Assembly (NCBI GenBank): GCA_045863295.1
Contig: BTWA01000026.1
Coordinates: 25,197 to 89,196 of the forward strand
Length of the DNA stretch: 64,000 bases
Direction of reading: 5' to 3'
DNA from: Candidatus Hydrogenedentota bacterium
GTDB taxonomy: Bacteria > Hydrogenedentota > Hydrogenedentia > Hydrogenedentales > SLHB01
The notes under the pieces were generated by a model, which was not told the DNA's origin, made no database searches, and saw nothing but the letters and a program-made list of their open reading frames with translations. This document shows, piece after piece, positions 1 through 64,000 of this stretch. How positions within the stretch are numbered: position 1 is the first letter of the stretch; each line of letters begins with the position of its first letter. The position numbers and the translations under genes are program-made.

Positions 1-68
1 ACCATTTGGAAGTGGCTGATCTCCGTGTCCGCGCCGAGGAGGATGGTCTTAGGTCTATGTACAGGTGA
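1..68 (+). CDS. 3' end of an upstream gene running in from the window edge (…HLEVADLRVRAEEDGLRSMYR*)
   Basis: Open frame from position 3 to TGA at 66-68, directly before the SD (CAGGAG) and ATG of the next gene. Confidence 0.4.
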   Translation, partial: HLEVADLRVRAEEDGLRSMYR

Positions 69-94
69 AGCACACATAGGACCGCACAGGAGCA

Positions 95-1912
95 ATGACC
101 ATGCCATACGAAGTTTCCGATGTAAGTCGTTTCGCCACGGAGGATCGGTGCAGCGTTGGGCTGCAACCTTGCAGTTGGCGCGCCCATCCCAATCGTTGCA
201 TTGCAGCAAACCTTTCCGTACCATGCACTGGGGTGGGCGATTGGGGGATTACAGCGATGGAAGTAGCCGTCCTGGAGTGTACCATCAGAGGGAAGACTGA
301 AGTCTTCACCGAAACGGTTCTCGACCGTTCCCTGTCCCCGGATGTCGTCCGCTTGTTTGTTGTGTCCGGCGATCGCATCGCGGAGATTTCGCGCCTGTTT
401 CCGGCGCTGCGCAATCTGGCGCCCGGCAAAAACCAACTCAATCTCCAGCGCACGTTCAACAAGCTGCGCGAGGGAGAGTGTGGCACGGTCTACCGTGACT
501 ATGTCTCGCTTGCCCGCATGCGCAGTAGTATGAAAACCCTGCTCTCGAATATGCGGCATACCCGCCGAAACGTGACGTGTATTGTCCAGATTCCCCCGCG
601 GATGTACACGCAACTTGAGGCGGATGTAAAACAACTTGGAATCCATCGGTCAACGTTTAGCGGCAGTGCCGGTTCCCCCGCCTCGCTATACCTGCAGATC
701 CTGCCCGATGTGGACATACCCCCGTATCTTGAAGCGAACTACATCGGGGCTTCGCGCTCTGTGCAGTTTGTACGGCGGATGATAGTCTTGGCGAGCCGAC
801 AGAACGTTCCCGTGCTCATCCAAGGCGATTCCGGCACGGGAAAGGAAATAGTCGCGAGAATGGTACATCGATGCAGGTTCAACGGTGCGGAGGACAAGGA
901 TTTCAAACCGGTTAATTGCTCGTCTATCCCCGATTCACTGCTCGAATCTGAGCTGTTTGGTCACGTGTCCGGCGCATTTACAGACGGAAAGAATACCCGT
1001 GACGGTCTGTGGAAAGCGGCAAACGACGGCACGCTGTTTCTGGATGAAATCGGCGAACTCAGCATGTCGAGCCAGGCGAAAATATTGAGGGCCATCGAGA
1101 CCAATACAGTGAGGCCGGTTGGCGCAGACAAAGACGAACCGGTCAAGGCAAACCTCATCATGGCCACCAACCGCGATCTGTTCGCGATGACAAAGCGCGG
1201 GGAATTTCGAGAAGACCTCTTCTTTCGAATTTGGGTGGGACGCATCGTGACGCCCCCGTTGCGCGAGCACCCCGAGGACATCCCCCTGTTGGCGAATTTT
1301 CTATGGAATAAAATCACAAACCAAAACGGCGTGACGCTGCCCGATGCGGTGACGGAATGCCTCGCCGAATATCCCTGGCCAGGCAATGTGCGCGAACTCC
1401 AATCCGTGCTGCGCTCCATGTGCATCGCTCACGGCAACGCCGTCACCACGCGCAAGCAAGTCGAGTTCGCCATGGACTACGCGGGGGTGCCCGCGAATGA
1501 ATTCTTCCGCGCCGACCGTGCCGTGGCGAAAAGCACGCGTCGCGCCACCCAATTGAAACAAACCCTGAAAGCCCAGGAAGCCATAGCCGTCCTGCGTGCC
1601 CTCGTCGGACAGGTCCAGAATTGCCCCACCCCGGGCCTTGCCGTGCAGGCCGGGCTGCCGCTCAGCATCTTCAATGTGCATCGTGATCTACTCACATTGT
1701 GCGAAGACCCGCTTTCATTTGGTTCAACGGAGATCTACAAAGCGGTCCTCGCGTTCGGGGGAAAACTGGGGCAGTATCTGCTCGCAGTGGACGCTAACCC
1801 CGATACGATCGGCGATCGCGCAACATGCCTCGAATTGTTGTCGGGTTCGGACGCGCTCGAAGAGCGTCTGACCAACTACTCGGCTGAACTCGTTAAAGCC
1901 CGCAGAAGTTGA
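95..1912 (+). CDS. Sigma54-interaction (bEBP, NtrC-like) AAA+ transcriptional regulator with atypical N- and C-terminal regions
   Basis: Walker A GDSGTGKE, ESELFGH.SGAFTDG (GAFTGA variant), GTLFLDEIG, FREDLFFR, WPGNVREL; SD AGGAG just before ATG 95. Confidence 0.9.
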   Translation: MTMPYEVSDVSRFATEDRCSVGLQPCSWRAHPNRCIAANLSVPCTGVGDWGITAMEVAVLECTIRGKTEVFTETVLDRSLSPDVVRLFVVSGDRIAEISRLFPALRNLAPGKNQLNLQRTFNKLREGECGTVYRDYVSLARMRSSMKTLLSNMRHTRRNVTCIVQIPPRMYTQLEADVKQLGIHRSTFSGSAGSPASLYLQILPDVDIPPYLEANYIGASRSVQFVRRMIVLASRQNVPVLIQGDSGTGKEIVARMVHRCRFNGAEDKDFKPVNCSSIPDSLLESELFGHVSGAFTDGKNTRDGLWKAANDGTLFLDEIGELSMSSQAKILRAIETNTVRPVGADKDEPVKANLIMATNRDLFAMTKRGEFREDLFFRIWVGRIVTPPLREHPEDIPLLANFLWNKITNQNGVTLPDAVTECLAEYPWPGNVRELQSVLRSMCIAHGNAVTTRKQVEFAMDYAGVPANEFFRADRAVAKSTRRATQLKQTLKAQEAIAVLRALVGQVQNCPTPGLAVQAGLPLSIFNVHRDLLTLCEDPLSFGSTEIYKAVLAFGGKLGQYLLAVDANPDTIGDRATCLELLSGSDALEERLTNYSAELVKARRS

Positions 1913-1925
1913 GGATCACCAAAGA

Positions 1926-2117
1926 ATGAACTGGCACCCACGTTCCGCAACGCAGGAGCCAACCAAACCTTTGGCCCAATACAACACCAACCAAGCCCAA
2001 GACTTGTGGGAAGACAACGCGATTATCTCCCCCCTCATCCGCCAAGACAATCCGCGCACCGAGTTCCGGTTCAAGTTCAAGCGGCAATCGAAACCACAAA
2101 CCGGGGACAGGCCGTAG
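1926..2117 (+). CDS. Possible small hypothetical protein (63 aa)
   Basis: Fills the gap between two co-oriented genes; GAGGA about 10 nt upstream; stop overlaps the SD (TAGGAG) of the next gene; no recognisable motif. Confidence 0.3.
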   Translation: MNWHPRSATQEPTKPLAQYNTNQAQDLWEDNAIISPLIRQDNPRTEFRFKFKRQSKPQTGDRP

Positions 2118-2126
2118 GAGACCTGC

Positions 2127-5100
2127 ATGGCGACATGGAAAACAGTCCGCGTCTTTATCTCCTCCACCTTCCGCGACATGCACGCGGAGCGGGACTACCT
2201 GGTCAAAGTGGTTTTCCCGCGGTTGCGAGAGCGGTTAGATCCGCACCGAATTCATCTAGTCGATATCGATTTGAGGTGGGGCATTACAGAGGAAGAAGCA
2301 GAGGACAACCGCGTACTCGACCTTTGCCTACAGCAAATTGACACCTGCCGCCCTTTCTTCATCGGCATCCTGGGCGAGCGCTATGGTTGGGTGCCCGGTG
2401 CTTTCGACGAGTCGGCTCTCTCGAAGTATGGCTGGATACAACACGCAACGGGTAAGAGCCTGACCGAACTGGAAATATTGCACGGCGTACTGCGCAATCC
2501 CGAGATGCGCAGTCATGCGTTCTTCTATTTCCGCAACCCTGCGTTTATTGATGACGTGCCCGTCACAAAACGAAGCGACCTGCGACCGGAGAACGCTGAA
2601 TCCAAAGATAAGCTGCTCAGTCTGAGAGAGGCCATTCGACAAACTCCTCTTTCGTACCCGCCAATGGAAAACTACCCTTGCCGTTACGCCGGGCTACGGA
2701 TCAACTGGCGGCTCGCGTCACAGAACCTTACCCAAGCCGACAGAGATGTGCTGCATACCTTGGCGGTGGACGGTGTAGTAGATTCAACCGAATACGCGGC
2801 ATTGGACGATCGGCTCCGGTCGGTGATCGACCAGAATAGCCACGTATTGCTGACTGGGCTTGAGATATTTGGGAACAGGGTATTTGACCAACTTTGGAGC
2901 GGCATCAAATTCGAGTACGAACTGCCCGATACCCCGTCAATTCATACGCTCCGGGAACGCGATCCACTCGCGGAAGATCAGGAATACCACGAGCGATTCA
3001 TGGAATCTCGGACACGGGTGTACATTGGCCGCGAGAATATTCAGCAGCAGCTTTTCGCCGTGGCCAGCAACGACGATACGTATCCATGCCTGGTAACCGG
3101 GCCGGCTGGCTCGGGCAAATCCGCCATACTTGCCAAATTTGCGACGGATTATTTGGCCGCGCATCCCGACGTGCTGGTCATACCTCATTTCGTCGGGGCG
3201 AGTCCCGGCTCGACAAGTCTCATGCACATGCTGCGTCGCTTCTGTCTGATCCTGGGCGATACGTTCGCTATAAAACACGTTCAAACGCAGGAAGAGAGCG
3301 AACAGTGGCAAGTCCCCGCCGAAGTCCCATTCGAACCTATCGAGCTCGCTTCCAGATTCAGGGATTATCTAAATCGTGTGCCAGGAGAAAAACGCGTCGT
3401 CTTTGTCATCGACGCTCTAAATCAACTCGACGAAACGGACAACGCGCATGCCCTTCATTGGCTGCCCCGCGAGTGGCCCACCCATGTGAAATGTATTGCC
3501 AGTTGCACTGCTCACGAGGATAATAACCCTGTCGTGCTGGCAGCATTCAAAGGGCGCCGCACGCACATTATCCGCGTACCGACGCTGACGGACGAAGAGC
3601 GCTTGGCCATTGTGACTGAGGTGCCCTCGCTAAGTGCAAAACGCCTCTCCTCAAGTCAGGTCCGTCTGCTGCTCGATAACCCGGCGACGAAAAACCCTCT
3701 GCTTTTGCTGGTCGCACTCGAGGAACTGCGTGGGTTCGGATCCTTCGATCAACTCAACGCCCGCATTGCCGCACTGCCCCGCGACGGCGATACCGTGACC
3801 GCGATTTTCACCCAGGTGATCGAACGTCTGGAAGAGGAATTTGACGCGCGGCAGGTGCGAAAAGTCCTTTCATGGCTCGCGTGCGCCCGAAGCGGACTGT
3901 CCGGGCGCGAACTACTAGAACTGCTCGAAGGCATAGGCGCATCAGAATCACGTTCGGACCTGTATCCCATCCTTCGCCAAATCCGCGCATACCTTCAGCA
4001 CCGTGGCGAGCTTTTCGATTTCTACCACGGAAGCTTCCGCGACGCCGTGGCCGGGAAATACGGTGCGCACGCCGGTGCCCAGGTCTTACATGCGGAGTTA
4101 GCCGCATACTTTCTCGCAGTGGCCGATCCAGGCGGGAACCGCTCTTGGACCGGGCAAAGCGCGCATAGCATCAATGAACTGCCTTTCCACCTCTACTCCT
4201 CTTGCGCCTACGAGACACTGGCCGCCGTACTGGGCGATACGATGTTTGCCGCGGCAAAATCAACGGGGGGCGCTGTCTACGACCTATTAACCGATTACCA
4301 GACCGCGATCCTCAGTTTTTCATCCGAGGGCAGTGATCAGACCCGCTTAGTTCAACTTGCCAGCATTTTGCGCCGATTTGCGCACGGACTCCACAACGCT
4401 CCCGAATGCAGCCTGCAACAGATACTTATTGGCATTGCAGCGCTGGAATCGCCAGACACATGTTTGGAGATGCAGGGAAACGTAATTGCCAATGAGCACG
4501 CGAGGACCGGCCCTGTTAAGCTTACCAGTTTCATTCCTCTGCACATGACTACCGGCGTCGCTCGGATCCCCGCGGATAACGATCGAGTCGTTGAGAATTC
4601 CGTTCTAAGACAAGCCTCCATTTTGTTGCGTTATAGAGGCGGAGAGTGGACAGAATTCTCGTCTGACTTCGAAGTGCTCGGAATGGGTTCGACCAATTCG
4701 GCCACCATGTCAACTATGGTCGCTGGCACGCAAGCCTTGGTGATGTGCAGCGCGAACGTTGCTCAGATTTACAGATATTGGCCCGTTGGCCAGCCTCTGA
4801 AACATCGCTGCACCCATCCCATTACTACAGCGGCCTGTTCGACGGATGATCGGTTCGTCCTGCTCGGATGCGCCGATGGCGCATTGGAACTGCTGATCTT
4901 GGAGGACGACGGGAGAGTCACAATCGAATCTAACCAATTAGGGACAATGGTCGTGGCGTCATGGTTTGATAGCGGTGGCGTCGCGGTAGCGGTGACTCGA
5001 AACGGTAGTATCCACTATCTACGGTGTGATTCGCATACTGTCACTTATTCGGCCCAAACCCCGCACCCGTGTGCTGCTGCATGCGGAGCCTGGCAGGGAA

Positions 5101-6437
5101 AAGCGTGTCTGCTATCCGAAGACAACCACCTATTCGTTCGTCGTCTGAATGCAGAGTTAGTTTGGGAAGACATGCTTCCGACTCGAGCGTACAGTCTGGC
5201 GTTTGCGGCTAAAACGGCCGATTCCGCTGCAACAATTGTATCAGGCCTGGAAGATGGTAATTTACAGGTGCGCGATGCCGAGTCGGGTAAACTCCAAGAA
5301 ACGATTCAGGTGAGCCATACCGCGTTGCAGCATGTCGAAATAGCACAAGCCGGAAATCTCATTCTGTGCCGCGACTCGGCACATAACGTCTATGTGATAT
5401 CGCCAAGACGAGGCGACGATGTCGCACGGTTCAGGTCTTGGCCGTTTTGCGGCCATATTCTCGATACTCACTGGAATGCACGGCTCAGAAGATTGTCGGT
5501 CGTCACCGCCGATGGTGAACCGTTAATAATCCACGAATCAGGTCATTCCGGCACCAATTGGAATATATCCCATGCGCCCAAGCTCGCCGCTCGGCTCGAC
5601 GATGCTAGTTTCGCCCCTGACGGCTCCATCACCGCACTCCATCGCGAACCGGGTGTAAGCCAGGTGTGGCGTCATTCTCCAGTCGGCAACAACGGGTCTA
5701 CTCCCGGCCGAACCCCTGAAACAGCCATTGCATTCAGAAGCCGGAGATTGTGGTCTGGACATGTGGCTCGTCTCTCACAACCTCAATGGCTTAAAATCGT
5801 GAAAGTTTCCCGATCAGGAAACGCATTTGCGATGTATTCCAATGCTGGGTTAATAAGTTGGGGGCGATTCCGGCTTTGGGGTATACGGCCGCATTGGGAA
5901 AAGTGGCCCAATCCAATCGACGAGTTCGCCATATCCGATAGAGGAACCGTAATCGTCTTGACACAGCAAACGGGCACGGCTATAGATAAACCACCAGCCC
6001 GGCTTCTTTTGTGCAAGGGTTTCAAGCACACATTGCTGAAAGATGGCTGGGGCGGGGGAACGCGTGGGATAGAGCGCGGAATGGCCAAACAGCTTCGGGG
6101 AATATCAATTAGCTGTGACGGACGAATTATCACGGCCATTGACCTCGCGCATAACCTGTGGGTATTCAATTTTGAACCCGACAGACCCGATGATCCTCCA
6201 AGTGGGGATATTGTGCTTTCAAACGTTGTAGCCTGCGAAACGTCGTCGTCAGGCGTCTTTTTCGCTGCATTGCACCTTGACATGACGATCCAAGTACTCT
6301 CGCGCGAAATGAAGGCCTGTCCCCAGAATCTCGGAAAACTCCTGCTGCCTGGCCAGGCTAACCATTTTCGCATCGATGAAACAGCGCGCTGTCTGATTGT
6401 CTCAGGACACAATTATGTTCAGTCGGTGAGATTCTAG
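2127..6437 (+). CDS. DUF4062 - NACHT/STAND NTPase - degenerate WD40 propeller protein (NLR-like, TEP1/NWD-like architecture)
   Basis: N-terminal RVFISSTFRDMHAERD…IDLRWG…FFIGILGERYGW…SLTELEI; Walker A GPAGSGKS; Walker B VVFVIDALNQLD; C-terminal WD-like repeats (LGCADGALEL, SGLEDGNLQVRD). Confidence 0.88.
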   Translation: MATWKTVRVFISSTFRDMHAERDYLVKVVFPRLRERLDPHRIHLVDIDLRWGITEEEAEDNRVLDLCLQQIDTCRPFFIGILGERYGWVPGAFDESALSKYGWIQHATGKSLTELEILHGVLRNPEMRSHAFFYFRNPAFIDDVPVTKRSDLRPENAESKDKLLSLREAIRQTPLSYPPMENYPCRYAGLRINWRLASQNLTQADRDVLHTLAVDGVVDSTEYAALDDRLRSVIDQNSHVLLTGLEIFGNRVFDQLWSGIKFEYELPDTPSIHTLRERDPLAEDQEYHERFMESRTRVYIGRENIQQQLFAVASNDDTYPCLVTGPAGSGKSAILAKFATDYLAAHPDVLVIPHFVGASPGSTSLMHMLRRFCLILGDTFAIKHVQTQEESEQWQVPAEVPFEPIELASRFRDYLNRVPGEKRVVFVIDALNQLDETDNAHALHWLPREWPTHVKCIASCTAHEDNNPVVLAAFKGRRTHIIRVPTLTDEERLAIVTEVPSLSAKRLSSSQVRLLLDNPATKNPLLLLVALEELRGFGSFDQLNARIAALPRDGDTVTAIFTQVIERLEEEFDARQVRKVLSWLACARSGLSGRELLELLEGIGASESRSDLYPILRQIRAYLQHRGELFDFYHGSFRDAVAGKYGAHAGAQVLHAELAAYFLAVADPGGNRSWTGQSAHSINELPFHLYSSCAYETLAAVLGDTMFAAAKSTGGAVYDLLTDYQTAILSFSSEGSDQTRLVQLASILRRFAHGLHNAPECSLQQILIGIAALESPDTCLEMQGNVIANEHARTGPVKLTSFIPLHMTTGVARIPADNDRVVENSVLRQASILLRYRGGEWTEFSSDFEVLGMGSTNSATMSTMVAGTQALVMCSANVAQIYRYWPVGQPLKHRCTHPITTAACSTDDRFVLLGCADGALELLILEDDGRVTIESNQLGTMVVASWFDSGGVAVAVTRNGSIHYLRCDSHTVTYSAQTPHPCAAACGAWQGKACLLSEDNHLFVRRLNAELVWEDMLPTRAYSLAFAAKTADSAATIVSGLEDGNLQVRDAESGKLQETIQVSHTALQHVEIAQAGNLILCRDSAHNVYVISPRRGDDVARFRSWPFCGHILDTHWNARLRRLSVVTADGEPLIIHESGHSGTNWNISHAPKLAARLDDASFAPDGSITALHREPGVSQVWRHSPVGNNGSTPGRTPETAIAFRSRRLWSGHVARLSQPQWLKIVKVSRSGNAFAMYSNAGLISWGRFRLWGIRPHWEKWPNPIDEFAISDRGTVIVLTQQTGTAIDKPPARLLLCKGFKHTLLKDGWGGGTRGIERGMAKQLRGISISCDGRIITAIDLAHNLWVFNFEPDRPDDPPSGDIVLSNVVACETSSSGVFFAALHLDMTIQVLSREMKACPQNLGKLLLPGQANHFRIDETARCLIVSGHNYVQSVRF

Positions 6438-6462
6438 CCAGTGAGAACGAAAAGGTACTGAA

Positions 6463-7584
6463 ATGAACACTGCCAAGGACTACTTCGTGGGCGCAACTAG
6501 CGTCGTCAGTATGTGTTTACTTGTAAGTTCATTCGTGCTCATGTATCGCAACTTCTTTACTGAATCGCACTATTCGTGGTGGCTCATCGGCGGCCTCGCT
6601 TTACAGTTTCCAGTGATGGCAAAGATAATGGCGAAGCTCTTTCGCGGATCCGTCCGGCCGTCTGATGAAGTTATCAATCATGCTTTCGATCGCGTCTACG
6701 AACAGAGACTTCGTTCGGTTGTATTCAAATTTCCCGAAGGCTGGCGCTACAAGAAGCAAGGACGCGGCGTGCACAGTTTCTACATGCAAGAATGTGGCCA
6801 CGCGGCAGTAATACACGTCGAGCTTACATATCTCTTCGAAACCGAGATTGACTCGCTGGAGGGGTACTTGGCGTACGCAACGGAATTTGTGCGTGGGCTA
6901 AACGCCGAACTTATGTTTAACCGTGTCGCAGATCGATGGGGAATGCGTATTCACGAGTTTGCGTACAAGTCACCGCGTAGTTGCGGGCAACGGCTGACTG
7001 TGCCCTATCATGGCACTGAATATGGGTTCTTTTTGCGGACCGATGTCGCGGACCTGGCGCAGCCTGCAGGTAAGCTCTTCGATCACTTCTTGAGCCACGT
7101 GCGATTTGATCCCCCACCACTAAAACCGCAACTGGCATTTGGTGGACAATTGTCAGTTGCACTTCCAGCGGAATTCATGCCCGTCCAGACCCAAAAAACG
7201 GACACCGCAACTTGGAAAAGCACGACTCGAAAAGACTGTAGCATCTGGTTGCAGTACCGTCACGAATGTGAAGCACCAATGCGCCCTGAACTACTTCGCC
7301 CGCTGCTGAAAAGCTGCCCCCGTCCCGAACAGGGCGCGAACGACTTCGTCCGGGGACTAAAAAAGGGTCAAATCAGACTATCTGAAAATGGATTTGGGGG
7401 ATACATCTATTATCAAGCCACGGATAGGTGGGGTTGGTTAGCGGCGGTGGGAGACCTACCGTCGGGCGGGCGTGTTCTGTTCTGCCTTGACGACAAAGAC
7501 CCTGAACAGGCTCCATATTATGGGACATACTTTTATGAGCAAATCTCAATTGAAATTCTAGTTACCTTGTCGGAACGGCTGTAG
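6463..7584 (+). CDS. Hypothetical membrane-anchored protein (2 N-terminal TM helices plus soluble domain)
   Basis: 373-aa ORF 25 nt after the NACHT gene; two hydrophobic stretches in the first about 60 aa. Confidence 0.65.
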   Translation: MNTAKDYFVGATSVVSMCLLVSSFVLMYRNFFTESHYSWWLIGGLALQFPVMAKIMAKLFRGSVRPSDEVINHAFDRVYEQRLRSVVFKFPEGWRYKKQGRGVHSFYMQECGHAAVIHVELTYLFETEIDSLEGYLAYATEFVRGLNAELMFNRVADRWGMRIHEFAYKSPRSCGQRLTVPYHGTEYGFFLRTDVADLAQPAGKLFDHFLSHVRFDPPPLKPQLAFGGQLSVALPAEFMPVQTQKTDTATWKSTTRKDCSIWLQYRHECEAPMRPELLRPLLKSCPRPEQGANDFVRGLKKGQIRLSENGFGGYIYYQATDRWGWLAAVGDLPSGGRVLFCLDDKDPEQAPYYGTYFYEQISIEILVTLSERL

Positions 7585-7684
7585 TGGCGCAAGGCGACAC
7601 AATAATGATGAAATATGACATATGACCGATTCTACAAGATTGAAAGAGACGAGGTAAGGCTGACAGGAGCATGACTGGAAGAAG

Positions 7685-9445
7685 ATGACCTATACTTCGA
7701 AAATACGCGGGGGGTGGGAACCCGTTCGAGCTTTTTGGCGCGTTTGGGGGTGGCCTATTATCTGGGCGCTTGGGGTGGCGTCGTTTGTGTGCGGATATGT
7801 GGGGTTCGCGCAATATTACCAGTCACAGGCCGAAGTCCATTCGGTGTTGGAACTGGTGTACCGCACGCTCCAGCTCTACGTCCTCCAATCCGGAGCGTTG
7901 GACTATCCGGTCCCGCCTGCGCTTGAGGTCGCGCGGTTTCTTGCGCCCGCCGTGTTCGGTTACACGGCAACCCGCGCGCTGACATCGCTGCTGCGCGAAC
8001 AGTTTCTCACGTTATGGCTATGGCGGCGGCGGGAGCACGTCGTTGTGTGCGGACTTGGGCGCAAGGGCCTCCAAATCGCAAAAGACTTCAGCAACCGGTA
8101 CTCCGTCGTTGTTATCGAGCCCGATGCGCACAACGACCGCATCCGTCACTGCCGCGACTTTGGCGCGCGCGTCCTCATCGGCGACGCATCGGACATCGAC
8201 CTGCTACGGCAGGCGGGCGTGGCGCGCGCGCGTTACGTCGTCGCCACGACGGGCGACGACGGGGTAAATGTGGAAATCGTGCTCCACGCCCGCGAACTGG
8301 TGCAATCGCGCCCCGCGATGTTCTCGCATACCTGCACGTGCCTGGTTCACATTGTCGACTCCACATTGTGTGCGGTCTTCAAAATGGCGCCGACTTTTAC
8401 CTCAGGCAAGGATTGGTTCGAGGCAACGGTTTTCAACATATACGAAAACTGCGCAAGGCAACTGTTCGAAGTGCAACCGCTGGACCGCGTGCCCATCGGC
8501 GTTTCTAGCCGGGTGTCGGTCCACCTCGTCGTAATCGGATTCGGCCAAATGGGTCAGGCTGTCGCGCTGCAGGCGGCACGCGTGGGCCATTTCGCAAATG
8601 GACGCCGGCTGCGCATCAGCGTCGTCGATCGAAACGCGAAGGAAGCACACGCCGCCTTCCTTGCGTTGTATCCGCGATTTGGCGACATCTGCGACATCGA
8701 GTTCGTTCACGCACTCGCGGGAAGCGCGGAAGTCAACGAACGCTTGATCGCTTGGGCGACCGAAGAGAACGCGATGCTGACCGTTGCCATTTGCCTCGAC
8801 AACGACACGCGCAGTCTGACGCGGGCCCTGGCTATCGCGGAGAAGCTCCGGGAGTATAACGTGCCCGTTCGTGTTCGGATGGAAGAAGACACGGGACTGG
8901 CCAGCTTGCTCGTATGCGAGGGCGTATGTCATCCTTCGATTGCATACATCCGCGCATTTGGCCAGATTGATCGCGTGTGCGCGCTGAACCGGCTACTGTC
9001 CGAAGAGCAGGACCGCAAGGCGCGCCGGCTCCACAATCGGTTTATCGCCGTGGCGCGGCAAGATCTCAAGAGACCGAAAGATGACCCGGCGCTTCTGGAC
9101 TGGGAGAAACTCCCCGAAACATACAAGGAGTCGAACCGGCAGGCGGCGGATCATCTTCCGGTGAAACTGCGCGCAATCGGAATCACAGAGAATGGCGATC
9201 TCACACGCGAATTGAAAACACGTGAGATCGAAATTCTAGCCCGCATGGAACACGCGCGCTGGATGGCCGAGCGCCAGCTTTCTGGCTGGAAGTACGCGCC
9301 CGGGCCGAAGAACGACACGAAGAAGACGAACCCAAACCTCGTGGCATGGTCGAAACTCGATCGCGCGAATAAGGACAAAGATCGCGGCGCGGTCCGCGAA
9401 ATGGTAAGTTGGCTCAAAGTCCCAACGCACAGGAGTGCTACATGA
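7685..9445 (+). CDS. Channel-like TM segment + TrkA_N (RCK, NAD-binding) domains + two RyR repeats
   Basis: TM-pore helix-TM N-terminus; HVVVCGLGRKG, IGDASD.DLLRQAGV.RA; second Rossmann motif VVIGFGQMGQ; RyR motifs WEKLPETYKESNRQAA and LARMEHARWMAERQLSGWKY…PNLVAWSKL. Confidence 0.88.
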   Translation: MTYTSKIRGGWEPVRAFWRVWGWPIIWALGVASFVCGYVGFAQYYQSQAEVHSVLELVYRTLQLYVLQSGALDYPVPPALEVARFLAPAVFGYTATRALTSLLREQFLTLWLWRRREHVVVCGLGRKGLQIAKDFSNRYSVVVIEPDAHNDRIRHCRDFGARVLIGDASDIDLLRQAGVARARYVVATTGDDGVNVEIVLHARELVQSRPAMFSHTCTCLVHIVDSTLCAVFKMAPTFTSGKDWFEATVFNIYENCARQLFEVQPLDRVPIGVSSRVSVHLVVIGFGQMGQAVALQAARVGHFANGRRLRISVVDRNAKEAHAAFLALYPRFGDICDIEFVHALAGSAEVNERLIAWATEENAMLTVAICLDNDTRSLTRALAIAEKLREYNVPVRVRMEEDTGLASLLVCEGVCHPSIAYIRAFGQIDRVCALNRLLSEEQDRKARRLHNRFIAVARQDLKRPKDDPALLDWEKLPETYKESNRQAADHLPVKLRAIGITENGDLTRELKTREIEILARMEHARWMAERQLSGWKYAPGPKNDTKKTNPNLVAWSKLDRANKDKDRGAVREMVSWLKVPTHRSAT

Positions 9446-9723
9446 GCTACGCCCCAAGACCAATCGACACATCAGGTGTGGTGTTGACAGAAGAAATTGC
9501 AAAGCTGACGGAACTGCTCGCGGAAAATGCCCACGAGCATTGGGCCAAGCAGCGTCTCAGCGATGGCTGGCGCTACGGTCCCACGCGGGACGATGCCAAG
9601 AAAGAACATCCCTGCCTCATTCCCTACGGTGATCTCCCCGATTCCGAAAAGACATACGACCGAAAAATGGCCATAGAAACCCTGAAGGTAATCCTGGCCC
9701 TCGGCTATCGCATAGCGAAATAG
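9442..9723 (+). CDS. Stand-alone RyR (ryanodine receptor repeat) domain protein, 93 aa
   Basis: YAPRPIDTS.V.L…LAENAHEHWAKQRLSDGWRYGPTRDDAKKEHPCLIPYGDLPDSEKTYDR; SD AGGAG at 9431; ATGA overlap with the upstream stop. Confidence 0.92.
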   Translation: MSYAPRPIDTSGVVLTEEIAKLTELLAENAHEHWAKQRLSDGWRYGPTRDDAKKEHPCLIPYGDLPDSEKTYDRKMAIETLKVILALGYRIAK

Positions 9724-9765
9724 ACGATTGATACGGACCAATTAACGATTTCGAAAGGAGGCCGC

Positions 9766-12552
9766 ATGAAAACGGTCGTCGTGACTGGCGATGTCATGGT
9801 GGACCACCACCTTTACGAAGGCAAACGCTTGACGGCATCCGCGACCGATCAACCGGGCTTTAAAGTGTGCCGGCAGCATGGAGGCGCCATGGCCGTTTGC
9901 GATCTCGTTAACGCGGTCATAAACCAGTCGATAACGGACTCTGCTGCCGAGATGGAATGCAAGGCGAAGGCCGTAGAAGACGCCAGACAGGCCTGCGCGA
10001 AAGACAGTGAAAAGGAAGCTGCACAACAGAAACTCGCGGAGGCGGAAGAGGCCCTCCAGAAACATAAGCGGGTAAGAGAATCTGACTGGAAAGCATGCTT
10101 CGGTCTGACGACGCCCCTGGAACACGAGATACCCTGCGGGCATCATGCCCTCTCCATATGGAAACCATTCCAAACAATGGAAGGCAATGAGGAGAAGAAA
10201 GTCTGGCGGGCGGATTTGCTGATGGGCTACGGCCACGATGACGCTCCAGCAAAATGCGACACGGAGAAGTGCGAGTATACACCCAAAGTCCTTTCCCCGC
10301 CGCCGCCACGCGCGGATGTCCTGGTGTTGGACGACGGCGGCTTCATTTTTCGACACCGTTTCCAACGCGATTGTTGGCTTTTGCCATCGGCGCAGGAAAG
10401 TAAGCCCCATTGGATTGTAATGAAGATGAGCGGGCCGGTCTGCCAAGGCGATCTGTGGTCGCACCTCAAGACGTATGGAGATCGGCTTATCGTCGTGGTC
10501 TCCGCGAACGATTTACGCCAAGAGTGCGTACATTTGGGCGAAGGACTTTCATGGGAGCGCACCGTAGAAGAACTGCGGGACGCGCTGCTAACAAACCCTG
10601 CATTGAGCGACTTGGTGTCCGTTCCGCGCCACTTAATTGTGCTGTTCTCGGCCGACGGCGCGCTGTGGTTGGATAGGTCTGGCGAACAACTCAAAGCGAC
10701 GCTTGTCTTCGACGCCGGTGGCATTGAGGGCTGGTGGGGGCGGAAGATCGAGGGCAAGGCCTTTGGATACATGTCGTGCATGGTTGCCTCTGTTGTTCGG
10801 GCGGCGATGCACGATTCAGAGGAACCGGCGATCGATCCGGCGGTTCGGGCAGGCCTCGCCGCAATGCGGGACCTTGCCCGGTGGGGACACGGTGAGGTAA
10901 ACGACGGCTGGCCATCCGGCTTTCCGTGCGACCGGTTGGCGCGGGTGATCGTTCGGGGCGGCAGCGGCTTCGCCGTCACGCGCGTCCCGTGGAGCGAGGC
11001 CGAACGAAACCTCTATGCCCCCGCACCCGAAAATCCAGACGGGAAGTCTCCTTGGCGGATTGTCGAGACGTCTCAGTGCCCCTTTGGAGACGGAAAGACA
11101 CCCTCGCTGCTCGGCCTGGCCTCGCAGGTAGTGATCTATGGAGAACTGGCCATTCGCGCACTCCCCCATGCCCGATTTCGCAACCTGCTAACAGCCGACC
11201 GTATTGAAATCGAGGCCCTGCGATCCATCGAAGTGCTGATGAACCGGTATCTCGACGAGACAAAACCAAAGCGGCCGCTCTCGATAGGCGTGTTTGGCCC
11301 GCCGGGCGCCGGCAAATCATTTGGCGTCCGGCAGCTTGCCGACGACATCTTTGGCGCAAAAGCATGGTTGGAATTTAATCTGTCACAGTTCAAGGATTCC
11401 AAGGATCTAATCGGCGCATTTCATCAAGTGCGGGACACGGTGCTAAGCGGGCAAACCCCTACCGTCTTCTGGGATGAATTCGATTCCCGCGAATATGAGT
11501 GGCTCCAGTACCTGCTCGCGCCGATGCAGGATGGGCGCTTCCAGGAAGGCCAGATCAGTCACTACATTGGCAAGTGTGTCTTCATTTTCGCCGGAGCGAC
11601 CGCCTATTCGTTTAACGAGTTTGGACCTGCGAAGCCGCCGGACAAACGGTTCGATGCAGACGCGTGGAAAAAATTCAGCTTGCGCAAAGGCCCGGATTTC
11701 CACAGCCGCTTGGACGCCTATTACGACGTGCTCGGGCCCAATCCGCGCACGGTATTGCCCCACGATGGCTGCGGCTCGCAACGCGTACCGGACCCAACAG
11801 ATGTCTGCTACCCGCTGCGGCGGGCCTTGCTGATTCGATCTCTCTTGAAAGCCAAGAATTCGGCGCTCGATTTCGATCCGGAATTGCTCCACGCCCTGCT
11901 GCAAACTGCCGAATACACGCACGGGGCACGCTCCCTCGAAAAACTCGTTACAGCACTCATTCCCACAAAAAAAGGCCAGTCAATCCGGCGCTCGGCATTG
12001 CCGCCGCCGGCCCAACTCGCGATGCACGTGACGGAACCAGAACAGTTCATACACATGCTGGGCCGACACGTCCAATATCGCAATCCTGAAACGATCAATG
12101 CCATTGCACAAGGCATCCACGAAACGTGGCGTGAGCTTTCGGCAATAGAGCATTGGAAGATGCAGCCCGCCTATGACATGCCATACGAATTGCTTGGAGA
12201 TGTGGAAAAGGATGAAAACCGTGCGGCCGCCCGCCGCATCCCGGACATCCTCGCCCTCGCCGGACTGCGGATCGAGCAGTCCGATCTGCCACACGGCGCC
12301 GGCGTCGAAGACCAGTTGAAGCAACCGCATCAACTGCGGCGGTTGGCAGAAGCCGAACACGAAAGGTGGATGGCGCATCGCATCAAGAACGGATGGCGTT
12401 ATAGCGAGCAGCGTGACGACGCAAAGAAGCTGCACCATGCGCTCGTGCCGTATGCCGACTTGGCTGAGGCCGACCAGAAAAAGGATCAGAATTCGGTGAA
12501 GCACTTCCCCGAAATGCTGCGCCGCGCGGGTTACCGTATCGTTTGGGCATGA
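9766..12552 (+). CDS. PfkB/HldE-like N-terminal region + P-loop (AAA-like) ATPase + two C-terminal RyR repeats
   Basis: MKTVVVTGDVMVD start; Walker A GVFGPPGAGKSF; Walker B VFWDEFD; RyR motifs IAQGIHETW…PYELL..VEKDENR and LAEAEHERWMAHRIKNGWRY…LVPYADL; SD AAGGAGG. Confidence 0.88.
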   Translation: MKTVVVTGDVMVDHHLYEGKRLTASATDQPGFKVCRQHGGAMAVCDLVNAVINQSITDSAAEMECKAKAVEDARQACAKDSEKEAAQQKLAEAEEALQKHKRVRESDWKACFGLTTPLEHEIPCGHHALSIWKPFQTMEGNEEKKVWRADLLMGYGHDDAPAKCDTEKCEYTPKVLSPPPPRADVLVLDDGGFIFRHRFQRDCWLLPSAQESKPHWIVMKMSGPVCQGDLWSHLKTYGDRLIVVVSANDLRQECVHLGEGLSWERTVEELRDALLTNPALSDLVSVPRHLIVLFSADGALWLDRSGEQLKATLVFDAGGIEGWWGRKIEGKAFGYMSCMVASVVRAAMHDSEEPAIDPAVRAGLAAMRDLARWGHGEVNDGWPSGFPCDRLARVIVRGGSGFAVTRVPWSEAERNLYAPAPENPDGKSPWRIVETSQCPFGDGKTPSLLGLASQVVIYGELAIRALPHARFRNLLTADRIEIEALRSIEVLMNRYLDETKPKRPLSIGVFGPPGAGKSFGVRQLADDIFGAKAWLEFNLSQFKDSKDLIGAFHQVRDTVLSGQTPTVFWDEFDSREYEWLQYLLAPMQDGRFQEGQISHYIGKCVFIFAGATAYSFNEFGPAKPPDKRFDADAWKKFSLRKGPDFHSRLDAYYDVLGPNPRTVLPHDGCGSQRVPDPTDVCYPLRRALLIRSLLKAKNSALDFDPELLHALLQTAEYTHGARSLEKLVTALIPTKKGQSIRRSALPPPAQLAMHVTEPEQFIHMLGRHVQYRNPETINAIAQGIHETWRELSAIEHWKMQPAYDMPYELLGDVEKDENRAAARRIPDILALAGLRIEQSDLPHGAGVEDQLKQPHQLRRLAEAEHERWMAHRIKNGWRYSEQRDDAKKLHHALVPYADLAEADQKKDQNSVKHFPEMLRRAGYRIVWA

Positions 12553-12616
12553 CGACAAATGAACTACATGTCCGGCGCCGCAATACCAAGGCCGTTGTTT
12601 GAGTGGCTTCTCACGA

Positions 12617-14497
12617 TCACGCCGGCAGGTGCGGTCCGTGGAACGCCAGCGATGCGGCCCACTCGTAGTTCTCCGAGGCCATGATGTCGCTTGCCGTTCG
12701 GACGTGGGCGCGAATTTCGTCGGGGGTTTCCGCTTTCCGAAGGTCCTCGGCGACATCGTTCAACAACCTCGCCATATTCGCGGACCGGCTCGAGATCCGC
12801 TCGCCATCGAGCAGGGTGTTGATCGCCTGAAACGTTGCGCCCCACAACGGCAGCAGCACGGTGATGCCAAACAGGACGGCCGTGACCGTGCCCATGCCAT
12901 GCTTGCCCGGTTCGCCGTGGCCGATCCCTATAGCGTGGAAGAAGGCGGCTACCAGCGTCAGCGAGAAGAGCACCAGTCCCACGCGGTGCAGCGTCTTTGG
13001 CAACTTCAGTTTCCTCTCGACATTATCCATGTGCCATTGGGCCTGCGGCGTGATCCAGTCCTGCTCGATGAAATCTCGCAATGCCAGCCACCCGGCCTTT
13101 TCGTCCGCGGGATGTAGCGCGGGGCCGGAGGCGCGCATGATGGCCACGTCCACCCAGTCCGCGGGCCGCCGGTAAAAAGGAAGGTGGGATACATCGCGGC
13201 GTTGCCCCGACGCGGTCATTTCGCCCAGCAAGTCCGTGTACAATTTCGCGCGCAGGCGCTCGGCGAAATGGCGGTCGTGCAGCCATTTTTCGTGCCAGCG
13301 CTCCTTTCGCGATATGCGCAGCAACGCCAGAATTGCGACCATCGCCAGCACTTCGAGAAAGGCCGCCGCATACCACGACGGCGCAAACAACATCTGCATG
13401 ACGGAAACCGTTACGCCGGAAGCGGCGAGTGTAAAAAGCCCTCGCGCGCTTCTAAAGTGCAGATTCTGGTAGTGAAGCGACAACACGTCGCTCCGGGCAT
13501 AGTGCGCCAGCGTTTGCCATGTCTTGTCATTGAGAACCCACTCCGGCGGGTGAGTTTTCTGCGCGGTGTCCAGCATCGAATCCTGGTGTTCGCGAAATTT
13601 CCGCGCAATCGATTCCGCCGAAACCGCGGTGTCGCGGTTGTACGCCGCCAGCGCGTGATAACTTGGCGAAAACTCCTTCGCAGTCTGCGGGAGTTCGCAC
13701 GTTTTCAATTTGACTGGCGTCTCTTCTGAATCGGAAGATTCCGGCACTACTAACTTCGCGGGAGTTCGAGGGTTGTCCGCGTTAATCCATAGAATGGTTC
13801 GCCCGTGCAGCAGCGCGTGCTTCACGATATCGCCGGTCCCCCCCCATCCTTTGGCGGGTTTCCCGTCCCACACGGCGATGAGTATGTCGCACTGGTGCAC
13901 GACCAACTCGCCCGCTTCCCGGTACAGACAGTCTCGATTCGAACCGTGCGCGTCCAGCATGCCTGCGATTCCCGGCGATGCGTCCAGCGCGAGGAGCTTG
14001 CGAAACGCCTCCAAACTCGGCGCGTCGAAATCGTGTTCGTATTCCTCGGCATCAAACGGTAGAACCACCTGCAATTGGGAGTCCTTCCGCGCCAGTACAG
14101 CCTCCGCCACGATAATGTCCGCGCCCTGCGCCAACGCCGAAACGACGCGCCATCGCAATGGTGTCGTCATGGACGGATCGACCACGGCCGGTGTCACCGG
14201 TACGGCCGGCCAAATCCACTTCAGCGCGGCAACCAACGCCCGATCGGCCCGCCTCTTGATGGTCTGTTGATTGGTGTGTGGCCCAAGCGGATTTGATCCA
14301 GCCGATTCCAGCACGCGCTGGACATGATCCAACAGCGCGTCCACGGCCAGTCGCACGCCCGCTTCATCTCCCAACGCCCGATGGCCTGTCACGCCGATCC
14401 GCAACTCGTACGGTATGGGTTCAGGCAGGCCGACGGAACTCGCGGAACTCCCGCTCGTTTCACTTCCCACTACAGGAGACATGATCTTCCCTCGCAC
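12617..14497 (-). CDS. SLOG-superfamily nucleotide-binding domain fused to tandem SLATT-like 2-TM domains
   Basis: LRIGVTGHR, VSALAQGAD, VVLPF, YREAG..VV..CDILIAVWDG…GGTGDIV (SLOG); two TM hairpins with WHEKWLHDRHFAERLR and terminal ENYEW (SLATT-like). Start may be ATG 14482. Confidence 0.82.
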   Translation of the reverse strand: MRGKIMSPVVGSETSGSSASSVGLPEPIPYELRIGVTGHRALGDEAGVRLAVDALLDHVQRVLESAGSNPLGPHTNQQTIKRRADRALVAALKWIWPAVPVTPAVVDPSMTTPLRWRVVSALAQGADIIVAEAVLARKDSQLQVVLPFDAEEYEHDFDAPSLEAFRKLLALDASPGIAGMLDAHGSNRDCLYREAGELVVHQCDILIAVWDGKPAKGWGGTGDIVKHALLHGRTILWINADNPRTPAKLVVPESSDSEETPVKLKTCELPQTAKEFSPSYHALAAYNRDTAVSAESIARKFREHQDSMLDTAQKTHPPEWVLNDKTWQTLAHYARSDVLSLHYQNLHFRSARGLFTLAASGVTVSVMQMLFAPSWYAAAFLEVLAMVAILALLRISRKERWHEKWLHDRHFAERLRAKLYTDLLGEMTASGQRRDVSHLPFYRRPADWVDVAIMRASGPALHPADEKAGWLALRDFIEQDWITPQAQWHMDNVERKLKLPKTLHRVGLVLFSLTLVAAFFHAIGIGHGEPGKHGMGTVTAVLFGITVLLPLWGATFQAINTLLDGERISSRSANMARLLNDVAEDLRKAETPDEIRAHVRTASDIMASENYEWAASLAFHGPHLPA

Positions 14498-14943
14498 TGG
14501 AACGCGCGACGCAGTCTACGCGCGGAGAATTGCGTCAACCGCGCCCGCGGACCAATTGCCGGGCGAGTCCATCCATTTCCTTGATCACGTGCAGTCGACC
14601 TGCGCGGTATCGTTTCTGAGTTTCGTATTGCGGCCAGAACCCGGCAGGTCAACGAGACTCTTCACGGTTTCCACGTCATCGCACACCCCCCAGAATGTTG
14701 TGTCTGTGGATCCTATCGACAACCACTCCATAAATCAACGGACTGCAATTTCAAATTCAACAGTACTCAACAACACCTCTACTAGGCGTTCAGTAGCCTC
14801 AACACGCATCAATCTCGTTTGGCGTGGTAACTCTACCTCCAGATGTATACTTTGAGACCACTAACAATCCCGCTCATTGGACATCTTGCGGCACATCCTG
14901 AAATCCCGAACATGCAGCTTAACCGCTACAGGAGTCCATCGCC

Positions 14944-15172
14944 GGAACTCCTTAACCTGGACCGCCAAAGCGCAGGAGAAGGAGTTTCACGGTGGACGAT
15001 TTCGACGGTCAAAGCCATGCCACATGGGATCGCAGATACCACATACTGCTTCTCCCTAAGCTCTGGAGAAAGGTGTTGTACCGGTAATTGCGAAAGCAAC
15101 TTGAAGGAATATTTCACTGATTGGCGGGGCAAAAGGAGTGCCGGTTCAATAGGGCATCAAATGGCCGAACAT
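14944..15172 (+). pseudogene. tnpA: Decayed IS200/IS605-family tnpA (Y1 HUH transposase) 5' fragment with left-end hairpin
   Basis: GTG 14992 gives DDFDGQSHATWDRRYHILLLPKLWRKVLYR*LRKQLEGIFH*LAGQKECR, then a frameshift to GHQMAEH. Stops at 15085 and 15118. Upstream AACTCCTT (14946-53) / AAGGAGTT (14979-86) inverted repeat covers the SD. Confidence 0.78.
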
Positions 15173-15560
15173 TCCTTCAACCACACATCCGGTCACAGGC
15201 GCTAGGCTCCGTGTTGCCAATTGCCGTTTCGGCTTAAGAAGATTGTTCTACTTTGTGTGCCACTTTATTTGAAGAACTCCGTGCTGTTAGTGGAAGGTGG
15301 AATGTGCCAAGTGACATGGATAACGATCAAAGACGTTTCACAGGGCACCTTGGAGGGCGGAGGCACGACCGTTACCCCCGATACTCTCTAGAATCTCGCT
15401 CAAAGCAAGTCAGCGCGTCTGCCGTGTCTTTGTGTGACACATTCTTTGAAGTATATGTGCTACACGGCGTTGCATGTGGCACAGAGACCGAAGGCTGGAA
15501 ACGGTTTGGACTCTGTAAACTACAATGATTTCCACGGGTTACGGGTCATAGGTGGAAGCC

Positions 15561-15606
15561 GCTCATAACCCAATGGTCGTAGGTTCGAATCCTACCCCCG
15601 CTACCA
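15561..15606 (+). repeat. 3' half of tRNA-Met(CAT), initiator-like; att-site remnant copy 1
   Basis: G-CTCATAA-CCCAATGGTCGTAGGTTCGAATCCTACCCCCGCTACCA: anticodon loop, T arm, acceptor strand and CCA present; no D arm or 5' acceptor strand upstream. Confidence 0.9.
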
Positions 15607-15616
15607 ATTATGTATC

Positions 15617-15648
15617 AGGGACTTGCAAGCAATTGCAGTTCCCTTTTT
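15617..15648 (+). terminator. Rho-independent terminator-like hairpin after tRNA fragment 1
   Basis: AGGGACTTGCAA-GCAA-TTGCAGTTCCCT-TTTT (imperfect stem). Confidence 0.65.
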
Positions 15649-15666
15649 GTGTGCCCAAAATGGCCC

Positions 15667-15688
15667 ACTGTACACGAAACTGTACACG
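15667..15688. repeat. Tandem 10-bp direct repeat ACTGTACACG, candidate integrase arm-type sites
   Basis: Copies at 15667-15676 and 15679-15688, about 60 nt from the att-like tRNA fragment. Confidence 0.5.
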
Positions 15689-16021
15689 GTCCGGCGGTGA
15701 AGACTGGACACGTGGCACTCCGTCGCACGTTGCTCCCCACCGCCGTTCATCGAACTCCCGGAGTGCAACAGCCTCTTTGCGTTTACCTATGGCACAATCG
15801 ACCAAGACGACGCCGTGTAGAGCGGCATGCAGACGTTGCGCGAGATACCGCTGGACTGGTGAAATTGGGTCCTGTAGAATCACCACTGCGTCGGCATTCA
15901 GTCTCAACCGGAATCTTCTTAAACCAAAATTTGGTTGATGACAACGGTGCTTCCAGCGGACAAACGCGATTTCGAGTGCTGGAACCAGGCTCCGTATCGG
16001 CCCGATTCATCTGACCACGCC

Positions 16022-16105
16022 CACACCGAAGGCTCCGGCGAACACTATCTGCCGCCCTATTGGATGGGCCGCTACTACGGTCTCAACGCGGTGCCTCTCA
16101 AGTAA
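16022..16105 (+). pseudogene. C-terminal relic of a gene related to the 34729-36915 protein
   Basis: HTEGSGEHYLPPYWMGRYYGLNAVPLK* aligns with …REGYHYLLAYYLGRAHGFISE*. Confidence 0.55.
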
Positions 16106-16137
16106 CATCGAGGACAGCATTGTCGCCGGTCAGGCCT

Positions 16138-18243
16138 CTATTGCTGCTCATGCTGTGTGCTTGACGCTTCGATGACGCACGTCTCGGGACGGAGTCGCCG
16201 CGCGAGTTCCGTCGCCGTCATGGCATTGGTCGGGACGGGAAGGTCGTTATTCAGCCAATCTGCCCCGGCCACCCATTGGGTCTCTCCGGTCTCAAGTGCG
16301 CCAATGGATGGCGAGCGCCCGCCGTTGCCCTCAGCGATTCCAGGCACCAGCACGCCGGTGCCATCCAGCGGGCCGCCCGGCTTGGGGCGAAAATCATACT
16401 GAGCCGGATCCACAAAAAATTGCCCTTCTGACCCCGGCACAAGGGTCGCATTAGAATCGATGGCGCCCGGTTCAGACGTGAGTGGAAGCACGAACTCCCG
16501 CTCGGCATTCTTGTAGTCGCTACGCCAGGACATGCGGTCGAGAAACGAATAGGCAACATTGTTGCGCACGCGCCACCCGGCGCGTTCGGCGGAAGAAATC
16601 TCCGGCTCGAAGACAACGATGAGCCCGCCTTTTAGATTGTTCACCACAAGCGTGTTGTTGTATCCCTCCAGTTGGAAGCCCTGCATCTTACAGCCGACGG
16701 AAGCGTTCCAGACCAAGTTGTGATGGAAAACGATATCGCGCCCCTGAATATCCACGCGATAGCCAATGCCGCGAATATCGTGAAGCCAGTTGTGATTGAC
16801 CACTGTACCCGACATTCTCCGTCCGATCGGCACATACAGCGACGAAACATCCACGCAATATAAACCGACGTTGAACACGTGGCAGTATTCCACCTTGGCG
16901 GGGCTCGCACCCCGCGGGTAGATAGCCACGCCGCCAACGTTGTACACCGTATTGCGGCGGATAATGTTGGGAGACGGGGCGCGCGCGGCGGCTTTTTCGT
17001 TGCCCGTTGAAGTACCGGTTCGCCTCGTTCGCGCATTGGCCAGGCTTTCCGCGCCGTCTATGGTGATGCCGGGACCGGGATGTCGGCCGTGCAGGTTGCT
17101 GTCGTGCACGATGCAATTCTCCACCCGGTTGCCCGAGCCTTCGACCTCCAGCGCGCCATCCACCGCCCATTCAATCAGGCAACGCTCAAGGACATTCTCG
17201 TCGCCTTCGATGCGAAGATTTTTCTGCAATTTCTCCGCCGTCTTAAGGCCGGGGAATAGTTTCGGCGTCGATGGATACAGAAATCGGCACCCGCGCAGAA
17301 CGATGCGTCGGCTTTGCGCAAAGCGCACATTGCATTTGTGAAACTCCAGACCGCTAATGACGATATTGCTGACGCCGTTGCCTCCCATTCCAGCGACGCG
17401 CGCCTTTACCGAGACCGCGTTCTGCCGCGGCTCCAGGCCATCGGGAGCAATCAGAAGCAGTTCGCGCTGCTCCACGTCATGCCACCATTCGCCGGGCGCA
17501 TCGAGTGCCCCGCGGGCCGCTATGAAAAACCGGTTGCCTTCTAAGCCGTAGCTCGCGATTCGTTCCGGCATCGAGTCCTCGCCCCAGGCTCTGCCTTCCA
17601 TATCCGTCGAATCGTAGCGCAGCGTCGCGCTGCCGGATTGATGCTCGGTCACAACGCGGGTGAAGCAATTGTTGCCTTTGCTCAGCTTCAGGTAGACCAA
17701 TCCACCGCGCAAATCCTGGCCCGATTCCGCCATCGCCGGGCTTTCGATCTGGCCGAGCGTAGTGCCATGACCTGTTAGTGCCCACTTTTTCGCCGGCTGC
17801 CAGTTCTCTTCCCACGAGCAATTGGGCCACCGCGCCTCGACCAGCATGCGTTCATCAAAAAAGACCGCTTCAATGGACTCCTTTGCATCTACTTTCATCG
17901 CCCATATCGTGTCACTCTTTTGCGTCCAAGTGCCGGTGACGATGTCGGAGCCATCAATGATGACGCGTTCGTTTTGGTAACTCGTAAACGTGATGGACTT
18001 TTCTTCGTCGCCGGAAGTTCTGAGTATGGCCATCTCCCGGTAGACCCCGGCGCGGATGAAACAGGTATCGCCCGCTACAGCCGCGTCGGCGGCACGCTGA
18101 ATTGACTTAAACGGCCGATCGATAGCCGTGCCCGAATTCGAATCGTTTCCGTCCGGCGCCACAAAATAATTCGCGGCATACAGCGGCGCCGGCGGAATCA
18201 GAAACAGGGCGGTCATGGAACAGAGCAAAAGCGTGTGCTTCAT
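16138..18243 (-). CDS. Secreted right-handed parallel beta-helix protein (pectate-lyase-like; probably carbohydrate-active)
   Basis: Signal peptide MKHTLLL…; YFVAPDGNDSNSGT…PFKSIQRAAD…GDT.FIRAGVYRE; Asn-ladder repeats; C-terminal FVDPAQYDFRP…SIGALE. Confidence 0.8.
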   Translation of the reverse strand: MKHTLLLCSMTALFLIPPAPLYAANYFVAPDGNDSNSGTAIDRPFKSIQRAADAAVAGDTCFIRAGVYREMAILRTSGDEEKSITFTSYQNERVIIDGSDIVTGTWTQKSDTIWAMKVDAKESIEAVFFDERMLVEARWPNCSWEENWQPAKKWALTGHGTTLGQIESPAMAESGQDLRGGLVYLKLSKGNNCFTRVVTEHQSGSATLRYDSTDMEGRAWGEDSMPERIASYGLEGNRFFIAARGALDAPGEWWHDVEQRELLLIAPDGLEPRQNAVSVKARVAGMGGNGVSNIVISGLEFHKCNVRFAQSRRIVLRGCRFLYPSTPKLFPGLKTAEKLQKNLRIEGDENVLERCLIEWAVDGALEVEGSGNRVENCIVHDSNLHGRHPGPGITIDGAESLANARTRRTGTSTGNEKAAARAPSPNIIRRNTVYNVGGVAIYPRGASPAKVEYCHVFNVGLYCVDVSSLYVPIGRRMSGTVVNHNWLHDIRGIGYRVDIQGRDIVFHHNLVWNASVGCKMQGFQLEGYNNTLVVNNLKGGLIVVFEPEISSAERAGWRVRNNVAYSFLDRMSWRSDYKNAEREFVLPLTSEPGAIDSNATLVPGSEGQFFVDPAQYDFRPKPGGPLDGTGVLVPGIAEGNGGRSPSIGALETGETQWVAGADWLNNDLPVPTNAMTATELARRLRPETCVIEASSTQHEQQ

Positions 18244-18305
18244 CGTGCCAGGTTCCTCAAAATGGGTTCGCGCGCCTTGGCCATTTATCGCGCCTCCGTT
18301 GCCCA

Positions 18306-20786
18306 TCACGGAGTGACCACGAAGTGCGCGGCGAAACGGTGGGCCACGTTCGTCGGCAGCGAGCAGTCAAGACGGAGTTCGAATGGTCGCGGCGCGTCCG
18401 ACGGCGCAATGGTCAAGCGCCACGTTTGCCACGGCGCGGCGTACATGCCGTTGTCGATGACGGGTGTGAAAGTGGCTGGTTGACCGTCGAGCGTGCCCAC
18501 AATCGTAAAACCGTTCTTGCACTCTTTCGTCCAGTGGAGATTCGACTGTTCGGAGAATTGGTCGTTCACGGCAAGGAGGCCGCCTGTCGTGGTCGGCGGC
18601 ACGACACCGCGCACGACGAATCGTGTTCCGGCCGTCGCGTCATCGGGTGTTTCGACATCGATCTCTACCGCACGGCTTGGCTCAGTGAACGTGTTCGGCA
18701 TTTCCTGCGTCTTGAAGTCGCGGCTGAGCGTCGGCGGCGTGCCGGACGGAACGACTTCGAGCAATACAATGTCAAAGGGCCGCAGCGCGAGCGTGACTTG
18801 CGATCCGTGTTCATCGCCCAACTTGGCGGCCTCGGGCCAGCAGCGATACAAATCCCAGCGCTGGCCGTCGGGAAGTCCCCACTTGGAATTCAGTTCCAAG
18901 GTCAGCGTGCTGTCGTTCCACACTCCGTTGTTGATCGCCAGGAACGCGCGATTGCCATCGGTACAGCAGTAGCCATACGGCTCGTTTTTCCACGGGTTGC
19001 CGAGAATAAATCGCGTGTTGCGGAAACAGTTCGGCCGCGCCTTCATCAGCGCGATGAAGTCCGCCATTTCACGGCGCTCGTCGGGCGAGAGGTACGCGGT
19101 GTCTGACCAGAGTTGCGCGAGCAGATGACCGCGGCTGATGTCCATGATAACGCCGCCCTGCCACGCTTCTTTGCCGATGTGACTGTTCCAGTTCCAGTCC
19201 GAGAGCCAGATGCCCAACGAGTCCCAGCCGAGCGTCGGCCAGTCTTTCAACATCCACCGGCCGGAATCGAGGCGTCGCGCAACGCTGTCGCGTGCGCGCA
19301 ACGCGGGATAGGTGGAAAAGCTCGCGCCTTCCATATGCATGCCGACGTCGAACACCGTGTCGGCGTATTGAAGCCACCACGGCGAGAGGTAGTACCAATA
19401 GAGCATGATGAACACATCGGGGCTCTCGCGGTCCAGCGAACGGTAGAATTCGATTAGCGCGTTTTCGATGGGTTCGACCGAATACTCGCCGGGCAGGTGC
19501 TCGTGTTCGGGCACGGAGCAGGTCAACTGCGCGTTGTCGAATTTCACCAGGCACACGCCACTCTCGCGCAGGTGGTGTGCGTATCCGTCGATGTAGAACC
19601 GGTTGGCCGGATCGGTCGCGCGACACAGACCGAACCCGCTGCGGCCACGCGCCGGCGTGAGCGCCTGCGCCACAGCAGGATTCTCCGCGATAGTCCAATC
19701 CCCCACGTTTCCGCTATCCACCCACAACCCCGGTTGGATGCCGAGCTTGGCCAACTCCGGCAGCATCCTCGTGAACCCGTTCGGAAACCGTTCGGCATCC
19801 GGGGTTATCAGATCGCCCTTCGAGTCGGTCCAGAAATCGATCGAGTAATAATCCCAATGCAGACTCGAATCGCGCTGGCCCTCGGCAACTTTTGCGATGT
19901 TGTCCATAAAAAACGCTTCGTCCTGCCAGAAGTCTCCACCCGGTTTTGCGCCGAACGGTTCAAAAATCGCCAGCGGCCTGTCGTGGCCGCGCTGCACGCG
20001 CCGCATGCGCGTTTGCAGATGATCGCGGAAGGCCTGACGCGACTGCCCCTCGCCGCTGACGCCGTAAATCGCTTCCATACACTCAAAGGTCGCACCCGGC
20101 GCAAGCTTGGCCCCGGGCATTTGAAGCAAGTTTAAGTTCCGATCCTGCCGCAGTACGGACCCGGCGGGATGGGCAAGGCCAACAAAGAACTGCCACTCGA
20201 CATATGCAGGAAAACCGCGCTGTTTCCCCGCAAGATCGACGATCGGACTCTCAAGCATCGCCGGAAAGTCCTTATCGGAAATCTCCGACTGCGTATCGGT
20301 GGAATAACTCCCGAGCTGGATATTCAGCAGCCGGTTCCATTCCTGATCGCTGCGGTTGGTAATCGCGACGAACTTGCGCAACACCGGCTGGCTCACGTCC
20401 CAACGATAGGTCACCGTTATGGAAAGGTTCGGGTCGTCCGCGCCGAGTTCGAATATCGCTTCGCCCGTCGCGCCCGTGAATGCCGCGGGTCCTCGGATCA
20501 CGCGTAGCTTTGGCCTTGTGATCGCTTCATTTGGCAAGCCGATATCGAGGCCCACCTCTTCCCCGTTCCCCATGCTCAGTTTCCGCCCCGTGATTCGGTT
20601 CTCCCACACCATCGCGCGCAAGCCGTCCGATGTGTCAAGACCAAAAGAGAACGCAGGCGACTCCAGCGTCACTCGCGTGTCTGTAACCGTCGTCGAGCAG
20701 GTATTTATAGGCTCGGCAGCGAAGACGAAATCGCCGGATACGATGCAGATCATGGACAACCATGGCACGAAGGAAGGCGTGGTCAT
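18306..20786 (-). CDS. Glycoside hydrolase-like protein (alpha-galactosidase clan D / GH36-like TIM barrel)
   Basis: YYSIDFW, ERFPNGF, LGIQPGLWVD, LVKFDN motifs; SD GGAGG before ATG 20786 (the ORF track extends the frame to 20909). Confidence 0.65.
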   Translation of the reverse strand: MTTPSFVPWLSMICIVSGDFVFAAEPINTCSTTVTDTRVTLESPAFSFGLDTSDGLRAMVWENRITGRKLSMGNGEEVGLDIGLPNEAITRPKLRVIRGPAAFTGATGEAIFELGADDPNLSITVTYRWDVSQPVLRKFVAITNRSDQEWNRLLNIQLGSYSTDTQSEISDKDFPAMLESPIVDLAGKQRGFPAYVEWQFFVGLAHPAGSVLRQDRNLNLLQMPGAKLAPGATFECMEAIYGVSGEGQSRQAFRDHLQTRMRRVQRGHDRPLAIFEPFGAKPGGDFWQDEAFFMDNIAKVAEGQRDSSLHWDYYSIDFWTDSKGDLITPDAERFPNGFTRMLPELAKLGIQPGLWVDSGNVGDWTIAENPAVAQALTPARGRSGFGLCRATDPANRFYIDGYAHHLRESGVCLVKFDNAQLTCSVPEHEHLPGEYSVEPIENALIEFYRSLDRESPDVFIMLYWYYLSPWWLQYADTVFDVGMHMEGASFSTYPALRARDSVARRLDSGRWMLKDWPTLGWDSLGIWLSDWNWNSHIGKEAWQGGVIMDISRGHLLAQLWSDTAYLSPDERREMADFIALMKARPNCFRNTRFILGNPWKNEPYGYCCTDGNRAFLAINNGVWNDSTLTLELNSKWGLPDGQRWDLYRCWPEAAKLGDEHGSQVTLALRPFDIVLLEVVPSGTPPTLSRDFKTQEMPNTFTEPSRAVEIDVETPDDATAGTRFVVRGVVPPTTTGGLLAVNDQFSEQSNLHWTKECKNGFTIVGTLDGQPATFTPVIDNGMYAAPWQTWRLTIAPSDAPRPFELRLDCSLPTNVAHRFAAHFVVTP

Positions 20787-20989
20787 GAAGATTCCTCCAA
20801 TGTAAGCCAACGGAGAACGAAACCTGCGCGTGGTCTCACCCAAAGAAGGTGCACTATCCATTGTCGTGATTCCCACACGATGCATCAACCATTTTCCCGC
20901 ACATCGCAAATGTCTTCTTCGACTACCATGGGTCGGTGCGTGGGTTCTATATCAACGGAAGCAGTCTTATTGCGCGAGTTACGAACATG

Positions 20990-21210
20990 CTGGAGATTGT
21001 GGTTCCAAGAGTACGAAGCATTCGTCTCCAAAGCAGTTCTCGACGAGATTCGGCGAGGCGATGTAGATGCCGCCCGGCGCAGAATCGAGGTGATTAGCGG
21101 ATTCCCCGTGTTGAATGTTACGGACATAGCCGCAGAGATTGCGGGGGCATACCTGGACGCGTTGCCATCGCCCCGAACCGCGCTTGCCGATGCTCTTCAT
21201 CTGGCCCGCT
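20990..21210 (+). pseudogene. Internal fragment of a PIN-domain (VapC-like) toxin
   Basis: EAFVSKAVLDEIRRGDVDAARRR…ADALHLA matches the PIN core; the N-terminal acidic strand and C-terminal LLTWN motif are absent. Confidence 0.65.
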
Positions 21211-21292
21211 ACGCATTAGCACGGCATGATTCAATGACCCTCTTGCCGGTGCCAGTGACAGTTTCGGTGATACTTAATTTGATACTCACGAA

Positions 21293-21321
21293 TTGACGAC
21301 CATGGTGAAAGTGGTTAACAT
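21293..21321 (+). promoter_or_regulatory. Possible sigma70 promoter pointing at tRNA fragment 2
   Basis: TTGACG-17 nt-TAACAT. Confidence 0.3.
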
Positions 21322-21407
21322 GGACATGTGGTGAGGAGTGAGTGCTTCTCGCGCAGTTGTCGTAAGTTTTAGAATTCACAGGTGGTTGTACCGGCTGAAG
21401 TTGAGCC

Positions 21408-21453
21408 GCTCATAACCCAAAGGTCGTAGGTTCGAATCCTACCCCCGCTACCA
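21408..21453 (+). repeat. 3' half of tRNA-Met(CAT); att-site remnant copy 2
   Basis: Same 46-mer as 15561-15606 with one substitution (CCCAAAGG vs CCCAATGG); no 5' half upstream. Confidence 0.9.
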
Positions 21454-21463
21454 ATTTGATTTC

Positions 21464-21494
21464 AAAGGACTTACGGTGACGTAAGTCCTTTTTT
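21464..21494 (+). terminator. Rho-independent terminator after tRNA fragment 2
   Basis: Perfect stem AAAGGACTTACG-GTGA-CGTAAGTCCTTT followed by a T tract. Confidence 0.8.
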
Positions 21495-21715
21495 GTGCCC
21501 GAAAACGGTCCCGTATTGTTTAAATTGTTACTTGTGAAACCCGCCGGACCCGCCGCCATACAGACCAGGGCGCCAATGAAGAGGAATGCGTGGCATGGCC
21601 TCCATCTGGAAACCAAAATGGTATGTGCTGCGGTTAGAGGTGCAGGCAGACTACTTCGGCGGAATAGTCGCGTGGACGGCACGAGCAGCGAACGACTCGC
21701 GCTAGGGCCATGAAG

Positions 21716-22996
21716 TCAATCTCCTTTTTGTCTTCCGTGCTCATTGGCTGCGCGGAGAATGGATTCTTCCATGCGGTCCCATTGACGTCTTTCGGCGGCT
21801 TCGGCTTTCTGGGTGGCGGAAGCATCCCAGGTTTTGGCGAAGCGGGTGCGGAAGATTTCCATGATGACGTAGAAGCGCGCGTCTTTTGCAGGAGTGAGGG
21901 TTGCGCCTTTTTGTTTGGGTGCTTGATCGGGAGTGAGGTAGAGGCTCTTGGCGCAACGGTTGACGACGGCCGTGGCTTCGGCTTCGGATTCGCAGGCAAA
22001 TGGTCCGGTGGCACTGGTTTGAGCAAGCAGTTGGAGGGCCGCGTTCAGGGTGTCGCTGTCGACGGCGGGTGTGGCTTCAGTAATTTGCCATTGGCCCTTG
22101 ACGACAGGACCGTTGTAACGATGCCAACCGATGCCTTTTCCGCCGCGGCTGCGGCCGGAGACCACGGTGAGTTCTTCCAGGCCGGGGGCGGAGGCGAGTT
22201 GTTCGGCGGCGCGTTTGATGACGTTGGCTTTGAGGCCGATGCCACCGTCGGCTTCGACGTAGGTGGTACCGTGGCTCGTGCTGATCTTGCAGGGGATGTC
22301 GAGGGCGACGTCTGGCAAATTATCTCCATCGGCGATGAGGGACACGAGGACATCGGGATCGCAGAAGAGGGCAATTGCCCCGAGGAGGCCGGCGAGTTCG
22401 GCGGGGATGGACACGCCGGTGATCGCGCTACGCGCGCGTGCGGCGTGGCCCTTTAGCAAGGTGAGCGTGCGCGTAGGTTGGTTGGCACGCTGGCGGCGTT
22501 TCGGCGGGTCTACGGGGATGTCTGCGATAGTGGTTGCTCCGAGGATGTGCAGCAGGCGGGGTAGGTCACCGAGGTCGGATTCCAACTCGGCATTGCACAA
22601 AACGCGGCCTGCGAGCACGTCTTCGAGGGCCTTGGTATCTGCCTCGCTGGCTACGGAATTAATGAGCGCGGCGAGTTTGGCGACGCGCTTTTCGGCGGGT
22701 TTGTTTCCTTCGGCCCAGTCTTTTGTGAAGTCGTGCTTCGCCTCGGTGAGTTTGCCAGCGGCGCTTGCGGAGAGATGCCAGCCATCGCCGTCGTAGGTGG
22801 TGAAGAGCAGGAAAGGCACTTTCGCTCTTGCCGCTGTGTCACGTAAAGATTCATGGGATGCGGCCAGCGCAGAGGCAACGGTCCAGCACCAAGGGCCTGA
22901 CACTTCTATCGGGACACAAGGGGTATGACCGAGCGCCTGGCCGAGAGTTTCGTTATTGGCCATGGGGGACAGTAGCAGATGTCTGCGGATAGCCAT
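21716..22996 (-). CDS. Hypothetical protein (426 aa)
   Basis: Long ORF with SD GGAG upstream and natural composition; no recognised motif. Confidence 0.65.
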   Translation of the reverse strand: MAIRRHLLLSPMANNETLGQALGHTPCVPIEVSGPWCWTVASALAASHESLRDTAARAKVPFLLFTTYDGDGWHLSASAAGKLTEAKHDFTKDWAEGNKPAEKRVAKLAALINSVASEADTKALEDVLAGRVLCNAELESDLGDLPRLLHILGATTIADIPVDPPKRRQRANQPTRTLTLLKGHAARARSAITGVSIPAELAGLLGAIALFCDPDVLVSLIADGDNLPDVALDIPCKISTSHGTTYVEADGGIGLKANVIKRAAEQLASAPGLEELTVVSGRSRGGKGIGWHRYNGPVVKGQWQITEATPAVDSDTLNAALQLLAQTSATGPFACESEAEATAVVNRCAKSLYLTPDQAPKQKGATLTPAKDARFYVIMEIFRTRFAKTWDASATQKAEAAERRQWDRMEESILRAANEHGRQKGD

Positions 22997-23129
22997 GGGT
23001 GAATCTCCAACAAATCAAGTGGGGAAAAGCTAATTGAACCCGTTGTAAGTTTTCAATGCGATAGCGACTCGGTATACCCGATTTTCACAGGCGAGATTGT
23101 GAGAGCAACGGGCATGGGAGTGGCACTTT

Positions 23130-23903
23130 TTATGGAGCGGGCAATTCGGGAGTTGGAGTGTCGCCCATGAGTTCTGCGACTTTGGGTTCAATAGCGGCGG
23201 CCCAGATACGGTGACCCTCTTCGTTGGGATGTTCAAAGTCGGGCATGAGGGTAGCAGGAATGCTGCCATCGGGCTTGAGAAAGAGGTGGTTCACGTCCAT
23301 GTAGAATATGTGTTCGTCGTCCGCGAGCTTGGATGCGATGTCATTGGCCCTTGTGAGCACTGCCCGTTCCTCCGTGGGTTTTTCGCCTCTGAAGAAAATG
23401 GCCAACACGAGAATCCTGGTTTGCGGCAGTTTTTCGCGCAGGGTGTCTACAATGGCCGTAATGCCTGCGCCGATTTCATCCCCGGTATTGAAGGGACCAT
23501 TGTTCTGTCCAATCATGACGATGGCTAGTTTGGGTGCTATGCCATCAATATTGCCGTTTTGCAGACGCCAGAGAACGTGTTCGGTGCGGTCGCCGGAAAT
23601 GCCGAGGATGAGGCCACGGCGCTTGGCGTAGTAATGATCCCAAACGGGTTTTCCTTCCCACTGCCAATTGCCGACAATGGAGTCGCCGATATAGATGAGA
23701 TCGACGTTGCCTTGTTTGGCGCGTTCATTCATGGCTTCGTGGCGCGCGCGCCAGGTATCGCTGCCACCGGGCACGGGCATGACTGCGGTATTTACCTTCT
23801 GCGCTGGAGCCGAGGGCGCCAAGGTACTGTCGGCAATTGCCACGTATCCCGCGAAAGCCATCAACCCTACGGCGAACGCGAATCGTGCACTGTTGTTATT
23901 CAT
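23130..23903 (-). CDS. SGNH/GDSL esterase (PAF-acetylhydrolase Ib-like), exported
   Basis: IGDSI, GISGDRTEHVLWRL, IGQNN, MPDFEHPN; signal peptide; ATG 23903 overlaps the upstream stop. Confidence 0.88.
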   Translation of the reverse strand: MNNNSARFAFAVGLMAFAGYVAIADSTLAPSAPAQKVNTAVMPVPGGSDTWRARHEAMNERAKQGNVDLIYIGDSIVGNWQWEGKPVWDHYYAKRRGLILGISGDRTEHVLWRLQNGNIDGIAPKLAIVMIGQNNGPFNTGDEIGAGITAIVDTLREKLPQTRILVLAIFFRGEKPTEERAVLTRANDIASKLADDEHIFYMDVNHLFLKPDGSIPATLMPDFEHPNEEGHRIWAAAIEPKVAELMGDTPTPELPAP

Positions 23904-25341
23904 TATAAGATCCCCCACGGTTACTTTCTCGGATGAGGTTCAAGAGCATGGTCAGGTGTTTTTCGCTGGTCAAAGGATTCATGAGCGTCGTTCTCAGGAA
24001 CAAACCTTTCGGAAGCCGCACTTGCACGATGTAGGTCTTGCCACTTTCGATAAGTCGCTGGCGCGTGCTCGCCTGAAGTCTGTCAAGGTCTCGTGCGCCA
24101 GATGGAGTGTACCGAAAACATACGATGTTGCTTTCGGGTGGGGAGGCAAGTTCAAAATCCGGTGCCGCTTCAATGAGTTCCGCAAAGCTTCGAGCAAGGT
24201 CAAATGCGTGGGTCACGTAGCCGCCCAGCACCTGGGTGCCATTGCACGCCAGAGTGGCGTAAAGCTTCAAGCCCAACATGCGTTTTGTACATTCGATAGT
24301 CCGGTGGCCGAGATTGTACCGTTCTTCCTCGGCTGTACGATCAAAAAGATACGATGCCTTTTCGGCAAATGCAGCGTGGGTATTGCTTCGTGATTTGAAG
24401 AGCACGGCGGTACACAAAGCCGGCATAAGGAGGAGTTTGTGGGCGTCCCACACTACGGAGTCGGCGCGTTCGATGCCTGATACGAGGTGCCGGTACTTAT
24501 CGCTCAGGCATGCGGCGGCGCCGTGTGCGCCATCGACGTGAAGCCACAAGTTGCGGCGTTCGCAGAAGTCTGCGATTGCTGGCAGTGGATCGTAGGTTCC
24601 GGTAGGGGTGCAACATGCGTTTGCAACTACGGCGACAACATGCATCCCACTCTTCTGGGCATCATGAAATGACTCTTCAAGGGCCTCGGGGCGGAGTCGA
24701 AGACTTTCGTCGTGTGGGACGGTGACGAATCCTTCGTCACCCCATCCCATGATCCTGACGGCACGGTTGATCGAATAGTGAGCGTGTTCAGTACCAAGCA
24801 CGGCGAGTTGGGCGTTTCGAGACGCGATGCCACGTCCCATGGCGGCTTCGCGAGCGGCGAGCAGAGCGGTGAGATTGCCCACCGATCCGCCGGAGGTCAA
24901 TAGCCCGTCGGCCTGATCGCCAAAGCCAATAACTTTCGCCATCCACGTTACGGCCTGTAGTTCCATGGCAGTGACCGCGGCACCGTGTTCGTATACGGCC
25001 ATTCCGTTGTTGAGAACGGACGCTGTCAAATCGCAGAGGGCTGCCTCAAGCAGCGGCGGGGAGACCTGGTGGCCCATGTGCATGGGGTGGTGAAGGTGGT
25101 TGGCCGACTTCATTACTTCTCGCAACAAACTCACAAGGTCAGCACGTCGTTCACCTGCGCCGGGCACGGGCCAACGCTGCATCATCTCTTCAGGTTTGGT
25201 CCAATCGAGAACAGGCAAGCTCTCGCCTGCGGTTACGGCGGCCAGGTAGCCAGCCAGCATATCGACTAGCTCATGCCCCTGGTTGCGAAATCGTTCTATG
25301 TCGTAAAGCGACCTGCTTGGATTCTGTTCTGCGCTATGCAC
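23896..25341 (-). CDS. Group II PLP-dependent amino acid decarboxylase (DDC/GAD/DABA-decarboxylase family)
   Basis: GLLTSGGSVGNLTAL, AHYSI, WLHVDGAHG, DSVVWDAHK (PLP lysine), NIVCFRY. Confidence 0.92.
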   Translation of the reverse strand: MHSAEQNPSRSLYDIERFRNQGHELVDMLAGYLAAVTAGESLPVLDWTKPEEMMQRWPVPGAGERRADLVSLLREVMKSANHLHHPMHMGHQVSPPLLEAALCDLTASVLNNGMAVYEHGAAVTAMELQAVTWMAKVIGFGDQADGLLTSGGSVGNLTALLAAREAAMGRGIASRNAQLAVLGTEHAHYSINRAVRIMGWGDEGFVTVPHDESLRLRPEALEESFHDAQKSGMHVVAVVANACCTPTGTYDPLPAIADFCERRNLWLHVDGAHGAAACLSDKYRHLVSGIERADSVVWDAHKLLLMPALCTAVLFKSRSNTHAAFAEKASYLFDRTAEEERYNLGHRTIECTKRMLGLKLYATLACNGTQVLGGYVTHAFDLARSFAELIEAAPDFELASPPESNIVCFRYTPSGARDLDRLQASTRQRLIESGKTYIVQVRLPKGLFLRTTLMNPLTSEKHLTMLLNLIRESNRGGSYNE

Positions 25342-25543
25342 CTGTTTTCTGGCTCCGTTCCCAACACGCCGACTGCTGCATTAGTTTACAATGGCGAGTT
25401 GTGAAGGTGTGAGCGCGCAGTTGAGATTCAATTTGGCGAAGTGGGAGAAGTAACCGCACATTCGACTCTGTGAACGACGACAATCATTGGCCGTGAACAG
25501 GAAAGTTCTCATGCGAGCGATTTCGCCGCCTTGTAGACGTACA

Positions 25544-25572
25544 TTGACGCCAAGGGCAGAGCGGGATAGAAT
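25544..25572 (+). promoter_or_regulatory. Sigma70-type promoter for the Gfo/Idh/MocA gene
   Basis: TTGACG-17 nt-TAGAAT, about 64 nt upstream of ATG 25636. Confidence 0.6.
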
Positions 25573-25635
25573 CCCGTATTGCACGAAGCACCGAAGGGCC
25601 AGTGAGGTGCAACGACGGGCTGGGAGACTTGGATT

Positions 25636-26937
25636 ATGTCTGTGCGAAAGGTAGATAGACGTGGTTTCTTAAGGTCTGTGGTAACCATGGCATCGGTGAG
25701 CCCGTTCGCGGTAATGAAGGCGACGGCACAAGGAGCTTCTGTCCCGGCGCCGAGCAATCGGGTTAACTTGGGGTTCATTGGGGTCGGATCACACGGGCTG
25801 GGATGGAATCTGGCCGCGTTTCTTGCTCTTCCTGAGGCCCGTGTGCTGGCCGTCTGCGACGTGTTCCGCGATCGGCGAGAACTGGCCCGAGACAAGGTAA
25901 ACAGTGTTTACGGCGGGCGCGATTGCACAGCGTATGCGGATTTTCGAAGCATTCTGGCGCGGAGCGATATTGACGCGGTGGTAATTTCCACTCCGGATCA
26001 CTGGCACGTGCTCATGTCTGTTATGGCCGCGAAAGCCGGCAAGCATGTGTTTTGCGAGAAACCAACGCTCACGGTTAAAGAGGGACGGGCTCTGGTCGAG
26101 GTGATACGGCAATGCGGTGTCGTGTATCAAGGCGGCATCGAAGATCGCTCGGTCGAGCAGTATCACCGCATGGCAGAACTTGTTCGCAACGGACGGCTGG
26201 GCAAACTGAACCGTATTCTCGTGACACTTCCACAGGGCGAGATCTTTCCCAAAGAGGACCCTGTGCCGGTTCCCGAAGGGCTGGACTACGACCTGTGGCT
26301 CGGACCCGCTCCGTATTCACCATACACGCCGACGAAGCTGGGGCCACAACAATGGCGCAATGTGTGGGATTATTCAGGCGGAAAGTTTACGGATTGGGGA
26401 GCGCATCTGCTGGACACCGCGCAGGTGGCCATTCATCAGCAGCATGGAGGTCCAATCAATGTGGACGGCAAAGGGGTATTTCCAGAGAATGCCATGACCA
26501 CGACGGCGACAGAATATGAAATCCGTTACGAGTATGCCGGTGACGTTGAGGTGATAGTGAAATCCGGGGGAACCGGCATACGATTCGAAGGCGCCGATGG
26601 TTGGATAGACTGTCCCGCGTGGCGTGAGCCACTTGAAGCAAGCGATCCGGACATATTGGCAACGACGTTTGCATCCGATACAAACAAGATGTGGCCAAGG
26701 CCTCCAAGCGAGCACCAGGCTTTCCTTGATGGTATCCTAAGAGAAGAAACACCGTATTATACGCCCGAAGACATCCATCGCTTAAGTACGGCGATGCACA
26801 TCGGAAACATCTCAATGCGCCTCGGACGCAAATTGTCATGGGACGCAATTCGCGAAGAATTTACCGGGGACGATGAGGCCAATGCCCTTTTATCCCGCGA
26901 GAATCGCGCGCCTTGGCAGCTTAGGGACGCACTATAG
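25636..26937 (+). CDS. Gfo/Idh/MocA family oxidoreductase with Tat signal
   Basis: DRRGFL, LGFIGVGSHG, STPDHWH, KHVFCEKP, LWLGPAP, DWGAHLLD. Confidence 0.92.
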   Translation: MSVRKVDRRGFLRSVVTMASVSPFAVMKATAQGASVPAPSNRVNLGFIGVGSHGLGWNLAAFLALPEARVLAVCDVFRDRRELARDKVNSVYGGRDCTAYADFRSILARSDIDAVVISTPDHWHVLMSVMAAKAGKHVFCEKPTLTVKEGRALVEVIRQCGVVYQGGIEDRSVEQYHRMAELVRNGRLGKLNRILVTLPQGEIFPKEDPVPVPEGLDYDLWLGPAPYSPYTPTKLGPQQWRNVWDYSGGKFTDWGAHLLDTAQVAIHQQHGGPINVDGKGVFPENAMTTTATEYEIRYEYAGDVEVIVKSGGTGIRFEGADGWIDCPAWREPLEASDPDILATTFASDTNKMWPRPPSEHQAFLDGILREETPYYTPEDIHRLSTAMHIGNISMRLGRKLSWDAIREEFTGDDEANALLSRENRAPWQLRDAL

Positions 26938-27802
26938 GCGCTGGATTGCTCGCCTCCGCTTGAAGCTTGGCACAGAACAATCGCCATTGGGCGATGTTAT
27001 GCTTTAGATTCTCCAACGTATCTCCCTTGACCTGGTAGCACTGAAGTCCGATTGGACCTGAATACTGAATCGAACGGAGTTTGCGCAACAACGCCAAGAG
27101 ATCGAACTCACCCTGCCCAAGTGGACGGATGAGCCTATCCCAGTCTCCCTCGTGGTCGGCGCCATTGATCGAGACGAAAAAGAGCCGTGATCCGGCACGA
27201 TCCAGTATCTCGTCAAAACGATTTTCGTTGCCCGCCTTGAGTTCGTGGCACAAATTGAAGGTCACCCCGAGATTCTCGCGCTGCACCTGGTTAGCGATCC
27301 TCATGGCATCGTCCAAGGTCGCGACATAGAAACCCGCGTGCGGATACAGGGCCACCCGAAGTCCCGATGCCGCGGCCAAGTCCGCAATCCCCGTTACTGT
27401 CTCGACAGCCCGCTGGTCGTTGTCCGCGCGCCCCTGCACGGTTAGCCAGAGCGCCACGTCAGTGCCTTTTAATCGTTTGATGGCGGCGGCCAGGGATTCG
27501 TCATAGGGCGGCTCATTCTCCAGATTACAGCCGACATACAGGTTGACAATTCGTACTCCATGCCGCTTGAAGGCCGACAGCCGTTCATCCAAATCCTCTA
27601 CGCCCGTATATCCCACGCCGTCGTAACCGAGGTCGGCCAGTGTCTGTGCCTGCCTATCCGGCGTCCATTCGCCTCGCCCTAATCCGTTGTCAAAAACAAA
27701 AAAGGGATTCACCGCCGGAACTCCCGACTCGGCAATAGTCTCACCTATCCCGTGGGCCGCACTGTACATGACTGCGACCGCTGCGAAGAGTAATCTGGTC
27801 AT
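26921..27802 (-). CDS. Sugar phosphate isomerase/epimerase (xylose-isomerase-like TIM barrel)
   Basis: LGYDGV, VALYPH, GVTFNLCH, PLGQGEFD, YSGPIGLQ; signal peptide. Confidence 0.8.
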   Translation of the reverse strand: MTRLLFAAVAVMYSAAHGIGETIAESGVPAVNPFFVFDNGLGRGEWTPDRQAQTLADLGYDGVGYTGVEDLDERLSAFKRHGVRIVNLYVGCNLENEPPYDESLAAAIKRLKGTDVALWLTVQGRADNDQRAVETVTGIADLAAASGLRVALYPHAGFYVATLDDAMRIANQVQRENLGVTFNLCHELKAGNENRFDEILDRAGSRLFFVSINGADHEGDWDRLIRPLGQGEFDLLALLRKLRSIQYSGPIGLQCYQVKGDTLENLKHNIAQWRLFCAKLQAEASNPAPIVRP

Positions 27803-27837
27803 GGTGTAGCCTCTCTGGTCCCGCTAGCAGGCAACGC

Positions 27838-29103
27838 TCACGGTTCTGATGCAATTTGTTCAATCTTGTAGAGATGGGATGTCGTTCGTAGAAAGAGTGC
27901 AGTACCGGCAACGGCCGGCGAAGCCAGTATCTCACCGTCCAACTCGTTCGTAGCCAACTCCCTGTATTCCCGCCCGGCGGCGAACACGACCGTGGTGCCT
28001 TTCTTGCCTGGCATGTAAATTCGATCTGGAGTTGCCAGCAACGATGCCCAGTAATCCCCTTTCAATTCCTGTGTCCACACTTGATTCCCAGTGGTTGCCT
28101 CGGTGCAGATCACAATTCCCCGCTCGCTTACGGAGTAAATCAGATCACCCACCAATACGGGCGATGACTCGTGCGGAGCCTCCTTGGTCATCTTCCAGAC
28201 GACGTGCGTATCCGTCACATCCCCCTCGGCGCCCTGACGAACGGCCCACAATTCCGTCGCTCCGGGAGAACCGCCGGTGTTGACGAACAATAACCCGTAT
28301 CCATGGAGAATACGTGATATGGTGCTGTCGTCCCTGTAGCGGACTCGCCAAATCTCATGCCCGGTTTTTGGGTCGTGACCCGTCACAAGCAAGGCCCCAT
28401 TGCTGACCATTTGAGTCCTGCCATTGATCTCGACAAAGACAGGAGTTTGATAGGATTTCTTATAAACACCCTGGATTTCATCGGTGTAGAGTTCCGCCGG
28501 GCGGTTGTATATCCAGACAGTGTCACCGGTCTTCTTGTCTAATGCGGCGATGAACTGTTTGTCGGTGCCTTCCAGGGTAACGATGATCAGATCCTCGTAA
28601 ATGACGGGTGACGATGCCGGTCCTTGCATGTGATCACAATTGAGATCCGTACGTCGCCACAAAACTTGCCCCGATTCCGTATCAATGCAGGCGGTTCCAA
28701 AGGTTCCGTAGTGAACGTAGACCCGGCCGGACTCGATTGCCGCGGAGGGTGTGGCATACGAATTCAGAGGATTTATACGCTGAGGCTCGTCCACCTGAAA
28801 AACAGATAGGTCATGGAGGATACTTCCAGACTTCCTGTCCACGGCTATTGCATATAATGCCGTTCCGTCCTTCTTGGCGGTAGTCAGCCAGATTTGCTCG
28901 CCCCATATGACAGGTGTGGAGAATCCCGTATCGTGAATGGGAGTCTTCCATGAAATGTTTTCATTTTCCGACCAGGTCAAAGGTAAAGCATTTGACTGTA
29001 CCGACCCATCTTGCGCTGGCCCTCTCCAATCCGGCCACTCTGCCTGAGACCATGCAGACCCGCCGACCCACAAAACTATAAGCGCTTGAATACATGAACG
29101 CAT
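27838..29103 (-). CDS. PQQ-binding-like (BamB-like) beta-propeller protein
   Basis: WPDWRGP…LPLTWSE.ENISWK, NSYATPS, ALDKKTGDTVW, ASPAV…LFLRT. Confidence 0.88.
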   Translation of the reverse strand: MRSCIQALIVLWVGGSAWSQAEWPDWRGPAQDGSVQSNALPLTWSENENISWKTPIHDTGFSTPVIWGEQIWLTTAKKDGTALYAIAVDRKSGSILHDLSVFQVDEPQRINPLNSYATPSAAIESGRVYVHYGTFGTACIDTESGQVLWRRTDLNCDHMQGPASSPVIYEDLIIVTLEGTDKQFIAALDKKTGDTVWIYNRPAELYTDEIQGVYKKSYQTPVFVEINGRTQMVSNGALLVTGHDPKTGHEIWRVRYRDDSTISRILHGYGLLFVNTGGSPGATELWAVRQGAEGDVTDTHVVWKMTKEAPHESSPVLVGDLIYSVSERGIVICTEATTGNQVWTQELKGDYWASLLATPDRIYMPGKKGTTVVFAAGREYRELATNELDGEILASPAVAGTALFLRTTSHLYKIEQIASEP

Positions 29104-29239
29104 GGTATCTCTTTGTCCCCCATCTTTGGAAATACATTTAGGGTTTCTCTATCTGCAGCGCGTTTGCACAGCGTACAACGACGGATGAGGATCTGCCGTT
29201 AGACGACTCCCTTCGATTTCACGACCAAGTTGCGCGGGT

Positions 29240-32200
29240 TTATTTCGAATCGTTAAGAATCTGCCGCACTTCCCGCAGGAGATCCGAACGCCGATACGGC
29301 TTGGAAACGAGTTTCAGTCCTTTCTCAATGACAAAGTTCGTGTGAATTCCGTCGTGGCTGTATCCGCTGCTAAACAGAAATCGAATGCGTGGGAATTTTG
29401 ACTGAATACGATCCATCACTTCTCGCCCGTTGTATTTGGGCATCATTACATCCAACAGCGCTAAGTCGATGGAATCGCCGTGCTGTTCGCACATCTGCAG
29501 CGCGGTCTCGCCATCAGACGCCGCAAAGACCCGATAACCGCCACTTTCCAACATCCGCACCGCCAATTCGCGGACCATTTCTTCGTCTTCGGCCACGAGG
29601 ATGGTCTCCGAACCCCCTTCGACAATCTCTTCTCGCGGTTGAACATCCGACTCCACCGGACTTTCGACTGCAGGAAGATAAACTCTGAAAACGGTTCCCA
29701 TGCCGGGTTCGCTATACACATGGATCAATCCATTGTGTTGCTTTACGATGCCATAAACAGTGGCCAGTCCGAGTCCCGTGCCCTGGCCCACGTCTTTCGT
29801 TGTGAAAAAGGGCTCGAAGATCTGTGTACTCGTTGCTTTGTCCATTCCATGACCCGTATCGGAAACGCTAAGGCAGACGTAACGGCCTTCCACCGCCCAG
29901 GGATGTTCGGCGCAATACTGCTTGTCAATGACGATGTCTTGCGTGTCAAGCATCAGGGTCCCGCCGTCCGGCATCGCATCACGGGCGTTCACGCACAAAT
30001 TCATTAGTATTTGTTCCAGTTGCCCTTTGTCTCCGTACACCGTTCCCAGTTTTCTGCCCGGCATGAATCGCAGTTCGATATGCTCGCCAATAACCCGGCG
30101 AATCATGCGAATGACTCCATCGATGAGCACATTCATATCCAGGTTGACCGGCTTGATGATCTGCCGCCGGCTGAATGACAAAAGTTGTTGGGTTAATTCT
30201 GCGGCGCGAACCGCCGCCTTGTGAACTTCTCGGAGCGCTCCCTTGTCTGACTCGCCAAGGCCGCTGCCTTCCAGCAATAGTCCCGTATAACCCAAAATCA
30301 CTTGCAACAAATTGTTGAAATCGTGGGCTACTCCGCCGGCAAGTTGTCCAATCGCCTCCATTTTCTGCGATTGCCGGTATTGCTCCTCCAACTTGAGTTC
30401 GCCTGTAATATCGCGCTTAACCGCAACATAGTTGACAATATTGCCCGCCATATCCTGGACGGGCGTAATTACTGCATCCTCTGTATAAAGTGAACCGTCC
30501 TTCTTCTTGTTTACGATGCGTCCAATCCAAGGCTCGCCACGTAAAAGCACCTCCCACAAACCTTGATAGAATGAAAGGGGATGCTCGCCGCTCTTCAATA
30601 TCCTCGGATTCTGGCCCAGCGCTTCAATCCGGGTGTAGCCGGTTACACGCTCGAAGGCGGCATTGACATACTGAATCGTTCCGTGGATATCAGTAATAAC
30701 GACGATTTCGCTGGTTTGCTCGATGGCCGTGATGAGGTGCTGCCGTTCTTCCTCCGCGCGCTTCCTCTCAGTAATGTCGCGAATGGCCGTACTCCAGCAT
30801 TCCCGCCCGCCCAACGTGATTGCTGTCCCACGGACCTCTACATCGATAACGCTGCCGTCCTTTCGGATCATTCGATATTCGTAGGGTCGTTCAAATGCGT
30901 CGCGGATGCGGGAATTCACAAGCTCCCAATCATCCGCTTCAACAAAAACACTTAGTTCATTTCCAACAAGCTCTTCCCGGCTATATCCAAGAATCTTGAG
31001 CAACGCGGTATTCACTTCGACAATCCGGCCGCCATCGGTGACTGCAATCCCTTCAAACGAGGCTTCCATAAGGGCTCTGGACCGCTTTTCGCTATCCAAT
31101 AAAGCGGCCTCGGATCGCTTTCGCTGCGTAATGTCCTGCAACAAACCAATCGAACCCTCGGATTGGCCATTCGAGCCGATAAGTTCAACCGCGGCGTCTG
31201 AAAACCAAATAATCTGCCCGGTGCGCGTCCGCACCGAGAAGTCCGACACCCACACTTTCGACTCTCCACCCCGGTACTTGGCGATTACTTTGTCAGGATT
31301 CGAAACCTCGCCCTCCCCGATAACGAAATCCTCGACCGTAATGCTCGTCAACATGGACGGTGTAATTTCCTCCATGGGATACCCAATGAGATCGGCAATA
31401 CGCGCGTCGAGAAAAGAATACTTCTCCACAGGATAATACGTATGCACGTATGGAATGGCTCCGGCGGCGGTGATGGCGCTCCGGTAGATCCCTTCTATTC
31501 GCTGAATCTCCTTTTCTTGGACGACTCGGTCCGTAATGTCCAGGATAATTCCCGTGGAACTGTCGGCAAGTCCGTCCGAACCAATAAATTCGACCGATAT
31601 TTCCGAAATCCAGCGGATATCGCCCGATTTCGTCTTGACGGCCATGTCGCACTGCCAGTAGTCAAACTCGCCCCGACGGGCCCGTTGAATCGCGTCTTCC
31701 AAGGCCATGCCCGTGCCGGGGCCACGAAGGATGTACTCCAATACGATCGTATCGAGTAACTGGGGCGTAAACTCTTCGGGCGTGTAACCGGTAATGCGCG
31801 TGATTTGGTTTCCCATGAAGGTGTACGCACTCGGATCGTATACCTGGACATACGGTGCGGCGCCCGCCGCATCAATCGCAATCTGATATGCTTTTGCTAC
31901 ACGCAATTCAGTGCTCTTGTGGAAGCGAAGCTCGTCGATCATGAAGAGGTGAGCAATGAGTCCGGCCAATTCGCGGCATTGCGAGACTGTCGTGTCATCC
32001 CATGCACGAGGCGCAACACGGGTTTCCAGGCTCAATGCACCCGCAAGGCGGCTGCCAAGGAAAACGGGGATATGCAACTCCAGAGTCGGCCCTGAAGAAA
32101 CGGGCGAACTGGATTGAATGCCGTTTCCGCTCTCGCCGGGGTGAACGGAAACCGTATGCAACCTGACCACACGTTCAACAACAGACGGCGACAATTGAAA

Positions 32201-32425
32201 GTGCGGAGCCCCAGCGTTGTCATGCCCTTGTTCAAAGCAATCAACAACCGTCGCACGGTCGGAATCGCCTTCCGGCAACCGCCACACATAGACGCGATCC
32301 ACGCAAAACAAGTCCGCGCTATGCCGCGTAAGAAACCGGACGGAGTCCATCAGCTCGCCGCTCAAAAACGCCGGCTGTGTCACAAAATTGTAGAGAAACT
32401 CGCGAAATCTACTTATGTCGCTCAT
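29240..32425 (-). CDS. Hybrid sensor histidine kinase (GAF + multiple PAS/PAC + HisKA + HATPase + REC)
   Basis: Repeated DIT.RK PAC ends; QKMEAIGQLAGGVAHDFNNLL; NARDAM; FEPFFTTK…GTGLGL; REC with VAEDE, LLDVMMP, SKPY. Confidence 0.95.
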   Translation of the reverse strand: MSDISRFREFLYNFVTQPAFLSGELMDSVRFLTRHSADLFCVDRVYVWRLPEGDSDRATVVDCFEQGHDNAGAPHFQLSPSVVERVVRLHTVSVHPGESGNGIQSSSPVSSGPTLELHIPVFLGSRLAGALSLETRVAPRAWDDTTVSQCRELAGLIAHLFMIDELRFHKSTELRVAKAYQIAIDAAGAAPYVQVYDPSAYTFMGNQITRITGYTPEEFTPQLLDTIVLEYILRGPGTGMALEDAIQRARRGEFDYWQCDMAVKTKSGDIRWISEISVEFIGSDGLADSSTGIILDITDRVVQEKEIQRIEGIYRSAITAAGAIPYVHTYYPVEKYSFLDARIADLIGYPMEEITPSMLTSITVEDFVIGEGEVSNPDKVIAKYRGGESKVWVSDFSVRTRTGQIIWFSDAAVELIGSNGQSEGSIGLLQDITQRKRSEAALLDSEKRSRALMEASFEGIAVTDGGRIVEVNTALLKILGYSREELVGNELSVFVEADDWELVNSRIRDAFERPYEYRMIRKDGSVIDVEVRGTAITLGGRECWSTAIRDITERKRAEEERQHLITAIEQTSEIVVITDIHGTIQYVNAAFERVTGYTRIEALGQNPRILKSGEHPLSFYQGLWEVLLRGEPWIGRIVNKKKDGSLYTEDAVITPVQDMAGNIVNYVAVKRDITGELKLEEQYRQSQKMEAIGQLAGGVAHDFNNLLQVILGYTGLLLEGSGLGESDKGALREVHKAAVRAAELTQQLLSFSRRQIIKPVNLDMNVLIDGVIRMIRRVIGEHIELRFMPGRKLGTVYGDKGQLEQILMNLCVNARDAMPDGGTLMLDTQDIVIDKQYCAEHPWAVEGRYVCLSVSDTGHGMDKATSTQIFEPFFTTKDVGQGTGLGLATVYGIVKQHNGLIHVYSEPGMGTVFRVYLPAVESPVESDVQPREEIVEGGSETILVAEDEEMVRELAVRMLESGGYRVFAASDGETALQMCEQHGDSIDLALLDVMMPKYNGREVMDRIQSKFPRIRFLFSSGYSHDGIHTNFVIEKGLKLVSKPYRRSDLLREVRQILNDSK

Positions 32426-32750
32426 ATCGGCTCATATCTTGCCCAATTCAGCATTCCCCATGTGTGCTGTGCCGTCGAGCAAAATCAGTACTGGACGCAC
32501 GCTAGGCCGCCTAACGGCCTGCGGCTGTATAAGTATACGCTTGACGGGACGCCTAGCGCCATAGTCCACCGGGTAATAGCGCATCGACCTCGACAATGAG
32601 AAAGGCTTCGTATACGTGAACAGGTTTGATTTAGGATATGGGTCATGGTCGACTGACCGGTAATGTGTATCCCATTAGATCGCGCCAACCTGTCTGAGGC
32701 ACCTTCCAAATGAAATCAGAGTCAGCCGTCCTGAACAGGAGGATCACGAA

Positions 32751-33509
32751 TTGACCGACAACGCGGAACCCAACTTGCTTTCTGAATCTTCACTGGCCCG
32801 TGAAGGGAAAATTATTCGTCTGATGGATTTCTTCGACCGTGCCTATATCATTAATCTACCGGAACGGGTCGATAGACGCCGCGAAATGGATGCGGAATTG
32901 AAAAAGGTTGGAATGCTCGGGCAAAGCGCGAAGCTACAGTATTTTCCCGCAGTACGCCCGGACGACGCCGGAGGGTTTCCTTCCCGCTCCGTTCGGGGCT
33001 GCTTCATGAGCCACTTGTCTGCGCTGAAGAAAGCGTACACAGAAGGCCTTTCCAATCTCCTTATTATGGAAGATGACTTGTCATTTGAACCCGCTTTTGT
33101 GGCAACAGAAACTGCCATTGTCGAAATGCTTTCGCAACACGACTGGGGATTTGCCTACTTCGGGCACGGCTTGGCCATCCCCCCTGGAACCAAGCCCATG
33201 GAGCCATATCACGGACCCATCGTACTTGCGCACTTCTATGCGGTAAATGGCCCTTGCCTGGGTAACCTCGTCGCCTTTCTCGAACAGCTGCTGACCCGAT
33301 CACCCGGCGACCCAGAAGGCGGCCCCATGCACGTGGACGGAGCATTCAGTACGTTTCGTGAACGCAATCCCGACATAGTCACCCTCGTCGCAAACCCCAG
33401 TATGGGAGGCCAACGCAGTTCCCGAAGTGATATTCATCCCTCGTGGTTTGACCGGATTCCCATCCTCCGTTCGATGGCAGGGCTGGCTCGCTCGCGCCTT
33501 AGACGCTGA
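32751..33509 (+). CDS. Glycosyltransferase family 25
   Basis: YIINLPERVDRR, GCFMSHL, LIMEDD; SD AGGAGGA before the TTG start. Confidence 0.85.
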   Translation: MTDNAEPNLLSESSLAREGKIIRLMDFFDRAYIINLPERVDRRREMDAELKKVGMLGQSAKLQYFPAVRPDDAGGFPSRSVRGCFMSHLSALKKAYTEGLSNLLIMEDDLSFEPAFVATETAIVEMLSQHDWGFAYFGHGLAIPPGTKPMEPYHGPIVLAHFYAVNGPCLGNLVAFLEQLLTRSPGDPEGGPMHVDGAFSTFRERNPDIVTLVANPSMGGQRSSRSDIHPSWFDRIPILRSMAGLARSRLRR

Positions 33510-33537
33510 ATGCCAAATCCGCAGTAGTCAATCCGCC

Positions 33538-34719
33538 TCAACCATTGGGAGGCAGATTCACCCGAACAAACCGTGCTTGGCGCCGGTTGTAGTCGTAGCT
33601 GAATACAAGTTGACCATCCACAACAAGAGGACAGGGATAGGCGAGCGAACCCCCTGTGATCACGTCAGCCTTCACGGACCAGGTAGCCATCTCGTCGCTG
33701 CTCAGCCAGATGGAGAGCGGATCCCGGACTGCCCGTTTCCCTACTTCGCCCCCGGAATTATTATGTATCAGGGCAATACGGCCGTCAGGCAGACGAATGA
33801 GGGCCGCAAGACTGGTCGGATTGGGTATGTCGGTTTGCCAGGCATCGGTCCAGGTGCGTCCGTTGTCAAAGCTGTCTGAACGCCATAAAAAACCGCCGTA
33901 CTCAGCTCTCATCAGCATGACGATACTGCCGTCTTTCCGTTGCACCAACGTGTTTTCCAACAAACCCAGTGGACGGTTCCGGATCCCACGGTGTTCTACC
34001 AATCCAAACAGGTCAGGGTCGCCGGTGGAAAGCACGGAACACCCATGCAGATGCGTCAGAAACTTGTTCGCATGATTTCGAGAATCGGGGTCGTCCGGCA
34101 ATGAAACTGCCTCCGCTTCGCTCCGCGCATGGGCCGCAGGCTCTATTGCACAACGCAATGGTCGCGACCGCTTCTCAAAAAACGATATCGGAAAGAGATA
34201 CTCCCCACTATGCAATTGGATGGGTCGCTGAATCATGACGTTTTCCGTATCTCGCACTTGAAACGGCTCTCGAGGCGACCAAGTGAACCCATTGTCGCTG
34301 GATTCCATTCGAAAATAGTGCCACACGGTATACTGCAACTCAGACGGCCACTCGGCCCCGAAGGCAATTATCTTGCCTCCTCGCCCTACATGTATTGTGG
34401 AGAGTGCCGCGGCATGCTTGCCTGATTCGATCAGAATATAGGGCTCACTCCACGTCACTCCATTGTCCGTGGAGCGCGACGCGAGGACGTTGTTGTCGGT
34501 CGCGGGCTCGCTGTCGCTTCCAGATAGCCACCAACATATCAAATCGCCATTCGGCACCTGGACAATGTTCGCACCACAGGCAAGCCGGTACACTGTACCG
34601 TCATGTTCCCACCCCAGATTGCCGTCAAATACGACTGTCTCGTGAACGGTTATCACGCCGGATGCGGAACCCGGCTGGGCAAGATGGACGAGTACCATGA
34701 ATGTAAGTACCATGCGCAT
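33538..34719 (-). CDS. BNR/Asp-box sialidase-like protein
   Basis: Asp boxes STDNGVTWS, SSDNGFTWS, SFDNGRTWT, SSDEMATWS; AYP motif. Confidence 0.85.
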   Translation of the reverse strand: MRMVLTFMVLVHLAQPGSASGVITVHETVVFDGNLGWEHDGTVYRLACGANIVQVPNGDLICWWLSGSDSEPATDNNVLASRSTDNGVTWSEPYILIESGKHAAALSTIHVGRGGKIIAFGAEWPSELQYTVWHYFRMESSDNGFTWSPREPFQVRDTENVMIQRPIQLHSGEYLFPISFFEKRSRPLRCAIEPAAHARSEAEAVSLPDDPDSRNHANKFLTHLHGCSVLSTGDPDLFGLVEHRGIRNRPLGLLENTLVQRKDGSIVMLMRAEYGGFLWRSDSFDNGRTWTDAWQTDIPNPTSLAALIRLPDGRIALIHNNSGGEVGKRAVRDPLSIWLSSDEMATWSVKADVITGGSLAYPCPLVVDGQLVFSYDYNRRQARFVRVNLPPNG

Positions 34720-34728
34720 CCCTCTTCA

Positions 34729-36915
34729 CTACTCGGAAATAAACCCGTGCGCGCGGCCCAGGTAATAGGCCAGAAGATAGTGATAACCCTCTCGAAGACG
34801 AGTGCCTGTACCTGAATTGGACAAAACCCAGGGATCGCGATCCCAGTAAATTTCGTGGCGCTCGTCGATCTGATAGACCCGGCCATCATTCCGGTGTCCC
34901 GTACCCGGTTTCTGATCCAAATGATCGCCAAGGGGAACCATGTCTATCCGATGCGCATTGGACATCGGCCAGTCGACAAGATCCCATGGATACCGTCTCA
35001 GTGTCTCGATGGCATCATCAAAGCACAACCGAGGAGGAGTCAAATCAGTCTCGCCCCACTGATCACGGCGAACCTTGCCGAAACAACAGGCGGCGTATAT
35101 GAAATTCTCGAATGCATTGCGCTCATACTTCTCGATGTGCCAATGCCGGTTGATGGCACGGTAATACATGCTAAGCAATTTGGGTTCCGTCTCGTACCGG
35201 ATGAGGTGATAGTAATTGACGAATGCCATGTTGTCATCGGGCTGCCCAAACGTCCCGGGCCCCGCGATATCCTTGGGTTGGGTCATCCCATTCATTCCAT
35301 ACCCGTGTTCAATGGCCAGCCTCAAGTATTCTTCCCGGTACTTTGAATCACCGAGTATATGATGCGCGATGGAAAGGTACGTGAGTATGCTGTATGAATT
35401 CAGGCCCCTCTCGTAACACCATGCCTCGTTCTGATTCAAATCCTCCGGAGAAAAATGCCCCCACCGGGTCGGAAGTCCGTCAAAGTCGACCATGTTGTAG
35501 CCGTGATCGATTACATGATCGATAATCCGGCGCACAACGTCGCGCACAACTCGTTTCTCGTCTTCCGTTTCGCACACCCGATCATAATAAATCGCATATC
35601 CGAAAAAATGACCGTCCAGTTCATCGGAACTGGAATCATTCTTCCAATACCACTGACCGGACTCGTCCACCGGCCATCGCGGCTGGATAATCTGCCAAAG
35701 TGAATCGGCGGCCTTCCGCTTTTGATCGTACGCCAGATCGAATTGAGGGTTGGGGTCGGGCTCGGAAGTGGGTCGAACCGCCCTCGCCACAAATCCCTTG
35801 GGCGCTGGATGGGTGCCTCCTTGGGTTACCTCACTCAAAAATGCCAGGGCGCGGAAAGCATTGGCCGCCTTGGTCTTCATCTCCGGATCGCGAGTTACCG
35901 AATACCCCAGACTTACCGCGCCGAGGTAGAGGCCCGTATTGTGGCCATCGTTATCGGTGAATTCGGCTTTTGCCGTGCTCTTGTCGCCTGGAGACGATAG
36001 AATCGCAGGGTTTACGTATCCAAAAGTCGTGCGTCGGTGGTACTTCTCTATCTCCGCCTCAAAAAATGCCGCCTTTTCCTGAAGTGTCGTTGCTTGACTG
36101 GCAATACACGACACGCCTGACGGAGTCGCCAGCCACGCGTTCTCCTCATCGTCAACAGCAATATCGTGCACATGGTTGTCCACCAACCACCGCCGGCCCT
36201 GGCGAAAACTCCACTCGCCACTCCTGTACCGTATGGCTCCGTTCGTTGTGCCAAACCACACGCTATCACGACCGGATGCCATGCATGTGAAATCGTTGAA
36301 TGGAAGTCCCTCGGTCGCAGTAAAGAGCGTCCAGGCTCCGGAGAGATCGCGACGTCCTACCCCCTGGGGCGAAGCGAACCACAACGCGCCTTCCGGCTCA
36401 TAGGCCACTGCGCGAACATCCACAGGAGCCCAGCGAACGGATCCTTCACGCGGCAACGCCAAATTCCAACGCCGCCGCTGCCACAGATAAAGGCCGTGAC
36501 TGGTCGCCACGGCAATTTCGCCCGCAAATGTCGCGGCTTCCCGAATCTCGACTGGTACTCCGGCAACCTTGGTCAGTTTCTCTGTTTGGGCACTGCTCAA
36601 TACCAGCCTATTGGGTGACACCCGATTTTCATGCCCTGGAACGGCTACCCACCGGTCATGTTTGAAGTTCGCGATACCACCTTCCGTGCCCGCCAGCATA
36701 CCCATCGATGGATCCCATTGGATCCACTGCACGTTGTTCGCGGGCAGGCCGTGTTCGGAGGTATATGCGCGATGAACGTCTTGTTCAAACCGCTCCACGG
36801 ATATCGGAAGATAATGAGCGGTGTCTTGCCCCAGGCAGACGGTTTGCATGGCAAAATTCATCAACGTCACCAATACTGCGAGTCGCATATTCACCCCCTG
36901 AAAAAGTAGTCTCAC
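34729..36915 (-). CDS. Exported protein: N-terminal regulator-type propeller repeats + putative (alpha/alpha) barrel glycan-active domain
   Basis: GLPANNV, GLPFND, VWFGTTNG, WLATPSGVS repeats; DNDG and WKNDSSSDELDGH motifs; start may be ATG about 36888. Confidence 0.7.
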   Translation of the reverse strand: MRLLFQGVNMRLAVLVTLMNFAMQTVCLGQDTAHYLPISVERFEQDVHRAYTSEHGLPANNVQWIQWDPSMGMLAGTEGGIANFKHDRWVAVPGHENRVSPNRLVLSSAQTEKLTKVAGVPVEIREAATFAGEIAVATSHGLYLWQRRRWNLALPREGSVRWAPVDVRAVAYEPEGALWFASPQGVGRRDLSGAWTLFTATEGLPFNDFTCMASGRDSVWFGTTNGAIRYRSGEWSFRQGRRWLVDNHVHDIAVDDEENAWLATPSGVSCIASQATTLQEKAAFFEAEIEKYHRRTTFGYVNPAILSSPGDKSTAKAEFTDNDGHNTGLYLGAVSLGYSVTRDPEMKTKAANAFRALAFLSEVTQGGTHPAPKGFVARAVRPTSEPDPNPQFDLAYDQKRKAADSLWQIIQPRWPVDESGQWYWKNDSSSDELDGHFFGYAIYYDRVCETEDEKRVVRDVVRRIIDHVIDHGYNMVDFDGLPTRWGHFSPEDLNQNEAWCYERGLNSYSILTYLSIAHHILGDSKYREEYLRLAIEHGYGMNGMTQPKDIAGPGTFGQPDDNMAFVNYYHLIRYETEPKLLSMYYRAINRHWHIEKYERNAFENFIYAACCFGKVRRDQWGETDLTPPRLCFDDAIETLRRYPWDLVDWPMSNAHRIDMVPLGDHLDQKPGTGHRNDGRVYQIDERHEIYWDRDPWVLSNSGTGTRLREGYHYLLAYYLGRAHGFISE

Positions 36916-37088
36916 TTGAATTTGCCGGGCCGCGTTCCAGGCGAGAAATCACGACACAGTGTATCAGATCAATGGCAATCACCTCCTCCAAGCGCGCTCG
37001 ATCCACGTATTCCAATGAAACACATTCCATCGAAGTGGTATCATCCGGAGCCGAATCTCCGGCAACAGCACTGAGGGAAGTTCGTCTC

Positions 37089-39935
37089 ATGGTCTACCTG
37101 ATGATGTTACTGGCAAGTTTGGGGTCGAACGAACCGCTCGTGTTCGAAGCCGACTCGTTTCGATATGTGCTCTCCCGAAACGCCACCAGTGTTGCATTCG
37201 TAGACAAGACCACTGGCCAGGATTATTGCGACAACACAAGCGGCATCCCGTTCGCAGTATGGATTGACGAACGTGCCCACCCCGCATCCAGCGCTACGCT
37301 GGTCGACGGACAACTCGTAGTGCAATTCACCGACGCCAGCAGGCAAGCCACGTTTCGGGTAACACCATCTAAACAAAGTCTTGTATTCGAACTCGTCTCC
37401 TTGTCTCCCGCAAGTACGCCGTTGCGTGAACTCCAGTTTGCAACTATTCCGCTAACGCTGAAAGGGACCTTGGAGGAGCCGTTTGCCGTCAGCCCGCTGG
37501 CGCTGAATATCGAAACATATTGCCCGACGATTCCCGGATACACTGCAACCCTTCCGGGAGTCAAATGCTTCGAAAAGTTGGGAATGGTGGGAGCCGCGGT
37601 CGCCATTGTCGGGTGCCCTTCGCCTCAACTTCGAGATGCACTAAAAGACGCGATCACCGGAGCCCCAGGCATCCCTCAGTCGTCCAACGGCGGACCGTGG
37701 GCCATGGACTCGCCGATCAACCAACAGTCCTACTTCCTGGACACCACCGGCAAAGTGAACGAACAAACGGTATCCTCATGGATCGACATGCTGAACGCGC
37801 TTGGAATAAAGCAGCTGGACTTACACGGCGGTTATGCGTTTCGATTCGGCGACTATATGCCAAACCCCGCCGAGTATCCCAACGGCAGGGAAAGCCTCAA
37901 AGCCGTGGTCAATGCCCTTCACGACGCGGGCATTGCCGCTGGCCTGCACACGTACGCTATGTTCATTGCGAAAGACACTCCGTGGGTAACGCCCATCCCG
38001 GATCCGGGTCTGGCAAAGAATGCACAGTTCACTCTGGCTACGGATCTGACTACTGCTGATACAACGGTGCCGGTACTTGAAAGTACCGAATTAATGTCTC
38101 CGCTCACCGGCTTTCATCACAGAAACAGCGCCACGATTCAAATCGATGACGAGTTGATCGTGTTCTCCAATGTATCCAAAATTGAACCCTACGCATTTAC
38201 TGAATGCACGCGCGGCGCATACGGCACCGCCATCGCATTCCACGACAAAGGCGCAAACGTCTATCATCTCAAGGAATGCTTCGGCCTGTTCGCGCCGGAT
38301 CCTGAATCCGACCTGTTTCATAAGGTGATCGCCGAAACAGCAAAGACCTACAACGAGTGCGGATTCGACATGATGTATATGGATGCCCTGGATGGGTCCG
38401 ACGTACTCGACGTAAAGGCTGGCGGTGAGTTCGGCTGGTATTATGCGGCCAAATTTACCTACGAATTGATGCGCCAACTGAAGAAACCGCCCCTGATGGA
38501 AATGAGCACATTCGGACATCACCTGTGGGCCGTGCGCTCACGCATGGGCGCATGGGATGCCTGCCAGCGCGCACCACATACATTTGCCGACATCCATGTG
38601 CTGTCCAACAACGAATGGCGAAAGCATTTTCTACCAACCAATCTGGGTTGGTGGGGCGTGTTTCCATGGAGCGGTGTGCAACCAAAGCGCTCCTTGCCGG
38701 AAGACGTCGAGTACATATGCGCAAAGGCGCTCGGGACCAACAGCAGCTTGTCCCTGCTTTTGGGTTTCAATCCCGCAACATACCCAACCAGCGACAACCA
38801 GCAGCGGCTGGGCTCCATCATCCAACGTTATGAAAACCTGCGGCTGCAGGGAAGCCTTCCAGAATCCATTCGTGACCAACTGGCAAAGCCAGGACAAGCG
38901 TTTCATCTGGATACCAGTGTGAAGGGAACGTACCGTATTCGTCCTGCGGCATATTTACGTCACGACGTCAACTCGTCCAGCGGCGCGGAATCGTGGACAG
39001 TCGACAACCCGTTCAGTTCGCAATTGCCAAGTATCCGCATCGAAACACAGCTTTCCGCCCATGCCTATGACTCTGAGAAGTCGGCCGTCATAGAGGATTT
39101 TGGAGATCTCGGGGCGTATAACCCCGTGCAGACGCCCCCCGGAGTCACAGCGAACTTTACCGTCGTCAGCAACCCTACAAAGGTAGACGGCGTTAGTGCC
39201 GCATTCACCGCCAAGAATGACTCGGCCGACAGGTACCGTTCCTGGGCAACAGTGGGTCGCATGTTTGATCCGCCCATTGACTTGAACAATCGAGGCTTGG
39301 GACTCTGGATCCACGGTGACGGTAAAGGCGAAATTCTCAATATTCAAATCAGATCGCCGAAGCATGTCACGTTCGCCCTCACGGAACACTATGTTCGCAT
39401 CGATTTCTCCGGATGGCGCTACGTTGAGTTGATCGAATCGGAAGACTACACAATAGAACATTACGAATGGCCCTACTCCGTGCCACGTAGCGAATGGGAG
39501 AAGAACCTCGCTTCCGCCATGAGTTTTGCCTATCCCGTGTATCATGCTCATCTGAACTACGGTCAGATTGGTGAACTCCACATCGCGGTGAATGACATTC
39601 CACCTGGAGAAGAAATTCAGGTATACCTGAGCCCAATAAGAAGCGTGCGCCATCGGATCGTAGAGCTTCGCAATCCTGGCATCACAATAAACGGTACCGC
39701 AATCGCCATTCCCGTGGCGTTGGAAAGCGGCCAAATGCTTGAGCTCGTGCCGCCGCGAAGCTTTACACTGCTCGACAAAGACGGCGAGCAGATTTCAAGC
39801 GGGGTCCTTGATCACGACCTGCCCCAACTCCACTCCGGCCCGAATGCATTTTCGTTTACCTGCCTACCCCCGGAATCCGCCTCCGCACATGCGCGAATTA
39901 CCGTGACCGCGTTCGGCGATCCCCTTGTCGAGTAG
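37089..39935 (+). CDS. Large hypothetical protein, probable glycoside hydrolase-like TIM barrel with CBM-like C-terminus
   Basis: YPNG.ESLKAVVNALHDAGIAAGLHT, GFDMMYMDALDG, GLWIHGDGKG…IDFSGWRYV; the ORF-track start at 36708 overlaps the divergent gene, so ATG 37089 is preferred. Confidence 0.7.
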   Translation: MVYLMMLLASLGSNEPLVFEADSFRYVLSRNATSVAFVDKTTGQDYCDNTSGIPFAVWIDERAHPASSATLVDGQLVVQFTDASRQATFRVTPSKQSLVFELVSLSPASTPLRELQFATIPLTLKGTLEEPFAVSPLALNIETYCPTIPGYTATLPGVKCFEKLGMVGAAVAIVGCPSPQLRDALKDAITGAPGIPQSSNGGPWAMDSPINQQSYFLDTTGKVNEQTVSSWIDMLNALGIKQLDLHGGYAFRFGDYMPNPAEYPNGRESLKAVVNALHDAGIAAGLHTYAMFIAKDTPWVTPIPDPGLAKNAQFTLATDLTTADTTVPVLESTELMSPLTGFHHRNSATIQIDDELIVFSNVSKIEPYAFTECTRGAYGTAIAFHDKGANVYHLKECFGLFAPDPESDLFHKVIAETAKTYNECGFDMMYMDALDGSDVLDVKAGGEFGWYYAAKFTYELMRQLKKPPLMEMSTFGHHLWAVRSRMGAWDACQRAPHTFADIHVLSNNEWRKHFLPTNLGWWGVFPWSGVQPKRSLPEDVEYICAKALGTNSSLSLLLGFNPATYPTSDNQQRLGSIIQRYENLRLQGSLPESIRDQLAKPGQAFHLDTSVKGTYRIRPAAYLRHDVNSSSGAESWTVDNPFSSQLPSIRIETQLSAHAYDSEKSAVIEDFGDLGAYNPVQTPPGVTANFTVVSNPTKVDGVSAAFTAKNDSADRYRSWATVGRMFDPPIDLNNRGLGLWIHGDGKGEILNIQIRSPKHVTFALTEHYVRIDFSGWRYVELIESEDYTIEHYEWPYSVPRSEWEKNLASAMSFAYPVYHAHLNYGQIGELHIAVNDIPPGEEIQVYLSPIRSVRHRIVELRNPGITINGTAIAIPVALESGQMLELVPPRSFTLLDKDGEQISSGVLDHDLPQLHSGPNAFSFTCLPPESASAHARITVTAFGDPLVE

Positions 39936-39958
39936 TGGCCTCGGGCAGGATGACTCGC

Positions 39959-40426
39959 TCATGAAGTTTGTGCGGTTTTCAGGTAGTCCGCCAAACGCTC
40001 GAAGTTTTCTTCATTCGCACTGCGTATGATATCCCGGACCGAGTCGCATTCCTCAGCCGATTCGAACACCATGCGCCACTCCAGTCGGCTCCCGGCGCCG
40101 TCCACCGAAAAGCGCATGGTCATCCGGAATCCGTGCGTCGGCTGTATGTGATCGAACACAATGCAGTCGGGCTTCGCTATGGCAACAAAGCGCTTATGCA
40201 ACTCATACCGCGTTCCATCCGGACCCTGCATCTCAAACCGCCATATCCCGCCGGGCCGGAGGTCGAATTCGTAAAATGTATTGGTAAACCCCTTTGGTCC
40301 CCACCAGTGAATGAGATGCTCGGGCTGTTCAAACATGGAGTACAAGGCCTCCCTACTCGCATCAAACGTTCGGTAACTTACAATCTCGTTGCGCTCCGGC
40401 AACCCGTACCCTTCTTCTGATTGCAT
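39959..40426 (-). CDS. SRPBCC/AHSA1 (START-like) domain protein
   Basis: RTFDASRE.LY, HWWGPKGF, FDLRPGG.WRF.M.GPDG. Confidence 0.9.
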   Translation of the reverse strand: MQSEEGYGLPERNEIVSYRTFDASREALYSMFEQPEHLIHWWGPKGFTNTFYEFDLRPGGIWRFEMQGPDGTRYELHKRFVAIAKPDCIVFDHIQPTHGFRMTMRFSVDGAGSRLEWRMVFESAEECDSVRDIIRSANEENFERLADYLKTAQTS

Positions 40427-40620
40427 CGTGCCTCTCCGGTATCTGTCCGTCTAATTAAGGTCGATTGAGTCAGCACAAAATCGACACCTCGACCGAATAG
40501 TCAGACCGGTCTGTTTCCGATTTCAGAACAATAGCCAAACCAACGTGTCACTTCCATGGCTTCCAAAAGTCGCTCTCCAAGCGCCGGCGTCGCGCTCGGG
40601 TTGCAGTCAACGCAACCCGC

Positions 40621-42000
40621 ATGACATTCTGTGGGCCGGGTACAACTGTGAGGGTGCAAGGCATGCGCAAAATGGGTTGGTCAGTTCGTTCCAGGGCCTT
40701 GATCGTAGTTGCGGTAGCATTGTGCGCGGGCTACGGCGGCGCATTGGGGGCCGAGTCGCCGGACTGGCCCGAATTCCGAGGCCCGACCGGCAACGGACAC
40801 GTAACTTCACCGGAGGCGGATGCCACCCCTTCCCTCCCTGTTCGCTGGAGTGAGTCTGAAAACGTCGTGTGGAAAACGGCTACACCAAACTTGGGCTGGT
40901 CTACACCCGTCGTTCTCGAAAACGACATCTGGATTACGGCGGCAACCGAAGACGGCCACGACTATTACGCCATGTGTATTGATTACGAAACCGGCGACGT
41001 TCGACTCAATGAACACCTCTTCCATACCGATACTCCAGAGCCCTTGGGCAACGGCGTGAATTGCTATGCCTCGCCCTCGCCCGTAATTGAACCTGGCCGT
41101 GTATACGTTCACTTTGGAAGCTACGGTACCGCATGTCTCGACACGGCAACCGGAAAGCCCATCTGGAAACGCGACGATCTACGTTGCAGACATTACCGCG
41201 GGCCGGGGTCGTCTGCCATGCTCTTCGAGAATCTGCTCGTGCTCACGTTTGACGGCGTAGATGCACAGTACGTTGCCGCGCTGGACAAGAATACGGGCGA
41301 CACGGTATGGAAAACCGACCGGACCACAGCTTGGCAGGATCTCGATGAATCCGGACAACCGAAACGCGAAGGCGACTTTCGAAAAGCCTACAGCACTCCG
41401 CTCGTGTACGATACAGGAGAGCGGCTCGAATTGATGTCCGTAGGCTCATCGTCCGCATTCGCCTACGATCCCAGATCGGGAAAGGAACTATGGATGGCCC
41501 GCATCAGCGGATACACTCCCGCGTCGCGCCCGGTCTATGGCAACGGCCTGGTCTACTTCACCTCGGGCCGAGGTAAACAGGAACTCATGGCCTATCGCCC
41601 GGGTGGTAACGGTGACGTTACCGATTCCAATCTCGTCTGGAAAATGGAAGGTCCCGAAGTGCCACAGGAATCGTCGCCGGTTCTAGTGGACGATCTGCTC
41701 TTCATAGTCAGCAACAACGCAACGGCATCGTGTCTGGAGGCGGCCACCGGTGAAGTGCTCTGGCAAGAGAGGTTAGGAGGCAACTTTGTCGCTTCGCCCA
41801 TCTACGGAAACGGCCTCTTGTACTTCTGCAACATGCAGGGAGAGGCCAATGTCGTCAAGGCCGCCCGATCGTTCGAAGTGCTGTCTACGAATCACCTGGA
41901 TGCGGGATTCATGGCCTCGCCCGCCGTTAAGGGAAACTCGCTAATCCTGCGCACAAAGACGCATCTCTATCGTATCGAAGATCGCGCGGTGAAAAGCTGA
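40621..42000 (+). CDS. PQQ-binding-like beta-propeller protein
   Basis: DWPEFRGPTGNG, WSESENVVWK, ASPSPV, ASPAV…LILRT; true start may be about 40663. Confidence 0.88.
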   Translation: MTFCGPGTTVRVQGMRKMGWSVRSRALIVVAVALCAGYGGALGAESPDWPEFRGPTGNGHVTSPEADATPSLPVRWSESENVVWKTATPNLGWSTPVVLENDIWITAATEDGHDYYAMCIDYETGDVRLNEHLFHTDTPEPLGNGVNCYASPSPVIEPGRVYVHFGSYGTACLDTATGKPIWKRDDLRCRHYRGPGSSAMLFENLLVLTFDGVDAQYVAALDKNTGDTVWKTDRTTAWQDLDESGQPKREGDFRKAYSTPLVYDTGERLELMSVGSSSAFAYDPRSGKELWMARISGYTPASRPVYGNGLVYFTSGRGKQELMAYRPGGNGDVTDSNLVWKMEGPEVPQESSPVLVDDLLFIVSNNATASCLEAATGEVLWQERLGGNFVASPIYGNGLLYFCNMQGEANVVKAARSFEVLSTNHLDAGFMASPAVKGNSLILRTKTHLYRIEDRAVKS

Positions 42001-42018
42001 CCATCCATAAACCAAGCC

Positions 42019-43779
42019 TTGTACATTCACCAGGAACACAACATGCACCCATCTTCGGGCGAAACGGAAGAAATCAAAGCCAATGCACTAAGCGCCGGAC
42101 GTATGCGACTATGGCCGGCGGTCGCCATATGCGTGGGTCACCTGGCATTGTTATGGGTAGCGCTGGCATCTCCCACCATTATCATGAACGCCGTGGGCAT
42201 TGTTGGCGCACCTGTACTGGCAACGCTTCTTCTAATCATCTGGTGGATGACGGCATCGCGCTCACCGTGGCGGATTCGGTTGGCCGGCCTGATGCTATAC
42301 CTCGCTATAATTGCCTGGATCGTACTTTCCCAGCCGCATGATGGCATCCGCATGCTTATAGTCGCGTTACCCGCTTTGAATTTTGGCTTAGTGGCCGCGC
42401 TCGTGGCTACGTACCGGGTCCCGCGCATCCAAATGGCAATGGCGATAGTAGTGTTGCTCGTAGGCGCGGTTGCGTTCCCTCTATTCCGAATCACCGACGT
42501 GAACAGCAATCTCTCGCCCGTGCTCGGGTGGCGCTGGACACCCACCTCGGAGGAACTGCTCGCGTCAACCACCACGGCCCACAAACCGGGCGCGCGGGCA
42601 GAAGTGCCGGCGCAGGCGGCGCCCGAAGACTGGCCCGGATTCCGTGGGGCCAACCGGGATGGTGTCGCGAAAGGCGTCGAATTCGCTCTGAATTGGCAGG
42701 AAAACCCGCCCAAAGAATTGTGGCGGCGCCGGGTAGGGTTGGGGTTCTCATCGTTTGCCGCGGTGGGCGACTACCTCTTCACCCAGGAGCAACGATTTGA
42801 CGACGAGGCCGTCGTGTGCTACGGCGCCGCCACCGGCGATGAAATCTGGCTGACCGCCGTGAAGGCACGATTTGAAGATTCCACCGGTTCGGGCCCGCGA
42901 GCGACACCCACATTCGAGGGGGGAAAGATCTACGCACAGGGCGCCACCGGCATACTTCATTGTCTGGATGCGGCTACCGGCGCACCGCTCTGGCAGAAGG
43001 ACATTGGAGAAGATACAGGCGCGGGGCTTCCAACCTGGGGCTTTGCCAGCTCACCCTTGGTCACGGATAAGCACGTCATCATTTTTTCCGGCGGACCGGA
43101 AGGTAAAAGCGTAGCCGCATACGACAAACTAACGGGGAATCGCGCTTGGCATGCCGGCGGAGGAACCCACGGCTATGCCTCTGCGCAGCAATTCTCAATA
43201 GACGGCGCGGCCCAAATCTTGATGGCGAGCAGTCTGGGCATTCAATCCTTTGCACCGGAAACGGGCTCACTCATGTGGGAACATCGTTGGCCGGTAAGCA
43301 CCAATCCACGCGTGGTTCAACCCCTGCTGTTCGACTCCAACGGCGTACTCCTCGGTACCGCCGAAGGCAAAGGCACACGCCTCCTTGAAGTCTCCAAGAC
43401 AAATGACACGTGGGCCGTTCAGGAAAAATGGACCACCAAGTCGTTCCGGCCCTATTTCAACGACTTCGTCTTCCACAACGGATACTGCTACGGATTCGAT
43501 GGAAATATGCTCGCTTGCATGGATGCTCGCACCGGGGATCGGAAATGGAAAGGCGATCGGTACGGCGGACAATTGCTGCTCGTTGAAGATTTGGAGGTGC
43601 TCGTCGTGCTCACCGAAAAAGGTAAAATCGCACTGGTAAAGGCAACCCCCGAATCATTCGAGGAAATCGCCGTGGTGGATGCACTTGCTGGAAAAACATG
43701 GAATCATCCCATCGTGGCGCACGGACGTCTCATCGTGCGAAACGCGGAAGAGGCTGTCTGTTTCGAGTTGCCCAAATAG
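42019..43779 (+). CDS. Multi-TM N-terminus + PQQ-like beta-propeller
   Basis: About 5 hydrophobic helices, then DWPGFRGANRDG, GPRATPT, GFASSP, KTWNHP…LIVRN. Confidence 0.88.
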   Translation: MYIHQEHNMHPSSGETEEIKANALSAGRMRLWPAVAICVGHLALLWVALASPTIIMNAVGIVGAPVLATLLLIIWWMTASRSPWRIRLAGLMLYLAIIAWIVLSQPHDGIRMLIVALPALNFGLVAALVATYRVPRIQMAMAIVVLLVGAVAFPLFRITDVNSNLSPVLGWRWTPTSEELLASTTTAHKPGARAEVPAQAAPEDWPGFRGANRDGVAKGVEFALNWQENPPKELWRRRVGLGFSSFAAVGDYLFTQEQRFDDEAVVCYGAATGDEIWLTAVKARFEDSTGSGPRATPTFEGGKIYAQGATGILHCLDAATGAPLWQKDIGEDTGAGLPTWGFASSPLVTDKHVIIFSGGPEGKSVAAYDKLTGNRAWHAGGGTHGYASAQQFSIDGAAQILMASSLGIQSFAPETGSLMWEHRWPVSTNPRVVQPLLFDSNGVLLGTAEGKGTRLLEVSKTNDTWAVQEKWTTKSFRPYFNDFVFHNGYCYGFDGNMLACMDARTGDRKWKGDRYGGQLLLVEDLEVLVVLTEKGKIALVKATPESFEEIAVVDALAGKTWNHPIVAHGRLIVRNAEEAVCFELPK

Positions 43780-43783
43780 ATTC

Positions 43784-46700
43784 CTACTCGGTGCGAAGCA
43801 CATCCACGTCGGTGCGCCGCAATCCCGCGGCAATGCCAAGACCCGCGAATACGGCCGCGATCCCAAGCACGGACGCAAAAACAGTCAATCGCCAGATCGG
43901 CGATCCGTGATAGTGCGATGCGGTCATGGAGGGAAGCATCGCCACGACAGAGGCAACGGCGCCGGCGGCCGTGCCCGAAACCAACAAGAGTCCATACTCG
44001 CATGCCAACAGTCGTACGATGCCCTTGTGAGTAAATCCAACTGTACGCAAGAGCGCGATTTCGCGCCGGCGCTCAAGCAGATTCCGCAACACCACCACGC
44101 CGGAGGCTGTCGCCCCCAGCAATAGCCCGATGCCGCCCAAAACAAGAAACATATTCAGATACGTGCCCTCCACCGCATGAAACATCGCGAGCCTGTCCGG
44201 AGTTGTGGTCACGTCCATGCCGTAGCGATCAAAGGCGCGCTGAATGGAATCTGCGGTGCCGTCAACATGGTCGAACGGAACGTCCACCAAGAAAACTCGA
44301 AACCCTTCTTGCGAGGGCCACAGCGCCGTGAAAGTCTTCGCCGAAATCAGTATAGTACCTTGAAACACGGATAGCCGCATGGGCAACCGCCCTACCAACT
44401 TCACCGAAATGTCGCGTCCCGCCTCGTCGGTGTACGCAAGGATATCACCGGTCTCAGGATCCGCTTTTTTGCGCAACGTCCACATCGCTGTGTCGGAATC
44501 GCCTACAAGCGCGGGCACAATACCCTCACCATAGTCCTGCTCAAGCAGGGACCAGATCCCGGATTCCGATTCCCCCGTGAATGCACCCAACTCGGCCATC
44601 TGACTTTCATCGATCCCAAGTACCCGCGGGCGGATCGCACGGTTCAGATTCAGGCAACTGGCATCGTCCCCCTCAAACACACGAATCCCCACGGCGGACG
44701 CAACGGGAGCCGCTTCTTCGAACTCATCAATAGATAGAACAGGCAAGGTTGATTCAGCAAACAACTCGAAGCCGCCTGTGCCCGACCAACGCTGGTCCGC
44801 GTTCGCACGTACGTCCGATTGCATGGAAGATACGGCAATGACCAGGAATCCACCCGCGGCAATCGACGACACCAGACCCATGCTACGTCCGCGCCGGCGA
44901 GTCGCGTTCAATGTGGCCAGCGAAAACGTGCTTGGGACACGGTCAATACAGGCATTCCTGGTCCGGAAGATAAAAAATCGGCAAAGAAAAAGTCCTGACA
45001 CAAGCATTAGAAATCCGGATCCGAAAAAGATCCCCGCCAAATCCGTTGGCGGAGATATGTACGCAAGGAAGACCAACCCCATCGACGCCGCAAACGCGAC
45101 CAGCCCTGTCACAAGCCCTTTTCGGCCTACAGGCTTTCGCTGATCGGCCTGAGTAAAATCGGCATGGAGTAAGTCTACCGCGTGGTTGGTCAAAAGCCGC
45201 CGCAAGGCAAGAGTCACGGCGATAAGCGCACACAGTACAATGGAAATAGACCCGACCACGAAACTCTGAATTTGCGCGTCAAACAGGATCGGAATGCGGC
45301 CCACTGCGTCCTGCCATCCATGCGATAGACCAAGCAACAACAGCCAAGCGTATAACGTACCCAACACCGATCCAATCACTGCTCCCGGAAGCGCGATCAG
45401 CAACGCCTCGGTCAATAAAGAAAACCGGATCGCCCGTCGGGTCATACCAAGTGCGGCGAGAAGCCCAATCTCAGGAGCGCGCTGCTGTGAACCAAACGCG
45501 TACAACATGCCTGTCAACAGCAATGCAGACCCAAGAAGAAACAGACTCATGCCGAGGAACAACCCGCCCAAATCCATGGCCTGTGACGTCGCCTGATCCG
45601 CTTCCTCTCGCACGGGACGCACCTCAATGCCTGCGTCACGAGGTCCGATCACTTTTGTAAGACTGCTCATCAGGCCTTCCGGTGTAGCCGATCCTGCGTC
45701 AAACCGCACGGCCGAGAGCCGCCCAAACCGGTTTGCCCACATGGCTTGACCGGCCGCAAGAGAAACGATGGCCTTGGGCGTCTGCCGAAACTCTTTCCAA
45801 TACGCCTCGTTCGCGTCATCTTCGAGAAGAGCCTCGTCCATCGGCATGCCTATTTTCCAGTCCTTGCAACTCTCGACGTTGCTCAGCCCGGGAAACTCCG
45901 GCACAAGGTCCTTTTCGATCGTGAAATCCGCCATCGGTAAAACCCGCTTGACAGTGAACTCGCGCGACCTCTCTTCGAATTGATTCGAAGGCATGACTTC
46001 CACATACGTCACGGTAAGTCGATCGCCGGCTTGCACCTGTAACTGCGTGGCGAGCCACTCATTGATCACCATCTCATCTTCGGCGAGTTCGCGCGAAAGC
46101 GCGCCCCCGGCTGTCATGAACGAATACGGCGTCATTCGTTCGCCATGGTGAATGGTATTGACAAGATACGACAGCGCGCCATCGGCGCCAGGCAACGACA
46201 GCGCGGCCCGCTCTGTCGCCTCATCCAGGAAAATGCGGTCGGATTCCAACTGCAAAATACCGTCGGTACGGCTGCGAACGTGGATCCCCGCGTACTCTGG
46301 CTTCCAACTGGCTTTCAACGCGGATTCTACCTCGGACTGCGACGGTCCCGCGCCAACAAGCATCAGATTAACTTGTTCAGGGCTATCCGAAAGTTCCTGC
46401 AGATCCGCCAGCCGCACAAACACATTGTAAGGAGGGATCTGACTGGGCGCGAGACTGAACTGTCCCATACCGCGATCGGAGGCCACATGCGCGACCGTGA
46501 AATTGGCGCGTTGTGAGGACTCTTCCTCCCGGGAAGAAAGCGGCGCATCGCGGGAAAGCAACCCCGGTGTCGGAATCCGCAATGCAATCATATCGCCTAC
46601 GTTTACGCCAAGCCTGGAGGCGACACGCTCATCCACAACGGCCTCGCGCCGGCCAAGATTCAGTGATCCGGAATCGCCGAATGTCCAAAATGTCTCGTCA

Positions 46701-47044
46701 ACCCCTATCACCTGCGCACGGTTAATTTGTGTTCGGCCGCCCGAGGAGGGATCCTGGTAAAGGGCCATCCCGCGAAGCGCCAATACAGGCGCCACCGGCG
46801 CGGAAATCGACTTTCCAAGGGCCTCCGACGATTCCTGATCGAAAATCCGCTCGAATGACGCGATGGCATACTCGACACTGCCCAAGCGTTGTAAAGCGAA
46901 CGTCTTTAACGTATGGTCTACCGAGTCGCCCACCACCAGGGCCCCGGTGAGTATCATGGAAGCCACCGCCGTTCCGGCAAAAAGTCCGCCATTCGCATAA
47001 CGGAAATAGAAAAGACTACGGACAATCAATTTCCACTTACTCAT
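43784..47044 (-). CDS. ABC transporter permease (MacB/FtsX-like, duplicated)
   Basis: GALVVGDSV, QQRAPEIGLLAALG, LERRREIALLRTVGF; two TM bundles with large extracytoplasmic domains. Confidence 0.9.
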   Translation of the reverse strand: MSKWKLIVRSLFYFRYANGGLFAGTAVASMILTGALVVGDSVDHTLKTFALQRLGSVEYAIASFERIFDQESSEALGKSISAPVAPVLALRGMALYQDPSSGGRTQINRAQVIGVDETFWTFGDSGSLNLGRREAVVDERVASRLGVNVGDMIALRIPTPGLLSRDAPLSSREEESSQRANFTVAHVASDRGMGQFSLAPSQIPPYNVFVRLADLQELSDSPEQVNLMLVGAGPSQSEVESALKASWKPEYAGIHVRSRTDGILQLESDRIFLDEATERAALSLPGADGALSYLVNTIHHGERMTPYSFMTAGGALSRELAEDEMVINEWLATQLQVQAGDRLTVTYVEVMPSNQFEERSREFTVKRVLPMADFTIEKDLVPEFPGLSNVESCKDWKIGMPMDEALLEDDANEAYWKEFRQTPKAIVSLAAGQAMWANRFGRLSAVRFDAGSATPEGLMSSLTKVIGPRDAGIEVRPVREEADQATSQAMDLGGLFLGMSLFLLGSALLLTGMLYAFGSQQRAPEIGLLAALGMTRRAIRFSLLTEALLIALPGAVIGSVLGTLYAWLLLLGLSHGWQDAVGRIPILFDAQIQSFVVGSISIVLCALIAVTLALRRLLTNHAVDLLHADFTQADQRKPVGRKGLVTGLVAFAASMGLVFLAYISPPTDLAGIFFGSGFLMLVSGLFLCRFFIFRTRNACIDRVPSTFSLATLNATRRRGRSMGLVSSIAAGGFLVIAVSSMQSDVRANADQRWSGTGGFELFAESTLPVLSIDEFEEAAPVASAVGIRVFEGDDASCLNLNRAIRPRVLGIDESQMAELGAFTGESESGIWSLLEQDYGEGIVPALVGDSDTAMWTLRKKADPETGDILAYTDEAGRDISVKLVGRLPMRLSVFQGTILISAKTFTALWPSQEGFRVFLVDVPFDHVDGTADSIQRAFDRYGMDVTTTPDRLAMFHAVEGTYLNMFLVLGGIGLLLGATASGVVVLRNLLERRREIALLRTVGFTHKGIVRLLACEYGLLLVSGTAAGAVASVVAMLPSMTASHYHGSPIWRLTVFASVLGIAAVFAGLGIAAGLRRTDVDVLRTE

Positions 47045-47726
47045 GGCGGCGGGTTCGCTCGATCAATGTGCCCTGTTGAAGTTCAAGGACACGGCCCATC
47101 ATTGCCGCAACTTCCTCGGAGTGAGTCACAAGTACGAGCGTGATGCCTTCAGACTTGTTAAGCTCCAACAGGAGTTCAACCAATTGGTGCGCGCCTTCTC
47201 GATTGAGCGACCCGGTAGGTTCGTCCGCAAGCAACAACTTGGGCCGGTTGATGATCGCGCGCACTACCGCCGCACGCTGCCTTTCCCCGCCGGAAATCTT
47301 GCCAGGCAAATGGTGCGCACGGGCCGAAAGCCCGACGCGCTCAAGCAATGCCTTCGCGCGGTGAACGGAATCGGTTGACGGATTCGCCATCGTCGGCACC
47401 AGAACATTCTCAAGCACCGTGCATTGCGGCAGCAGATGATGCAATTGAAATACAAACCCAACGTCCGTGCCTCGCAGGCGAGCCCGAACGGTTTCGTCTA
47501 TCGCACCAAGGTCCTGCCCATTCAAAACTATCTTTCCGGACGACGGTTGGTCCAATGTTCCCATCAGATTGAGCAATGTACTCTTGCCACACCCGGATGG
47601 ACCCAGAATTGCAGCACACTCACCCGGCTCAAGCCGAAGATGTACATCCCGAAGGACCCGCAGCGGTTGGGGCGAATCGGGATACTCTTTGCATACACTC
47701 TCCAAAGTGAGAATGGGATTGGACAC
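47037..47726 (-). CDS. ABC transporter ATP-binding protein (LolD/MacB-like)
   Basis: GPSGCGKST, GFVFQ.HHL, ISGGERQR, LLADEPTGSL, VTH. Confidence 0.95.
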   Translation of the reverse strand: MSNPILTLESVCKEYPDSPQPLRVLRDVHLRLEPGECAAILGPSGCGKSTLLNLMGTLDQPSSGKIVLNGQDLGAIDETVRARLRGTDVGFVFQLHHLLPQCTVLENVLVPTMANPSTDSVHRAKALLERVGLSARAHHLPGKISGGERQRAAVVRAIINRPKLLLADEPTGSLNREGAHQLVELLLELNKSEGITLVLVTHSEEVAAMMGRVLELQQGTLIERTRRHE

Positions 47727-47730
47727 GACT

Positions 47731-48984
47731 TCACTCCCGATGTGAAAATGCTGTCAGCATGCCGTCGTCGCCGCCCACCAGAATCAGTGTTCCGGTAATT
47801 GCGGGCGAAGTGATCTCATCACTGACAATATAGCGCCAAAGAATCTCGCCGTCGGTCAGCCGCATTAAGTACAACTCGCCGCTTGACGTAACAACTACCG
47901 CTTCACCCGCAATGATCGGCGAACCCGGAATGCCATCCAACGGTTTCTTCCACACCAGGCTGCCAGTCCCGCGATCCAGGCAATACACCAGACTGTCGCT
48001 GGCTGTAAAAACGACTCGATTGTCGCTTACCGCCGGAGTAGCGTACGACTCTCCCGCGCAGTCTGAATTTGTCCACACGGTCTGCCCGGTGCTTGCATTG
48101 GCATGCACGAACATGCCGCTCCGGCTGCCGGTAAAGATGGAATCGCCCAGCAATGCCACGCCGCCCGCAATCTGGGATTCATCGTCCAGTGGAATCTCAC
48201 GAATCATTTTGCCGGTTTCACTGGAAAACACATGGATCGCGCATGCGCAGCTTCCATAAACCACATAGGTATCGCTAACGGCAGGCGAGCCATCGCATCG
48301 GTCCACACTTTCGCCGCTCCAAATCTTCTCGCCCGATGCAAAATCGATGCATTGTAAGCCGCCAGCCATCTCATCGATCACATAAACTCGCTTCGAGGGC
48401 TTGCCGTCCACATTCACTGTCGCGACGTTGGGAGTGCCGAGAATGGGCCATTCAGTATCGCAGGTCCAGCGCACTTCGCCGGTATGCGAATCAAGCGCAT
48501 ACACGATACCGGTGGATGTACATGCGAGCAGAGTGGAATCAAACAGCGCGATTGGCGCGTCAAACCCCACCGGACGAGGATCACGGCCTGGCTTCGCGGG
48601 CTCGTAAAAGGTCTTCGTCCACACAAGTTGGCCGTGCATATCATAGGCATGCAACGTGCCTTTGGTATCCGCGACATACACACGGCGTCCGTCCGAGACC
48701 GGTGTATTCATGATGCGATTGCCAACATCCGCTTTCCACGCAAGCGATAAGGCTTCGGGCAACGATAATTCAACATACCCGGCCAAAGACGCTCCGCCGT
48801 GATAGGTCTCCCAGGTAATGACGCGCGGATCTGGTTCGGGATTCCGCTCGGGCTCGACGACGGCCGCGGGCGGAGGCGCGGATGCGTTTTTGGGGACCGT
48901 GTTGGATGTAGATCGTTCACCGCAGCCGGCCGAGAAAAAAGCCAACAACAACGGTAGCAGAGTCAACCCGCGGGCGCGCATCAT
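47731..48984 (-). CDS. PQQ-like (BamB-like) beta-propeller lipoprotein
   Basis: Lipobox-like FSAGC; repeats ALDSHTGEVRW, CLDRGTGSLVW; ATG 48984 forms an ATGA overlap with the upstream stop. Confidence 0.85.
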   Translation of the reverse strand: MMRARGLTLLPLLLAFFSAGCGERSTSNTVPKNASAPPPAAVVEPERNPEPDPRVITWETYHGGASLAGYVELSLPEALSLAWKADVGNRIMNTPVSDGRRVYVADTKGTLHAYDMHGQLVWTKTFYEPAKPGRDPRPVGFDAPIALFDSTLLACTSTGIVYALDSHTGEVRWTCDTEWPILGTPNVATVNVDGKPSKRVYVIDEMAGGLQCIDFASGEKIWSGESVDRCDGSPAVSDTYVVYGSCACAIHVFSSETGKMIREIPLDDESQIAGGVALLGDSIFTGSRSGMFVHANASTGQTVWTNSDCAGESYATPAVSDNRVVFTASDSLVYCLDRGTGSLVWKKPLDGIPGSPIIAGEAVVVTSSGELYLMRLTDGEILWRYIVSDEITSPAITGTLILVGGDDGMLTAFSHRE

Positions 48985-50321
48985 TTCCCGCTGCTCAATG
49001 CGGCCACGGCCACACGAGCCGGGGCAGTTGCCACGGCAATGGCCTCCTGAAACACCGACTCCACGTTTCGGGCCATCGCAGCACTGGTGCACTGCTCCAA
49101 AACGACCCGGCGGGCACGGCTGCCCATCTCTCGAGCCGCTTCGGGATTCGATAACACCTGGCGCAACGAATCGACCAATCCACTCGTGCCGGATCGCTCG
49201 TAGACAAGGCCGCCGCCTGTCATCTCCACTACTTCGCGAAAGGCGCCCGCGTCCGGCTGAACCACCGGCACACCGCACGCTCCGGCCTCGAGTATGAAAA
49301 GTCCAAACGCCTCTCCTTCTGGAGCAGGAACAGTCAGCACGCTCAGCGATTGTATGAACTCCTGACGAGCTGCCCGGTTAAAGTCCTCGACCAATTCAAA
49401 ATCGTCTGCAACGCCGGCCTCGGCCATCTTCGCCTGCATCTCAGCCACGTAGTCCCGATCTCCGCTCGTCACTCCTCCGGTGGCGCGAAGCCGAAGGCGG
49501 CTAAACGCCGGCTCTTTCTTTAACTCAATAAACGCATCCACCAGTTCAGTGAACCCCTGCGTAAAATGAATACGGGACAAAAATCCAATCACAGGAGGAT
49601 CGAACGACAGCGGCGCCTGTGAAACCGTTTCCCATTCGACGCCAAGCGGCACTACCCGAAGGCGCTCCGGAGACAATCGCATGCGGCCGGCCATTTTTGA
49701 CGCATACCAACGGCTCACCGCAATAAACATGTCCACGTCGCGTGCCTTATCCGCAATGATGTCCCAGCAGCGATCGCGCCAAACCGGGGTCATGGCATCT
49801 AACCAGGTGTCTTCATCCTGTAGACTGCATACTATCGGTACCTTCAGAACCGACTTGATTTCCGCCGCCAACCCCAAAAGCAACGCATTGGAAATGTGCA
49901 CCAGATCCGGAGCGGGTTGCTCCTGCAACCACTGCAACAGACGATCCAGTTCCTTCCGTTGTTTGCCATGCTTCCCCTGAAGCATCGAATAGGTCATCGG
50001 ACCCAAATCCGACGCGCGCGTGGATCCCTCACGTGCCGCGGCAAAACGCAACACCCAGGATGAATCAAACAACTTGTCCAACCAGCGGGGGGTCCGACGG
50101 AAAATCCCAAGGTTCTGCTGCAGGAACACATTCACCCCGCCAAAAAAAACGCCGGATGAACTGTCCAGTTCCTCGGAATCCAGGAGTATCGGAAGATAAA
50201 GAGGCACCACGGATACATCATGACCACTATGATGCAACGCGCGCACCATCTGGCCATCGCGCAGGCAGTTCTGGCAATAAAACGTGCCGCCTGTACCGGG
50301 TGTCAATGAAAGGATCTTCAT
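48981..50321 (-). CDS. GT-B glycosyltransferase family 4
   Basis: PDLVHISN, FIAVS, EAFGLFILEAGACGVPVV; N-terminal GTFYCQNCLRD. Confidence 0.9.
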   Translation of the reverse strand: MKILSLTPGTGGTFYCQNCLRDGQMVRALHHSGHDVSVVPLYLPILLDSEELDSSSGVFFGGVNVFLQQNLGIFRRTPRWLDKLFDSSWVLRFAAAREGSTRASDLGPMTYSMLQGKHGKQRKELDRLLQWLQEQPAPDLVHISNALLLGLAAEIKSVLKVPIVCSLQDEDTWLDAMTPVWRDRCWDIIADKARDVDMFIAVSRWYASKMAGRMRLSPERLRVVPLGVEWETVSQAPLSFDPPVIGFLSRIHFTQGFTELVDAFIELKKEPAFSRLRLRATGGVTSGDRDYVAEMQAKMAEAGVADDFELVEDFNRAARQEFIQSLSVLTVPAPEGEAFGLFILEAGACGVPVVQPDAGAFREVVEMTGGGLVYERSGTSGLVDSLRQVLSNPEAAREMGSRARRVVLEQCTSAAMARNVESVFQEAIAVATAPARVAVAALSSGK

Positions 50322-50345
50322 GGAACCGCAATTATACTTCCGTGA

Positions 50346-51635
50346 TTAAGGGTTCTTTACGTCGAGACACTTGAGTATGTCCTGACTGCGGACGAGCAAC
50401 TTGCCGTCGGTAAGCGCCATCGGCGCCCACAGTTCGTGGCCCTGCAACATGGCCACTTTGGCCAACTCCTTATACCCATCGGGTTTCGGCTCAATCAAAT
50501 GAAGCGAACCTTCCTTGCCATCGATCGCGAATATCATGTCATCGGCCATCATGAGCGCGCCCCGCTCGAACAACGGCAGGCCCTCCGTTTGTGACGTCTT
50601 CCATTTGACGGTGCCGTCCAGCGCGATACAAGCCATGCCATCCAACTGCTCATTGGAATTGCTGTTCACATACAAATGACCGTTGTAAAGAATGGGCTGG
50701 TGTATCTGGCTCCCGCATACTTCGGGCGCAAGCTTTGCCACCTCGGAAACCTCAAATCCCGTAGCGCCTTTCTTCACTTGAATAATCACAGAACCGGCCT
50801 TATATCCACCGGTGATGAACAGTTTGTCGTCAGGAAGCAACGTCGGATGCGGAATGGGGATGAAGCACTGCCAGCCGTCGTACGTCCACAATACCGACCC
50901 ATCCTCCAATGACAGCCCCGCCGTAGCGCCTTTCTCCGTGCCAGGACGGTTGGATGCGGACACAACCACAAGCTGCTCGGTGCCGCCCAGCGTCGCCAAC
51001 ACGGGAGAAACGTAACCGGAAAGGCCAAGCCCTGGACTCTTCCAGGTCAATTCACCCGTCGCTCGGTCGTACGCAACAACGAAAGCATCCGGTGCCTGCG
51101 CCGCAACAATGACCAGGTTCTTATACAAGAGCGGCGATTGCGAAACGCCCCACCGTGGCAATTCACTCTGAAAATCGGTGACCAAGTTTTTCTTCCAGAC
51201 AGGCTTGTGCGTACCGCGGTCCGTGCACAAAAAATCTCCCATCATGCCCACGGAATAAACATATTTCTCGTCCACCGTCGGGGGCGTACGAGAACCCGTG
51301 TGCCCGACTGTGCCCGGAGCGTCATAGCTATGGCTCCAAAGCTCCTCGCCGCTGGCAAGCGAAAGGCAACGGAGTATATCCACTTGGTCGTCTTTCCGGT
51401 CCAGAAGAAACACTTCACCGCCGTGAATGGCGGGGGCGCCGTACCCAGCCCCGACCGGCACACTCCACAAAACGCGCGGACCCGAGTCAGGCCACGTCCG
51501 CGAAAGCCCTTGTTCATCGGATACGCCATCGCGATTAGGACCTAGAAACTGCGGCCAGTCCGCGCTCGCAACTACGCAAACCACTGGACAGAACAGCACC
51601 GCGAGGAAACCAAGCATGAAAGTAACTCGTGTCAT
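50346..51635 (-). CDS. PQQ-like beta-propeller protein
   Basis: Signal peptide from ATG 51635; ADWPQFLGPNRDG; WGVSQSP; WAPMAL..GKLLVR. Confidence 0.88.
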   Translation of the reverse strand: MTRVTFMLGFLAVLFCPVVCVVASADWPQFLGPNRDGVSDEQGLSRTWPDSGPRVLWSVPVGAGYGAPAIHGGEVFLLDRKDDQVDILRCLSLASGEELWSHSYDAPGTVGHTGSRTPPTVDEKYVYSVGMMGDFLCTDRGTHKPVWKKNLVTDFQSELPRWGVSQSPLLYKNLVIVAAQAPDAFVVAYDRATGELTWKSPGLGLSGYVSPVLATLGGTEQLVVVSASNRPGTEKGATAGLSLEDGSVLWTYDGWQCFIPIPHPTLLPDDKLFITGGYKAGSVIIQVKKGATGFEVSEVAKLAPEVCGSQIHQPILYNGHLYVNSNSNEQLDGMACIALDGTVKWKTSQTEGLPLFERGALMMADDMIFAIDGKEGSLHLIEPKPDGYKELAKVAMLQGHELWAPMALTDGKLLVRSQDILKCLDVKNP

Positions 51636-51863
51636 GACAACTGTATCCTTGATTCTGAAAAAATCAGGTCTGAAAATTCGATGTCGAACCGGCGAATAGA
51701 CTACTATGCATTGAAGGCAAGGTCCAGCGAAATATCCCCGGCCCTCGGTGGACTCCCTGCGTTGAGCAAGCGACAGCAGGTGACATAAGCTGTATACAGG
51801 GCCGGAATTCATACAGTCGTGCGACCCGAATCAATTGCAGTTCTTGAACGCGAGGTACCCTAC

Positions 51864-53102
51864 ATGAATCGGAAAGTCATCGCTCTTACTACCATGGCGC
51901 TGGTCACTACAATTGCATCAAACGCCTGGTGCGCGGATACGCCACAGTTTCGTGGACCTGAACGAGATGGCAAATTCCAGGAAACCGGCCTTCTCAAAAC
52001 GTGGCCCGAAGGCGGACCCGAACATACTTGGACTGCGGAAGGAATCGGACAAGGGTATGCCTCCGTCGCCGTGGTGGATGGCGTCGTTTACGTGCCCGGC
52101 ATGCTGGACGACAACGAAGGCTACCTCTTTGCAATTGACCTCAACGGCAAGGAACTGTGGCGACAAAAATACAGTACGGAAACTCTTGACAGACAGGCCC
52201 CCGGCTCCCGAGGAACACCAACCATCGACGGCGACCGCATATACGTCATGTCCGGCTTGGGTGTACTCACCTGCATGGCAAAAGCAGATGGCAAGCAAAT
52301 CTGGCAGGTCGACGTAAAAGCCGTCTTCAAGGGCCAGGACACCTCCTGGGGATTCTCGGAGTCCCCGCTCGTGGATGGAGACATGGTATTTGCCACACCC
52401 GGCGGGCAGGACGCCTCGATTGTTGCCCTGGACAAAATGACCGGCGACACCATTTGGACAAGCAAAGGCTTGAGCGAGGCAAGTGCATACTGTTCCCCCA
52501 TCATCTTCACGTTTGGGGACCGGCGAGTGCTCACCACGATGACCGCCAAATCCGTTGTCGGACTTGACGTTAAGACAGGGGAGACACTCTGGACCCATCC
52601 CCACGAAACCGATTATGACATTCATGCCGTCACCCCGGCATGCAGTGGCAACGTGATCTACTACACAGCGGGCTACGGCTCCGGCGGTGGTGCCTTGGAC
52701 GTAAGTGCCGACGGTACAAAAGTCACCCAGAAGTGGCTTGACAAAAACCTCGATTGTCAACACCACGGCGTTGTACTGCACGACGGTTACATCTACGGAA
52801 CAGGACACAAAAACGGCGAACTTATGTGCCTGGAACTGGAAACCGGCAAGCTAATGTGGAAGAGCGATACGATTTCCCAAGGCGACGTGGTATTCGCTGA
52901 GGGAATGTTGTACGTGTACGAAGGCCCCAAGAAAGGAATTGTGAGTCTTGTAAAAGCGACATCAACCGGGTGCGAAGTGTCTGGCTCCTTTGAAATTCCA
53001 AAGGGAAAGGACAAACATTGGGCCCACCCTGCAATAGCGAACGGCTTGCTTTTCATCCGGCACGGCGGAAACCTCTATGCCTACAAGATCTCGAGCAAGT
53101 AA
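51864..53102 (+). CDS. PQQ-like beta-propeller protein
   Basis: SD GAGG and signal peptide from ATG 51864; PQFRGPERDG, WGFSESP, WAHPAIANGLLFIRH. Confidence 0.88.
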   Translation: MNRKVIALTTMALVTTIASNAWCADTPQFRGPERDGKFQETGLLKTWPEGGPEHTWTAEGIGQGYASVAVVDGVVYVPGMLDDNEGYLFAIDLNGKELWRQKYSTETLDRQAPGSRGTPTIDGDRIYVMSGLGVLTCMAKADGKQIWQVDVKAVFKGQDTSWGFSESPLVDGDMVFATPGGQDASIVALDKMTGDTIWTSKGLSEASAYCSPIIFTFGDRRVLTTMTAKSVVGLDVKTGETLWTHPHETDYDIHAVTPACSGNVIYYTAGYGSGGGALDVSADGTKVTQKWLDKNLDCQHHGVVLHDGYIYGTGHKNGELMCLELETGKLMWKSDTISQGDVVFAEGMLYVYEGPKKGIVSLVKATSTGCEVSGSFEIPKGKDKHWAHPAIANGLLFIRHGGNLYAYKISSK

Positions 53103-53156
53103 GGTATACCAAACAGGACAACGCATGCCTGTTGGGCTTGTGATGAATTGTAAATG

Positions 53157-53405
53157 TTACTTTTGACGGGCGGGGCCGGGCTTTTTCGGCCCCTTCCTTT
53201 TTTCCGGCAAAGGCTTGTCTGTGGGAAGGCCTACCCACTGCAAGAACCCCGCAATCAGCGCGCTGATTGCGGCAACGGCAGCGATGAGAAGGGTCTCACT
53301 GGTTGGGGCCACTTCGGTATGACCGAGTTTAAACAGCAGAAAGAAGAGCGAGCATACGGCCGTGCCCAGCGACAACCGAAAGGTGACCGTCAAGATGGTA
53401 CGCAT
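53157..53405 (-). CDS. Small 2-TM membrane protein (82 aa)
   Basis: Two hydrophobic helices and a basic tail. Confidence 0.55.
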   Translation of the reverse strand: MRTILTVTFRLSLGTAVCSLFFLLFKLGHTEVAPTSETLLIAAVAAISALIAGFLQWVGLPTDKPLPEKRKGPKKPGPARQK

Positions 53406-53540
53406 GAGTCCAAATCCCGAATTGACGTGTAATGTGGGTATTCTGTTCGTCGAGGCTAAGAGAATAGCATACCCGCTCGAACTTCTCGCCTACCGGTTAT
53501 CCAAGCGGATGTAGGCAGCGCAGGAAACGCGAACGACAAG

Positions 53541-54287
53541 ATGATTGATTCCGATTTCGGCATACCGGGGCGCGACCCCGTTCCACCCCATACGCCTGAA
53601 CACCGGCGGCGCATCCTCAAAGAAAAAGGATTCGAAATTGGTGTTGTCATACTTCTGATTATAGGCGGAATGTCGTTCCTGTCATGGAGAAGCCGGCATG
53701 CCGAATTGCATGCAAATCCTGCTGTATCACTGGCCGCATCCGCAGAGGTAATCGAACACGCCGGGCTGGATTTAATGGGACAAGGCAAAGCCATGGGGCG
53801 ACGGATTGTCACGCTAACCCAGGATTTGGATGTGTTCCTGTGCGGGGTGGAACTGGTTGGCATAGAAGAAGATACCCCCCTGGAAACAGCAATAATCTGG
53901 TTGGCTCCGGCGGAAGGAAAGTGGAGCCCGGGCGAATCGTCGTTGCAAGCCGCAGTCAACCGCGTTGCCGTGTTGGCCCAGACGCTGGTACCCACCTCGG
54001 GCGAGGCCTTTGAAAAGGCGGTGAACACGCTCACGACTATCGACAATGAGGGCAGAGTGCACGACAAGGGCGTGGCGGGAACAAGCGACGGCTGGAAGCT
54101 GACCTACATTGCGTTTCGAAGCTTTGACGATACGGCTACGTCGCCGGAACCCGTGCTGTATCTTGTCTTACAGCGGTTATCTGCTGCATCCGATACCACG
54201 CTCGCCGAATTCAACCGCACACTATACGATGCGGTTGATCGCGGGGTCGCTATCAAACCCGCGCTTGAAGCCAAGACCGTCCACTAA
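53541..54287 (+). CDS. Hypothetical single-TM protein (248 aa)
   Basis: One TM (IGVVILLIIGGMSFL) followed by a soluble domain. Confidence 0.65.
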   Translation: MIDSDFGIPGRDPVPPHTPEHRRRILKEKGFEIGVVILLIIGGMSFLSWRSRHAELHANPAVSLAASAEVIEHAGLDLMGQGKAMGRRIVTLTQDLDVFLCGVELVGIEEDTPLETAIIWLAPAEGKWSPGESSLQAAVNRVAVLAQTLVPTSGEAFEKAVNTLTTIDNEGRVHDKGVAGTSDGWKLTYIAFRSFDDTATSPEPVLYLVLQRLSAASDTTLAEFNRTLYDAVDRGVAIKPALEAKTVH

Positions 54288-54582
54288 GAATCGAATCGAT
54301 GGCCTAACCAAGCGAACTCTGTAATGACTGACACGGCAATCGGCCGGATCCGAATTCTCTCCAAGAGCGGACCCGATGCCCCAGCGTTGGGCGTCCAAGG
54401 GATTGCGTTGGACGATTGGTTTGGCTAAAATGGTCCAAGCAGCAGTAGACGCCGCCCGCTACCCGTTCGACTGCCTTCCCCCTGCCGGGAATACCGGCCT
54501 TGCCGAAAATGTTTCCGTATCGGCTGACTGTGTCTGGCCATAGACACATACTGGTAGCAAGCAAGGCAAGAATTTCGGTTCG

Positions 54583-56100
54583 ATGAGGCCATCTAAACGC
54601 GAGCCGCTGGGGCTCGCTTCGAGTGTCCACATGTCAACTGTGACGGCCGGCCTGATGACATATGTAAGCAAGCCACGCGTCGGTTCCGCAATCATTGGCG
54701 GAACTACCTTCCTGTGCGTCGTGGCGGCCGCAGTCGCGTTGTTCGTCTGGCTAAGTACGAATCCCGCAAGAGCCATCGTCGCCGAAGTACCAGGAACAGA
54801 CGGGTTTGTGAAGGGAAATCTGAATGCGGTCAAAGTGGACTTGGCCGGCACGTTTGAACGGCTTGATGGACAGCCTTCTCCAGTGGCGGGTGCCTGGACC
54901 GGGTTTCGCGGCCCGGACTATTCCAACGCCGTTACAGACTCCCCCGCCCTTGCAAACGCCTGGCCCGGCGAAGGACCTAAGGTCTTGTGGAAAGCCAAAG
55001 TCGGCGATGGCTACGCATCCCCCGCCGTTCTGAACGGTTGCGTCTACCTGATGGACTACGACGTGGAAAAACGGATGGACGTGATCCGCTGCATGTCGCT
55101 CGACGATGGCAAGGACATCTGGAAACGCGCGTACGGCGTCAACATTAAACGTAATCATGGCATGTCGCGCACCATCCCGGCGGTAACCAACGATTACCTC
55201 GTGGTGATGGGGCCTAAGTGCCATGTGGTTTGCCTCGACACCGCTACCGGCGATTTCCGTTGGGGACTCGACTTGCAGGCGGAATACGGCACAGTTGAGC
55301 CCCTTTGGTACACCGGCCAGTGCCCAATTATCGACAACGATCAGGCCATCGTCGCACCCTGCGGTACGGAAGTCTTAATGATGGCCGTAGATTGCAAGAC
55401 CGGCGATATCCTTTGGAAAGTGCCAAACCCACACGGCTGGAACATGTCCCATGCCTCGATCGTCCCAATGACAATTCTTGGAAAGAAAATGTATGTCTAC
55501 GGGGCATTGGGCGGTATGGTCGGGGTATCCGCTGAACCGGAGTCAGCGGGTACGCTGCTGTGGGAAATTCCATGGGATGCAAAAGTGGTCGCCCCATCAG
55601 CCGTCAAGGCAGGCGAAGATCTCATCTTCGCAACGGCGGGGTACGGACGCGGCAGCCGGTTATTAAAACTCAAGAATGAGGGCAACTCGTTTTCCGTGGA
55701 AGTGGTCTACGACAAAAGCCCTTCGGAAGTACTGTCCTGCGAGCAACAGACGCCAATTTACCACAACGACTTGTTATATGGAATCATGCCCAAGGACGGC
55801 GGCTCGCTTCAGCAACAGTTCGTTTGCTTTCGACCGGACGGCTCGCTCGTGTGGTCGAGCGGTCAGGATGCCCGTTTTGGTCTGGGGCCATTTCTCATCG
55901 CCGACAACAAGTTCTACCTTCTCGACGATGAAGGCAAATTGACCATGGCCGATGCGACCAAGGAAACGTTCACGGTGCTCGGCGAGGCGGACATCCTGGA
56001 AGGCCACGATGCATGGGGACCCTTCGCCCTGGCCGGGTCGAGGCTCTTGCTGCGTGACATGAATACGCTGGCGTGCGTGGAATTGGGCGCCGCGTCGTGA
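54583..56100 (+). CDS. Membrane-anchored PQQ-like beta-propeller; first gene of the redox operon
   Basis: TM, then WTGFRGP, GYASPAV, RNHGMSRTIPAV, AWGPFALAG.RLLLRD; true start probably about 54655. Confidence 0.88.
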   Translation: MRPSKREPLGLASSVHMSTVTAGLMTYVSKPRVGSAIIGGTTFLCVVAAAVALFVWLSTNPARAIVAEVPGTDGFVKGNLNAVKVDLAGTFERLDGQPSPVAGAWTGFRGPDYSNAVTDSPALANAWPGEGPKVLWKAKVGDGYASPAVLNGCVYLMDYDVEKRMDVIRCMSLDDGKDIWKRAYGVNIKRNHGMSRTIPAVTNDYLVVMGPKCHVVCLDTATGDFRWGLDLQAEYGTVEPLWYTGQCPIIDNDQAIVAPCGTEVLMMAVDCKTGDILWKVPNPHGWNMSHASIVPMTILGKKMYVYGALGGMVGVSAEPESAGTLLWEIPWDAKVVAPSAVKAGEDLIFATAGYGRGSRLLKLKNEGNSFSVEVVYDKSPSEVLSCEQQTPIYHNDLLYGIMPKDGGSLQQQFVCFRPDGSLVWSSGQDARFGLGPFLIADNKFYLLDDEGKLTMADATKETFTVLGEADILEGHDAWGPFALAGSRLLLRDMNTLACVELGAAS

Positions 56101-56116
56101 CAACGGGAACAAAAGA

Positions 56117-57127
56117 ATGAAGGAAGGCGTAAGACAAGTCCGGCATGGCTGGCTGGTGGCTCCGGTGATCGGAGTCATCGCCGTCGCCTACTTTTCGTTG
56201 ATGAGCGCAAGCGAATTCCCGGAACCGGGCGCCAACATCGAATACGACTTGAAGGCCTTCGAGGAATTGGACAAAGTTGAGTCTGCCTACACCGAATTGA
56301 ATCCAATTGCCATAGATGTTCCCGATGCGAGTGCGCTCGCGGTTGCCGGGAACAAAGTATACGTGGCAGGTAAGGATAGGGTCGCAATCTATGACGAAAG
56401 CGATAAGGAGATTGCCAGTATTGCCACAACCGGGCCTGCCACTTCGCTCGCCGCTGCCGTCGATGGGGCGGTGTACGTGGCATTGCGGGATCGCATCCAT
56501 GTGTTCAACGCAAACGGCTCGCCGGAAGGCGAATGGACTGACTTCTCGTCGCGCAGCTATTTGACCGCGGTTTCAGCCGTGGACGAGGACGTCTACGTCG
56601 CCGACGCGGGAAATCGAGTCGTCTATAGGATGGACCGCGCCGGTAAGGTGCAGGAAGAAATCGGCGTCAAGGACGAAGATCGCGATGTGCCCGGTCTGGA
56701 AGTTCCAAGTCCTTACTTGGACCTCGCAGTAAACGGAGACGGCGATTTGTGGGTCGTAAACCCTGGAAAACTGGGCTTGGAACGGTACCGCGGCGATGGC
56801 TCAATTGTGACATCGTGGTACCGTCCGACGGTGCTGCAATTGGATGGTTTCCCCGGCTGTTGCAACCCGACGCATATTGCTTTTACAAGCCAAGGTGAAC
56901 TGATTACAACCGAGAAAGGTCTCGTCCGCGTCAAAAAGTTTGATGTGACCTCCGGAGAGTTTCAGGGATTGGTGGCCGGTTCTGCCCTATTCCCCAAAGA
57001 ACAGTCCGTGCAGGATTTGGCGGTCGATTCCGAGGACCGCATTCTGGTACTGGATGCGCGGCAAAACAAGGTCCGCAGATTCGCGCCCAAGGAGAAGATC
57101 AATGGATCAACAGTCCAGCCGGCATGA
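56117..57127 (+). CDS. NHL-repeat (6-bladed propeller) protein
   Basis: VYVADAGNRVV, DLAVDSEDRILVLD; motif GFPGCCNP. Confidence 0.8.
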   Translation: MKEGVRQVRHGWLVAPVIGVIAVAYFSLMSASEFPEPGANIEYDLKAFEELDKVESAYTELNPIAIDVPDASALAVAGNKVYVAGKDRVAIYDESDKEIASIATTGPATSLAAAVDGAVYVALRDRIHVFNANGSPEGEWTDFSSRSYLTAVSAVDEDVYVADAGNRVVYRMDRAGKVQEEIGVKDEDRDVPGLEVPSPYLDLAVNGDGDLWVVNPGKLGLERYRGDGSIVTSWYRPTVLQLDGFPGCCNPTHIAFTSQGELITTEKGLVRVKKFDVTSGEFQGLVAGSALFPKEQSVQDLAVDSEDRILVLDARQNKVRRFAPKEKINGSTVQPA

Positions 57128-57305
57128 GTTCCTTCAGCTAATCGGACGCGGCGGCCTATTGGCCGGCCTGACGGGGATTGGCATGGCTGCGCTGCACGGC
57201 CGGAAGGACGTGAGCGAATGCTTCAATCACAACCACTGCGCCGAGTGCTGGGCCTTTAACGGTTGCAGCCTGCCGGAAAAAAAGGAGACCCCGAGCCATG
57301 AGTGA
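57102..57305 (+). CDS. Small 4-Cys protein with Tat-like leader (67 aa)
   Basis: SD AAGGAG before ATG 57102; SRHEFLQ + hydrophobic stretch; C-x5-C-x2-C-x5-C; overlaps both neighbours. Confidence 0.7.
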   Translation: MDQQSSRHEFLQLIGRGGLLAGLTGIGMAALHGRKDVSECFNHNHCAECWAFNGCSLPEKKETPSHE

Positions 57306-57906
57306 GTCCAATTCCATGGAACGGCGAGACTTCATGCGGGTGGCCGGCGGCATCGGATTCGCCGGCGCGGCCTACGCGGCCGTGGGTGAAAAAGGCGATG
57401 ACATGCTCTGGCAGTTGGATCCGAACAAGTGCACCCAATGCGGGCGCTGTTCCACCCACTGCGTACTGAATCCGTCCGCCGTAAAATGCCTGAATCAGTT
57501 CAACATCTGCGGTTATTGCGACTTGTGTTTTGGCTACCTGCAGCCAGGGTCAAGGGATCGGGATTCGGGTGCCGAGAATCAGCTCTGCCCCACCGCGGCC
57601 ATCAAGCGCACCTTCATTGAAGACCCATACTATGAATACATCATCGAAGAAGACGATTGCATTGGCTGCGCGAAATGCGTGAAAGCGTGCCTGGTTTTTG
57701 GCAACGCCTCGTTCTACCTCCAGATTCGCCAGGACATCTGCATCAACTGCAACGAGTGTTCGATTGCGAAAGCCTGTCCGTCGGATGCCTTTGAGCGCGT
57801 ACCGGCCTCGAAGCCGTACATCTATTTGACCGGAGATGTGGAAACAACGAAATCGCTTCCGTCGGCGGATCCAAACCCGCCGCAAACCACATTGGGCCCA
57901 GCGTGA
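57298..57906 (+). CDS. Tat-exported multi-[4Fe-4S] ferredoxin
   Basis: ERRDFMR; CTQCGRC, CGYCDLC, CIGCAKC…C, CINCNECS…CP. Confidence 0.88.
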   Translation: MSESNSMERRDFMRVAGGIGFAGAAYAAVGEKGDDMLWQLDPNKCTQCGRCSTHCVLNPSAVKCLNQFNICGYCDLCFGYLQPGSRDRDSGAENQLCPTAAIKRTFIEDPYYEYIIEEDDCIGCAKCVKACLVFGNASFYLQIRQDICINCNECSIAKACPSDAFERVPASKPYIYLTGDVETTKSLPSADPNPPQTTLGPA

Positions 57907-59177
57907 TACCCAAACGTATTTCATATCTGGCAATCGTCCTGGCGCTGATGCCCGTCGCGGGCTTCGCGGCGGAAATGCGGTTTCCACCGCCGGATTTCCA
58001 AACGGGATATACGCTGCCGGACTTGTACACCCCGCCCTCGGCCAGCAGCAACGGCGTGAAGGATGCCATCATTCTATTTGCGGCGCTGTCCATCACGACT
58101 TGGCTCGTGTTCAAGGCTCGTTCGCGCCGCGGCCTGTTTCTGATGAGCATTTTCTCCCTCGGTTACTTCGGGTTCTACCGGACCGGATGTATTTGCCCCG
58201 TGGGCTCCACGCAAAACGTGATGGCGGCGGTCCTGGTCCCGGATGTGGGCGTGTCCGTAGCGGTGCTCTCGTTTTTCGTCCTGCCGTTGCTATTCTCCCT
58301 GTTCTTTGGCCGTGTGTTTTGCGCCTCGGTGTGCCCCCTCGGCGCCATGCAGGAACTGGTCGCCATTGCGCCCATCCGCATATCGCCCGCGCTCGACCGC
58401 ACACTCGGCCTGGGACGCTACCTGTATTTGGGACTAGCTGTCCTCGGTGTCGCCACCGGGGCAGGTTTCTTCATTTGCCGATGGGATCCCTTCGTCGGAA
58501 TCTACCGCCTCGGGCACAGCTACGGCATGTTGATGGCGGGTGCGGTCATACTCGTGCTGGGTGTCTTCGTCGCACGGCCGTATTGCCGATTCCTCTGCCC
58601 CTACGGCATTCTGCTGGGATGGATGTCTCGCTTTTCCAAATGGCACTTGGATATTCCGCCGTCCCCGTGCGTGAACTGCCGGCTGTGCGAAAACTCCTGT
58701 CCGTACAACGCTATTGACATGCCGACCCCCAAGCACCTCGTGGACGATCCGGTCGTGGGCAAACGCCGAATACGCATGTATGTATTTGCTTCGCCATTGA
58801 TCATCGCCATCGGCGCGGCGGCCGGTTTCATGATGCACGAGCCCTTGGCGCGGCTACACCCAACCGTCGCGTTGAGCGAACGTATCGCGTTGGAAGATTC
58901 CGGCGCAATCCAGGGCGACATTCTGGAAAGCAGAACCTTTCGAGCTGCGCAAAAAACAACCGATGACCTCCATGCCGAAGCCATGGGTATTCGCGAACAG
59001 TTCAAGACGGGCGGCGCATGGCTGGGTGGGTTCATGGCCTTGATCATTTGCCTGAAGTTGATTAGCCTGTCCACTGTTCCGAAGCGGGAAATCTATACCC
59101 CTCACAAGGAAACCTGCTTCAGTTGTGGAAGATGTTACCCGTATTGCCCCGTTGAACCGACCCCCAAGCGAGCGTGA
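57903..59177 (+). CDS. Membrane polyferredoxin (NapH/MauN/CcoG-like 4Fe-4S binding protein)
   Basis: Multiple TMs; GRVFCASVCPLG, RPYCRFLCPYG, CVNCRLCENSCP, CFSCGRCYPYCP; GTGA overlap. Confidence 0.9.
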   Translation: MIPKRISYLAIVLALMPVAGFAAEMRFPPPDFQTGYTLPDLYTPPSASSNGVKDAIILFAALSITTWLVFKARSRRGLFLMSIFSLGYFGFYRTGCICPVGSTQNVMAAVLVPDVGVSVAVLSFFVLPLLFSLFFGRVFCASVCPLGAMQELVAIAPIRISPALDRTLGLGRYLYLGLAVLGVATGAGFFICRWDPFVGIYRLGHSYGMLMAGAVILVLGVFVARPYCRFLCPYGILLGWMSRFSKWHLDIPPSPCVNCRLCENSCPYNAIDMPTPKHLVDDPVVGKRRIRMYVFASPLIIAIGAAAGFMMHEPLARLHPTVALSERIALEDSGAIQGDILESRTFRAAQKTTDDLHAEAMGIREQFKTGGAWLGGFMALIICLKLISLSTVPKREIYTPHKETCFSCGRCYPYCPVEPTPKRA

Positions 59178-59180
59178 GTC

Positions 59181-60950
59181 GTGCTGGAAAAACGCGAATT
59201 TGAAACCAATGACTTTCTGTGGAGACTGTCGTCCGCAGTGGCGGTCGTCTCGGGGTTTTTCTCACTCCTGGTATTCCTCCTCCTGGTGATTAACTACCTG
59301 CAAATTCGGGCGGCCGACCCGGTCAATCACGAATTAATTACGAAAATGCGCCAGGAGTATGCGGTCAAACCCGAAAAGGACGAAGCGCTGGCGCAACGAA
59401 TTCGCGACTTGGATTTGTTGAATCGAAAGGCCTTTTTTACGACGCAATACCACCTGCGCACAGGCGGCATCCTGCTGCTGGTCGGCGTGTCGGTATTCAT
59501 GATTTCCTTCAAATACTCCATTCGCTGGCAACGCGAGAAACCCGAGTTGGAGGAAGTCCCCACGGCCGAACAGGAGTTCCTGGCATTTGCACAGTCTCGC
59601 CAACTCATTGTTTGGGCTGGAGTGGGTGTGTTGGCCGTCGGGCTCGGTGCGGCACTCTTTACGGAAAGTGCGCTTGTGAACGAGAGCCGGATGGTCGCGT
59701 CTGCCGATGACGGCGGTGGGAATGGCTCGGAAAGTGCAGAGGCCATACCCAAGCAGGAGTTTGTCGCGCCCACATGGGAAGACATCCAAAAAAACTGGCC
59801 AAGCTTCCGCGGACCCGGCTCAAATGGCAGGGCTCATTTCGCAAACGCCCCGGCCAACTGGGACGTGCAAGCAGGCACCGGTGTGCGCTGGAAAGCCGAG
59901 GTGCCGCTCCATGGGCCCAATTCCCCCGTCGTGTGGGATAAAAAAATCTTCATGAGTGGCGCCGATGAAAAACGCCGCGAAATCTACTGCTTCGATGCGG
60001 ACAGCGGCAACCTGATATGGACAAAGGCCGTCGAAGGCATTAAGGGAGCCCCAACAACCGTGCCGAAGGTCACCGAGGAAACCGGGTTTGCCGCCCCCTC
60101 CATGGTCGCGCACGGAAACCAGGTCAGCGCAATCTTCGCCGACGGCAATCTGGTTACGCTCGACCTGGACGGCAACGTCTTATGGTCCAAGAATCTGGGG
60201 ACCCCGCAAAACCACTACGGGCATTCCTCGTCGCTCCTTGCGTACGACAAACTATTGTATGTCCAGTTGGATCAAAGCAAAGATCCGAAATTGATGGCTT
60301 TGGATATGGCGACGGGCAATCAGGTCTGGGTGGCAAACCGCCAAACCATTTCGTGGGCCTCGCCCATCGTCGTGGACACGGACTTTGGAAAGCAACTCAT
60401 CCTGAATTCAGAAACGACCGTGGACTCCTATGACCCGCTGGCAGGCACCATGCTGTGGACCCAGGAATGCCTGAGTGGCGAAGTCGCCCCCTCACCCACG
60501 TACAGCAACGGCGTGGTCTTCTCGGCCCAGGAATACGCTACCGCCGCAGCCATTCAGTTGGCCAAGAATGATGAAACCATTACACCGGAAATTGCGTGGG
60601 AGTTTGATGAACTCCTGCCGGAAGTCTCCAGTCCAGTGGGAGATGGCGAACGGTTCTACTTCGGCACTAGTACCGGAACGTTTGTGTGCCTGGATGCCAA
60701 ATCCGGCGAAATGCTCTGGGAGCACGAAGCACACGACGGATTCTACTCGTCGCCTGTTGTCGTCGGAGACAAGATTTACGTTCTCGACAACTCCGGTGCG
60801 ATGTACATTCTACAGGCCGGACCGGAATTGAACGTGGTGGCAACCCTCAGTATGGGTGAACCCACCTTCGCCACTCCGGCCTTTTTGGATGGCCGTATCT
60901 ACATTCGCGCGGAAAAAACCCTTTACTGCATCGAGCAACCCAATGCCTGA
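59181..60950 (+). CDS. 3-TM N-terminus + PQQ-like beta-propeller
   Basis: NWPSFRGPG, NHYGHSSS, SWASP, ATPAF.DGRIYIR. Confidence 0.88.
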   Translation: MLEKREFETNDFLWRLSSAVAVVSGFFSLLVFLLLVINYLQIRAADPVNHELITKMRQEYAVKPEKDEALAQRIRDLDLLNRKAFFTTQYHLRTGGILLLVGVSVFMISFKYSIRWQREKPELEEVPTAEQEFLAFAQSRQLIVWAGVGVLAVGLGAALFTESALVNESRMVASADDGGGNGSESAEAIPKQEFVAPTWEDIQKNWPSFRGPGSNGRAHFANAPANWDVQAGTGVRWKAEVPLHGPNSPVVWDKKIFMSGADEKRREIYCFDADSGNLIWTKAVEGIKGAPTTVPKVTEETGFAAPSMVAHGNQVSAIFADGNLVTLDLDGNVLWSKNLGTPQNHYGHSSSLLAYDKLLYVQLDQSKDPKLMALDMATGNQVWVANRQTISWASPIVVDTDFGKQLILNSETTVDSYDPLAGTMLWTQECLSGEVAPSPTYSNGVVFSAQEYATAAAIQLAKNDETITPEIAWEFDELLPEVSSPVGDGERFYFGTSTGTFVCLDAKSGEMLWEHEAHDGFYSSPVVVGDKIYVLDNSGAMYILQAGPELNVVATLSMGEPTFATPAFLDGRIYIRAEKTLYCIEQPNA

Positions 60951-63423
60951 GACGCACACCATAGCGGCAGAAGTAGACCTTCGCGAAATTGACGCCATTA
61001 TCGAGCGCGAAGGAAAGGGTCCCGAAGCCGTCATTCCCATATTGCAGGCGATTCAAAGCCGATACCGCTATCTGCCCACCCCTGCTTTGGAAAGAGTATG
61101 CGAACAGACGCAAATTACACCGGCCAGCATTGAAGGGGTTGCAACGTTCTACTCGCAATTCCGGCGCGATCCCGTCGGCAAGCACGTCATCAGCCTGTGC
61201 GATGGAACCGCCTGCCATGTGAAAGGCTCTGAAGACGTTTGCGACGCAATCCGGTTGCATGTCGGGATGGAAGAAGGTCAGGATACGGATCCCGACGGGC
61301 AATACACGATTCGAAAAGTGGCCTGTCTGGGCTGTTGCTCACTTGCGCCCGCAATGCAGATTGACGGCGTGACCTACGCGCATTTAGGGGCCGAGTCGGT
61401 CGGAAGTGTGTTGCTGGACTTCTCCAAGAGGCAAAAATCCATTGCCAAACAAAACGGCCACAAGACGCGCAAGATCAAGGAGAACGGCACGGAAATCCGC
61501 GTCGGCCTGGATTCGTGTTGCGTGGCAAGCGGTACAGACCGAATTGAACTCGCCATTCAAAAGGCCCTGGCCGATCTGGAATCTGACGTTCCAGTAAAGC
61601 ACGTGAGTTGCGTGCATATGTGTCATCAGGTGCCGGTAATTGAAATCATTGAAGCGAACAAGCCCCCCACGCTCTACACAAAAGTGAGCGAGGACGACGT
61701 GCCTGCCATTGTCGCGCGGCATTTCAAAGCGCGAAACCCAATTCGCCAACTGACGGCGTCGCTGCTGCGCTGGACAGATAATCTGTACGGTGACGTGGAC
61801 AAAAACGAAGTCATCGAAACTCACGAGGCCGATGTCCGCGACGGCCCCGTATCGCAGTTCCTGGGAAAGCAGCTACACATCGCCACGGAGCACCGCGGCG
61901 ATCTGAATCCGGCGGACCTCGGCGAGTATTTGCGCCGGGGCGGTTTCATGGCCGTCGAAAAATGCCTCTTCGGCAAGGCCAGCGGCCGTACCCTGATGAA
62001 CCGGCACCGAGGCGTGGCGCCGGGTGAAGCCGACACAAGCAACGCGTGGACGCCCCAACAGATTATCGACGAGATCCTTGCGAGCGGCCTGCGCGGCCGC
62101 GGCGGCGCAGGATTTCCGACCGGAAAAAAATTGCAGTTCGTGCACGATGCCCCGGGGTCGAAAAAGTACATCATCTGCAACGGAGACGAAGGCGATCCCG
62201 GCGCGTTCATGGATCGCATGATCCTGGAATCGTATTCATTCCGTGTGCTTGAGGGCATGATCATTGCCGCATTGGCCGTGGGCGCGGATGAGGGCTACCT
62301 CTATATCCGCGCGGAGTACCCGCTCGCTACTCGCAGAATTCGCCAATCAATAAAAGAATGCGAAGACGCGGGAATCCTCGGCGCCAACATGTTCGGCAGC
62401 GGAAAATCACTTCACCTGCACGTCAAGGAAGGCGCGGGGGCATTTGTATGCGGCGAGGAAACGGCCCTCATAGCCTCACTGGAAGGCAAGCGCGGCATGC
62501 CGACTATACGCCCGCCCTACCCCGCACAGTGCGGCCTCTACGGCTGCCCCACGCTCATCAACAACGTAGAAACGCTGTCGATGATCTCGTGGATCATCCG
62601 CAACGGCGCCGCAAAGTTCTCCGCCCTGGGTACGGATCGCAGCAAGGGAACCAAGGTCTTCTCGCTCGCCGGAAAGATCCGCCATGGCGGACTGATCGAA
62701 GTACCCATGGGCATCACCATTAACGAAATCGTCAACGATATTGGCGGCGGCATCGCGAATGGAAAGGACTTCAAGGCCATTTTGGTCGGCGGTCCATCCG
62801 GGGGCTGCATTCCAGCATCCATGGGCGACACCCCTGTGGACTACGAAGCCTTGGCCCAGGCCGGCGCTATGATGGGTTCTGGCGGCATGGTGGTGTTGGA
62901 CGATTCGGATTGCATCGTGGAAATGTGCCGGTACTTCCTGTCCTTCACGCAAGACGAGTCCTGTGGCAAGTGCGCACCCTGCCGCATTGGCACAATGCGC
63001 CTGAAAGAAATGCTGACCCGCCTCACGCAAGGCAAGGGCCAGATGAGCGACCTGGAACTGCTGGATCAGTTGAGCCACGTGGTGAAAGATCAAAGCCTTT
63101 GCGGCCTGGGCAAAACGGCCCCGAATCCGGTCCTGACGGCATTAAAATACTTTCGTGAGGAATTCGAAGCGCACGTCAAGGGTTTCTGTCCTGCCGGCAA
63201 ATGCAAACCCCTAATCGACTACTGGATTATCGATACATGCATCGGCTGCACGAAGTGCGCCCAAGTTTGCCCCGTTGATTGCATAGACAGCGAGCCGTTC
63301 AAACTGCACTTTATCCAACTCGATACGTGCACGCGATGCGACGCGTGCCTCGTCGCCTGTCCCGTTGATGCCATCAAAGCAGGTTCACGCACAAAAGAGG
63401 AAAAAGAGCTTTGCCAACGATAG
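60943..63423 (+). CDS. Fused NuoE-like + thioredoxin-like + NuoF-like + 2x[4Fe-4S] NAD(H)-dependent flavoprotein subunit (HydC/HydB-like)
   Basis: CDGTACH…CLGCCSLAP; GLRGRGGAGFPTG; CNGDEGDPGAFMDR; GAGAFVCGEET; GGPSG; ESCGKCAPCR…SLCGLG; CIGCTKCAQVCP, CTRCDACLVACP; ATG 60943 overlaps the upstream stop. Confidence 0.92.
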   Translation: MPETHTIAAEVDLREIDAIIEREGKGPEAVIPILQAIQSRYRYLPTPALERVCEQTQITPASIEGVATFYSQFRRDPVGKHVISLCDGTACHVKGSEDVCDAIRLHVGMEEGQDTDPDGQYTIRKVACLGCCSLAPAMQIDGVTYAHLGAESVGSVLLDFSKRQKSIAKQNGHKTRKIKENGTEIRVGLDSCCVASGTDRIELAIQKALADLESDVPVKHVSCVHMCHQVPVIEIIEANKPPTLYTKVSEDDVPAIVARHFKARNPIRQLTASLLRWTDNLYGDVDKNEVIETHEADVRDGPVSQFLGKQLHIATEHRGDLNPADLGEYLRRGGFMAVEKCLFGKASGRTLMNRHRGVAPGEADTSNAWTPQQIIDEILASGLRGRGGAGFPTGKKLQFVHDAPGSKKYIICNGDEGDPGAFMDRMILESYSFRVLEGMIIAALAVGADEGYLYIRAEYPLATRRIRQSIKECEDAGILGANMFGSGKSLHLHVKEGAGAFVCGEETALIASLEGKRGMPTIRPPYPAQCGLYGCPTLINNVETLSMISWIIRNGAAKFSALGTDRSKGTKVFSLAGKIRHGGLIEVPMGITINEIVNDIGGGIANGKDFKAILVGGPSGGCIPASMGDTPVDYEALAQAGAMMGSGGMVVLDDSDCIVEMCRYFLSFTQDESCGKCAPCRIGTMRLKEMLTRLTQGKGQMSDLELLDQLSHVVKDQSLCGLGKTAPNPVLTALKYFREEFEAHVKGFCPAGKCKPLIDYWIIDTCIGCTKCAQVCPVDCIDSEPFKLHFIQLDTCTRCDACLVACPVDAIKAGSRTKEEKELCQR

Positions 63424-64000
63424 TCATCAATAATCGCCCAGTGGAAGTGGAGGCAGGCACCACCATCCTGCAGGCAGCACGCTCCATCGGTATCGAAGTG
63501 CCGACGCTGTGCTACTGGGAAGGCGTGCGGCCGATGAATTCGTGCATGCTGTGCGTCGTGCGAAATACAAAAACCGGACAACTGCTCCCCTCGTGCTCGT
63601 CCGTCGTGCAGGACGGCATGACGGTCGAGACGGACAGCGGCGATGTCTGCACCGCCCGGCGCGACGTGCTTGAACTCATTATCAGCGAACATATCGGCGA
63701 CTGCGAAGCGCCTTGCACGCATACGTGTCCAGCTTCAATGAATATTCCAGTCATGATGCGGCAAATATACGAGGACGACTTTGACGGCGCGGCATTCACC
63801 GTAACGAATGGACTCGTCTTTCCCGAAACGCTGGGATACGTCTGCCCCGCCCCGTGCGAAAGTCCGTGCAGGCGCAAGTCGTACGACGTAACCATGGAAA
63901 TCCGCTACCTGCATCGAAATGTGGCCGTAAAGGCGAGACAGGACAATCCGGAACTGCTCGAGTGTCCAGACGATTCCGGCTTCAAAGTGGCGGTCGTCGG
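63411..64000 (+). CDS. Partial (runs off window): 2Fe-2S + Fer4_20 + GltD-like FAD/NAD(P)H oxidoreductase subunit
   Basis: Hand translation from TTG 63411: MPTIVINNRPVEVEAGTTILQAA…PTLC…SCMLCVV…LPSC…EHIGDCEAPCTHTCP…VCPAPCESPCRR…SGFKVAVV; absent from the ORF track. Confidence 0.88.
   Translation, partial: MPTIVINNRPVEVEAGTTILQAARSIGIEVPTLCYWEGVRPMNSCMLCVVRNTKTGQLLPSCSSVVQDGMTVETDSGDVCTARRDVLELIISEHIGDCEAPCTHTCPASMNIPVMMRQIYEDDFDGAAFTVTNGLVFPETLGYVCPAPCESPCRRKSYDVTMEIRYLHRNVAVKARQDNPELLECPDDSGFKVAVV

Follow-up and report, generated by a model that had tools for sequence, protein, structure and literature searches.

The block of genes at positions 95 to 14,497 of the stretch analysed here (64,000 nucleotides from Candidatus Hydrogenedentota bacterium, contig BTWA01000026.1, 25,197 to 89,196; hereafter the window) lies on a mobile island and looks like an apparently undescribed branch of bacterial immune signalling. 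On balance, it is probably a Thoeris-like, NAD-centred system whose RyR and SLOG domains detect a product derived from NAD and in response act on the membrane. A sequence-only reading had named five genes here, all of which are present in the positions and on the strands that it assigned to them, and had taken their combination to be an unnamed one: we found no paper describing it, and a PADLOC search, which that reading had proposed, gave no model matching the RyR, SLOG-SLATT or membrane proteins of the block. Its interpretation (a nucleotide signal opening membrane effectors, with RyR repeats as adaptors) is borne out in part: the co-occurrence of the genes, the lack of a PADLOC model and the TIR-like nature of DUF4062 favour it, but the adaptor role does not stand and the SLOG call is weak.

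The presumed sensor and cleaver of NAD+ is encoded at 2127..6437 (forward strand), and combines DUF4062 (NIR, a TIR-like NADase domain) with a STAND/NACHT-like NTPase and a divergent beta-propeller. Pfam matches (DUF4062, E 2.3e-17; AAA_16, 3.9e-11; NPHP3_N, 25.0 bits against a cut-off of 24.8) and a Walker A motif, GPAGSGKS, at residue 325 uphold the first two parts of the original 'DUF4062-NACHT-WD40' call, although NACHT itself, at 25.4 bits, falls slightly below its cut-off of 26.7; the propeller is termed divergent because ANAPC4_WD40 (31.1 bits) was the sole beta-propeller match above cut-off. A motif SLTELE (residues 111–116) is common to six other DUF4062 proteins from related loci, and none of the PADLOC Avs models matches the protein. 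That DUF4062 is TIR-like, as had been said, now has experimental support in the available parts of three 2026 preprints, so that the sensor belongs to a type already known: DUF4062 hydrolyses NAD+ to ADP-ribose, as an Avs effector (10.64898/2026.05.01.722283; 10.64898/2026.09.04.749371), and single-gene DUF4062-STAND proteins protect by depleting NAD+ (10.64898/2026.09.04.749371). These characterised enzymes are self-contained effectors that make plain ADP-ribose, no dedicated signalling product being reported so far in the same parts of those sources; this counts against our main reading, and means that the STAND protein could work alone. It might then be a complete Avs/NLR-like, NAD+-depleting defence, one of two or more independent systems on one island, while the RyR and SLOG-SLATT proteins would form a nucleotide-sensing module apart from it, supplied with its signal by another enzyme, by the PfkB-AAA protein described below or by an unlinked TIR. 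We consider such independence unlikely, though it deserves serious attention; it fits not only the single-gene protection but also the adjacency of more than half of bacterial DUF4062 genes to known defence genes, reported in the part available of the Swarozyc preprint.

The clustering and packing of the genes on the island argue against such independence. The block ends an island of about 34 kb at tRNA-Met, as the description 'tRNA-bounded' had correctly implied: an intact tRNA-Met gene is found on the same contig, 18.4 kb upstream of the first base of the window (within which neither ARAGORN nor Rfam found a tRNA), and direct repeats of its 3' half occur at 15561..15609 (forward strand, 48/49 bases), the right end of the island, and at 21408..21457 (forward strand, 50/50 bases), the end of a further islet of 5.8 kb. 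All three RyR and both DUF4062 profile matches in the 6.3-Mb genome are in this island, within about 20 kb, which is clustering beyond chance, and the TIR_2, ThsB_TIR and TIR profiles have no match anywhere in the genome. Moreover, the five genes between 2127 and 12552 lie close together, with gaps of 25, 100, -4 and 42 nt.

The protein encoded at 7685..9445 (forward strand; Pfam TrkA_N 9.7e-26, RyR 3.8e-11) has two transmembrane helices together with a segment resembling a pore helix, followed by two RCK/Rossmann domains (motifs GLGRKG at 123 and GFGQMG at 285) and a C-terminal RyR pair. As modelled (pLDDT 91.7, pTM 0.88, with the membrane helices at the N terminus), it has a GsuK/MthK-like 2TM channel fold, with RCK domains in tandem, but lacks a K+ filter motif. 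Foldseek matched the model to GsuK (4gx1, E 4.6e-9) and also to a TrkA ring, MthK and Slo1, and the family profile aligned with MthK over positions 34–216 (E 7e-10); TM-scores against GsuK and MthK are only 0.35–0.54, owing to a different arrangement of domains. A tetramer model of the membrane domain scored 0.55, against 0.00 for the best of three controls, and passed the mark for assembly (contact agreement of at least 89% between runs; partner pLDDT of at least 73); this mark was calibrated on two copies, not four, and 20 of 30 proteins solved as pairs reach it, as does one of 23 solved as single chains. Resemblance to K+ channels of known structure may explain the pass. The protein thus resembles the RCK-gated K+ channels GsuK and MthK in its 2TM pore-type membrane domain and RCK gating domains, and GsuK in particular in having two RCK domains per chain, but unlike them it carries the extra RyR pair and lacks a TVGYG-type filter, the loop that follows the pore-like helix being variable among homologues. 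Could it simply serve ion homeostasis, as an RCK-regulated cation channel responding to adenine nucleotides or NAD(H), found near NADase genes only because both travel on mobile islands? The GxGxxG motif kept in both Rossmann domains, and the fact that the best fold matches are structures of GsuK in complex with ADP and with NAD (according to their entry titles), would suit such a housekeeping role; the lack of a conserved K+ filter and, as described below, its genomic associations make the idea a very improbable one.

A second RyR protein, of 93 aa with one R12-type repeat (RyR E 1.8e-35), is encoded at 9442..9723 (forward strand; ORF 9409–9723). The protein is likely to begin at the ATG at 9442, within an ATGA stop/start overlap with the channel gene (9442–9445) and after an AGGAG at 9431–9435, and it is probably translationally coupled to that gene. 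The third, at 9766..12552 (forward strand), comprises a ribokinase (PfkB)-like domain (1 to about 470), an AAA+ ATPase (about 480–770; Walker A GPPGAGKS at 511, AAA matches weak) and RyR repeats (about 775–928; E 4.2e-16); the N-terminal domain, which adds to the earlier 'ATPase-RyR' call, was recognized from a model (pLDDT 79.9) whose top Foldseek matches were all PfkB kinases (HldA 4e8z, 1.0e-8). Small phage anti-defence proteins, RyDEP and RyR Tad, share the R12-type fold (PF02026). In the parts available of the relevant accounts, RyDEP cleaves 2'/3'cADPR through H75 and D117, with W78 and H100 taking part in binding, and six of eight tested phage homologues bind these signals (PMC13232231), while RyR Tad binds 3'cADPR at 43 nM, and 2'cADPR and cADPR below 1 uM (10.64898/2026.06.04.730250). 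The same four residues (His-x-x-Trp, His, Asp), spaced exactly as in RyDEP, occur in the solo RyR protein (H31, W34, H56, D73) and in the ATPase fusion (H865, W868, H890, D907). Given this biochemistry and conservation, the RyR repeats are more likely to be ligand sensors than the adaptors first proposed, and their presence on a host island, fused to a channel and an ATPase, in contrast to the small phage proteins, suggests a receptor role. The channel RyR keeps H523, W526 and D566 but has T/N at the position of RyDEP His100, a point against our main reading.

In related loci RyR is also found joined to NUDIX, to RelA_SpoT or to LSDAT_prok SLOG domains (the last being the Pfam family 'SLOG in TRPM, prokaryote'), which is in keeping with our main reading. 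The NUDIX fusions, the RyDEP-like His/Asp dyad of the solo protein, and the fact that, as far as the available parts of the sources go, characterised non-animal RyR-domain proteins are all sponges or glycosidases, could be taken to mean that the RyR proteins dampen the response, sequestering or hydrolysing ADPR-type molecules against self-activation or to recycle NAD+, and that the true effector is NAD+ depletion, perhaps together with SLATT. A sponge would need no fusion to a tandem-RCK membrane channel or an AAA+ ATPase, yet these are the commonest RyR forms at the channel loci (best 80 of 344 stretches), so we give this explanation little credence.

The remaining gene of the original five, at 12617..14482 (reverse strand; ORF to a GTG at 14497, database and Atlas versions beginning at M6), specifies a putative YpsA-like SLOG domain and, after it, transmembrane modules of SLATT type. 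The SLATT part of that call holds through homologues: its own matches are below cut-off (NCBIfam SLATT_1, 25.7 bits against 41; DUF4231, 19.4 against 24.7), but among 29 aligned homologues DUF4231 is found in 19 and SLATT_1 in 12. The SLOG part is a weak assignment, to be weighed against our main reading, and draws on YAcAr matches in one of the 29 homologues and in a SLOG-only relative (E 8.2e-5), and on YpsA-type Atlas feature neighbours (0.80–0.83); no relative of known structure was found with the family profile.

Two further genes of the block had been omitted from the sequence-only reading. One (6463..7584, forward strand) encodes an orphan 373-aa membrane protein with two N-terminal hydrophobic helices, which matches no family in Pfam, NCBIfam, PADLOC or PHROGs and has no homologue among the 80 related loci (best 80 of 344 stretches); its Atlas structural neighbours all have TM < 0.5. 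The other (95..1912, forward strand) encodes a sigma-54-dependent activator (Sigma54_activat, E 9.9e-54, residues 217–383, and AAA_lid_14), with an N-terminal domain of about 160–215 aa ahead of Sigma54_activat that recurs in homologues at the L050 and G005 loci; the true start is probably M55 (nt 257), and the alignment with the G005 homologue begins at residue 54. PADLOC RtcR-type models cover only its AAA part. The sole one-mismatch sigma-54 promoter-like motif in the window (TGGCAT-N5-TTGCT, 91..106, reverse strand) faces left, towards Pup-ligase-like genes upstream of the window; at up to two mismatches the window has 40 matches against 35.6 expected, so the count by itself is not significant.

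The genes recur together elsewhere in shuffled order, as the sequence-only reading would predict. Locus G005 has nearly the whole set in a different order (sigma-54 activator, SLOG-SLATT with 57% identity, AAA-RyR, channel and DUF4062 protein), and in L026 the order is channel, solo RyR, AAA-RyR and then, in convergent orientation, a DUF4062-STAND gene. Relatives of the channel were encoded in 344 stretches, the best 80 of which were taken; the channel gene was called in 67, and the 13 in which the ORF caller did not recover it were left out. Among these 67 of the best 80, which come from many phyla, the common partners are TIR or DUF4062 genes (25 loci; TIR 19, DUF4062 10) and ATPase-RyR genes (13), followed by a further RyR protein (11), SLOG (6) and SLATT (5), so that SLOG-SLATT is a minority partner rather than a regular member; all 24 TIR ORFs at related loci were confirmed by Pfam. 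Independent systems would account for the 42 of the 67 loci with no TIR or DUF4062 gene in the available DNA (many flanks being short) and for the RyR clusters of G003 and G011, which on long contigs have neither DUF4062 nor TIR_2 within 10 kb (the only TIR-type match in G003 is on another contig). Against this, the enrichment is specific to TIR and DUF4062: the 88 direct neighbours not already labelled include TIR_2 in five cases and nSTAND1 in three, with other defence-type domains (AbiEii, PIN, ResIII helicase) as single cases. Many channel homologues lie among housekeeping genes (RhaA, MutS, DnaN and FtsA are examples of neighbours), as ion homeostasis would have it, but the linkage to TIR, DUF4062, SLOG and SLATT, the location on a tRNA-bounded island and the patchy distribution speak otherwise. 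Only 12 of 61 related genomes have RyR and 15 have DUF4062, while both occur in eight, against 2.95 expected (Fisher p 6.5e-4, for genomes that are not independent); in six of the 12 RyR genomes DUF4062 or TIR_2 is within 10 kb of an RyR gene, against a background of about 0.6% per locus. Proximity alone is no proof of coupling, since defence genes cluster in islands anyway.

For the NAD-centred signalling that we prefer, we infer a course of the following kind. What the analysis itself shows is the domain content, the folds, the conservation of residues that bind ligand and the linkage of the genes between genomes; the trigger, the identity and binding of the signal, the activity of the channel and any protection of the host are proposals built on these. 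The DUF4062-STAND protein would detect an invader-derived trigger through its propeller, and oligomerization of the STAND NTPase would switch on the TIR-like NADase. The product, either ADP-ribose or a derivative of it (cyclised or modified in some other way), would be read by the R12-type RyR domains and the SLOG-like domain of the GsuK-like tandem-RCK channel, the PfkB-AAA+-RyR ATPase and the SLOG-SLATT membrane protein, which would stop growth by collapsing the membrane potential or permeability or by remodelling a target. The solo RyR protein could set the threshold by binding or hydrolysing stray signal, and the RCK Rossmann sites may additionally respond to the falling level of NAD+ itself.

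Animal TRPM2 and ryanodine receptors are likewise ion channels with nucleotide-binding domains of SLOG-like (LSDAT) or RyR R12 type, linked to ADPR/cADPR; their pore is unrelated (6TM, in contrast to 2TM-RCK), and we claim no homology of the channel bodies. Among the closest known systems are the DUF4062/NIR NADase defence proteins PsAvs2, Vulcan, Vesta, Swarozyc and Evangelion (of the three 2026 bioRxiv preprints), which share an N-terminal DUF4062 with a conserved Glu-containing motif, a central STAND NTPase, C-terminal repeats and horizontal spread on islands; unlike in the multi-gene block, their action is depletion of NAD+, either on its own or together with one partner, according to the parts available, and the words RyR, SLOG and SLATT are absent from all three texts. 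In Thoeris, similarly, an NAD-cleaving TIR-fold enzyme adjoins effectors with nucleotide-binding domains, including SLOG, SLATT and an ion channel, and the logic is abortive and membrane-directed: the main text of 10.64898/2025.12.03.692087 gives type I as TIR with SIR2-SLOG, type VII as TIR with SLATT (signal cADPR) and type X as TIR with an ion-channel effector (signal unknown), and it is only on that main text that we set the type X channel beside ours. The same text has 'RyR' nowhere and 'ryanodine' once, for animals, and does not name it as an effector domain; our block differs in having no canonical TIR, its enzyme domain being DUF4062 fused to a STAND sensor and its receptor domain RyR. 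The NTP-dependent conflict systems of Kaur et al. (2020; PMC7159879), in whose main text RyR, ryanodine and DUF4062 are absent, share with the block STAND/NTPase sensors and effectors of the TIR fold; they too include SLATT, predicted to be a pore that responds to nucleotides, and they are likewise found in Planctomycetota, Verrucomicrobiota, Myxococcota and phyla of that kind.

The block comprises seven genes between window positions 95 and 14497, and on the sequence, fold and linkage evidence that underlies our overall reading we lean somewhat towards a Thoeris-like arrangement, in which a STAND-driven TIR-like NADase would serve RyR and SLOG readers acting on the membrane or via an ATPase. 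A sigma-54-dependent activator (95–1912, plus strand; Sigma54_activat E 9.9e-54 at residues 217–383, the N-terminal domain being without a family) is followed on the same strand by a 1436-aa DUF4062-STAND-propeller protein (2127–6437; DUF4062 2.3e-17, AAA_16 3.9e-11), a 373-aa protein whose N-terminus has two hydrophobic helices and which matches no family (6463–7584), a 586-aa channel-like TrkA_N-RyR protein (7685–9445, from Pfam), a 93-aa solo RyR protein (9442–9723; RyR E 1.8e-35) and a 928-aa P-loop-RyR protein (9766–12552, from Pfam); a SLATT-type membrane-module protein, with SLATT matches below cut-off, is encoded convergently (12617–14497, minus strand). Gaps of 25, 100, –4 and 42 nt separate the five genes between 2127 and 12552, which are therefore probably a single operon; the ATG of the solo RyR gene, preceded by AGGAG, overlaps the stop of the channel gene as ATGA. 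Because simple scans for sigma-70 promoters (5, against 8.1 in shuffles) and terminators (23, against 18.5) did not rise above background, no transcript boundaries are drawn. The count of sigma-54 motifs was likewise not above chance, and a candidate sigma-54 promoter upstream of the STAND gene (1932–1947) was rejected, since it is without the –12 GC. A sigma-54 promoter-like TGGCAT-N5-TTGCT at 91–106 on the minus strand overlaps the start annotated for the activator ORF (95–256) and faces the Pup-ligase-like genes, which are divergent. For the activator itself the likely start is M55 (nt 257), and its target may be this upstream Pup-ligase-like operon, not the RyR block.

The DUF4062-STAND sensor belongs to an already known kind of protein. 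It has the layout of DUF4062/NIR-STAND (Avs-like) proteins, with an N-terminal DUF4062 (PF13271; 63.4 bits against a cut-off of 24.7), a central STAND NTPase (matches to AAA_16, NPHP3_N and nSTAND1, Walker A at residue 325; NPHP3_N is barely above its cut-off and NACHT barely below) and C-terminal repeats, for which the propeller matches are weak and include a single WD40-type match above cut-off. Among curated defence models, PADLOC gave only PtuA at E 0.008, and NCBIfam nothing. A motif common to related proteins, SLTELE, lies at residues 111–116, and from positions in print (E97–E108) we infer that it holds the catalytic Glu of DUF4062. According to the text of one preprint, DUF4062 was characterised in 2026 as the effector of an Avs2 protein, Vulcan and Vesta, and renamed NIR (10.64898/2026.09.04.749371); in the text of another it defines the Evangelion family (10.64898/2026.06.25.731849), and the Swarozyc preprint remarks in its discussion that some DUF4062 genes share operons with other enzymes and that NADase activity may not be the sole mechanism. 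RyR, SLOG and SLATT are absent from the main texts of the three 2026 DUF4062 preprints. The DUF4062 enzymes known so far are self-sufficient NAD+ depleters, which counts against a Thoeris-like reading of the block.

How might a product of such an enzyme be read? The three RyR proteins have PF02026 scores of 121.5, 59.4 and 43.5 bits (cut-off 27.4) and match no family in PADLOC, NCBIfam or PHROGs. The residue pattern of phage RyDEP (His-x-x-Trp, then His at +22 and Asp at +17) recurs with equal spacing in the solo RyR protein (H31, W34, H56 and D73, numbered from the ATG at 9442) and in the P-loop-RyR protein (H865, W868, H890 and D907); the RyR domain of the channel keeps H523, W526 and D566, with T/N at the second His and a preceding loop that is one residue longer. 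In RyDEP itself, as the article text has it, H75 and D117 make up the catalytic dyad, with W78 stacked on adenine and the phosphates held by H100, and six of eight phage homologues tested bind 2'/3'cADPR (PMC13232231). RyR Tad binds 3'cADPR at 43 nM, and pair mutants in H129/W132, K147/H154 or K170/D171 bind about 100-fold more weakly, according to the preprint text (10.64898/2026.06.04.730250). The sequence-only reading had cast the RyR repeats as adaptors; a predicted sensor role now takes the place of that idea. The RyR proteins might instead have a dampening or recycling role, which the RyDEP dyad brings to mind; we think this improbable, and two of the three RyR domains here belong to channel-like and ATPase proteins. 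On the Thoeris-like reading, it is the solo RyR protein that would buffer or degrade ligand.

RyR occurs in other architectures in related loci, including a dual-specificity phosphatase-RyR fusion and solo or double RyR proteins of 93–187 aa. A recurrent architecture of about 900–990 aa, (NUDIX)-RelA_SpoT-(TPR)-(LSDAT_prok SLOG)-RyR, is found, among other places, at L019:4080–6779, L023:10502–13327, L025:3192–6161, L052:5763–8708, L070:14499–17180 and L097:477–3176 (L-numbers denote individual loci), and seems to represent a second family of RyR-bearing nucleotide-signalling proteins. TIR or DUF4062 genes are often near these genes.

The model of the channel-like protein, built with 59 homologues (pLDDT 91.7, pTM 0.88), has in its membrane part a long helix (residues 12–47), a short helix (54–66), a loop and a second long helix (78–102), and beyond this two Rossmann domains, both of which keep GxGxxG, and four C-terminal helices. 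Its best structural matches are GsuK (4gx1, E 4.6e-9), a TrkA ring, KtrA, MthK, Slo1 and CASTOR, and positions 34–216 of the family profile, membrane part included, align with MthK at E 7e-10. The predicted order, a 2TM pore-type domain and then RCK domains, is that of MthK and GsuK. A TVGYG-like K+ selectivity filter is absent, the segment reading LQLYVLQSGALDYPVP, and across 50 homologues the loop that follows the short helix is variable; a K+-selective channel was rejected for lack of the filter motif. Modelled in four copies, residues 9–118 scored 0.55 (best of three controls, 0.00), above the tool's mark. That mark had been calibrated on two copies rather than four; among proteins of solved structure, 20 of 30 known as pairs attained it, as did 1 of 23 known as single chains. 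Contact agreement among runs was at least 89% and partner pLDDT at least 73, with contacts via residues 51–69 and 72–88. The passing of the mark may have been driven by resemblance to solved K+ channels, and the modelled tetramer is to be taken as a likeness to a channel, not as function.

For the P-loop-RyR protein, residues 1–469 gave a model (pLDDT 79.9) for which the top Foldseek matches listed are PfkB/ribokinase kinases throughout (for example HldA, 4e8z, at 1.0e-8; TM by target 0.44–0.56 and E down to 1e-8 against PfkB structures), and the N-terminal domain is thus predicted to have a ribokinase (PfkB)-like fold. The catalytic motif of PfkB/ribokinase kinases is of the GAGD type; none was seen by sequence consensus in the PfkB-like domain of this family, which has the consensus FDPxxIEGxW...GxMxGYxSC, with an invariant Glu321 inside the FDPxxIEG stretch.

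SLOG and SLATT domains were reportedly defined by Burroughs and colleagues in NAR in 2015. The block's own SLATT protein lies below the SLATT and DUF4231 model cut-offs. Among its 142 homologues some have precomputed SLATT_1, SLATT_3 or DUF4231 assignments, one being named SLATT protein in UniRef, and in the 29 that were aligned DUF4231 matched 19, SLATT_1 12 and SLATT_3 12 at E ≤ 0.01. For the N-terminus, the assignment to SLOG is weak, and this too counts against the Thoeris-like reading: YAcAr (SLOG) matched 1 of the 29 homologues (E 0.005) and a SLOG-only relative adjoining a channel gene (8.2e-5, 22.8 bits against a cut-off of 28.2); by Atlas features the neighbours are YpsA-type proteins, at 0.80–0.83, under the 0.9 line and so leads only; and a search of the SLOG-SLATT family profile against solved structures found none, even at E 10. 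The family carries the pattern GVTGHR ... WDGxPAxGxGGT, which we take to resemble LOG/SLOG motifs.

An orphan membrane protein, the 373-aa product of 6463–7584, is encoded between the sensor and channel genes; it was assigned to no family by Pfam, NCBIfam, PADLOC or PHROGs and had no homologue in the 80 related loci (best 80 of 344), and its Atlas neighbours were all sub-threshold (TM <0.5), with a faint PsbP-like hint.

The window covers bases 25197–89196 of contig C26 in genome G000, and no tRNA or Rfam family was found within it. An intact tRNA-Met lies upstream on the same contig (C26:6742–6818), directly after a ComEC-type gene, and its 3' half is repeated at window positions 15561–15609 (48 of 49 bases) and 21408–21457 (50 of 50), from which the block is seen to be the far end of an island of about 34 kb integrated at tRNA-Met, with a 5.8-kb islet adjoining it beyond the block; no integrase was found in the scanned parts of the island. 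The islet (15610–21457), bounded by the half-repeats, has two large minus-strand ORFs, 16138–18309 (with right-handed beta-helix, pectate-lyase-like matches) and 18306–20909. Around the right end of the island (14415–16014) lie four small ORFs of 146, 120, 91 and 134 aa, without a family match in Pfam, NCBIfam, PADLOC or PHROGs (for the 91-aa ORF, in PHROGs, the one set applied to it). Upstream of the window (C26:7491–25156, equivalent to L004:2295–19960), the island encodes a second DUF4062-STAND protein, of 841 aa and with a match to an NWD1-type winged helix, two WD40 proteins of 1384 and 1096 aa, proteins of 336 and 894 aa without a family (PADLOC, NCBIfam and PHROGs included) and two Pup-ligase-like proteins, homologues of which also occur in two other RyR loci (L066 and L078). 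With the two giant WD40 proteins encoded separately after it, the second DUF4062-STAND gene resembles the sensor split into parts. The 336-aa protein (L004:12525–13535, minus strand) is 68.6% identical to a 340-aa protein of the related genome G005 (L016:14590–15612, plus strand), a match that links the island's two halves. In both genomes a DUF4062 gene comes after it (in ours, the second DUF4062-STAND gene), and the protein is a possible conserved partner of the NADase sensor.

Does the company kept by these genes extend beyond this island? All three RyR and both DUF4062 matches of the genome lie inside it, and TIR_2, ThsB_TIR and TIR (PF13676, PF08937 and PF01582) have no match in the genome, TIR-like DUF4062 only being present. 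Across 61 related genomes, RyR was found in 12, DUF4062 in 15 (25 matches) and TIR_2 in 31 (75 matches); RyR and DUF4062 occur together in 8 of the 61, against 2.95 expected (Fisher p 6.5e-4; p-values here overstate independence, because the related-genome and cross-phyla samples overlap). A DUF4062 or TIR_2 gene is within 10 kb of an RyR gene in half of the 12 RyR genomes (our own, G000, with G005, G015, G016, G049 and G058), the chance of this being about 0.6% per locus at the observed density. In G013, G034, G035 and G036 the two kinds of gene are on different contigs, several of them short, and on the long contigs of G003 and G011 no DUF4062 or TIR_2 gene is near the RyR gene. The G005 locus has a sigma-54 activator, SLOG-SLATT (57% identity), PfkB-AAA-RyR (the P-loop-RyR type) and channel genes in an order that differs from that of G000, as well as genes for the 340-aa protein and a 1249-aa DUF4062 protein; G015 has consecutive TIR-STAND, channel, DUF4062-NACHT-TPR and SLOG-SLATT-like genes. 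Two contig ends of one MAG (L026 and L027) carry a near-identical channel C-terminus and solo RyR, 65–68% identical to those of the window, the first running into PfkB-AAA-RyR and a convergent DUF4062-STAND gene, the second into a histidine phosphatase gene, a picture that hints at duplication or recombination of the module.

A pattern search with the channel alignment in species-representative genomes gave 344 stretches encoding relatives, of which the best 80 were kept; these are from Hydrogenedentota, Planctomycetota, Verrucomicrobiota, Acidobacteriota, Myxococcota, Gemmatimonadota, Bacteroidota and others (three, L055, L064 and L068, duplicate the set from relatives, and several come from close kin). 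With a simple ORF caller, 67 of the 80 yielded the channel gene; their flanks reach up to 10 kb, many being shorter, and the remaining 13 loci were dropped. Within these 67 loci (from the best 80 of 344), a TIR partner gene is present in 19 and a DUF4062 partner in 10, one or the other in 25 (26 with an extra DUF4062 gene in L055, detected by Pfam only on its duplicate, L016), PfkB-AAA-RyR in 13, an additional RyR protein in 11, SLOG in 6, SLATT in 5, and at least one of these in 39. All 24 TIR ORFs were confirmed by Pfam TIR_2, and their proteins are diverse (TIR-STAND-TPR or -WD40, CHASE2-TIR, TIR-FGE-sulfatase, HSP70-TIR-TPR, TIR-NB-ARC and ThsB-like). Among 88 direct neighbours not already labelled, from 63 loci, TIR_2 was found in 5, nSTAND1 in 3 and no family at E ≤ 1e-5 in 35; many of the rest are ordinary metabolic or cell-division genes. 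Such neighbours recall plain ion homeostasis, which has in our estimate a slim chance beside the TIR or DUF4062 partners of 25 loci. Two further points count against the Thoeris-like reading: an NADase gene is missing in the available flanks of most channel homologues (best 80 of 344), and clustering in islands can mimic coupling. The block might instead consist of independent neighbours, separate systems sharing an island; we regard this as unlikely, if less so than ion homeostasis.

On the Thoeris-like reading, the STAND sensor would fire the TIR-like NADase (DUF4062), the product would be read by RyR and SLOG domains, and the carriers of these domains would have the membrane as their target (RCK channel, SLATT) or work through the ATPase. 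A more specific proposal, which we put forward tentatively and with considerable doubt, is that RyR domains of the R12 type are native receptors of an undescribed NAD-derived immune branch, an ADPR-type ligand made by DUF4062 or TIR directly gating the RyR-tagged RCK channel. Were direct gating true, the cADPR/ADPR link to the nucleotide-binding domains of animal ryanodine receptors and TRPM would have a counterpart, and perhaps its evolutionary origin, in prokaryotes, and at least some DUF4062 domains would signal, beyond mere NAD+ depletion. RyR-domain proteins were linked to cyclic ADP-ribose only in 2026, and solely as phage anti-defence tools; the block and its relatives suggest a host role, with RyR as the ligand-reading part of membrane or ATPase effectors adjoining TIR-fold NADases. 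If this is true, bacterial NAD-based immunity would gain a receptor domain and a channel effector class, and DUF4062 a possible signalling role; direct action of cADPR-type molecules on RyR nucleotide-binding domains, an old question, would become testable in a simple bacterial protein; and phage RyR sponges would be explained as mimics of a host receptor.

As to known systems, Kaur et al. (2020; PMC7159879) predicted SLATT to be a nucleotide-responsive pore beside TIR-fold effectors, with no mention of RyR or DUF4062. In the text of the preprint on Thoeris types, type VII is TIR with SLATT, using cADPR, and type X is TIR with an ion channel, the signal being unknown; bacterial RyR domains are not mentioned in that text (10.64898/2025.12.03.692087). 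A full-text literature search yielded no account of RyR-domain effectors on the host side with TIR or DUF4062 as neighbours, and, so far as could be found, neither the RyR-tagged channel effector nor its ATPase counterpart has been described. Compared with Thoeris, the genome has TIR-like DUF4062 in place of the canonical (ThsB-type) TIR synthase, for which no match was found, and the candidate receptors are a weakly supported SLOG-like N-terminus and RyR, a domain outside the described Thoeris receptors.

Follow-up and report, generated by a model that had tools for sequence, protein, structure and literature searches.

The window analysed here, a 64,000-nt stretch of contig BTWA01000026.1 from a Candidatus Hydrogenedentota bacterium (GCA_045863295.1), carries on its forward strand three consecutive genes whose products contain ryanodine receptor (RyR) repeats: a 586-amino-acid (aa) membrane protein (positions 7685..9445), a 93-aa protein (9442..9723) and a 928-aa protein with an ATPase core (9766..12552). 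The boundaries that a preliminary description gave for these genes all coincide with open frames, and the ATGA overlap that it saw between the first two is exact (ATG at 9442-9444, TGA at 9443-9445). The 586-aa protein is composed of an N-terminal membrane module, a TrkA_N/RCK Rossmann domain (8039-8305, + strand; Pfam TrkA_N, E 9.7e-26), another Rossmann-like domain and two RyR repeats in tandem (Pfam RyR, E 3.8e-11). Its membrane module has a conserved Y-x2-LQL-x4-SG motif in the family alignment A6 (9 sequences), no canonical K+ filter was seen in this module, and NCBIfam searches of the cluster returned TrkA/Kef-type partial matches far under the cut-offs. The 93-aa protein (solo RyR) is a single RyR domain over nearly its whole length, as proposed earlier (Pfam match to residues 3-92, E 1.2e-35, 122 bits), and its ATG start agrees with the N-termini of solo homologues; among PDB sequences it matches the RyR-like protein 3nrt from B. 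thetaiotaomicron (E 1.6e-30) and repeat 1 of RyR2 (i-E 1.2e-24). We rejected the possibility that the solo RyR is an anti-defence gene strayed from a phage: it shares the ATGA overlap with the host gene before it, it is found again immediately upstream of the ATPase gene in distant phyla, and its scanned neighbours include no phage genes. A promoter and terminator scan of positions 1800-16200 gave counts near the shuffled expectation (5 vs 5.9; 20 vs 14.0, sd 3.3).

At the gathering cut-off of the Pfam RyR family (PF02026, 27.4 bits), a Pfam scan matches three of the five repeats counted in the preliminary description: residues 506-577 of the 586-aa protein (E 3.8e-11, 43.5 bits), the solo RyR, and residues 858-925 of the 928-aa protein (E 4.2e-16, 59.4 bits). 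When scanned alone, the second repeats of the two larger proteins (9182..9421 and 12295..12549, + strand) score E 4.2e-10 and E 2.1e-15, respectively, and the upstream copies fall below the cut-off, with E 0.045 and 14.4 bits in the 586-aa protein (9020..9190, + strand) and E 0.0067 and 17.1 bits in the 928-aa protein (12010..12291, + strand). Both upstream copies are recovered by a family-trained RyR profile (residues 446-502, i-E 8.4e-7, and residues 749-842, i-E 9.7e-6), a non-independent test because the profile was built on related loci and hence trained on relatives of the same proteins. Both repeats form conserved columns when 26 sequences of the 928-aa family are aligned (A1), and in a phmmer search of the ATPase C-terminus against the PDB repeat 2 alone finds a match. 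The two degenerate first repeats depart from the motif by which the repeats had been recognised: the one in the 586-aa protein has F for W and lacks the GW.Y segment, the one in the 928-aa protein lacks the GW.Y...H segment, and in both of them N stands where the strong copies carry D and the second H is absent. Repeat 1 of the 928-aa protein keeps H785 and W788, lacks the phosphate-contacting H and has N818 in place of D, with H785 and N818 invariant in A1.

The recognised motif is the H-x2-W...H...D ligand pocket of phage RyR proteins. A preprint on the phage protein RyDEP lists H75, W78, H100 and D117 as ligand and catalytic residues of its RyR domain in complex with ADP-ribose (ADPR; PMC13232231), and a preprint on RyR Tad names a pocket of H129/W132, H154 and D171 and reports that 3'cADPR is bound with a KD of 43 nM and that 2'cADPR and cADPR also bind in the sub-micromolar range (bioRxiv 10.64898/2026.06.04.730250). 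As described there, the phage RyR proteins bind or cleave cyclic ADPR signals, share a pocket spacing of 3/22/17 and form back-to-back dimers through helices alpha1 and alpha4, and the R12 pocket of animal RyRs is also a site for ATP and drugs (PMC13232231; bioRxiv 10.64898/2026.06.04.730250). The proteins in the window belong to the same family, PF02026, and share with the phage proteins both the pocket residues and their spacing (H-x2-W, 22 residues to H, 17 to D). The pocket is complete in the solo RyR (H31, W34, H56, D73), which is a single-domain protein as are RyDEP (PMC13232231) and RyR Tad (bioRxiv 10.64898/2026.06.04.730250), and in the second repeat of the ATPase (H865, W868, H890, D907), where it is invariant in 26/26 sequences. 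The second repeat of the TrkA-RyR protein (pocket letters HWWNWDR) keeps H, W and D and has the phosphate-contacting H replaced by N, and it may thus recognise a different ligand. In the wider families D is replaced by N in 53/54 ATPase and 7/8 TrkA first repeats, and it is retained in 52/54 ATPase second repeats and 10/10 solo proteins. We infer that the ligand is of the ADP-ribose type, with the qualification that pocket residues alone cannot fix it as ADPR-derived, because the R12 pocket also binds ATP. In the preprints the RyDEP glycosidase and the RyR Tad sponge are phage-encoded and directed against host signalling, whereas the RyR genes described here, known by sequence, belong to a host island; unlike the phage RyR proteins, two of the three units here are tandem pairs fused to a membrane/RCK or a PfkB-like/AAA+ protein. 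The literature searched contained no host RyR receptors.

For the N-terminal part of the 928-aa protein (9766..11169, + strand), Pfam finds no family on residues 1-495 and a 27-sequence profile of the domain matched no PDB sequence; because the PDB profile searches were empty or not credible, both here and for the SLOG family described below, fold searches were needed. With an AlphaFold2 model of the domain (pLDDT 87.1, pTM 0.89), Foldseek returned 292 matches at E <= 0.001, the best being 2abq (E 4.7e-9), and all of the matches listed are PfkB-family kinases, although the TM-scores are only 0.34-0.39 by query (about 0.5 by target). Two invariant residues, D316 and E321, fall where we take the PfkB kinase motif to lie. 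As the domain lacks sequence membership in the PfkB family, we name it PfkB-like in fold only: judged by its predicted structure, it is a ribokinase/PfkB-like fold and not a family member. The AAA+ core that follows (11173..12045, + strand) has a Walker A motif, GPPGAGKS, and a Walker B motif, WDEFD, both invariant in the 26 sequences of A1; its Pfam scores lie below the cut-offs (AAA, 16.8 bits against 21.2; bpMoxR, 17.7 bits against 27), and the closest solved sequences are ClpC/Hsp104 modules (E 0.0023). At E <= 1e-30, relatives of the N-terminal domain fall into 1085 or more protein clusters, and relatives of the ATPase are spread over many phyla of bacteria and are also found in some archaea.

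We compared 79 loci that encode the ATPase core, which were sampled through the ATPase gene, so that the counts are uninformative on RyR genes in general. Beside the ATPase gene lies a 2TM-TrkA-RyR gene of full architecture in 9/79 loci and a solo RyR gene, one of them probably a frameshift fragment, likewise in 9/79; a full TrkA-RyR gene is absent from the flank covered in about 69 loci, and a solo RyR gene is absent in 70. These numbers bear on the proposal of the preliminary description that RyR modules are homotypic adaptors, which by RyR-RyR pairing wire the ATPase to the membrane protein and make the solo RyR an adaptor or decoy. Self-association of the phage RyR domains as dimers, in the preprints cited above, is consistent with this proposal, as are the translational coupling of the solo gene to the membrane-protein gene and the position of the small RyR gene upstream of the ATPase gene in 5/9 loci (<=50 bp in L004, L011, L032 and L042; 522 bp in L024), and the solo domain could in principle replace the degenerate first repeats. 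However, the motif positions conserved across the families are ligand contacts of the pocket and not an obvious docking surface, and the known dimer interface could be satisfied within one chain by a tandem pair and, for the solo domain, by homodimerisation. Moreover, most of the ATPase genes have neither a TrkA-RyR nor a solo RyR partner, so that such wiring cannot be the general mode, and we consider the adaptor proposal very unlikely. What stands of it is that the three genes, as recurrent neighbours, are functionally linked through a shared module, although heterotypic pairing of the death-domain kind is not supported, and that the solo protein may be a decoy, albeit for a ligand and not for a protein. 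We conclude that the RyR modules most likely read an NAD-derived alarm nucleotide instead of serving as glue between proteins.

A candidate source of such a nucleotide would lie 1.2 kb upstream of the RyR cluster, in the gene for a 1436-aa NLR-like protein (2127..6437, + strand) that combines a DUF4062 domain (residues 8-116; 2148-2474; Pfam E 2.3e-17, 63.4 bits, cut-off 24.7) with a STAND NTPase and WD40 repeats (Pfam AAA_16, E 3.9e-11; NACHT and WD40-type propeller matches). Two preprints describe DUF4062 as a TIR-like NADase that makes ADPR in anti-phage systems, STAND/Avs types included, place it in only about 1-15% of reference genomes, report it solely as an NAD-depleting effector making linear ADPR, and identify E97 as the catalytic Glu of KpSwz (bioRxiv 10.64898/2026.05.01.722283; 10.64898/2026.09.04.749371). 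In the 1436-aa protein the DUF4062 alignment is reliable to about residue 90, and a TELE motif occupies residues 113-116. Because the reports so far cast DUF4062 solely as an effector that depletes NAD, the STAND gene could be self-contained and merely share the island. The adjoining gene encodes a 373-aa protein with a hydrophobic N-terminus (6463..7584, + strand), for which Pfam, PADLOC and NCBIfam gave no family, 80 related loci gave no homologue and the ESM Atlas gave a sub-threshold PsbP-like lead only (scores <=0.88, TM <0.5).

Downstream, and convergent with the ATPase gene, is the gene for a 626-aa SLOG-SLATT protein (12617..14497, - strand). Its N-terminal part has no Pfam match, the Pfam SLOG model included, and the SLOG family profile found nothing credible among PDB sequences (best E 0.11), but the structural model (pLDDT 82.4) is predicted to adopt a SLOG fold (about 13778-14410, - strand), with Foldseek matches to YpsA (2nx2, E 2.3e-6), DprA and ShosA as well as to the SLOG domain of ThsA with 3'cADPR (7uxs, E 0.015, prob 0.97). 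An hhalign comparison of this SLOG family (A3) with a RelA/SpoT-LSDAT-RyR family (A4) gave a probability of 0.1, that is, no sequence-profile relation. The two-transmembrane region (about 12638-13501, - strand) is SLATT-like on the strength of matches below the cut-offs: SLATT_1 of NCBIfam with 25.7 bits (cut-off 41), Pfam DUF4231 with 22.6 bits (cut-off 24.7), SLATT_3 with E 0.013 and, in homologues of the 626-aa protein, SLATT_1 with 20-21.5 bits (cut-off 26.3). None of the PADLOC models fits the RyR proteins, the ATPase, the 373-aa protein or the SLOG-SLATT protein, and the 1436-aa STAND protein has one weak PtuA match (E 0.008).

The cluster is part of a horizontally acquired tRNA-Met island of roughly 34 kb with direct repeats. 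A copy of the 3' part of tRNA-Met(CAT), about 49 nt long (15561..15609, + strand), is the likely right-hand attachment repeat; it was spotted by eye and by pattern search, while Rfam (positions 14400-16300) and ARAGORN (1-24000) returned no match and no gene, respectively. The 32-nt core of this repeat occurs in three copies on the contig, all in one orientation, and only one copy is part of a whole tRNA (C26:6742-6818). All three RyR matches of the 6.3-Mb genome fall in this cluster (3/3), as do its one SLOG, one SLATT and one ATPase gene, and the two DUF4062 genes of the genome are both STAND genes in the island, within 20 kb of the cluster. A profile search of the whole genome found no TIR gene; this profile was checked against Pfam, which lists TIR_2 for at least 27/28 sampled proteins. 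The full-length ATPase is present in 1/30 relatives searched.

Among the 79 related loci, a TIR gene is found in 39 and a DUF4062 gene in 19, and one or the other lies within 8 kb of the ribokinase-like/AAA+/RyR gene in 51/79 and within 2 kb in 44/79. These neighbours often carry highly variable sensor domains (WD40, TPR, LRR, ankyrin, Kelch). Separate SLOG genes occur within 8 kb in 38/79 loci, 29 of them within 500 bp, and some relatives are fusions, namely ATPase-RyR-SLOG (L053), TIR-AAA+-RyR (L083) and RelA/SpoT-SLOG(LSDAT)-RyR proteins with NUDIX neighbours. The association with TIR and DUF4062 weighs on a reading in which the cluster is a housekeeping sensor, its RyR and TrkA/RCK domains reading the ATP/ADP/NAD+ state and regulating ion flux and the AAA+ enzyme, and its NLR-like neighbours are coincidental. 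Such a role would suit TrkA_N, a domain typical of K+ transport regulators, the ATP and drug site described for the animal R12 pocket, the lack of PADLOC matches for the RyR, ATPase and SLOG-SLATT proteins, and the 28/79 loci that have neither TIR nor DUF4062 in the flanks covered, several of these contigs being short. Yet coincidence sits poorly with 51 loci that have TIR or DUF4062, often joined to variable sensor domains typical of immune receptors, when DUF4062 is as rare among reference genomes as the two DUF4062 preprints state; the patchy spread of the cluster among relatives, its position in an island and its linkage to SLOG-SLATT point the same way, and we regard a housekeeping role as quite unlikely.

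If NADase activity is part of the system, the RyR proteins might instead serve in damage control, sensing NADase-released ADPR while the ribokinase-like domain modifies or recycles ADPR or ribose and the solo RyR degrades cyclic by-products, so that the host is shielded from its own NADase or phages are denied ADPR for rebuilding NAD+. The ribokinase fold of the N-terminal domain would fit, as would the NUDIX and RelA/SpoT-type nucleotide enzymes of related loci and the presentation of DUF4062 in the preprints solely as an NAD-depleting effector, and the RyDEP preprint reports that the ADPR produced by this enzyme enters the phage pathway for NAD+ rebuilding (PMC13232231). Against this stand the PfkB likeness, which is at the level of fold only, and the link to pore- or channel-type proteins (SLATT, 2TM-TrkA), which resemble killing effectors more than repair enzymes. 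A damage-control function is therefore, in our view, unlikely.

Our preferred reading, to which we give a probability of about 0.6, is a network of NAD-derived signals akin to Thoeris: the RyR modules would be receptors of the host, and the solo RyR would buffer the signal, either as a sponge or as a glycosidase. The five RyR repeats would make up three ligand-sensing units: two tandem pairs, each with a degenerate first and a canonical second repeat, at the C-termini of the channel-like 2TM-TrkA protein and of the ribokinase-like/AAA+ ATPase, and the free 93-aa domain, which would act as a homodimer. As receptors for an ADP-ribose-type nucleotide, and not as protein-protein adaptors, these units would respond to the NLR-like DUF4062-STAND-WD40 protein, whose role a TIR-STAND protein would fill in relatives. 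On sensing an invader this protein would cleave NAD+, and an ADP-ribose-derived product would bind the RyR pockets and the SLOG domain and switch on two membrane effectors, the TrkA-RyR protein and the SLOG-SLATT pore, as well as the AAA+ machine. The ATGA overlap would keep production of the solo RyR coupled to that of the membrane protein, and the solo RyR would absorb or cleave stray ligand and thereby set the threshold or reset the system. The analysis shows the domains and their folds, the pocket residues, the island and the gene associations; which way the signal runs, that tandem repeats pair within one chain and what the solo RyR does are our inferences.

The likeness to Thoeris lies in an NAD-cleaving TIR-type enzyme that adjoins effectors with ligand-sensing domains. 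In the Thoeris preprint, type I pairs the TIR protein ThsB with the SIR2-SLOG protein ThsA and uses 3'cADPR, and type VII pairs a TIR protein with the SLATT effector ThsH and uses canonical cADPR (bioRxiv 10.64898/2025.12.03.692087). Among parts of the Thoeris type, a SLOG fold and, at scores below the cut-offs, a SLATT-like 2TM region are present in the window, and 39/79 related loci have a true TIR; an effector with a signal-binding domain, the SLOG fold, is thus present in the window, but in place of a TIR synthase there is a DUF4062 enzyme joined to a STAND NTPase and WD40 repeats. The same preprint discarded the STAND- and repeat-fused class as NAD-depleting effectors, and the terms RyR, ribokinase, AAA and TrkA do not occur in its main text (bioRxiv 10.64898/2025.12.03.692087). 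The 1436-aa protein, with DUF4062, STAND NTPase and repeats, is built like the Avs-type systems among Swarozyc, Avs2-NIR, Vulcan and Vesta; DUF4062/NIR systems are described as self-contained NAD depleters, and the main texts of both preprints are without an RyR or SLOG partner (bioRxiv 10.64898/2026.05.01.722283; 10.64898/2026.09.04.749371).

The locus and its relatives offer a concrete and testable answer to the role of cellular RyR domains, which the two 2026 preprints on phage RyR proteins leave open: hosts may use the phage-type pocket to equip effectors with a receptor, next to NLR-like sensors of the TIR or DUF4062 kind. If so, immune signalling by NAD-derived molecules would acquire a new class of receptor and new kinds of effector, STAND-fused NADases that had been set aside as NAD drainers may also make signals, and the long-debated link between cADPR and the ryanodine receptor would gain an evolutionary rationale. 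A broader conjecture, which we hold tentatively and think doubtful as a whole, is that NLR-like sensors with TIR or DUF4062 NADase heads, besides draining NAD+, also signal through an ADP-ribose-type product to host RyR modules carried by a channel-like protein and by a ribokinase-like/AAA+ machine, with the free RyR as off-switch, and that the animal R12 domain descends from a (c)ADPR-type immune receptor. On this view the bacterial arrangement would parallel the way in which plant TIR-NLRs signal to helper channels downstream of them. The solo RyR aligns to residues 861-950 of RyR2 (41/90 identical positions), and the tandem arrangement of two repeats is common to animal R12 and the pairs of the cluster. 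The animal repeats are embedded in a Ca2+ channel of 5000 aa and are spaced by about 114 residues in RyR2, compared to 73-80 in the cluster, and both R12 repeats of RyR2 carry N at the position that is D in the solo proteins and second repeats of bacteria.

Pfam RyR domains above the 27.4-bit cut-off were identified in the products of three co-directional genes: a TrkA-RyR protein of 586 aa (7685-9445), in which a TrkA_N domain (E 9.7e-26) accompanies a membrane module and an RyR pair (Pfam domain at residues 506-577, 43.5 bits), a solo RyR protein of 93 aa (9442-9723; residues 3-92, 122 bits) and a 928-aa ATPase (9766-12552; residues 858-925, 59.4 bits). Two further copies are degenerate, scoring 14.4 and 17.1 bits when scanned alone, and both were recovered (i-E 8.4e-7 and 9.7e-6) by a profile trained on related loci that is not independent of the families it recovers; both repeats of the ATPase are also conserved when 26 sequences of its family are aligned. 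All five repeats that the preliminary description had counted over these genes are real, although only three pass the Pfam cut-off, and the ATGA overlap between the first two genes is exact. RyR matches in the 6.3-Mb genome are confined to these three genes. The solo RyR protein is unusually close to repeat 1 of animal RyR2 (i-E 1.2e-24, 41 of 90 positions identical).

RyDEP, a phage RyR-domain homodimer reported to cleave 2'- and 3'cADPR, contacts its ligand through H75, W78, H100 and D117, and six of eight homologues bound signals without cleavage (PMC13232231). The phage protein RyR Tad is reported to bind 3'cADPR with a KD of 43 nM, and 2'cADPR and cADPR as well, through H129/W132, H154 and D171 (bioRxiv 10.64898/2026.06.04.730250). 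In both proteins these residues are spaced by 3, 22 and 17 positions, and the same arrangement is found in the solo RyR protein (H31, W34, H56, D73) and in the second ATPase repeat (H865, W868, H890, D907), where it is invariant in all 26 family members. The repeated motif thus corresponds to a predicted ligand pocket, and we do not favour the earlier proposal that homotypic RyR-RyR pairing wires the ATPase to the membrane protein with the solo RyR as adaptor or decoy, since the motif consists of the ligand-pocket residues of phage RyR proteins. We infer an ADPR-type ligand, although the pocket could accommodate ATP instead. Among related loci, N replaces D in the first repeat of 53 of 54 ATPase and 7 of 8 TrkA tandem pairs, whereas D is kept in 52 of 54 second repeats and in 10 of 10 solo proteins; each pair therefore appears to combine a canonical pocket with a degenerate partner behind it. 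The RyDEP and RyR Tad dimers are reported to pack back-to-back via helices alpha1 and alpha4 (PMC13232231; bioRxiv 10.64898/2026.06.04.730250); by analogy, a tandem pair would close on itself and the solo RyR would form a homodimer.

Upstream of the RyR genes, a 1436-aa protein (2127-6437) joins DUF4062 (Pfam, 63.4 bits) to a STAND NTPase with WD40 repeats. Anti-phage systems, STAND/Avs proteins included, are reported to use DUF4062 as a TIR-like NADase producing ADPR, and the domain is reported to occur in about 1-15% of reference genomes (bioRxiv 10.64898/2026.05.01.722283, 10.64898/2026.09.04.749371). The intervening 373-aa protein (6463-7584) has a hydrophobic N-terminus, belongs to no family and has no relatives in 80 related loci. 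Convergent with the ATPase gene lies a gene for a 626-aa SLOG and SLATT-like protein (12617-14497), so assigned by fold match and weak profile matches: its N-terminal part is modelled as a SLOG fold (pLDDT 82) matching YpsA, DprA, ShosA, LOG and the structure of the ThsA SLOG domain with 3'cADPR, and its C-terminal part scores slightly under the curated SLATT/DUF4231 cut-offs. The N-terminal 470 residues of the ATPase match no family and are predicted to adopt a ribokinase/PfkB-like fold (pLDDT 87); the AAA+ core, with invariant Walker motifs, lies between this domain and the RyR pair. A 605-aa AAA+ protein with a sigma-54-interaction domain is encoded directly upstream of the DUF4062 gene (95-1912, + strand; L084:17292-19109, L084 being contig positions 8000-27200), and similar proteins of ~550 aa occur near the ATPase gene in related loci L025, L033 and L039 (Pfam check: L033).

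Scoring of candidates gave 175 full-length-type relatives of the 928-aa architecture, which also has at least 262 confirmed stretches in species-representative genomes; its N-terminal domain alone is found in at least 1085 clusters at E <= 1e-30. The best 80 related loci, sampled via the ATPase gene, span many bacterial phyla and include two loci from archaea; 79 contain the ATPase core. As counted with local profiles within the flanks examined, 39 of these 79 loci carry a TIR gene (Pfam gives TIR_2 for at least 27 of 28 sampled proteins), 19 a DUF4062 gene and 51 either one, 44 of them within 2 kb; neither was seen within those flanks in 28, several contigs being short. The sensor parts of the TIR and DUF4062 proteins are highly varied (WD40, TPR, LRR, ankyrin, Kelch and others). 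A separate SLOG gene occurs in 38 loci (29 within 500 bp), SLATT in 15, a TrkA-type N-terminal module in 14 (the full TrkA-RyR architecture in 9), a small RyR gene in 9 (including one that is probably the frameshifted end of an ATPase gene), a RelA/SpoT-SLOG-RyR protein in 7 and NUDIX in 5. Fusions are also found: the ATPase-RyR pair with a SLOG domain (L053:3288-6635), TIR_2, AAA+ core and RyR in one protein on an archaeal contig (L083:10406-12388), and RelA/SpoT-like, LSDAT-type SLOG and RyR domains (L005:1807-4359, L009:3448-6021, L029:1704-4619, L063:1244-3820), one of the last type being fused to NUDIX and others adjoining a NUDIX gene.

The best-supported reading, to which we assign a probability of roughly 60%, is a network of receptors sharing one ligand. 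An NLR-like NADase, with a DUF4062 head at this locus and a TIR head in many relatives, would detect an invader and cut NAD+; the ADPR-type product would bind in the RyR pockets as well as to the SLOG domain and so switch on the AAA+ protein together with the channel-like TrkA protein and the putative SLOG-SLATT pore, and the solo RyR might buffer or degrade the ligand. Such a network would belong with the NAD-derived signalling of Thoeris, in which, however, the signal synthase is a TIR, whereas the source genome has DUF4062 instead; DUF4062 has so far been reported only as an NAD drainer and is proposed here as a signal source. A preprint on TIR systems reports Thoeris types up to XI, type VII pairing TIR with a SLATT effector and canonical cADPR, and by its own statement discards TIRs in Avs/STAND proteins; RyR, ribokinase, AAA and TrkA are absent from its main text (bioRxiv 10.64898/2025.12.03.692087). 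The literature that we found linking RyR domains with Thoeris, SLOG or TIR concerns only the phage proteins RyDEP and RyR Tad.

An intact tRNA-Met(CAT) lies at contig positions 6742-6818 (L085:1456-1532), and ~49 nt of its 3' part are repeated in the same orientation at 15561-15609 and about 21408-21456 of the window. These repeats therefore point to two tandem integrated islands, the first of ~34 kb with the cluster inside it and the second of ~6 kb; no integrase was seen among the frames examined. A whole-genome scan found no canonical TIR gene, two DUF4062 genes, both less than 20 kb from the cluster, and one SLOG, one SLATT, three RyR and one ATPase gene, all at the cluster. Among 30 relatives searched, one has a full-length ATPase match (36% identity) and five others match the RyR part alone. 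The second DUF4062-STAND protein (841 aa, L084:7113-9638, - strand), encoded upstream of the cluster, is followed by two WD40-only giants of 1096 aa (L084:3826-7116, - strand) and at least 1215 aa (L084:2-3646, - strand), the three together resembling a split NLR-type sensor array. The same island encodes, between the two DUF4062 genes, an 894-aa protein of no family (L084:11055-13739, - strand) and two Pup-ligase (PafA/Dop-like) homologues (L084:13736-15424 and 15658-17421, both - strand).

Follow-up and report, generated by a model that had tools for sequence, protein, structure and literature searches.

The window, i.e. the whole stretch of 64,000 nt that was analysed, contains a gene cluster around an open reading frame of 586 aa that is predicted to encode a channel fused to a domain of the ryanodine receptor (RyR) type. 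The genes of the cluster and its flanking features are the following (coordinates refer to the window):

95..1912, forward strand: AAA+ activator of the sigma-54 type, located upstream of the cluster; in locus L015 the module is likewise flanked by a relative
2127..6437, forward strand: DUF4062 (TIR-like)-NACHT-WD40 protein, TEP1-like, 1436 aa; candidate sensor and NADase
6463..7584, forward strand: protein of 373 aa with an N-terminal hydrophobic segment; no family match
7685..9445, forward strand: predicted pore-RCK-RCK-RyR protein, open reading frame of 586 aa
9442..9723, forward strand: stand-alone RyR protein of 93 aa that overlaps the channel stop by 4 nt
9766..12552, forward strand: protein of 928 aa with a PfkB/HldE-like fold, a P-loop ATPase (GPPGAGKS at 511, FWDE at 568) and an RyR domain
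12617..14497, reverse strand: SLOG-like domain and 4-TM SLATT-like region, both labels below the curated cut-offs
15561..15609, forward strand: copy of the tRNA-Met 3′ end (48/49 nt), right end of an island of ~34 kb
21408..21457, forward strand: second copy of the tRNA-Met 3′ end (50/50 nt), closing a further island of 5.8 kb

The intact tRNA-Met of the island lies upstream of the window (G000:C26:6742-6818), and the island also contains a second DUF4062-NACHT gene and two WD40 genes. No match to an integrase family was found in a scan of 13 ORF stretches from the island and next to it, and scans for promoters and terminators stayed at chance level (4 versus 5.9 expected and 20 versus 15.2, respectively). 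The genome has three RyR genes in total, all in this cluster. In PADLOC 2023, the library of which is older than Thoeris types V-XI, models are lacking for the channel, for the RyR proteins and for the SLOG-SLATT gene.

The 1436-aa protein shares the architecture of TEP1/NWD1 and the glutamate motif of the DUF4062 NADases Swarozyc and TEP1. The DUF4062 profile matched human TEP1 with E 2e-38 and KpSwz with 6e-5, and the S-x-T-E-x-E motif is intact and aligned with those of TEP1 and KpSwz. For the 373-aa protein, no recurring family was found among the related loci. In the 928-aa protein the Walker A and B motifs are intact, and its N-terminus superimposes on stand-alone PfkB entries with TM scores of 0.64-0.68 normalized by target and 0.47-0.49 by query. 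This copy of the SLOG-SLATT gene has no SLOG-family match; of its relatives, 5 of the 11 scanned have matches below the cut-off (E 8e-5 to 0.05).

A first-pass annotation had described the 586-aa protein as a TM helix, a pore helix and a second TM helix, followed by two Rossmann domains with GxGxxG motifs and capped by RyR repeats. The full-length AlphaFold2 model (alignment of 113 sequences, pLDDT 92.9, pTM 0.88) and the conserved motifs bear out the order of the first five elements. The model contains a helix at residues 12-47, a short helix at 54-66, in which LVYRTLQLY is located, a coil at 67-77 and a helix at 78-114, and both the model and the hydropathy profile indicate only two membrane helices in front of RCK1. 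The second membrane helix is followed by alpha/beta domains at 116-263 and 278-437 and by four C-terminal helices at 440-577. Pfam matches were obtained for TrkA_N at 119-207 (E 1e-25) and for RyR (PF02026) at 506-577 (E 4e-11, 43.5 bits versus a cut-off of 27.4), while NCBIfam returned only sub-threshold TrkA/Kef/Kch matches. An RyR cap is thus present, as proposed, yet not as repeats: the C-terminus is a single four-helix RyR unit with a degenerate first half and a Pfam match confined to 506-577. The elements of the protein are, with the evidence for each:

7718..7825, forward strand: outer helix TM1, residues 12-47 (model; hydropathy 1.74 at 24-42)
7844..7882, forward strand: putative pore helix, 54-66, with conserved Y59, Q63, L64 and F/Y65 (model and conservation)
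7871..7894, forward strand: filter-equivalent segment QLYVLQSG, 63-70 (family consensus QLF(V/T)LESG; no GYG)
7916..8026, forward strand: inner helix TM2, 78-114, in which R84 and P88 are nearly invariant (model and conservation)
8030..8473, forward strand: RCK1 (TrkA_N), GLGRKG plus E145 (Pfam, structural alignment, conservation)
8516..8995, forward strand: RCK2, GFGQMG plus D315 (model, structural alignment, conservation)
9002..9415, forward strand: four-helix RyR domain (Pfam, model, alignment to RyR Tad)

A search of 7994 candidates yielded 588 relatives at E≤0.001, and with a profile of the pore alone, 2490 representatives of clusters at 50% identity were recovered; with that many relatives, a chance open reading frame can be ruled out. 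An RyR domain ends 74 of the 76 new full-length cluster representatives that were retrieved with the pore profile, and one Atlas cluster of the channel family has 1090 members. Judged by these sequences, the family is large and has a fixed architecture. The proposed bacterial pairing of RyR with a pore is supported by Pfam and by the models, but it is not a rarity, being found in thousands of clusters. For conservation, the query was aligned with 112 of the 120 homologues listed, leaving out eight short or long forms (n=113).

When the whole chain was submitted to Foldseek, GsuK was ranked first (E 7.5e-9), in agreement with the MthK-like architecture that had been suggested, and GsuK (PDB 4GX0/4GX5) was the top match in the structural alignments as well, whether these were run with the complete chain or with just the pore. 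Like MthK, it combines a 2TM pore with RCK gating domains. Residues 18-440 of the full model align to GsuK 18-479 (Z 18.9, rmsd 8.8, 353 aligned). The two RCKs also superimpose on KtrA (Z 18.8, rmsd 3.1), the RCK alignments to GsuK and KtrA spanning residues 117-441.

The pore region (96 aa) was also modelled alone and compared structurally with 48,161 chains. The best of these models had a pLDDT of 87, the remaining four had values of 62-70. GsuK was the best match (Z 8.5, rmsd 4.2, 95 aligned), followed by KCNQ4 (Z 8.2 and 8.0) and the pore of MthK (Z 8.0, rmsd 2.8, 78 aligned), and rows 1-29 of the result were pore-loop channels without exception, though for the model of a helical bundle a Z near 8 is a modest score. 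With the pore alone, Foldseek found no match at E≤0.001 (best MthK, E 0.19), a profile of 77 pore sequences had no significant match in the PDB (best a K2P channel, E 0.79), and of the 30 Pfam families for the pore profile, the 25 listed include neither Ion_trans nor any other channel family. The residues of the putative pore are strongly conserved (n=113), i.e. Y59 in 109, Q63 in 102, L64 in 111, R84 in 111 and P88 in 101 sequences, and R84 is kept in all of 142 further relatives. The uniformity of the top structural rows, the location immediately in front of RCK1 and these conserved residues together argue for the pore assignment, and a TM-pore helix-loop-TM topology similar to that of MthK and GsuK is predicted. 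In this copy the hydrophobicity of TM2 is moderate (best 19-residue mean 1.13 versus a family mean of 1.47).

The K+ signature TVGYG is absent from the query, as had been noted at the outset, and GYG, GFG or GLG occurs in the pore loop of only one of the 113 relatives (one GFG), and GYG or GFG in none of the 142 further ones. It is replaced in the family by a segment Q-x-x-(V/T)-L-E-S-G, in which this copy has Q68 instead of E. Position 68 is E in 44, Q in 22, D in 16, N in 14 and H in 7 of the 113 sequences, i.e. acidic in 60, while the 142 further relatives have Q63 in 133, E68 in 88, LES in 59 and TLES in 21 cases. Among the genome loci the commonest form is QLFTLESG (11 of 80 rows). An alignment of pore segments from the loci took in 76 of 79. 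The acidic filter residue in most relatives speaks for a cation pore and against a hole without a filter. From the sequences we infer that the pore probably conducts cations with low selectivity; the description as “non-selective” is plausible. Some relatives carry deletions in the filter.

For comparison, the filter of the bacterial sodium channel NavAb, TLESW, has Gln172 bonded to the Glu177 backbone and fixed by Arg185 (PMC12919392, available part). The family motif resembles NavAb in its Gln172...Glu177 spacing, though this copy has Q68, and the resemblance to bacterial Nav/Cav channels such as NavAb, CavMr and NsvBa (PMC12919392 and PMC7041947, available parts) extends to an invariant Arg near the filter motif. 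In contrast to these channels, the Trp after the filter Ser is absent (0/113 and 0/142 relatives), residues 67-77 are modelled as a coil and not as a second pore helix, and an S1-S4 voltage sensor is lacking. No native bacterial Nav chain was among the 50 entries listed in the pore-only structural search. Given the missing Trp and second helix, the similarity to the bacterial Nav channels is treated as a resemblance rather than as established homology.

The glycines of both RCK motifs are nearly invariant (n=113), i.e. G123 in 109, G125 in 111 and G128 in 111 sequences in RCK1, and G285 in 113, G287 in 111 and G290 in 113 in RCK2, as are the acidic residues E/D145 (113) and D315 (112). In GsuK of Geobacter sulfurreducens each chain likewise contains two RCKs, and the activators ADP and NAD+ bind to the GxGxxG motif in RCK2 (PMC3510474, available part). 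The channel described here differs from it in that GxGxxG is present in both RCKs, the filter TVGFG/TVGYG is missing and an additional RyR domain is found at the C-terminus; in comparison with both GsuK and MthK, no TrkA_C-type lobes were detected and the gene neighbourhood is of an immune type. Gating by nucleotides, as the first-pass annotation had proposed, is likely. The gating ring of the plant nuclear channels CASTOR/DMI1 also superimposes on the two RCKs (MtDMI1: Z 17.1, rmsd 4.1, 330 aligned), and no Pfam match to CASTOR/POLLUX/DMI1 was obtained at E≤0.1. TRPM2, a cation channel gated by ADP-ribose, makes use of SLOG and NUDIX domains, and Repeat12 of the animal receptors RyR1-3 matches the C-terminus of the channel (E 5e-6). 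CASTOR/DMI1, TRPM2 and the animal ryanodine receptors have different pores, are far larger proteins and serve as analogies only.

The RyR domain belongs to the same four-helix domain (PF02026) as the phage proteins RyR Tad gp68 and RyDEP, with an aligned pocket of H, W, K/R and D. The identity to RyR Tad gp68 is 31% over 51 aa (E 2e-7), and H523, W526, K542, N549, K565 and D566 correspond to H129, W132, K147, H154, K170 and D171 of RyR Tad. Mutation of those pocket residues in RyR Tad weakens the binding of gcADPR about 100-fold (bioRxiv 10.64898/2026.06.04.730250, available part), and the pocket of RyDEP consists of H75, W78, H100 and D117 (PMC13232231, available part). In the channel family H523 is found in 111, W526 in 102, K/R542 in 91 and D566 in 95 of the 113 sequences. 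The second, phosphate-binding His (H154/H100) is N549 in this copy and S in 69, T in 16, N in 14 and H in 13 sequences, suggesting that the ligand of the channel may differ or may be bound weakly. RyR Tad and RyDEP are soluble anti-defence sponges or glycosidases of phages, whereas the channel carries its RyR domain in a gene of the host, as a fusion to a pore and without the second His. That His is kept in the RyR domain of the ATPase and in the stand-alone RyR protein, the pocket of which is complete (H, W, second H and D). As H, W and D, with which phage RyR domains bind cADPR, are retained, the case for the RyR domain as the sensor is no weaker than that for the GxGxxG folds.

Taken together, we regard it as roughly evenly balanced whether the protein is a four-subunit, weakly selective cation channel that opens when an ADP-ribose-type nucleotide occupies its RyR pocket and that, as part of an anti-phage signalling island, depolarizes the membrane in response to an immune signal derived from NAD. 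By homology, the TEP1-like DUF4062-NACHT-WD40 protein would sense the infection, oligomerize and cleave NAD+. An ADP-ribose-type product might bind to the pocket formed by H523, W526 and D566, residues that are observed. By analogy with GsuK, the tandem RCKs would form a gating ring that pulls TM2 open and that would be tuned by NAD, ADP or ATP at the two GxGxxG sites. Ions would leak through the filter without K+ signature, and the cell would stall. The stand-alone RyR protein could buffer or cleave the signal and thereby set a threshold; more speculatively, the PfkB-ATPase-RyR and SLOG-SLATT proteins might be parallel readers of the same signal. Counting against this preferred reading, DUF4062 enzymes, a family that hydrolyses NAD+ to ADP-ribose, are described as direct NAD-depleting killers that make linear ADP-ribose (bioRxiv 10.64898/2026.05.01.722283, available part), and such enzymes need no downstream effector; neither RyR nor channels are mentioned in the available part of that text.

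The logic resembles that of Thoeris, with a TIR-fold enzyme, an NAD-derived signal and a membrane effector, and an ion channel is the effector of Thoeris type X (bioRxiv 10.64898/2025.12.03.692087, available part). In contrast to Thoeris, a stand-alone ThsB-type TIR protein is not encoded here, the enzyme is DUF4062-NACHT-WD40 and more genes are involved. The terms RyR, RCK and TrkA do not occur in the main text of the Thoeris preprint, of which the supplements may list the effector (bioRxiv 10.64898/2025.12.03.692087). By analogy, the channel may be called GsuK-like in its gating parts and Thoeris-effector-like in its logic; of K+ channels, bacterial Nav channels and Thoeris alike, it lacks some defining features.

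The near invariance of GxGxxG and the D/E residues in both RCKs, together with the precedent of GsuK (PMC3510474, available part), would also fit a different division of labour. The RCKs would then be the sensor of the gate, responding to a fall of NAD+ or ATP or to ADP-ribose at GxGxxG, and the His-Asp pair of the RyR domain would be an off-switch that cleaves or soaks up the cyclic signal. H523 and D566 indeed match H75 and D117, which form the glycosidase dyad of RyDEP (PMC13232231, available part). However, D566 is replaced by Asn in 12 of the 113 sequences and also in many genome loci, which would abolish acid catalysis, and of eight RyDEP homologues tested, six bound signals and none cleaved them (PMC13232231, available part). 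We consider this alternative unlikely.

To describe the genomic context of the family, we compiled 80 loci from many phyla; many of the contigs are short, and the profiles for neighbouring genes were seeded from the window and from the same loci. A second RyR protein is encoded in 30 loci, TIR or DUF4062 in 31 (with TIR genes near 19 of the 80 relatives), PfkB-ATPase-RyR in 17, SLOG in 12, a RelA/SpoT-like protein in 12 and NUDIX in 15. For the 22 loci with at least 15 kb of flanking sequence, the respective numbers are 13, 14 (TIR/DUF4062), 8, 4, 6 and 9. At least one partner, excluding NUDIX and IMPase, is present in 49 of the 80 loci and in 17 of the 22 well-flanked ones, counts that are overstated because the profiles were built from these very loci and genomes of kin do not count as independent (e.g. 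L098 repeats the gene order and the lengths of L015). Conversely, 31 of the 80 loci and 5 of the 22 long ones have no partner beyond at most NUDIX or IMPase. For comparison, TIR/DUF4062 was found in 2 of 276 20-kb tiles of the bacterium's own genome, both in the island, a background that, as a single genome, is a thin control.

The set of partners is variable, comprising TIR, DUF4062 and RelA/SpoT-like proteins plus NUDIX, and no clear co-variation between the residues of the RyR pocket and the type of partner was seen. The RelA/SpoT-like neighbour itself ends in an RyR domain, and some copies have weak matches to TPR-S and SLOG (LSDAT). It is accompanied by a NUDIX gene in 10 of 12 loci, suggesting that the two travel together and that a second kind of signal may be involved. 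In one case (P0154) a SLOG-like domain is fused to the channel. RyR also ends an unrelated six-helix channel with TVGYG (3 clusters), and in L069 such a channel is encoded just upstream of the family channel. A recurring neighbour of ~340 aa, present in 5 loci, has no Pfam match and looks like exported cargo.

The channel is present in 13 of 54 genomes of the host family (9 of the 33 good ones), and a tRNA or tmRNA gene lies within just 3 of the 80 loci. Seven stretches from kin were inspected, of which four contain partners, one of these being a repeat of L015, and three (L100-L102) do not. In the latter, the lone copies are located amid housekeeping genes, e.g. for APS kinase, rhomboid and peptidases, as would be expected for a general ion channel of stress or metabolism that reads adenine nucleotides or alarmones and is accessory cargo of islands, not a defence component. 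The size of the family, with its Atlas cluster of 1090 members, and the RelA/SpoT-like RyR neighbours (12 of 80 loci, with NUDIX present in 10 of the 12) are compatible with such a role. However, TIR, DUF4062-NACHT, SLOG and SLATT neighbours are enriched over the own-genome background, the presence is patchy and the location is in an island, and the RyR pocket has decayed in three partnerless copies (L035, L036 and L060), which makes a general stress channel improbable in our view. Very unlikely is a non-conducting membrane receptor or scaffold with a vestigial pore, which would recruit the RyR ATPase or the stand-alone RyR protein via RyR-RyR pairing: the filter is variable and carries deletions in some relatives, TM2 is weakly hydrophobic here, phage RyR domains dimerize via helices 1 and 4 (bioRxiv 10.64898/2026.06.04.730250 and PMC13232231, available parts) and three RyR proteins are encoded consecutively, but Y59, Q63, L64, R84 and P88 are conserved as strongly as the ligand sites, and a canonical TVGYG channel carries an RyR domain as well.

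The preferred reading of an immune cation channel can be extended to a bolder one, which we put forward tentatively and hold to be rather less probable than not: RyR would be the receptor domain of the host for ADP-ribose-type immune signals, which was copied by the sponges of phages, and the family would be a bacterial “ryanodine-domain channel”, in which a K+-channel scaffold with a Nav/Cav-like acidic filter would be opened by an NLR-like NADase via the RyR pocket, the makers of the signal (TIR, DUF4062 or RelA/SpoT-like) being exchangeable.

In a literature search, no description of a bacterial RyR-RCK channel or of the gene cluster was found. An account of SLOG/SLATT systems by Burroughs et al. 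from 2015 may mention RyR fusions. The terms RyR and TrkA are absent from PMC9503650 and PMC7159879. The pair of RyR and channel domains is visible in automatic cluster names, and the architecture is thus on record, though uncharacterized. Two papers from 2026 show that RyR domains of phages act on cyclic ADP-ribose signals by binding or cleaving them (bioRxiv 10.64898/2026.06.04.730250 and PMC13232231), and in their available parts neither describes a cellular protein that uses RyR as a receptor. A widespread bacterial channel with an RyR pocket is an obvious candidate for such a cellular receptor. If it is gated via RyR, it would represent a new class of immune effector, and it would add to the pore-loop channels a family with a filter of its own. 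The direct action of cADPR on ryanodine receptors via Repeat12, which has long been debated, would then become testable in a protein of 586 residues, which may offer a small and tractable model for the effect of cADPR on the animal RyR channels through Repeat12.

The channel gene of the window (7685-9445, +; a 586-aa pore-RCK-RCK-RyR protein) is preceded by a five-codon reading frame (window 7671-7688), which has a good ribosome-binding site and the stop codon of which overlaps the channel start codon. Judged from this arrangement in the sequence, translational coupling of the short frame to the channel gene is possible. In the structural search, the pore-only model also matched HalA (PDB 9NYI), the effector protein of Hailong anti-phage defence, which resembles a channel, at rank 30 (Z 6.7, rmsd 3.2, 82 aligned positions).

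The following features lie in the window, upstream of it on the same contig (L085), and at other loci with channel relatives or related genes (remaining L-numbers):

Window 15610-21457: second tRNA-Met island, containing one gene for a beta-helix protein and another for a protein of 867 aa
G000:C26:7494-17640 (L085), upstream of the window: DUF4062-NACHT gene without a propeller, then two long WD40 genes
L085:11724-12791 (-): ~340-aa protein
L069:1821-3086 (+): K+ channel of the voltage-gated type (six helices, intact TVGYG filter) fused to a single RyR repeat
L076:629-2440 and L074:2-781: 603-aa protein with a C-terminal RyR domain, just upstream of the channel gene
L014:12773-15265, L020:13883-16369 and 10 further loci: RelA/SpoT-like nucleotidyltransferase with a C-terminal RyR domain

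The 3′ end of the tRNA-Met gene is copied twice (window 15561-15609 and 21408-21457), and the copies mark tandem islands; the ORFs scanned had no match to integrase families. The DUF4062-NACHT gene and the two WD40 genes of L085 possibly encode a receptor that is split between genes and the sensor modules of which can be exchanged. The ~340-aa protein adjoins a channel or DUF4062 gene at five loci (L085, L001, L002, L015, and L032); it matched no known family and is probably exported.

RyR domains also occur in several other architectures. The protein encoded at window 9766-12552 (+) has a PfkB/HldE-like fold over its N-terminal ~470 aa, and this part may be a non-catalytic sensor, because GAGD, a motif of PfkB, is absent from the consensus. 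The six-helix TVGYG channel-RyR fusion is present in three clusters (P0265-P0267), and at L069 a pore-RCK-RyR gene is located directly downstream. A single protein (P0154, 816 aa) carries a SLOG-like domain N-terminal to the pore-RCK-RCK-RyR chain. In the 603-aa protein, an H...HD sequence pattern looks like that of an HD phosphohydrolase; this part has no Pfam match.

Some copies of the RelA/SpoT-like RyR protein show weak TPR-S and SLOG (LSDAT) matches. At 10 of the 12 loci a NUDIX gene is also present, and the two proteins are possibly a signal synthase and its eraser. In three partnerless channel copies (L035, L036, and L060) residues of the RyR pocket are missing, as if the pocket were decaying once the signal source is gone.
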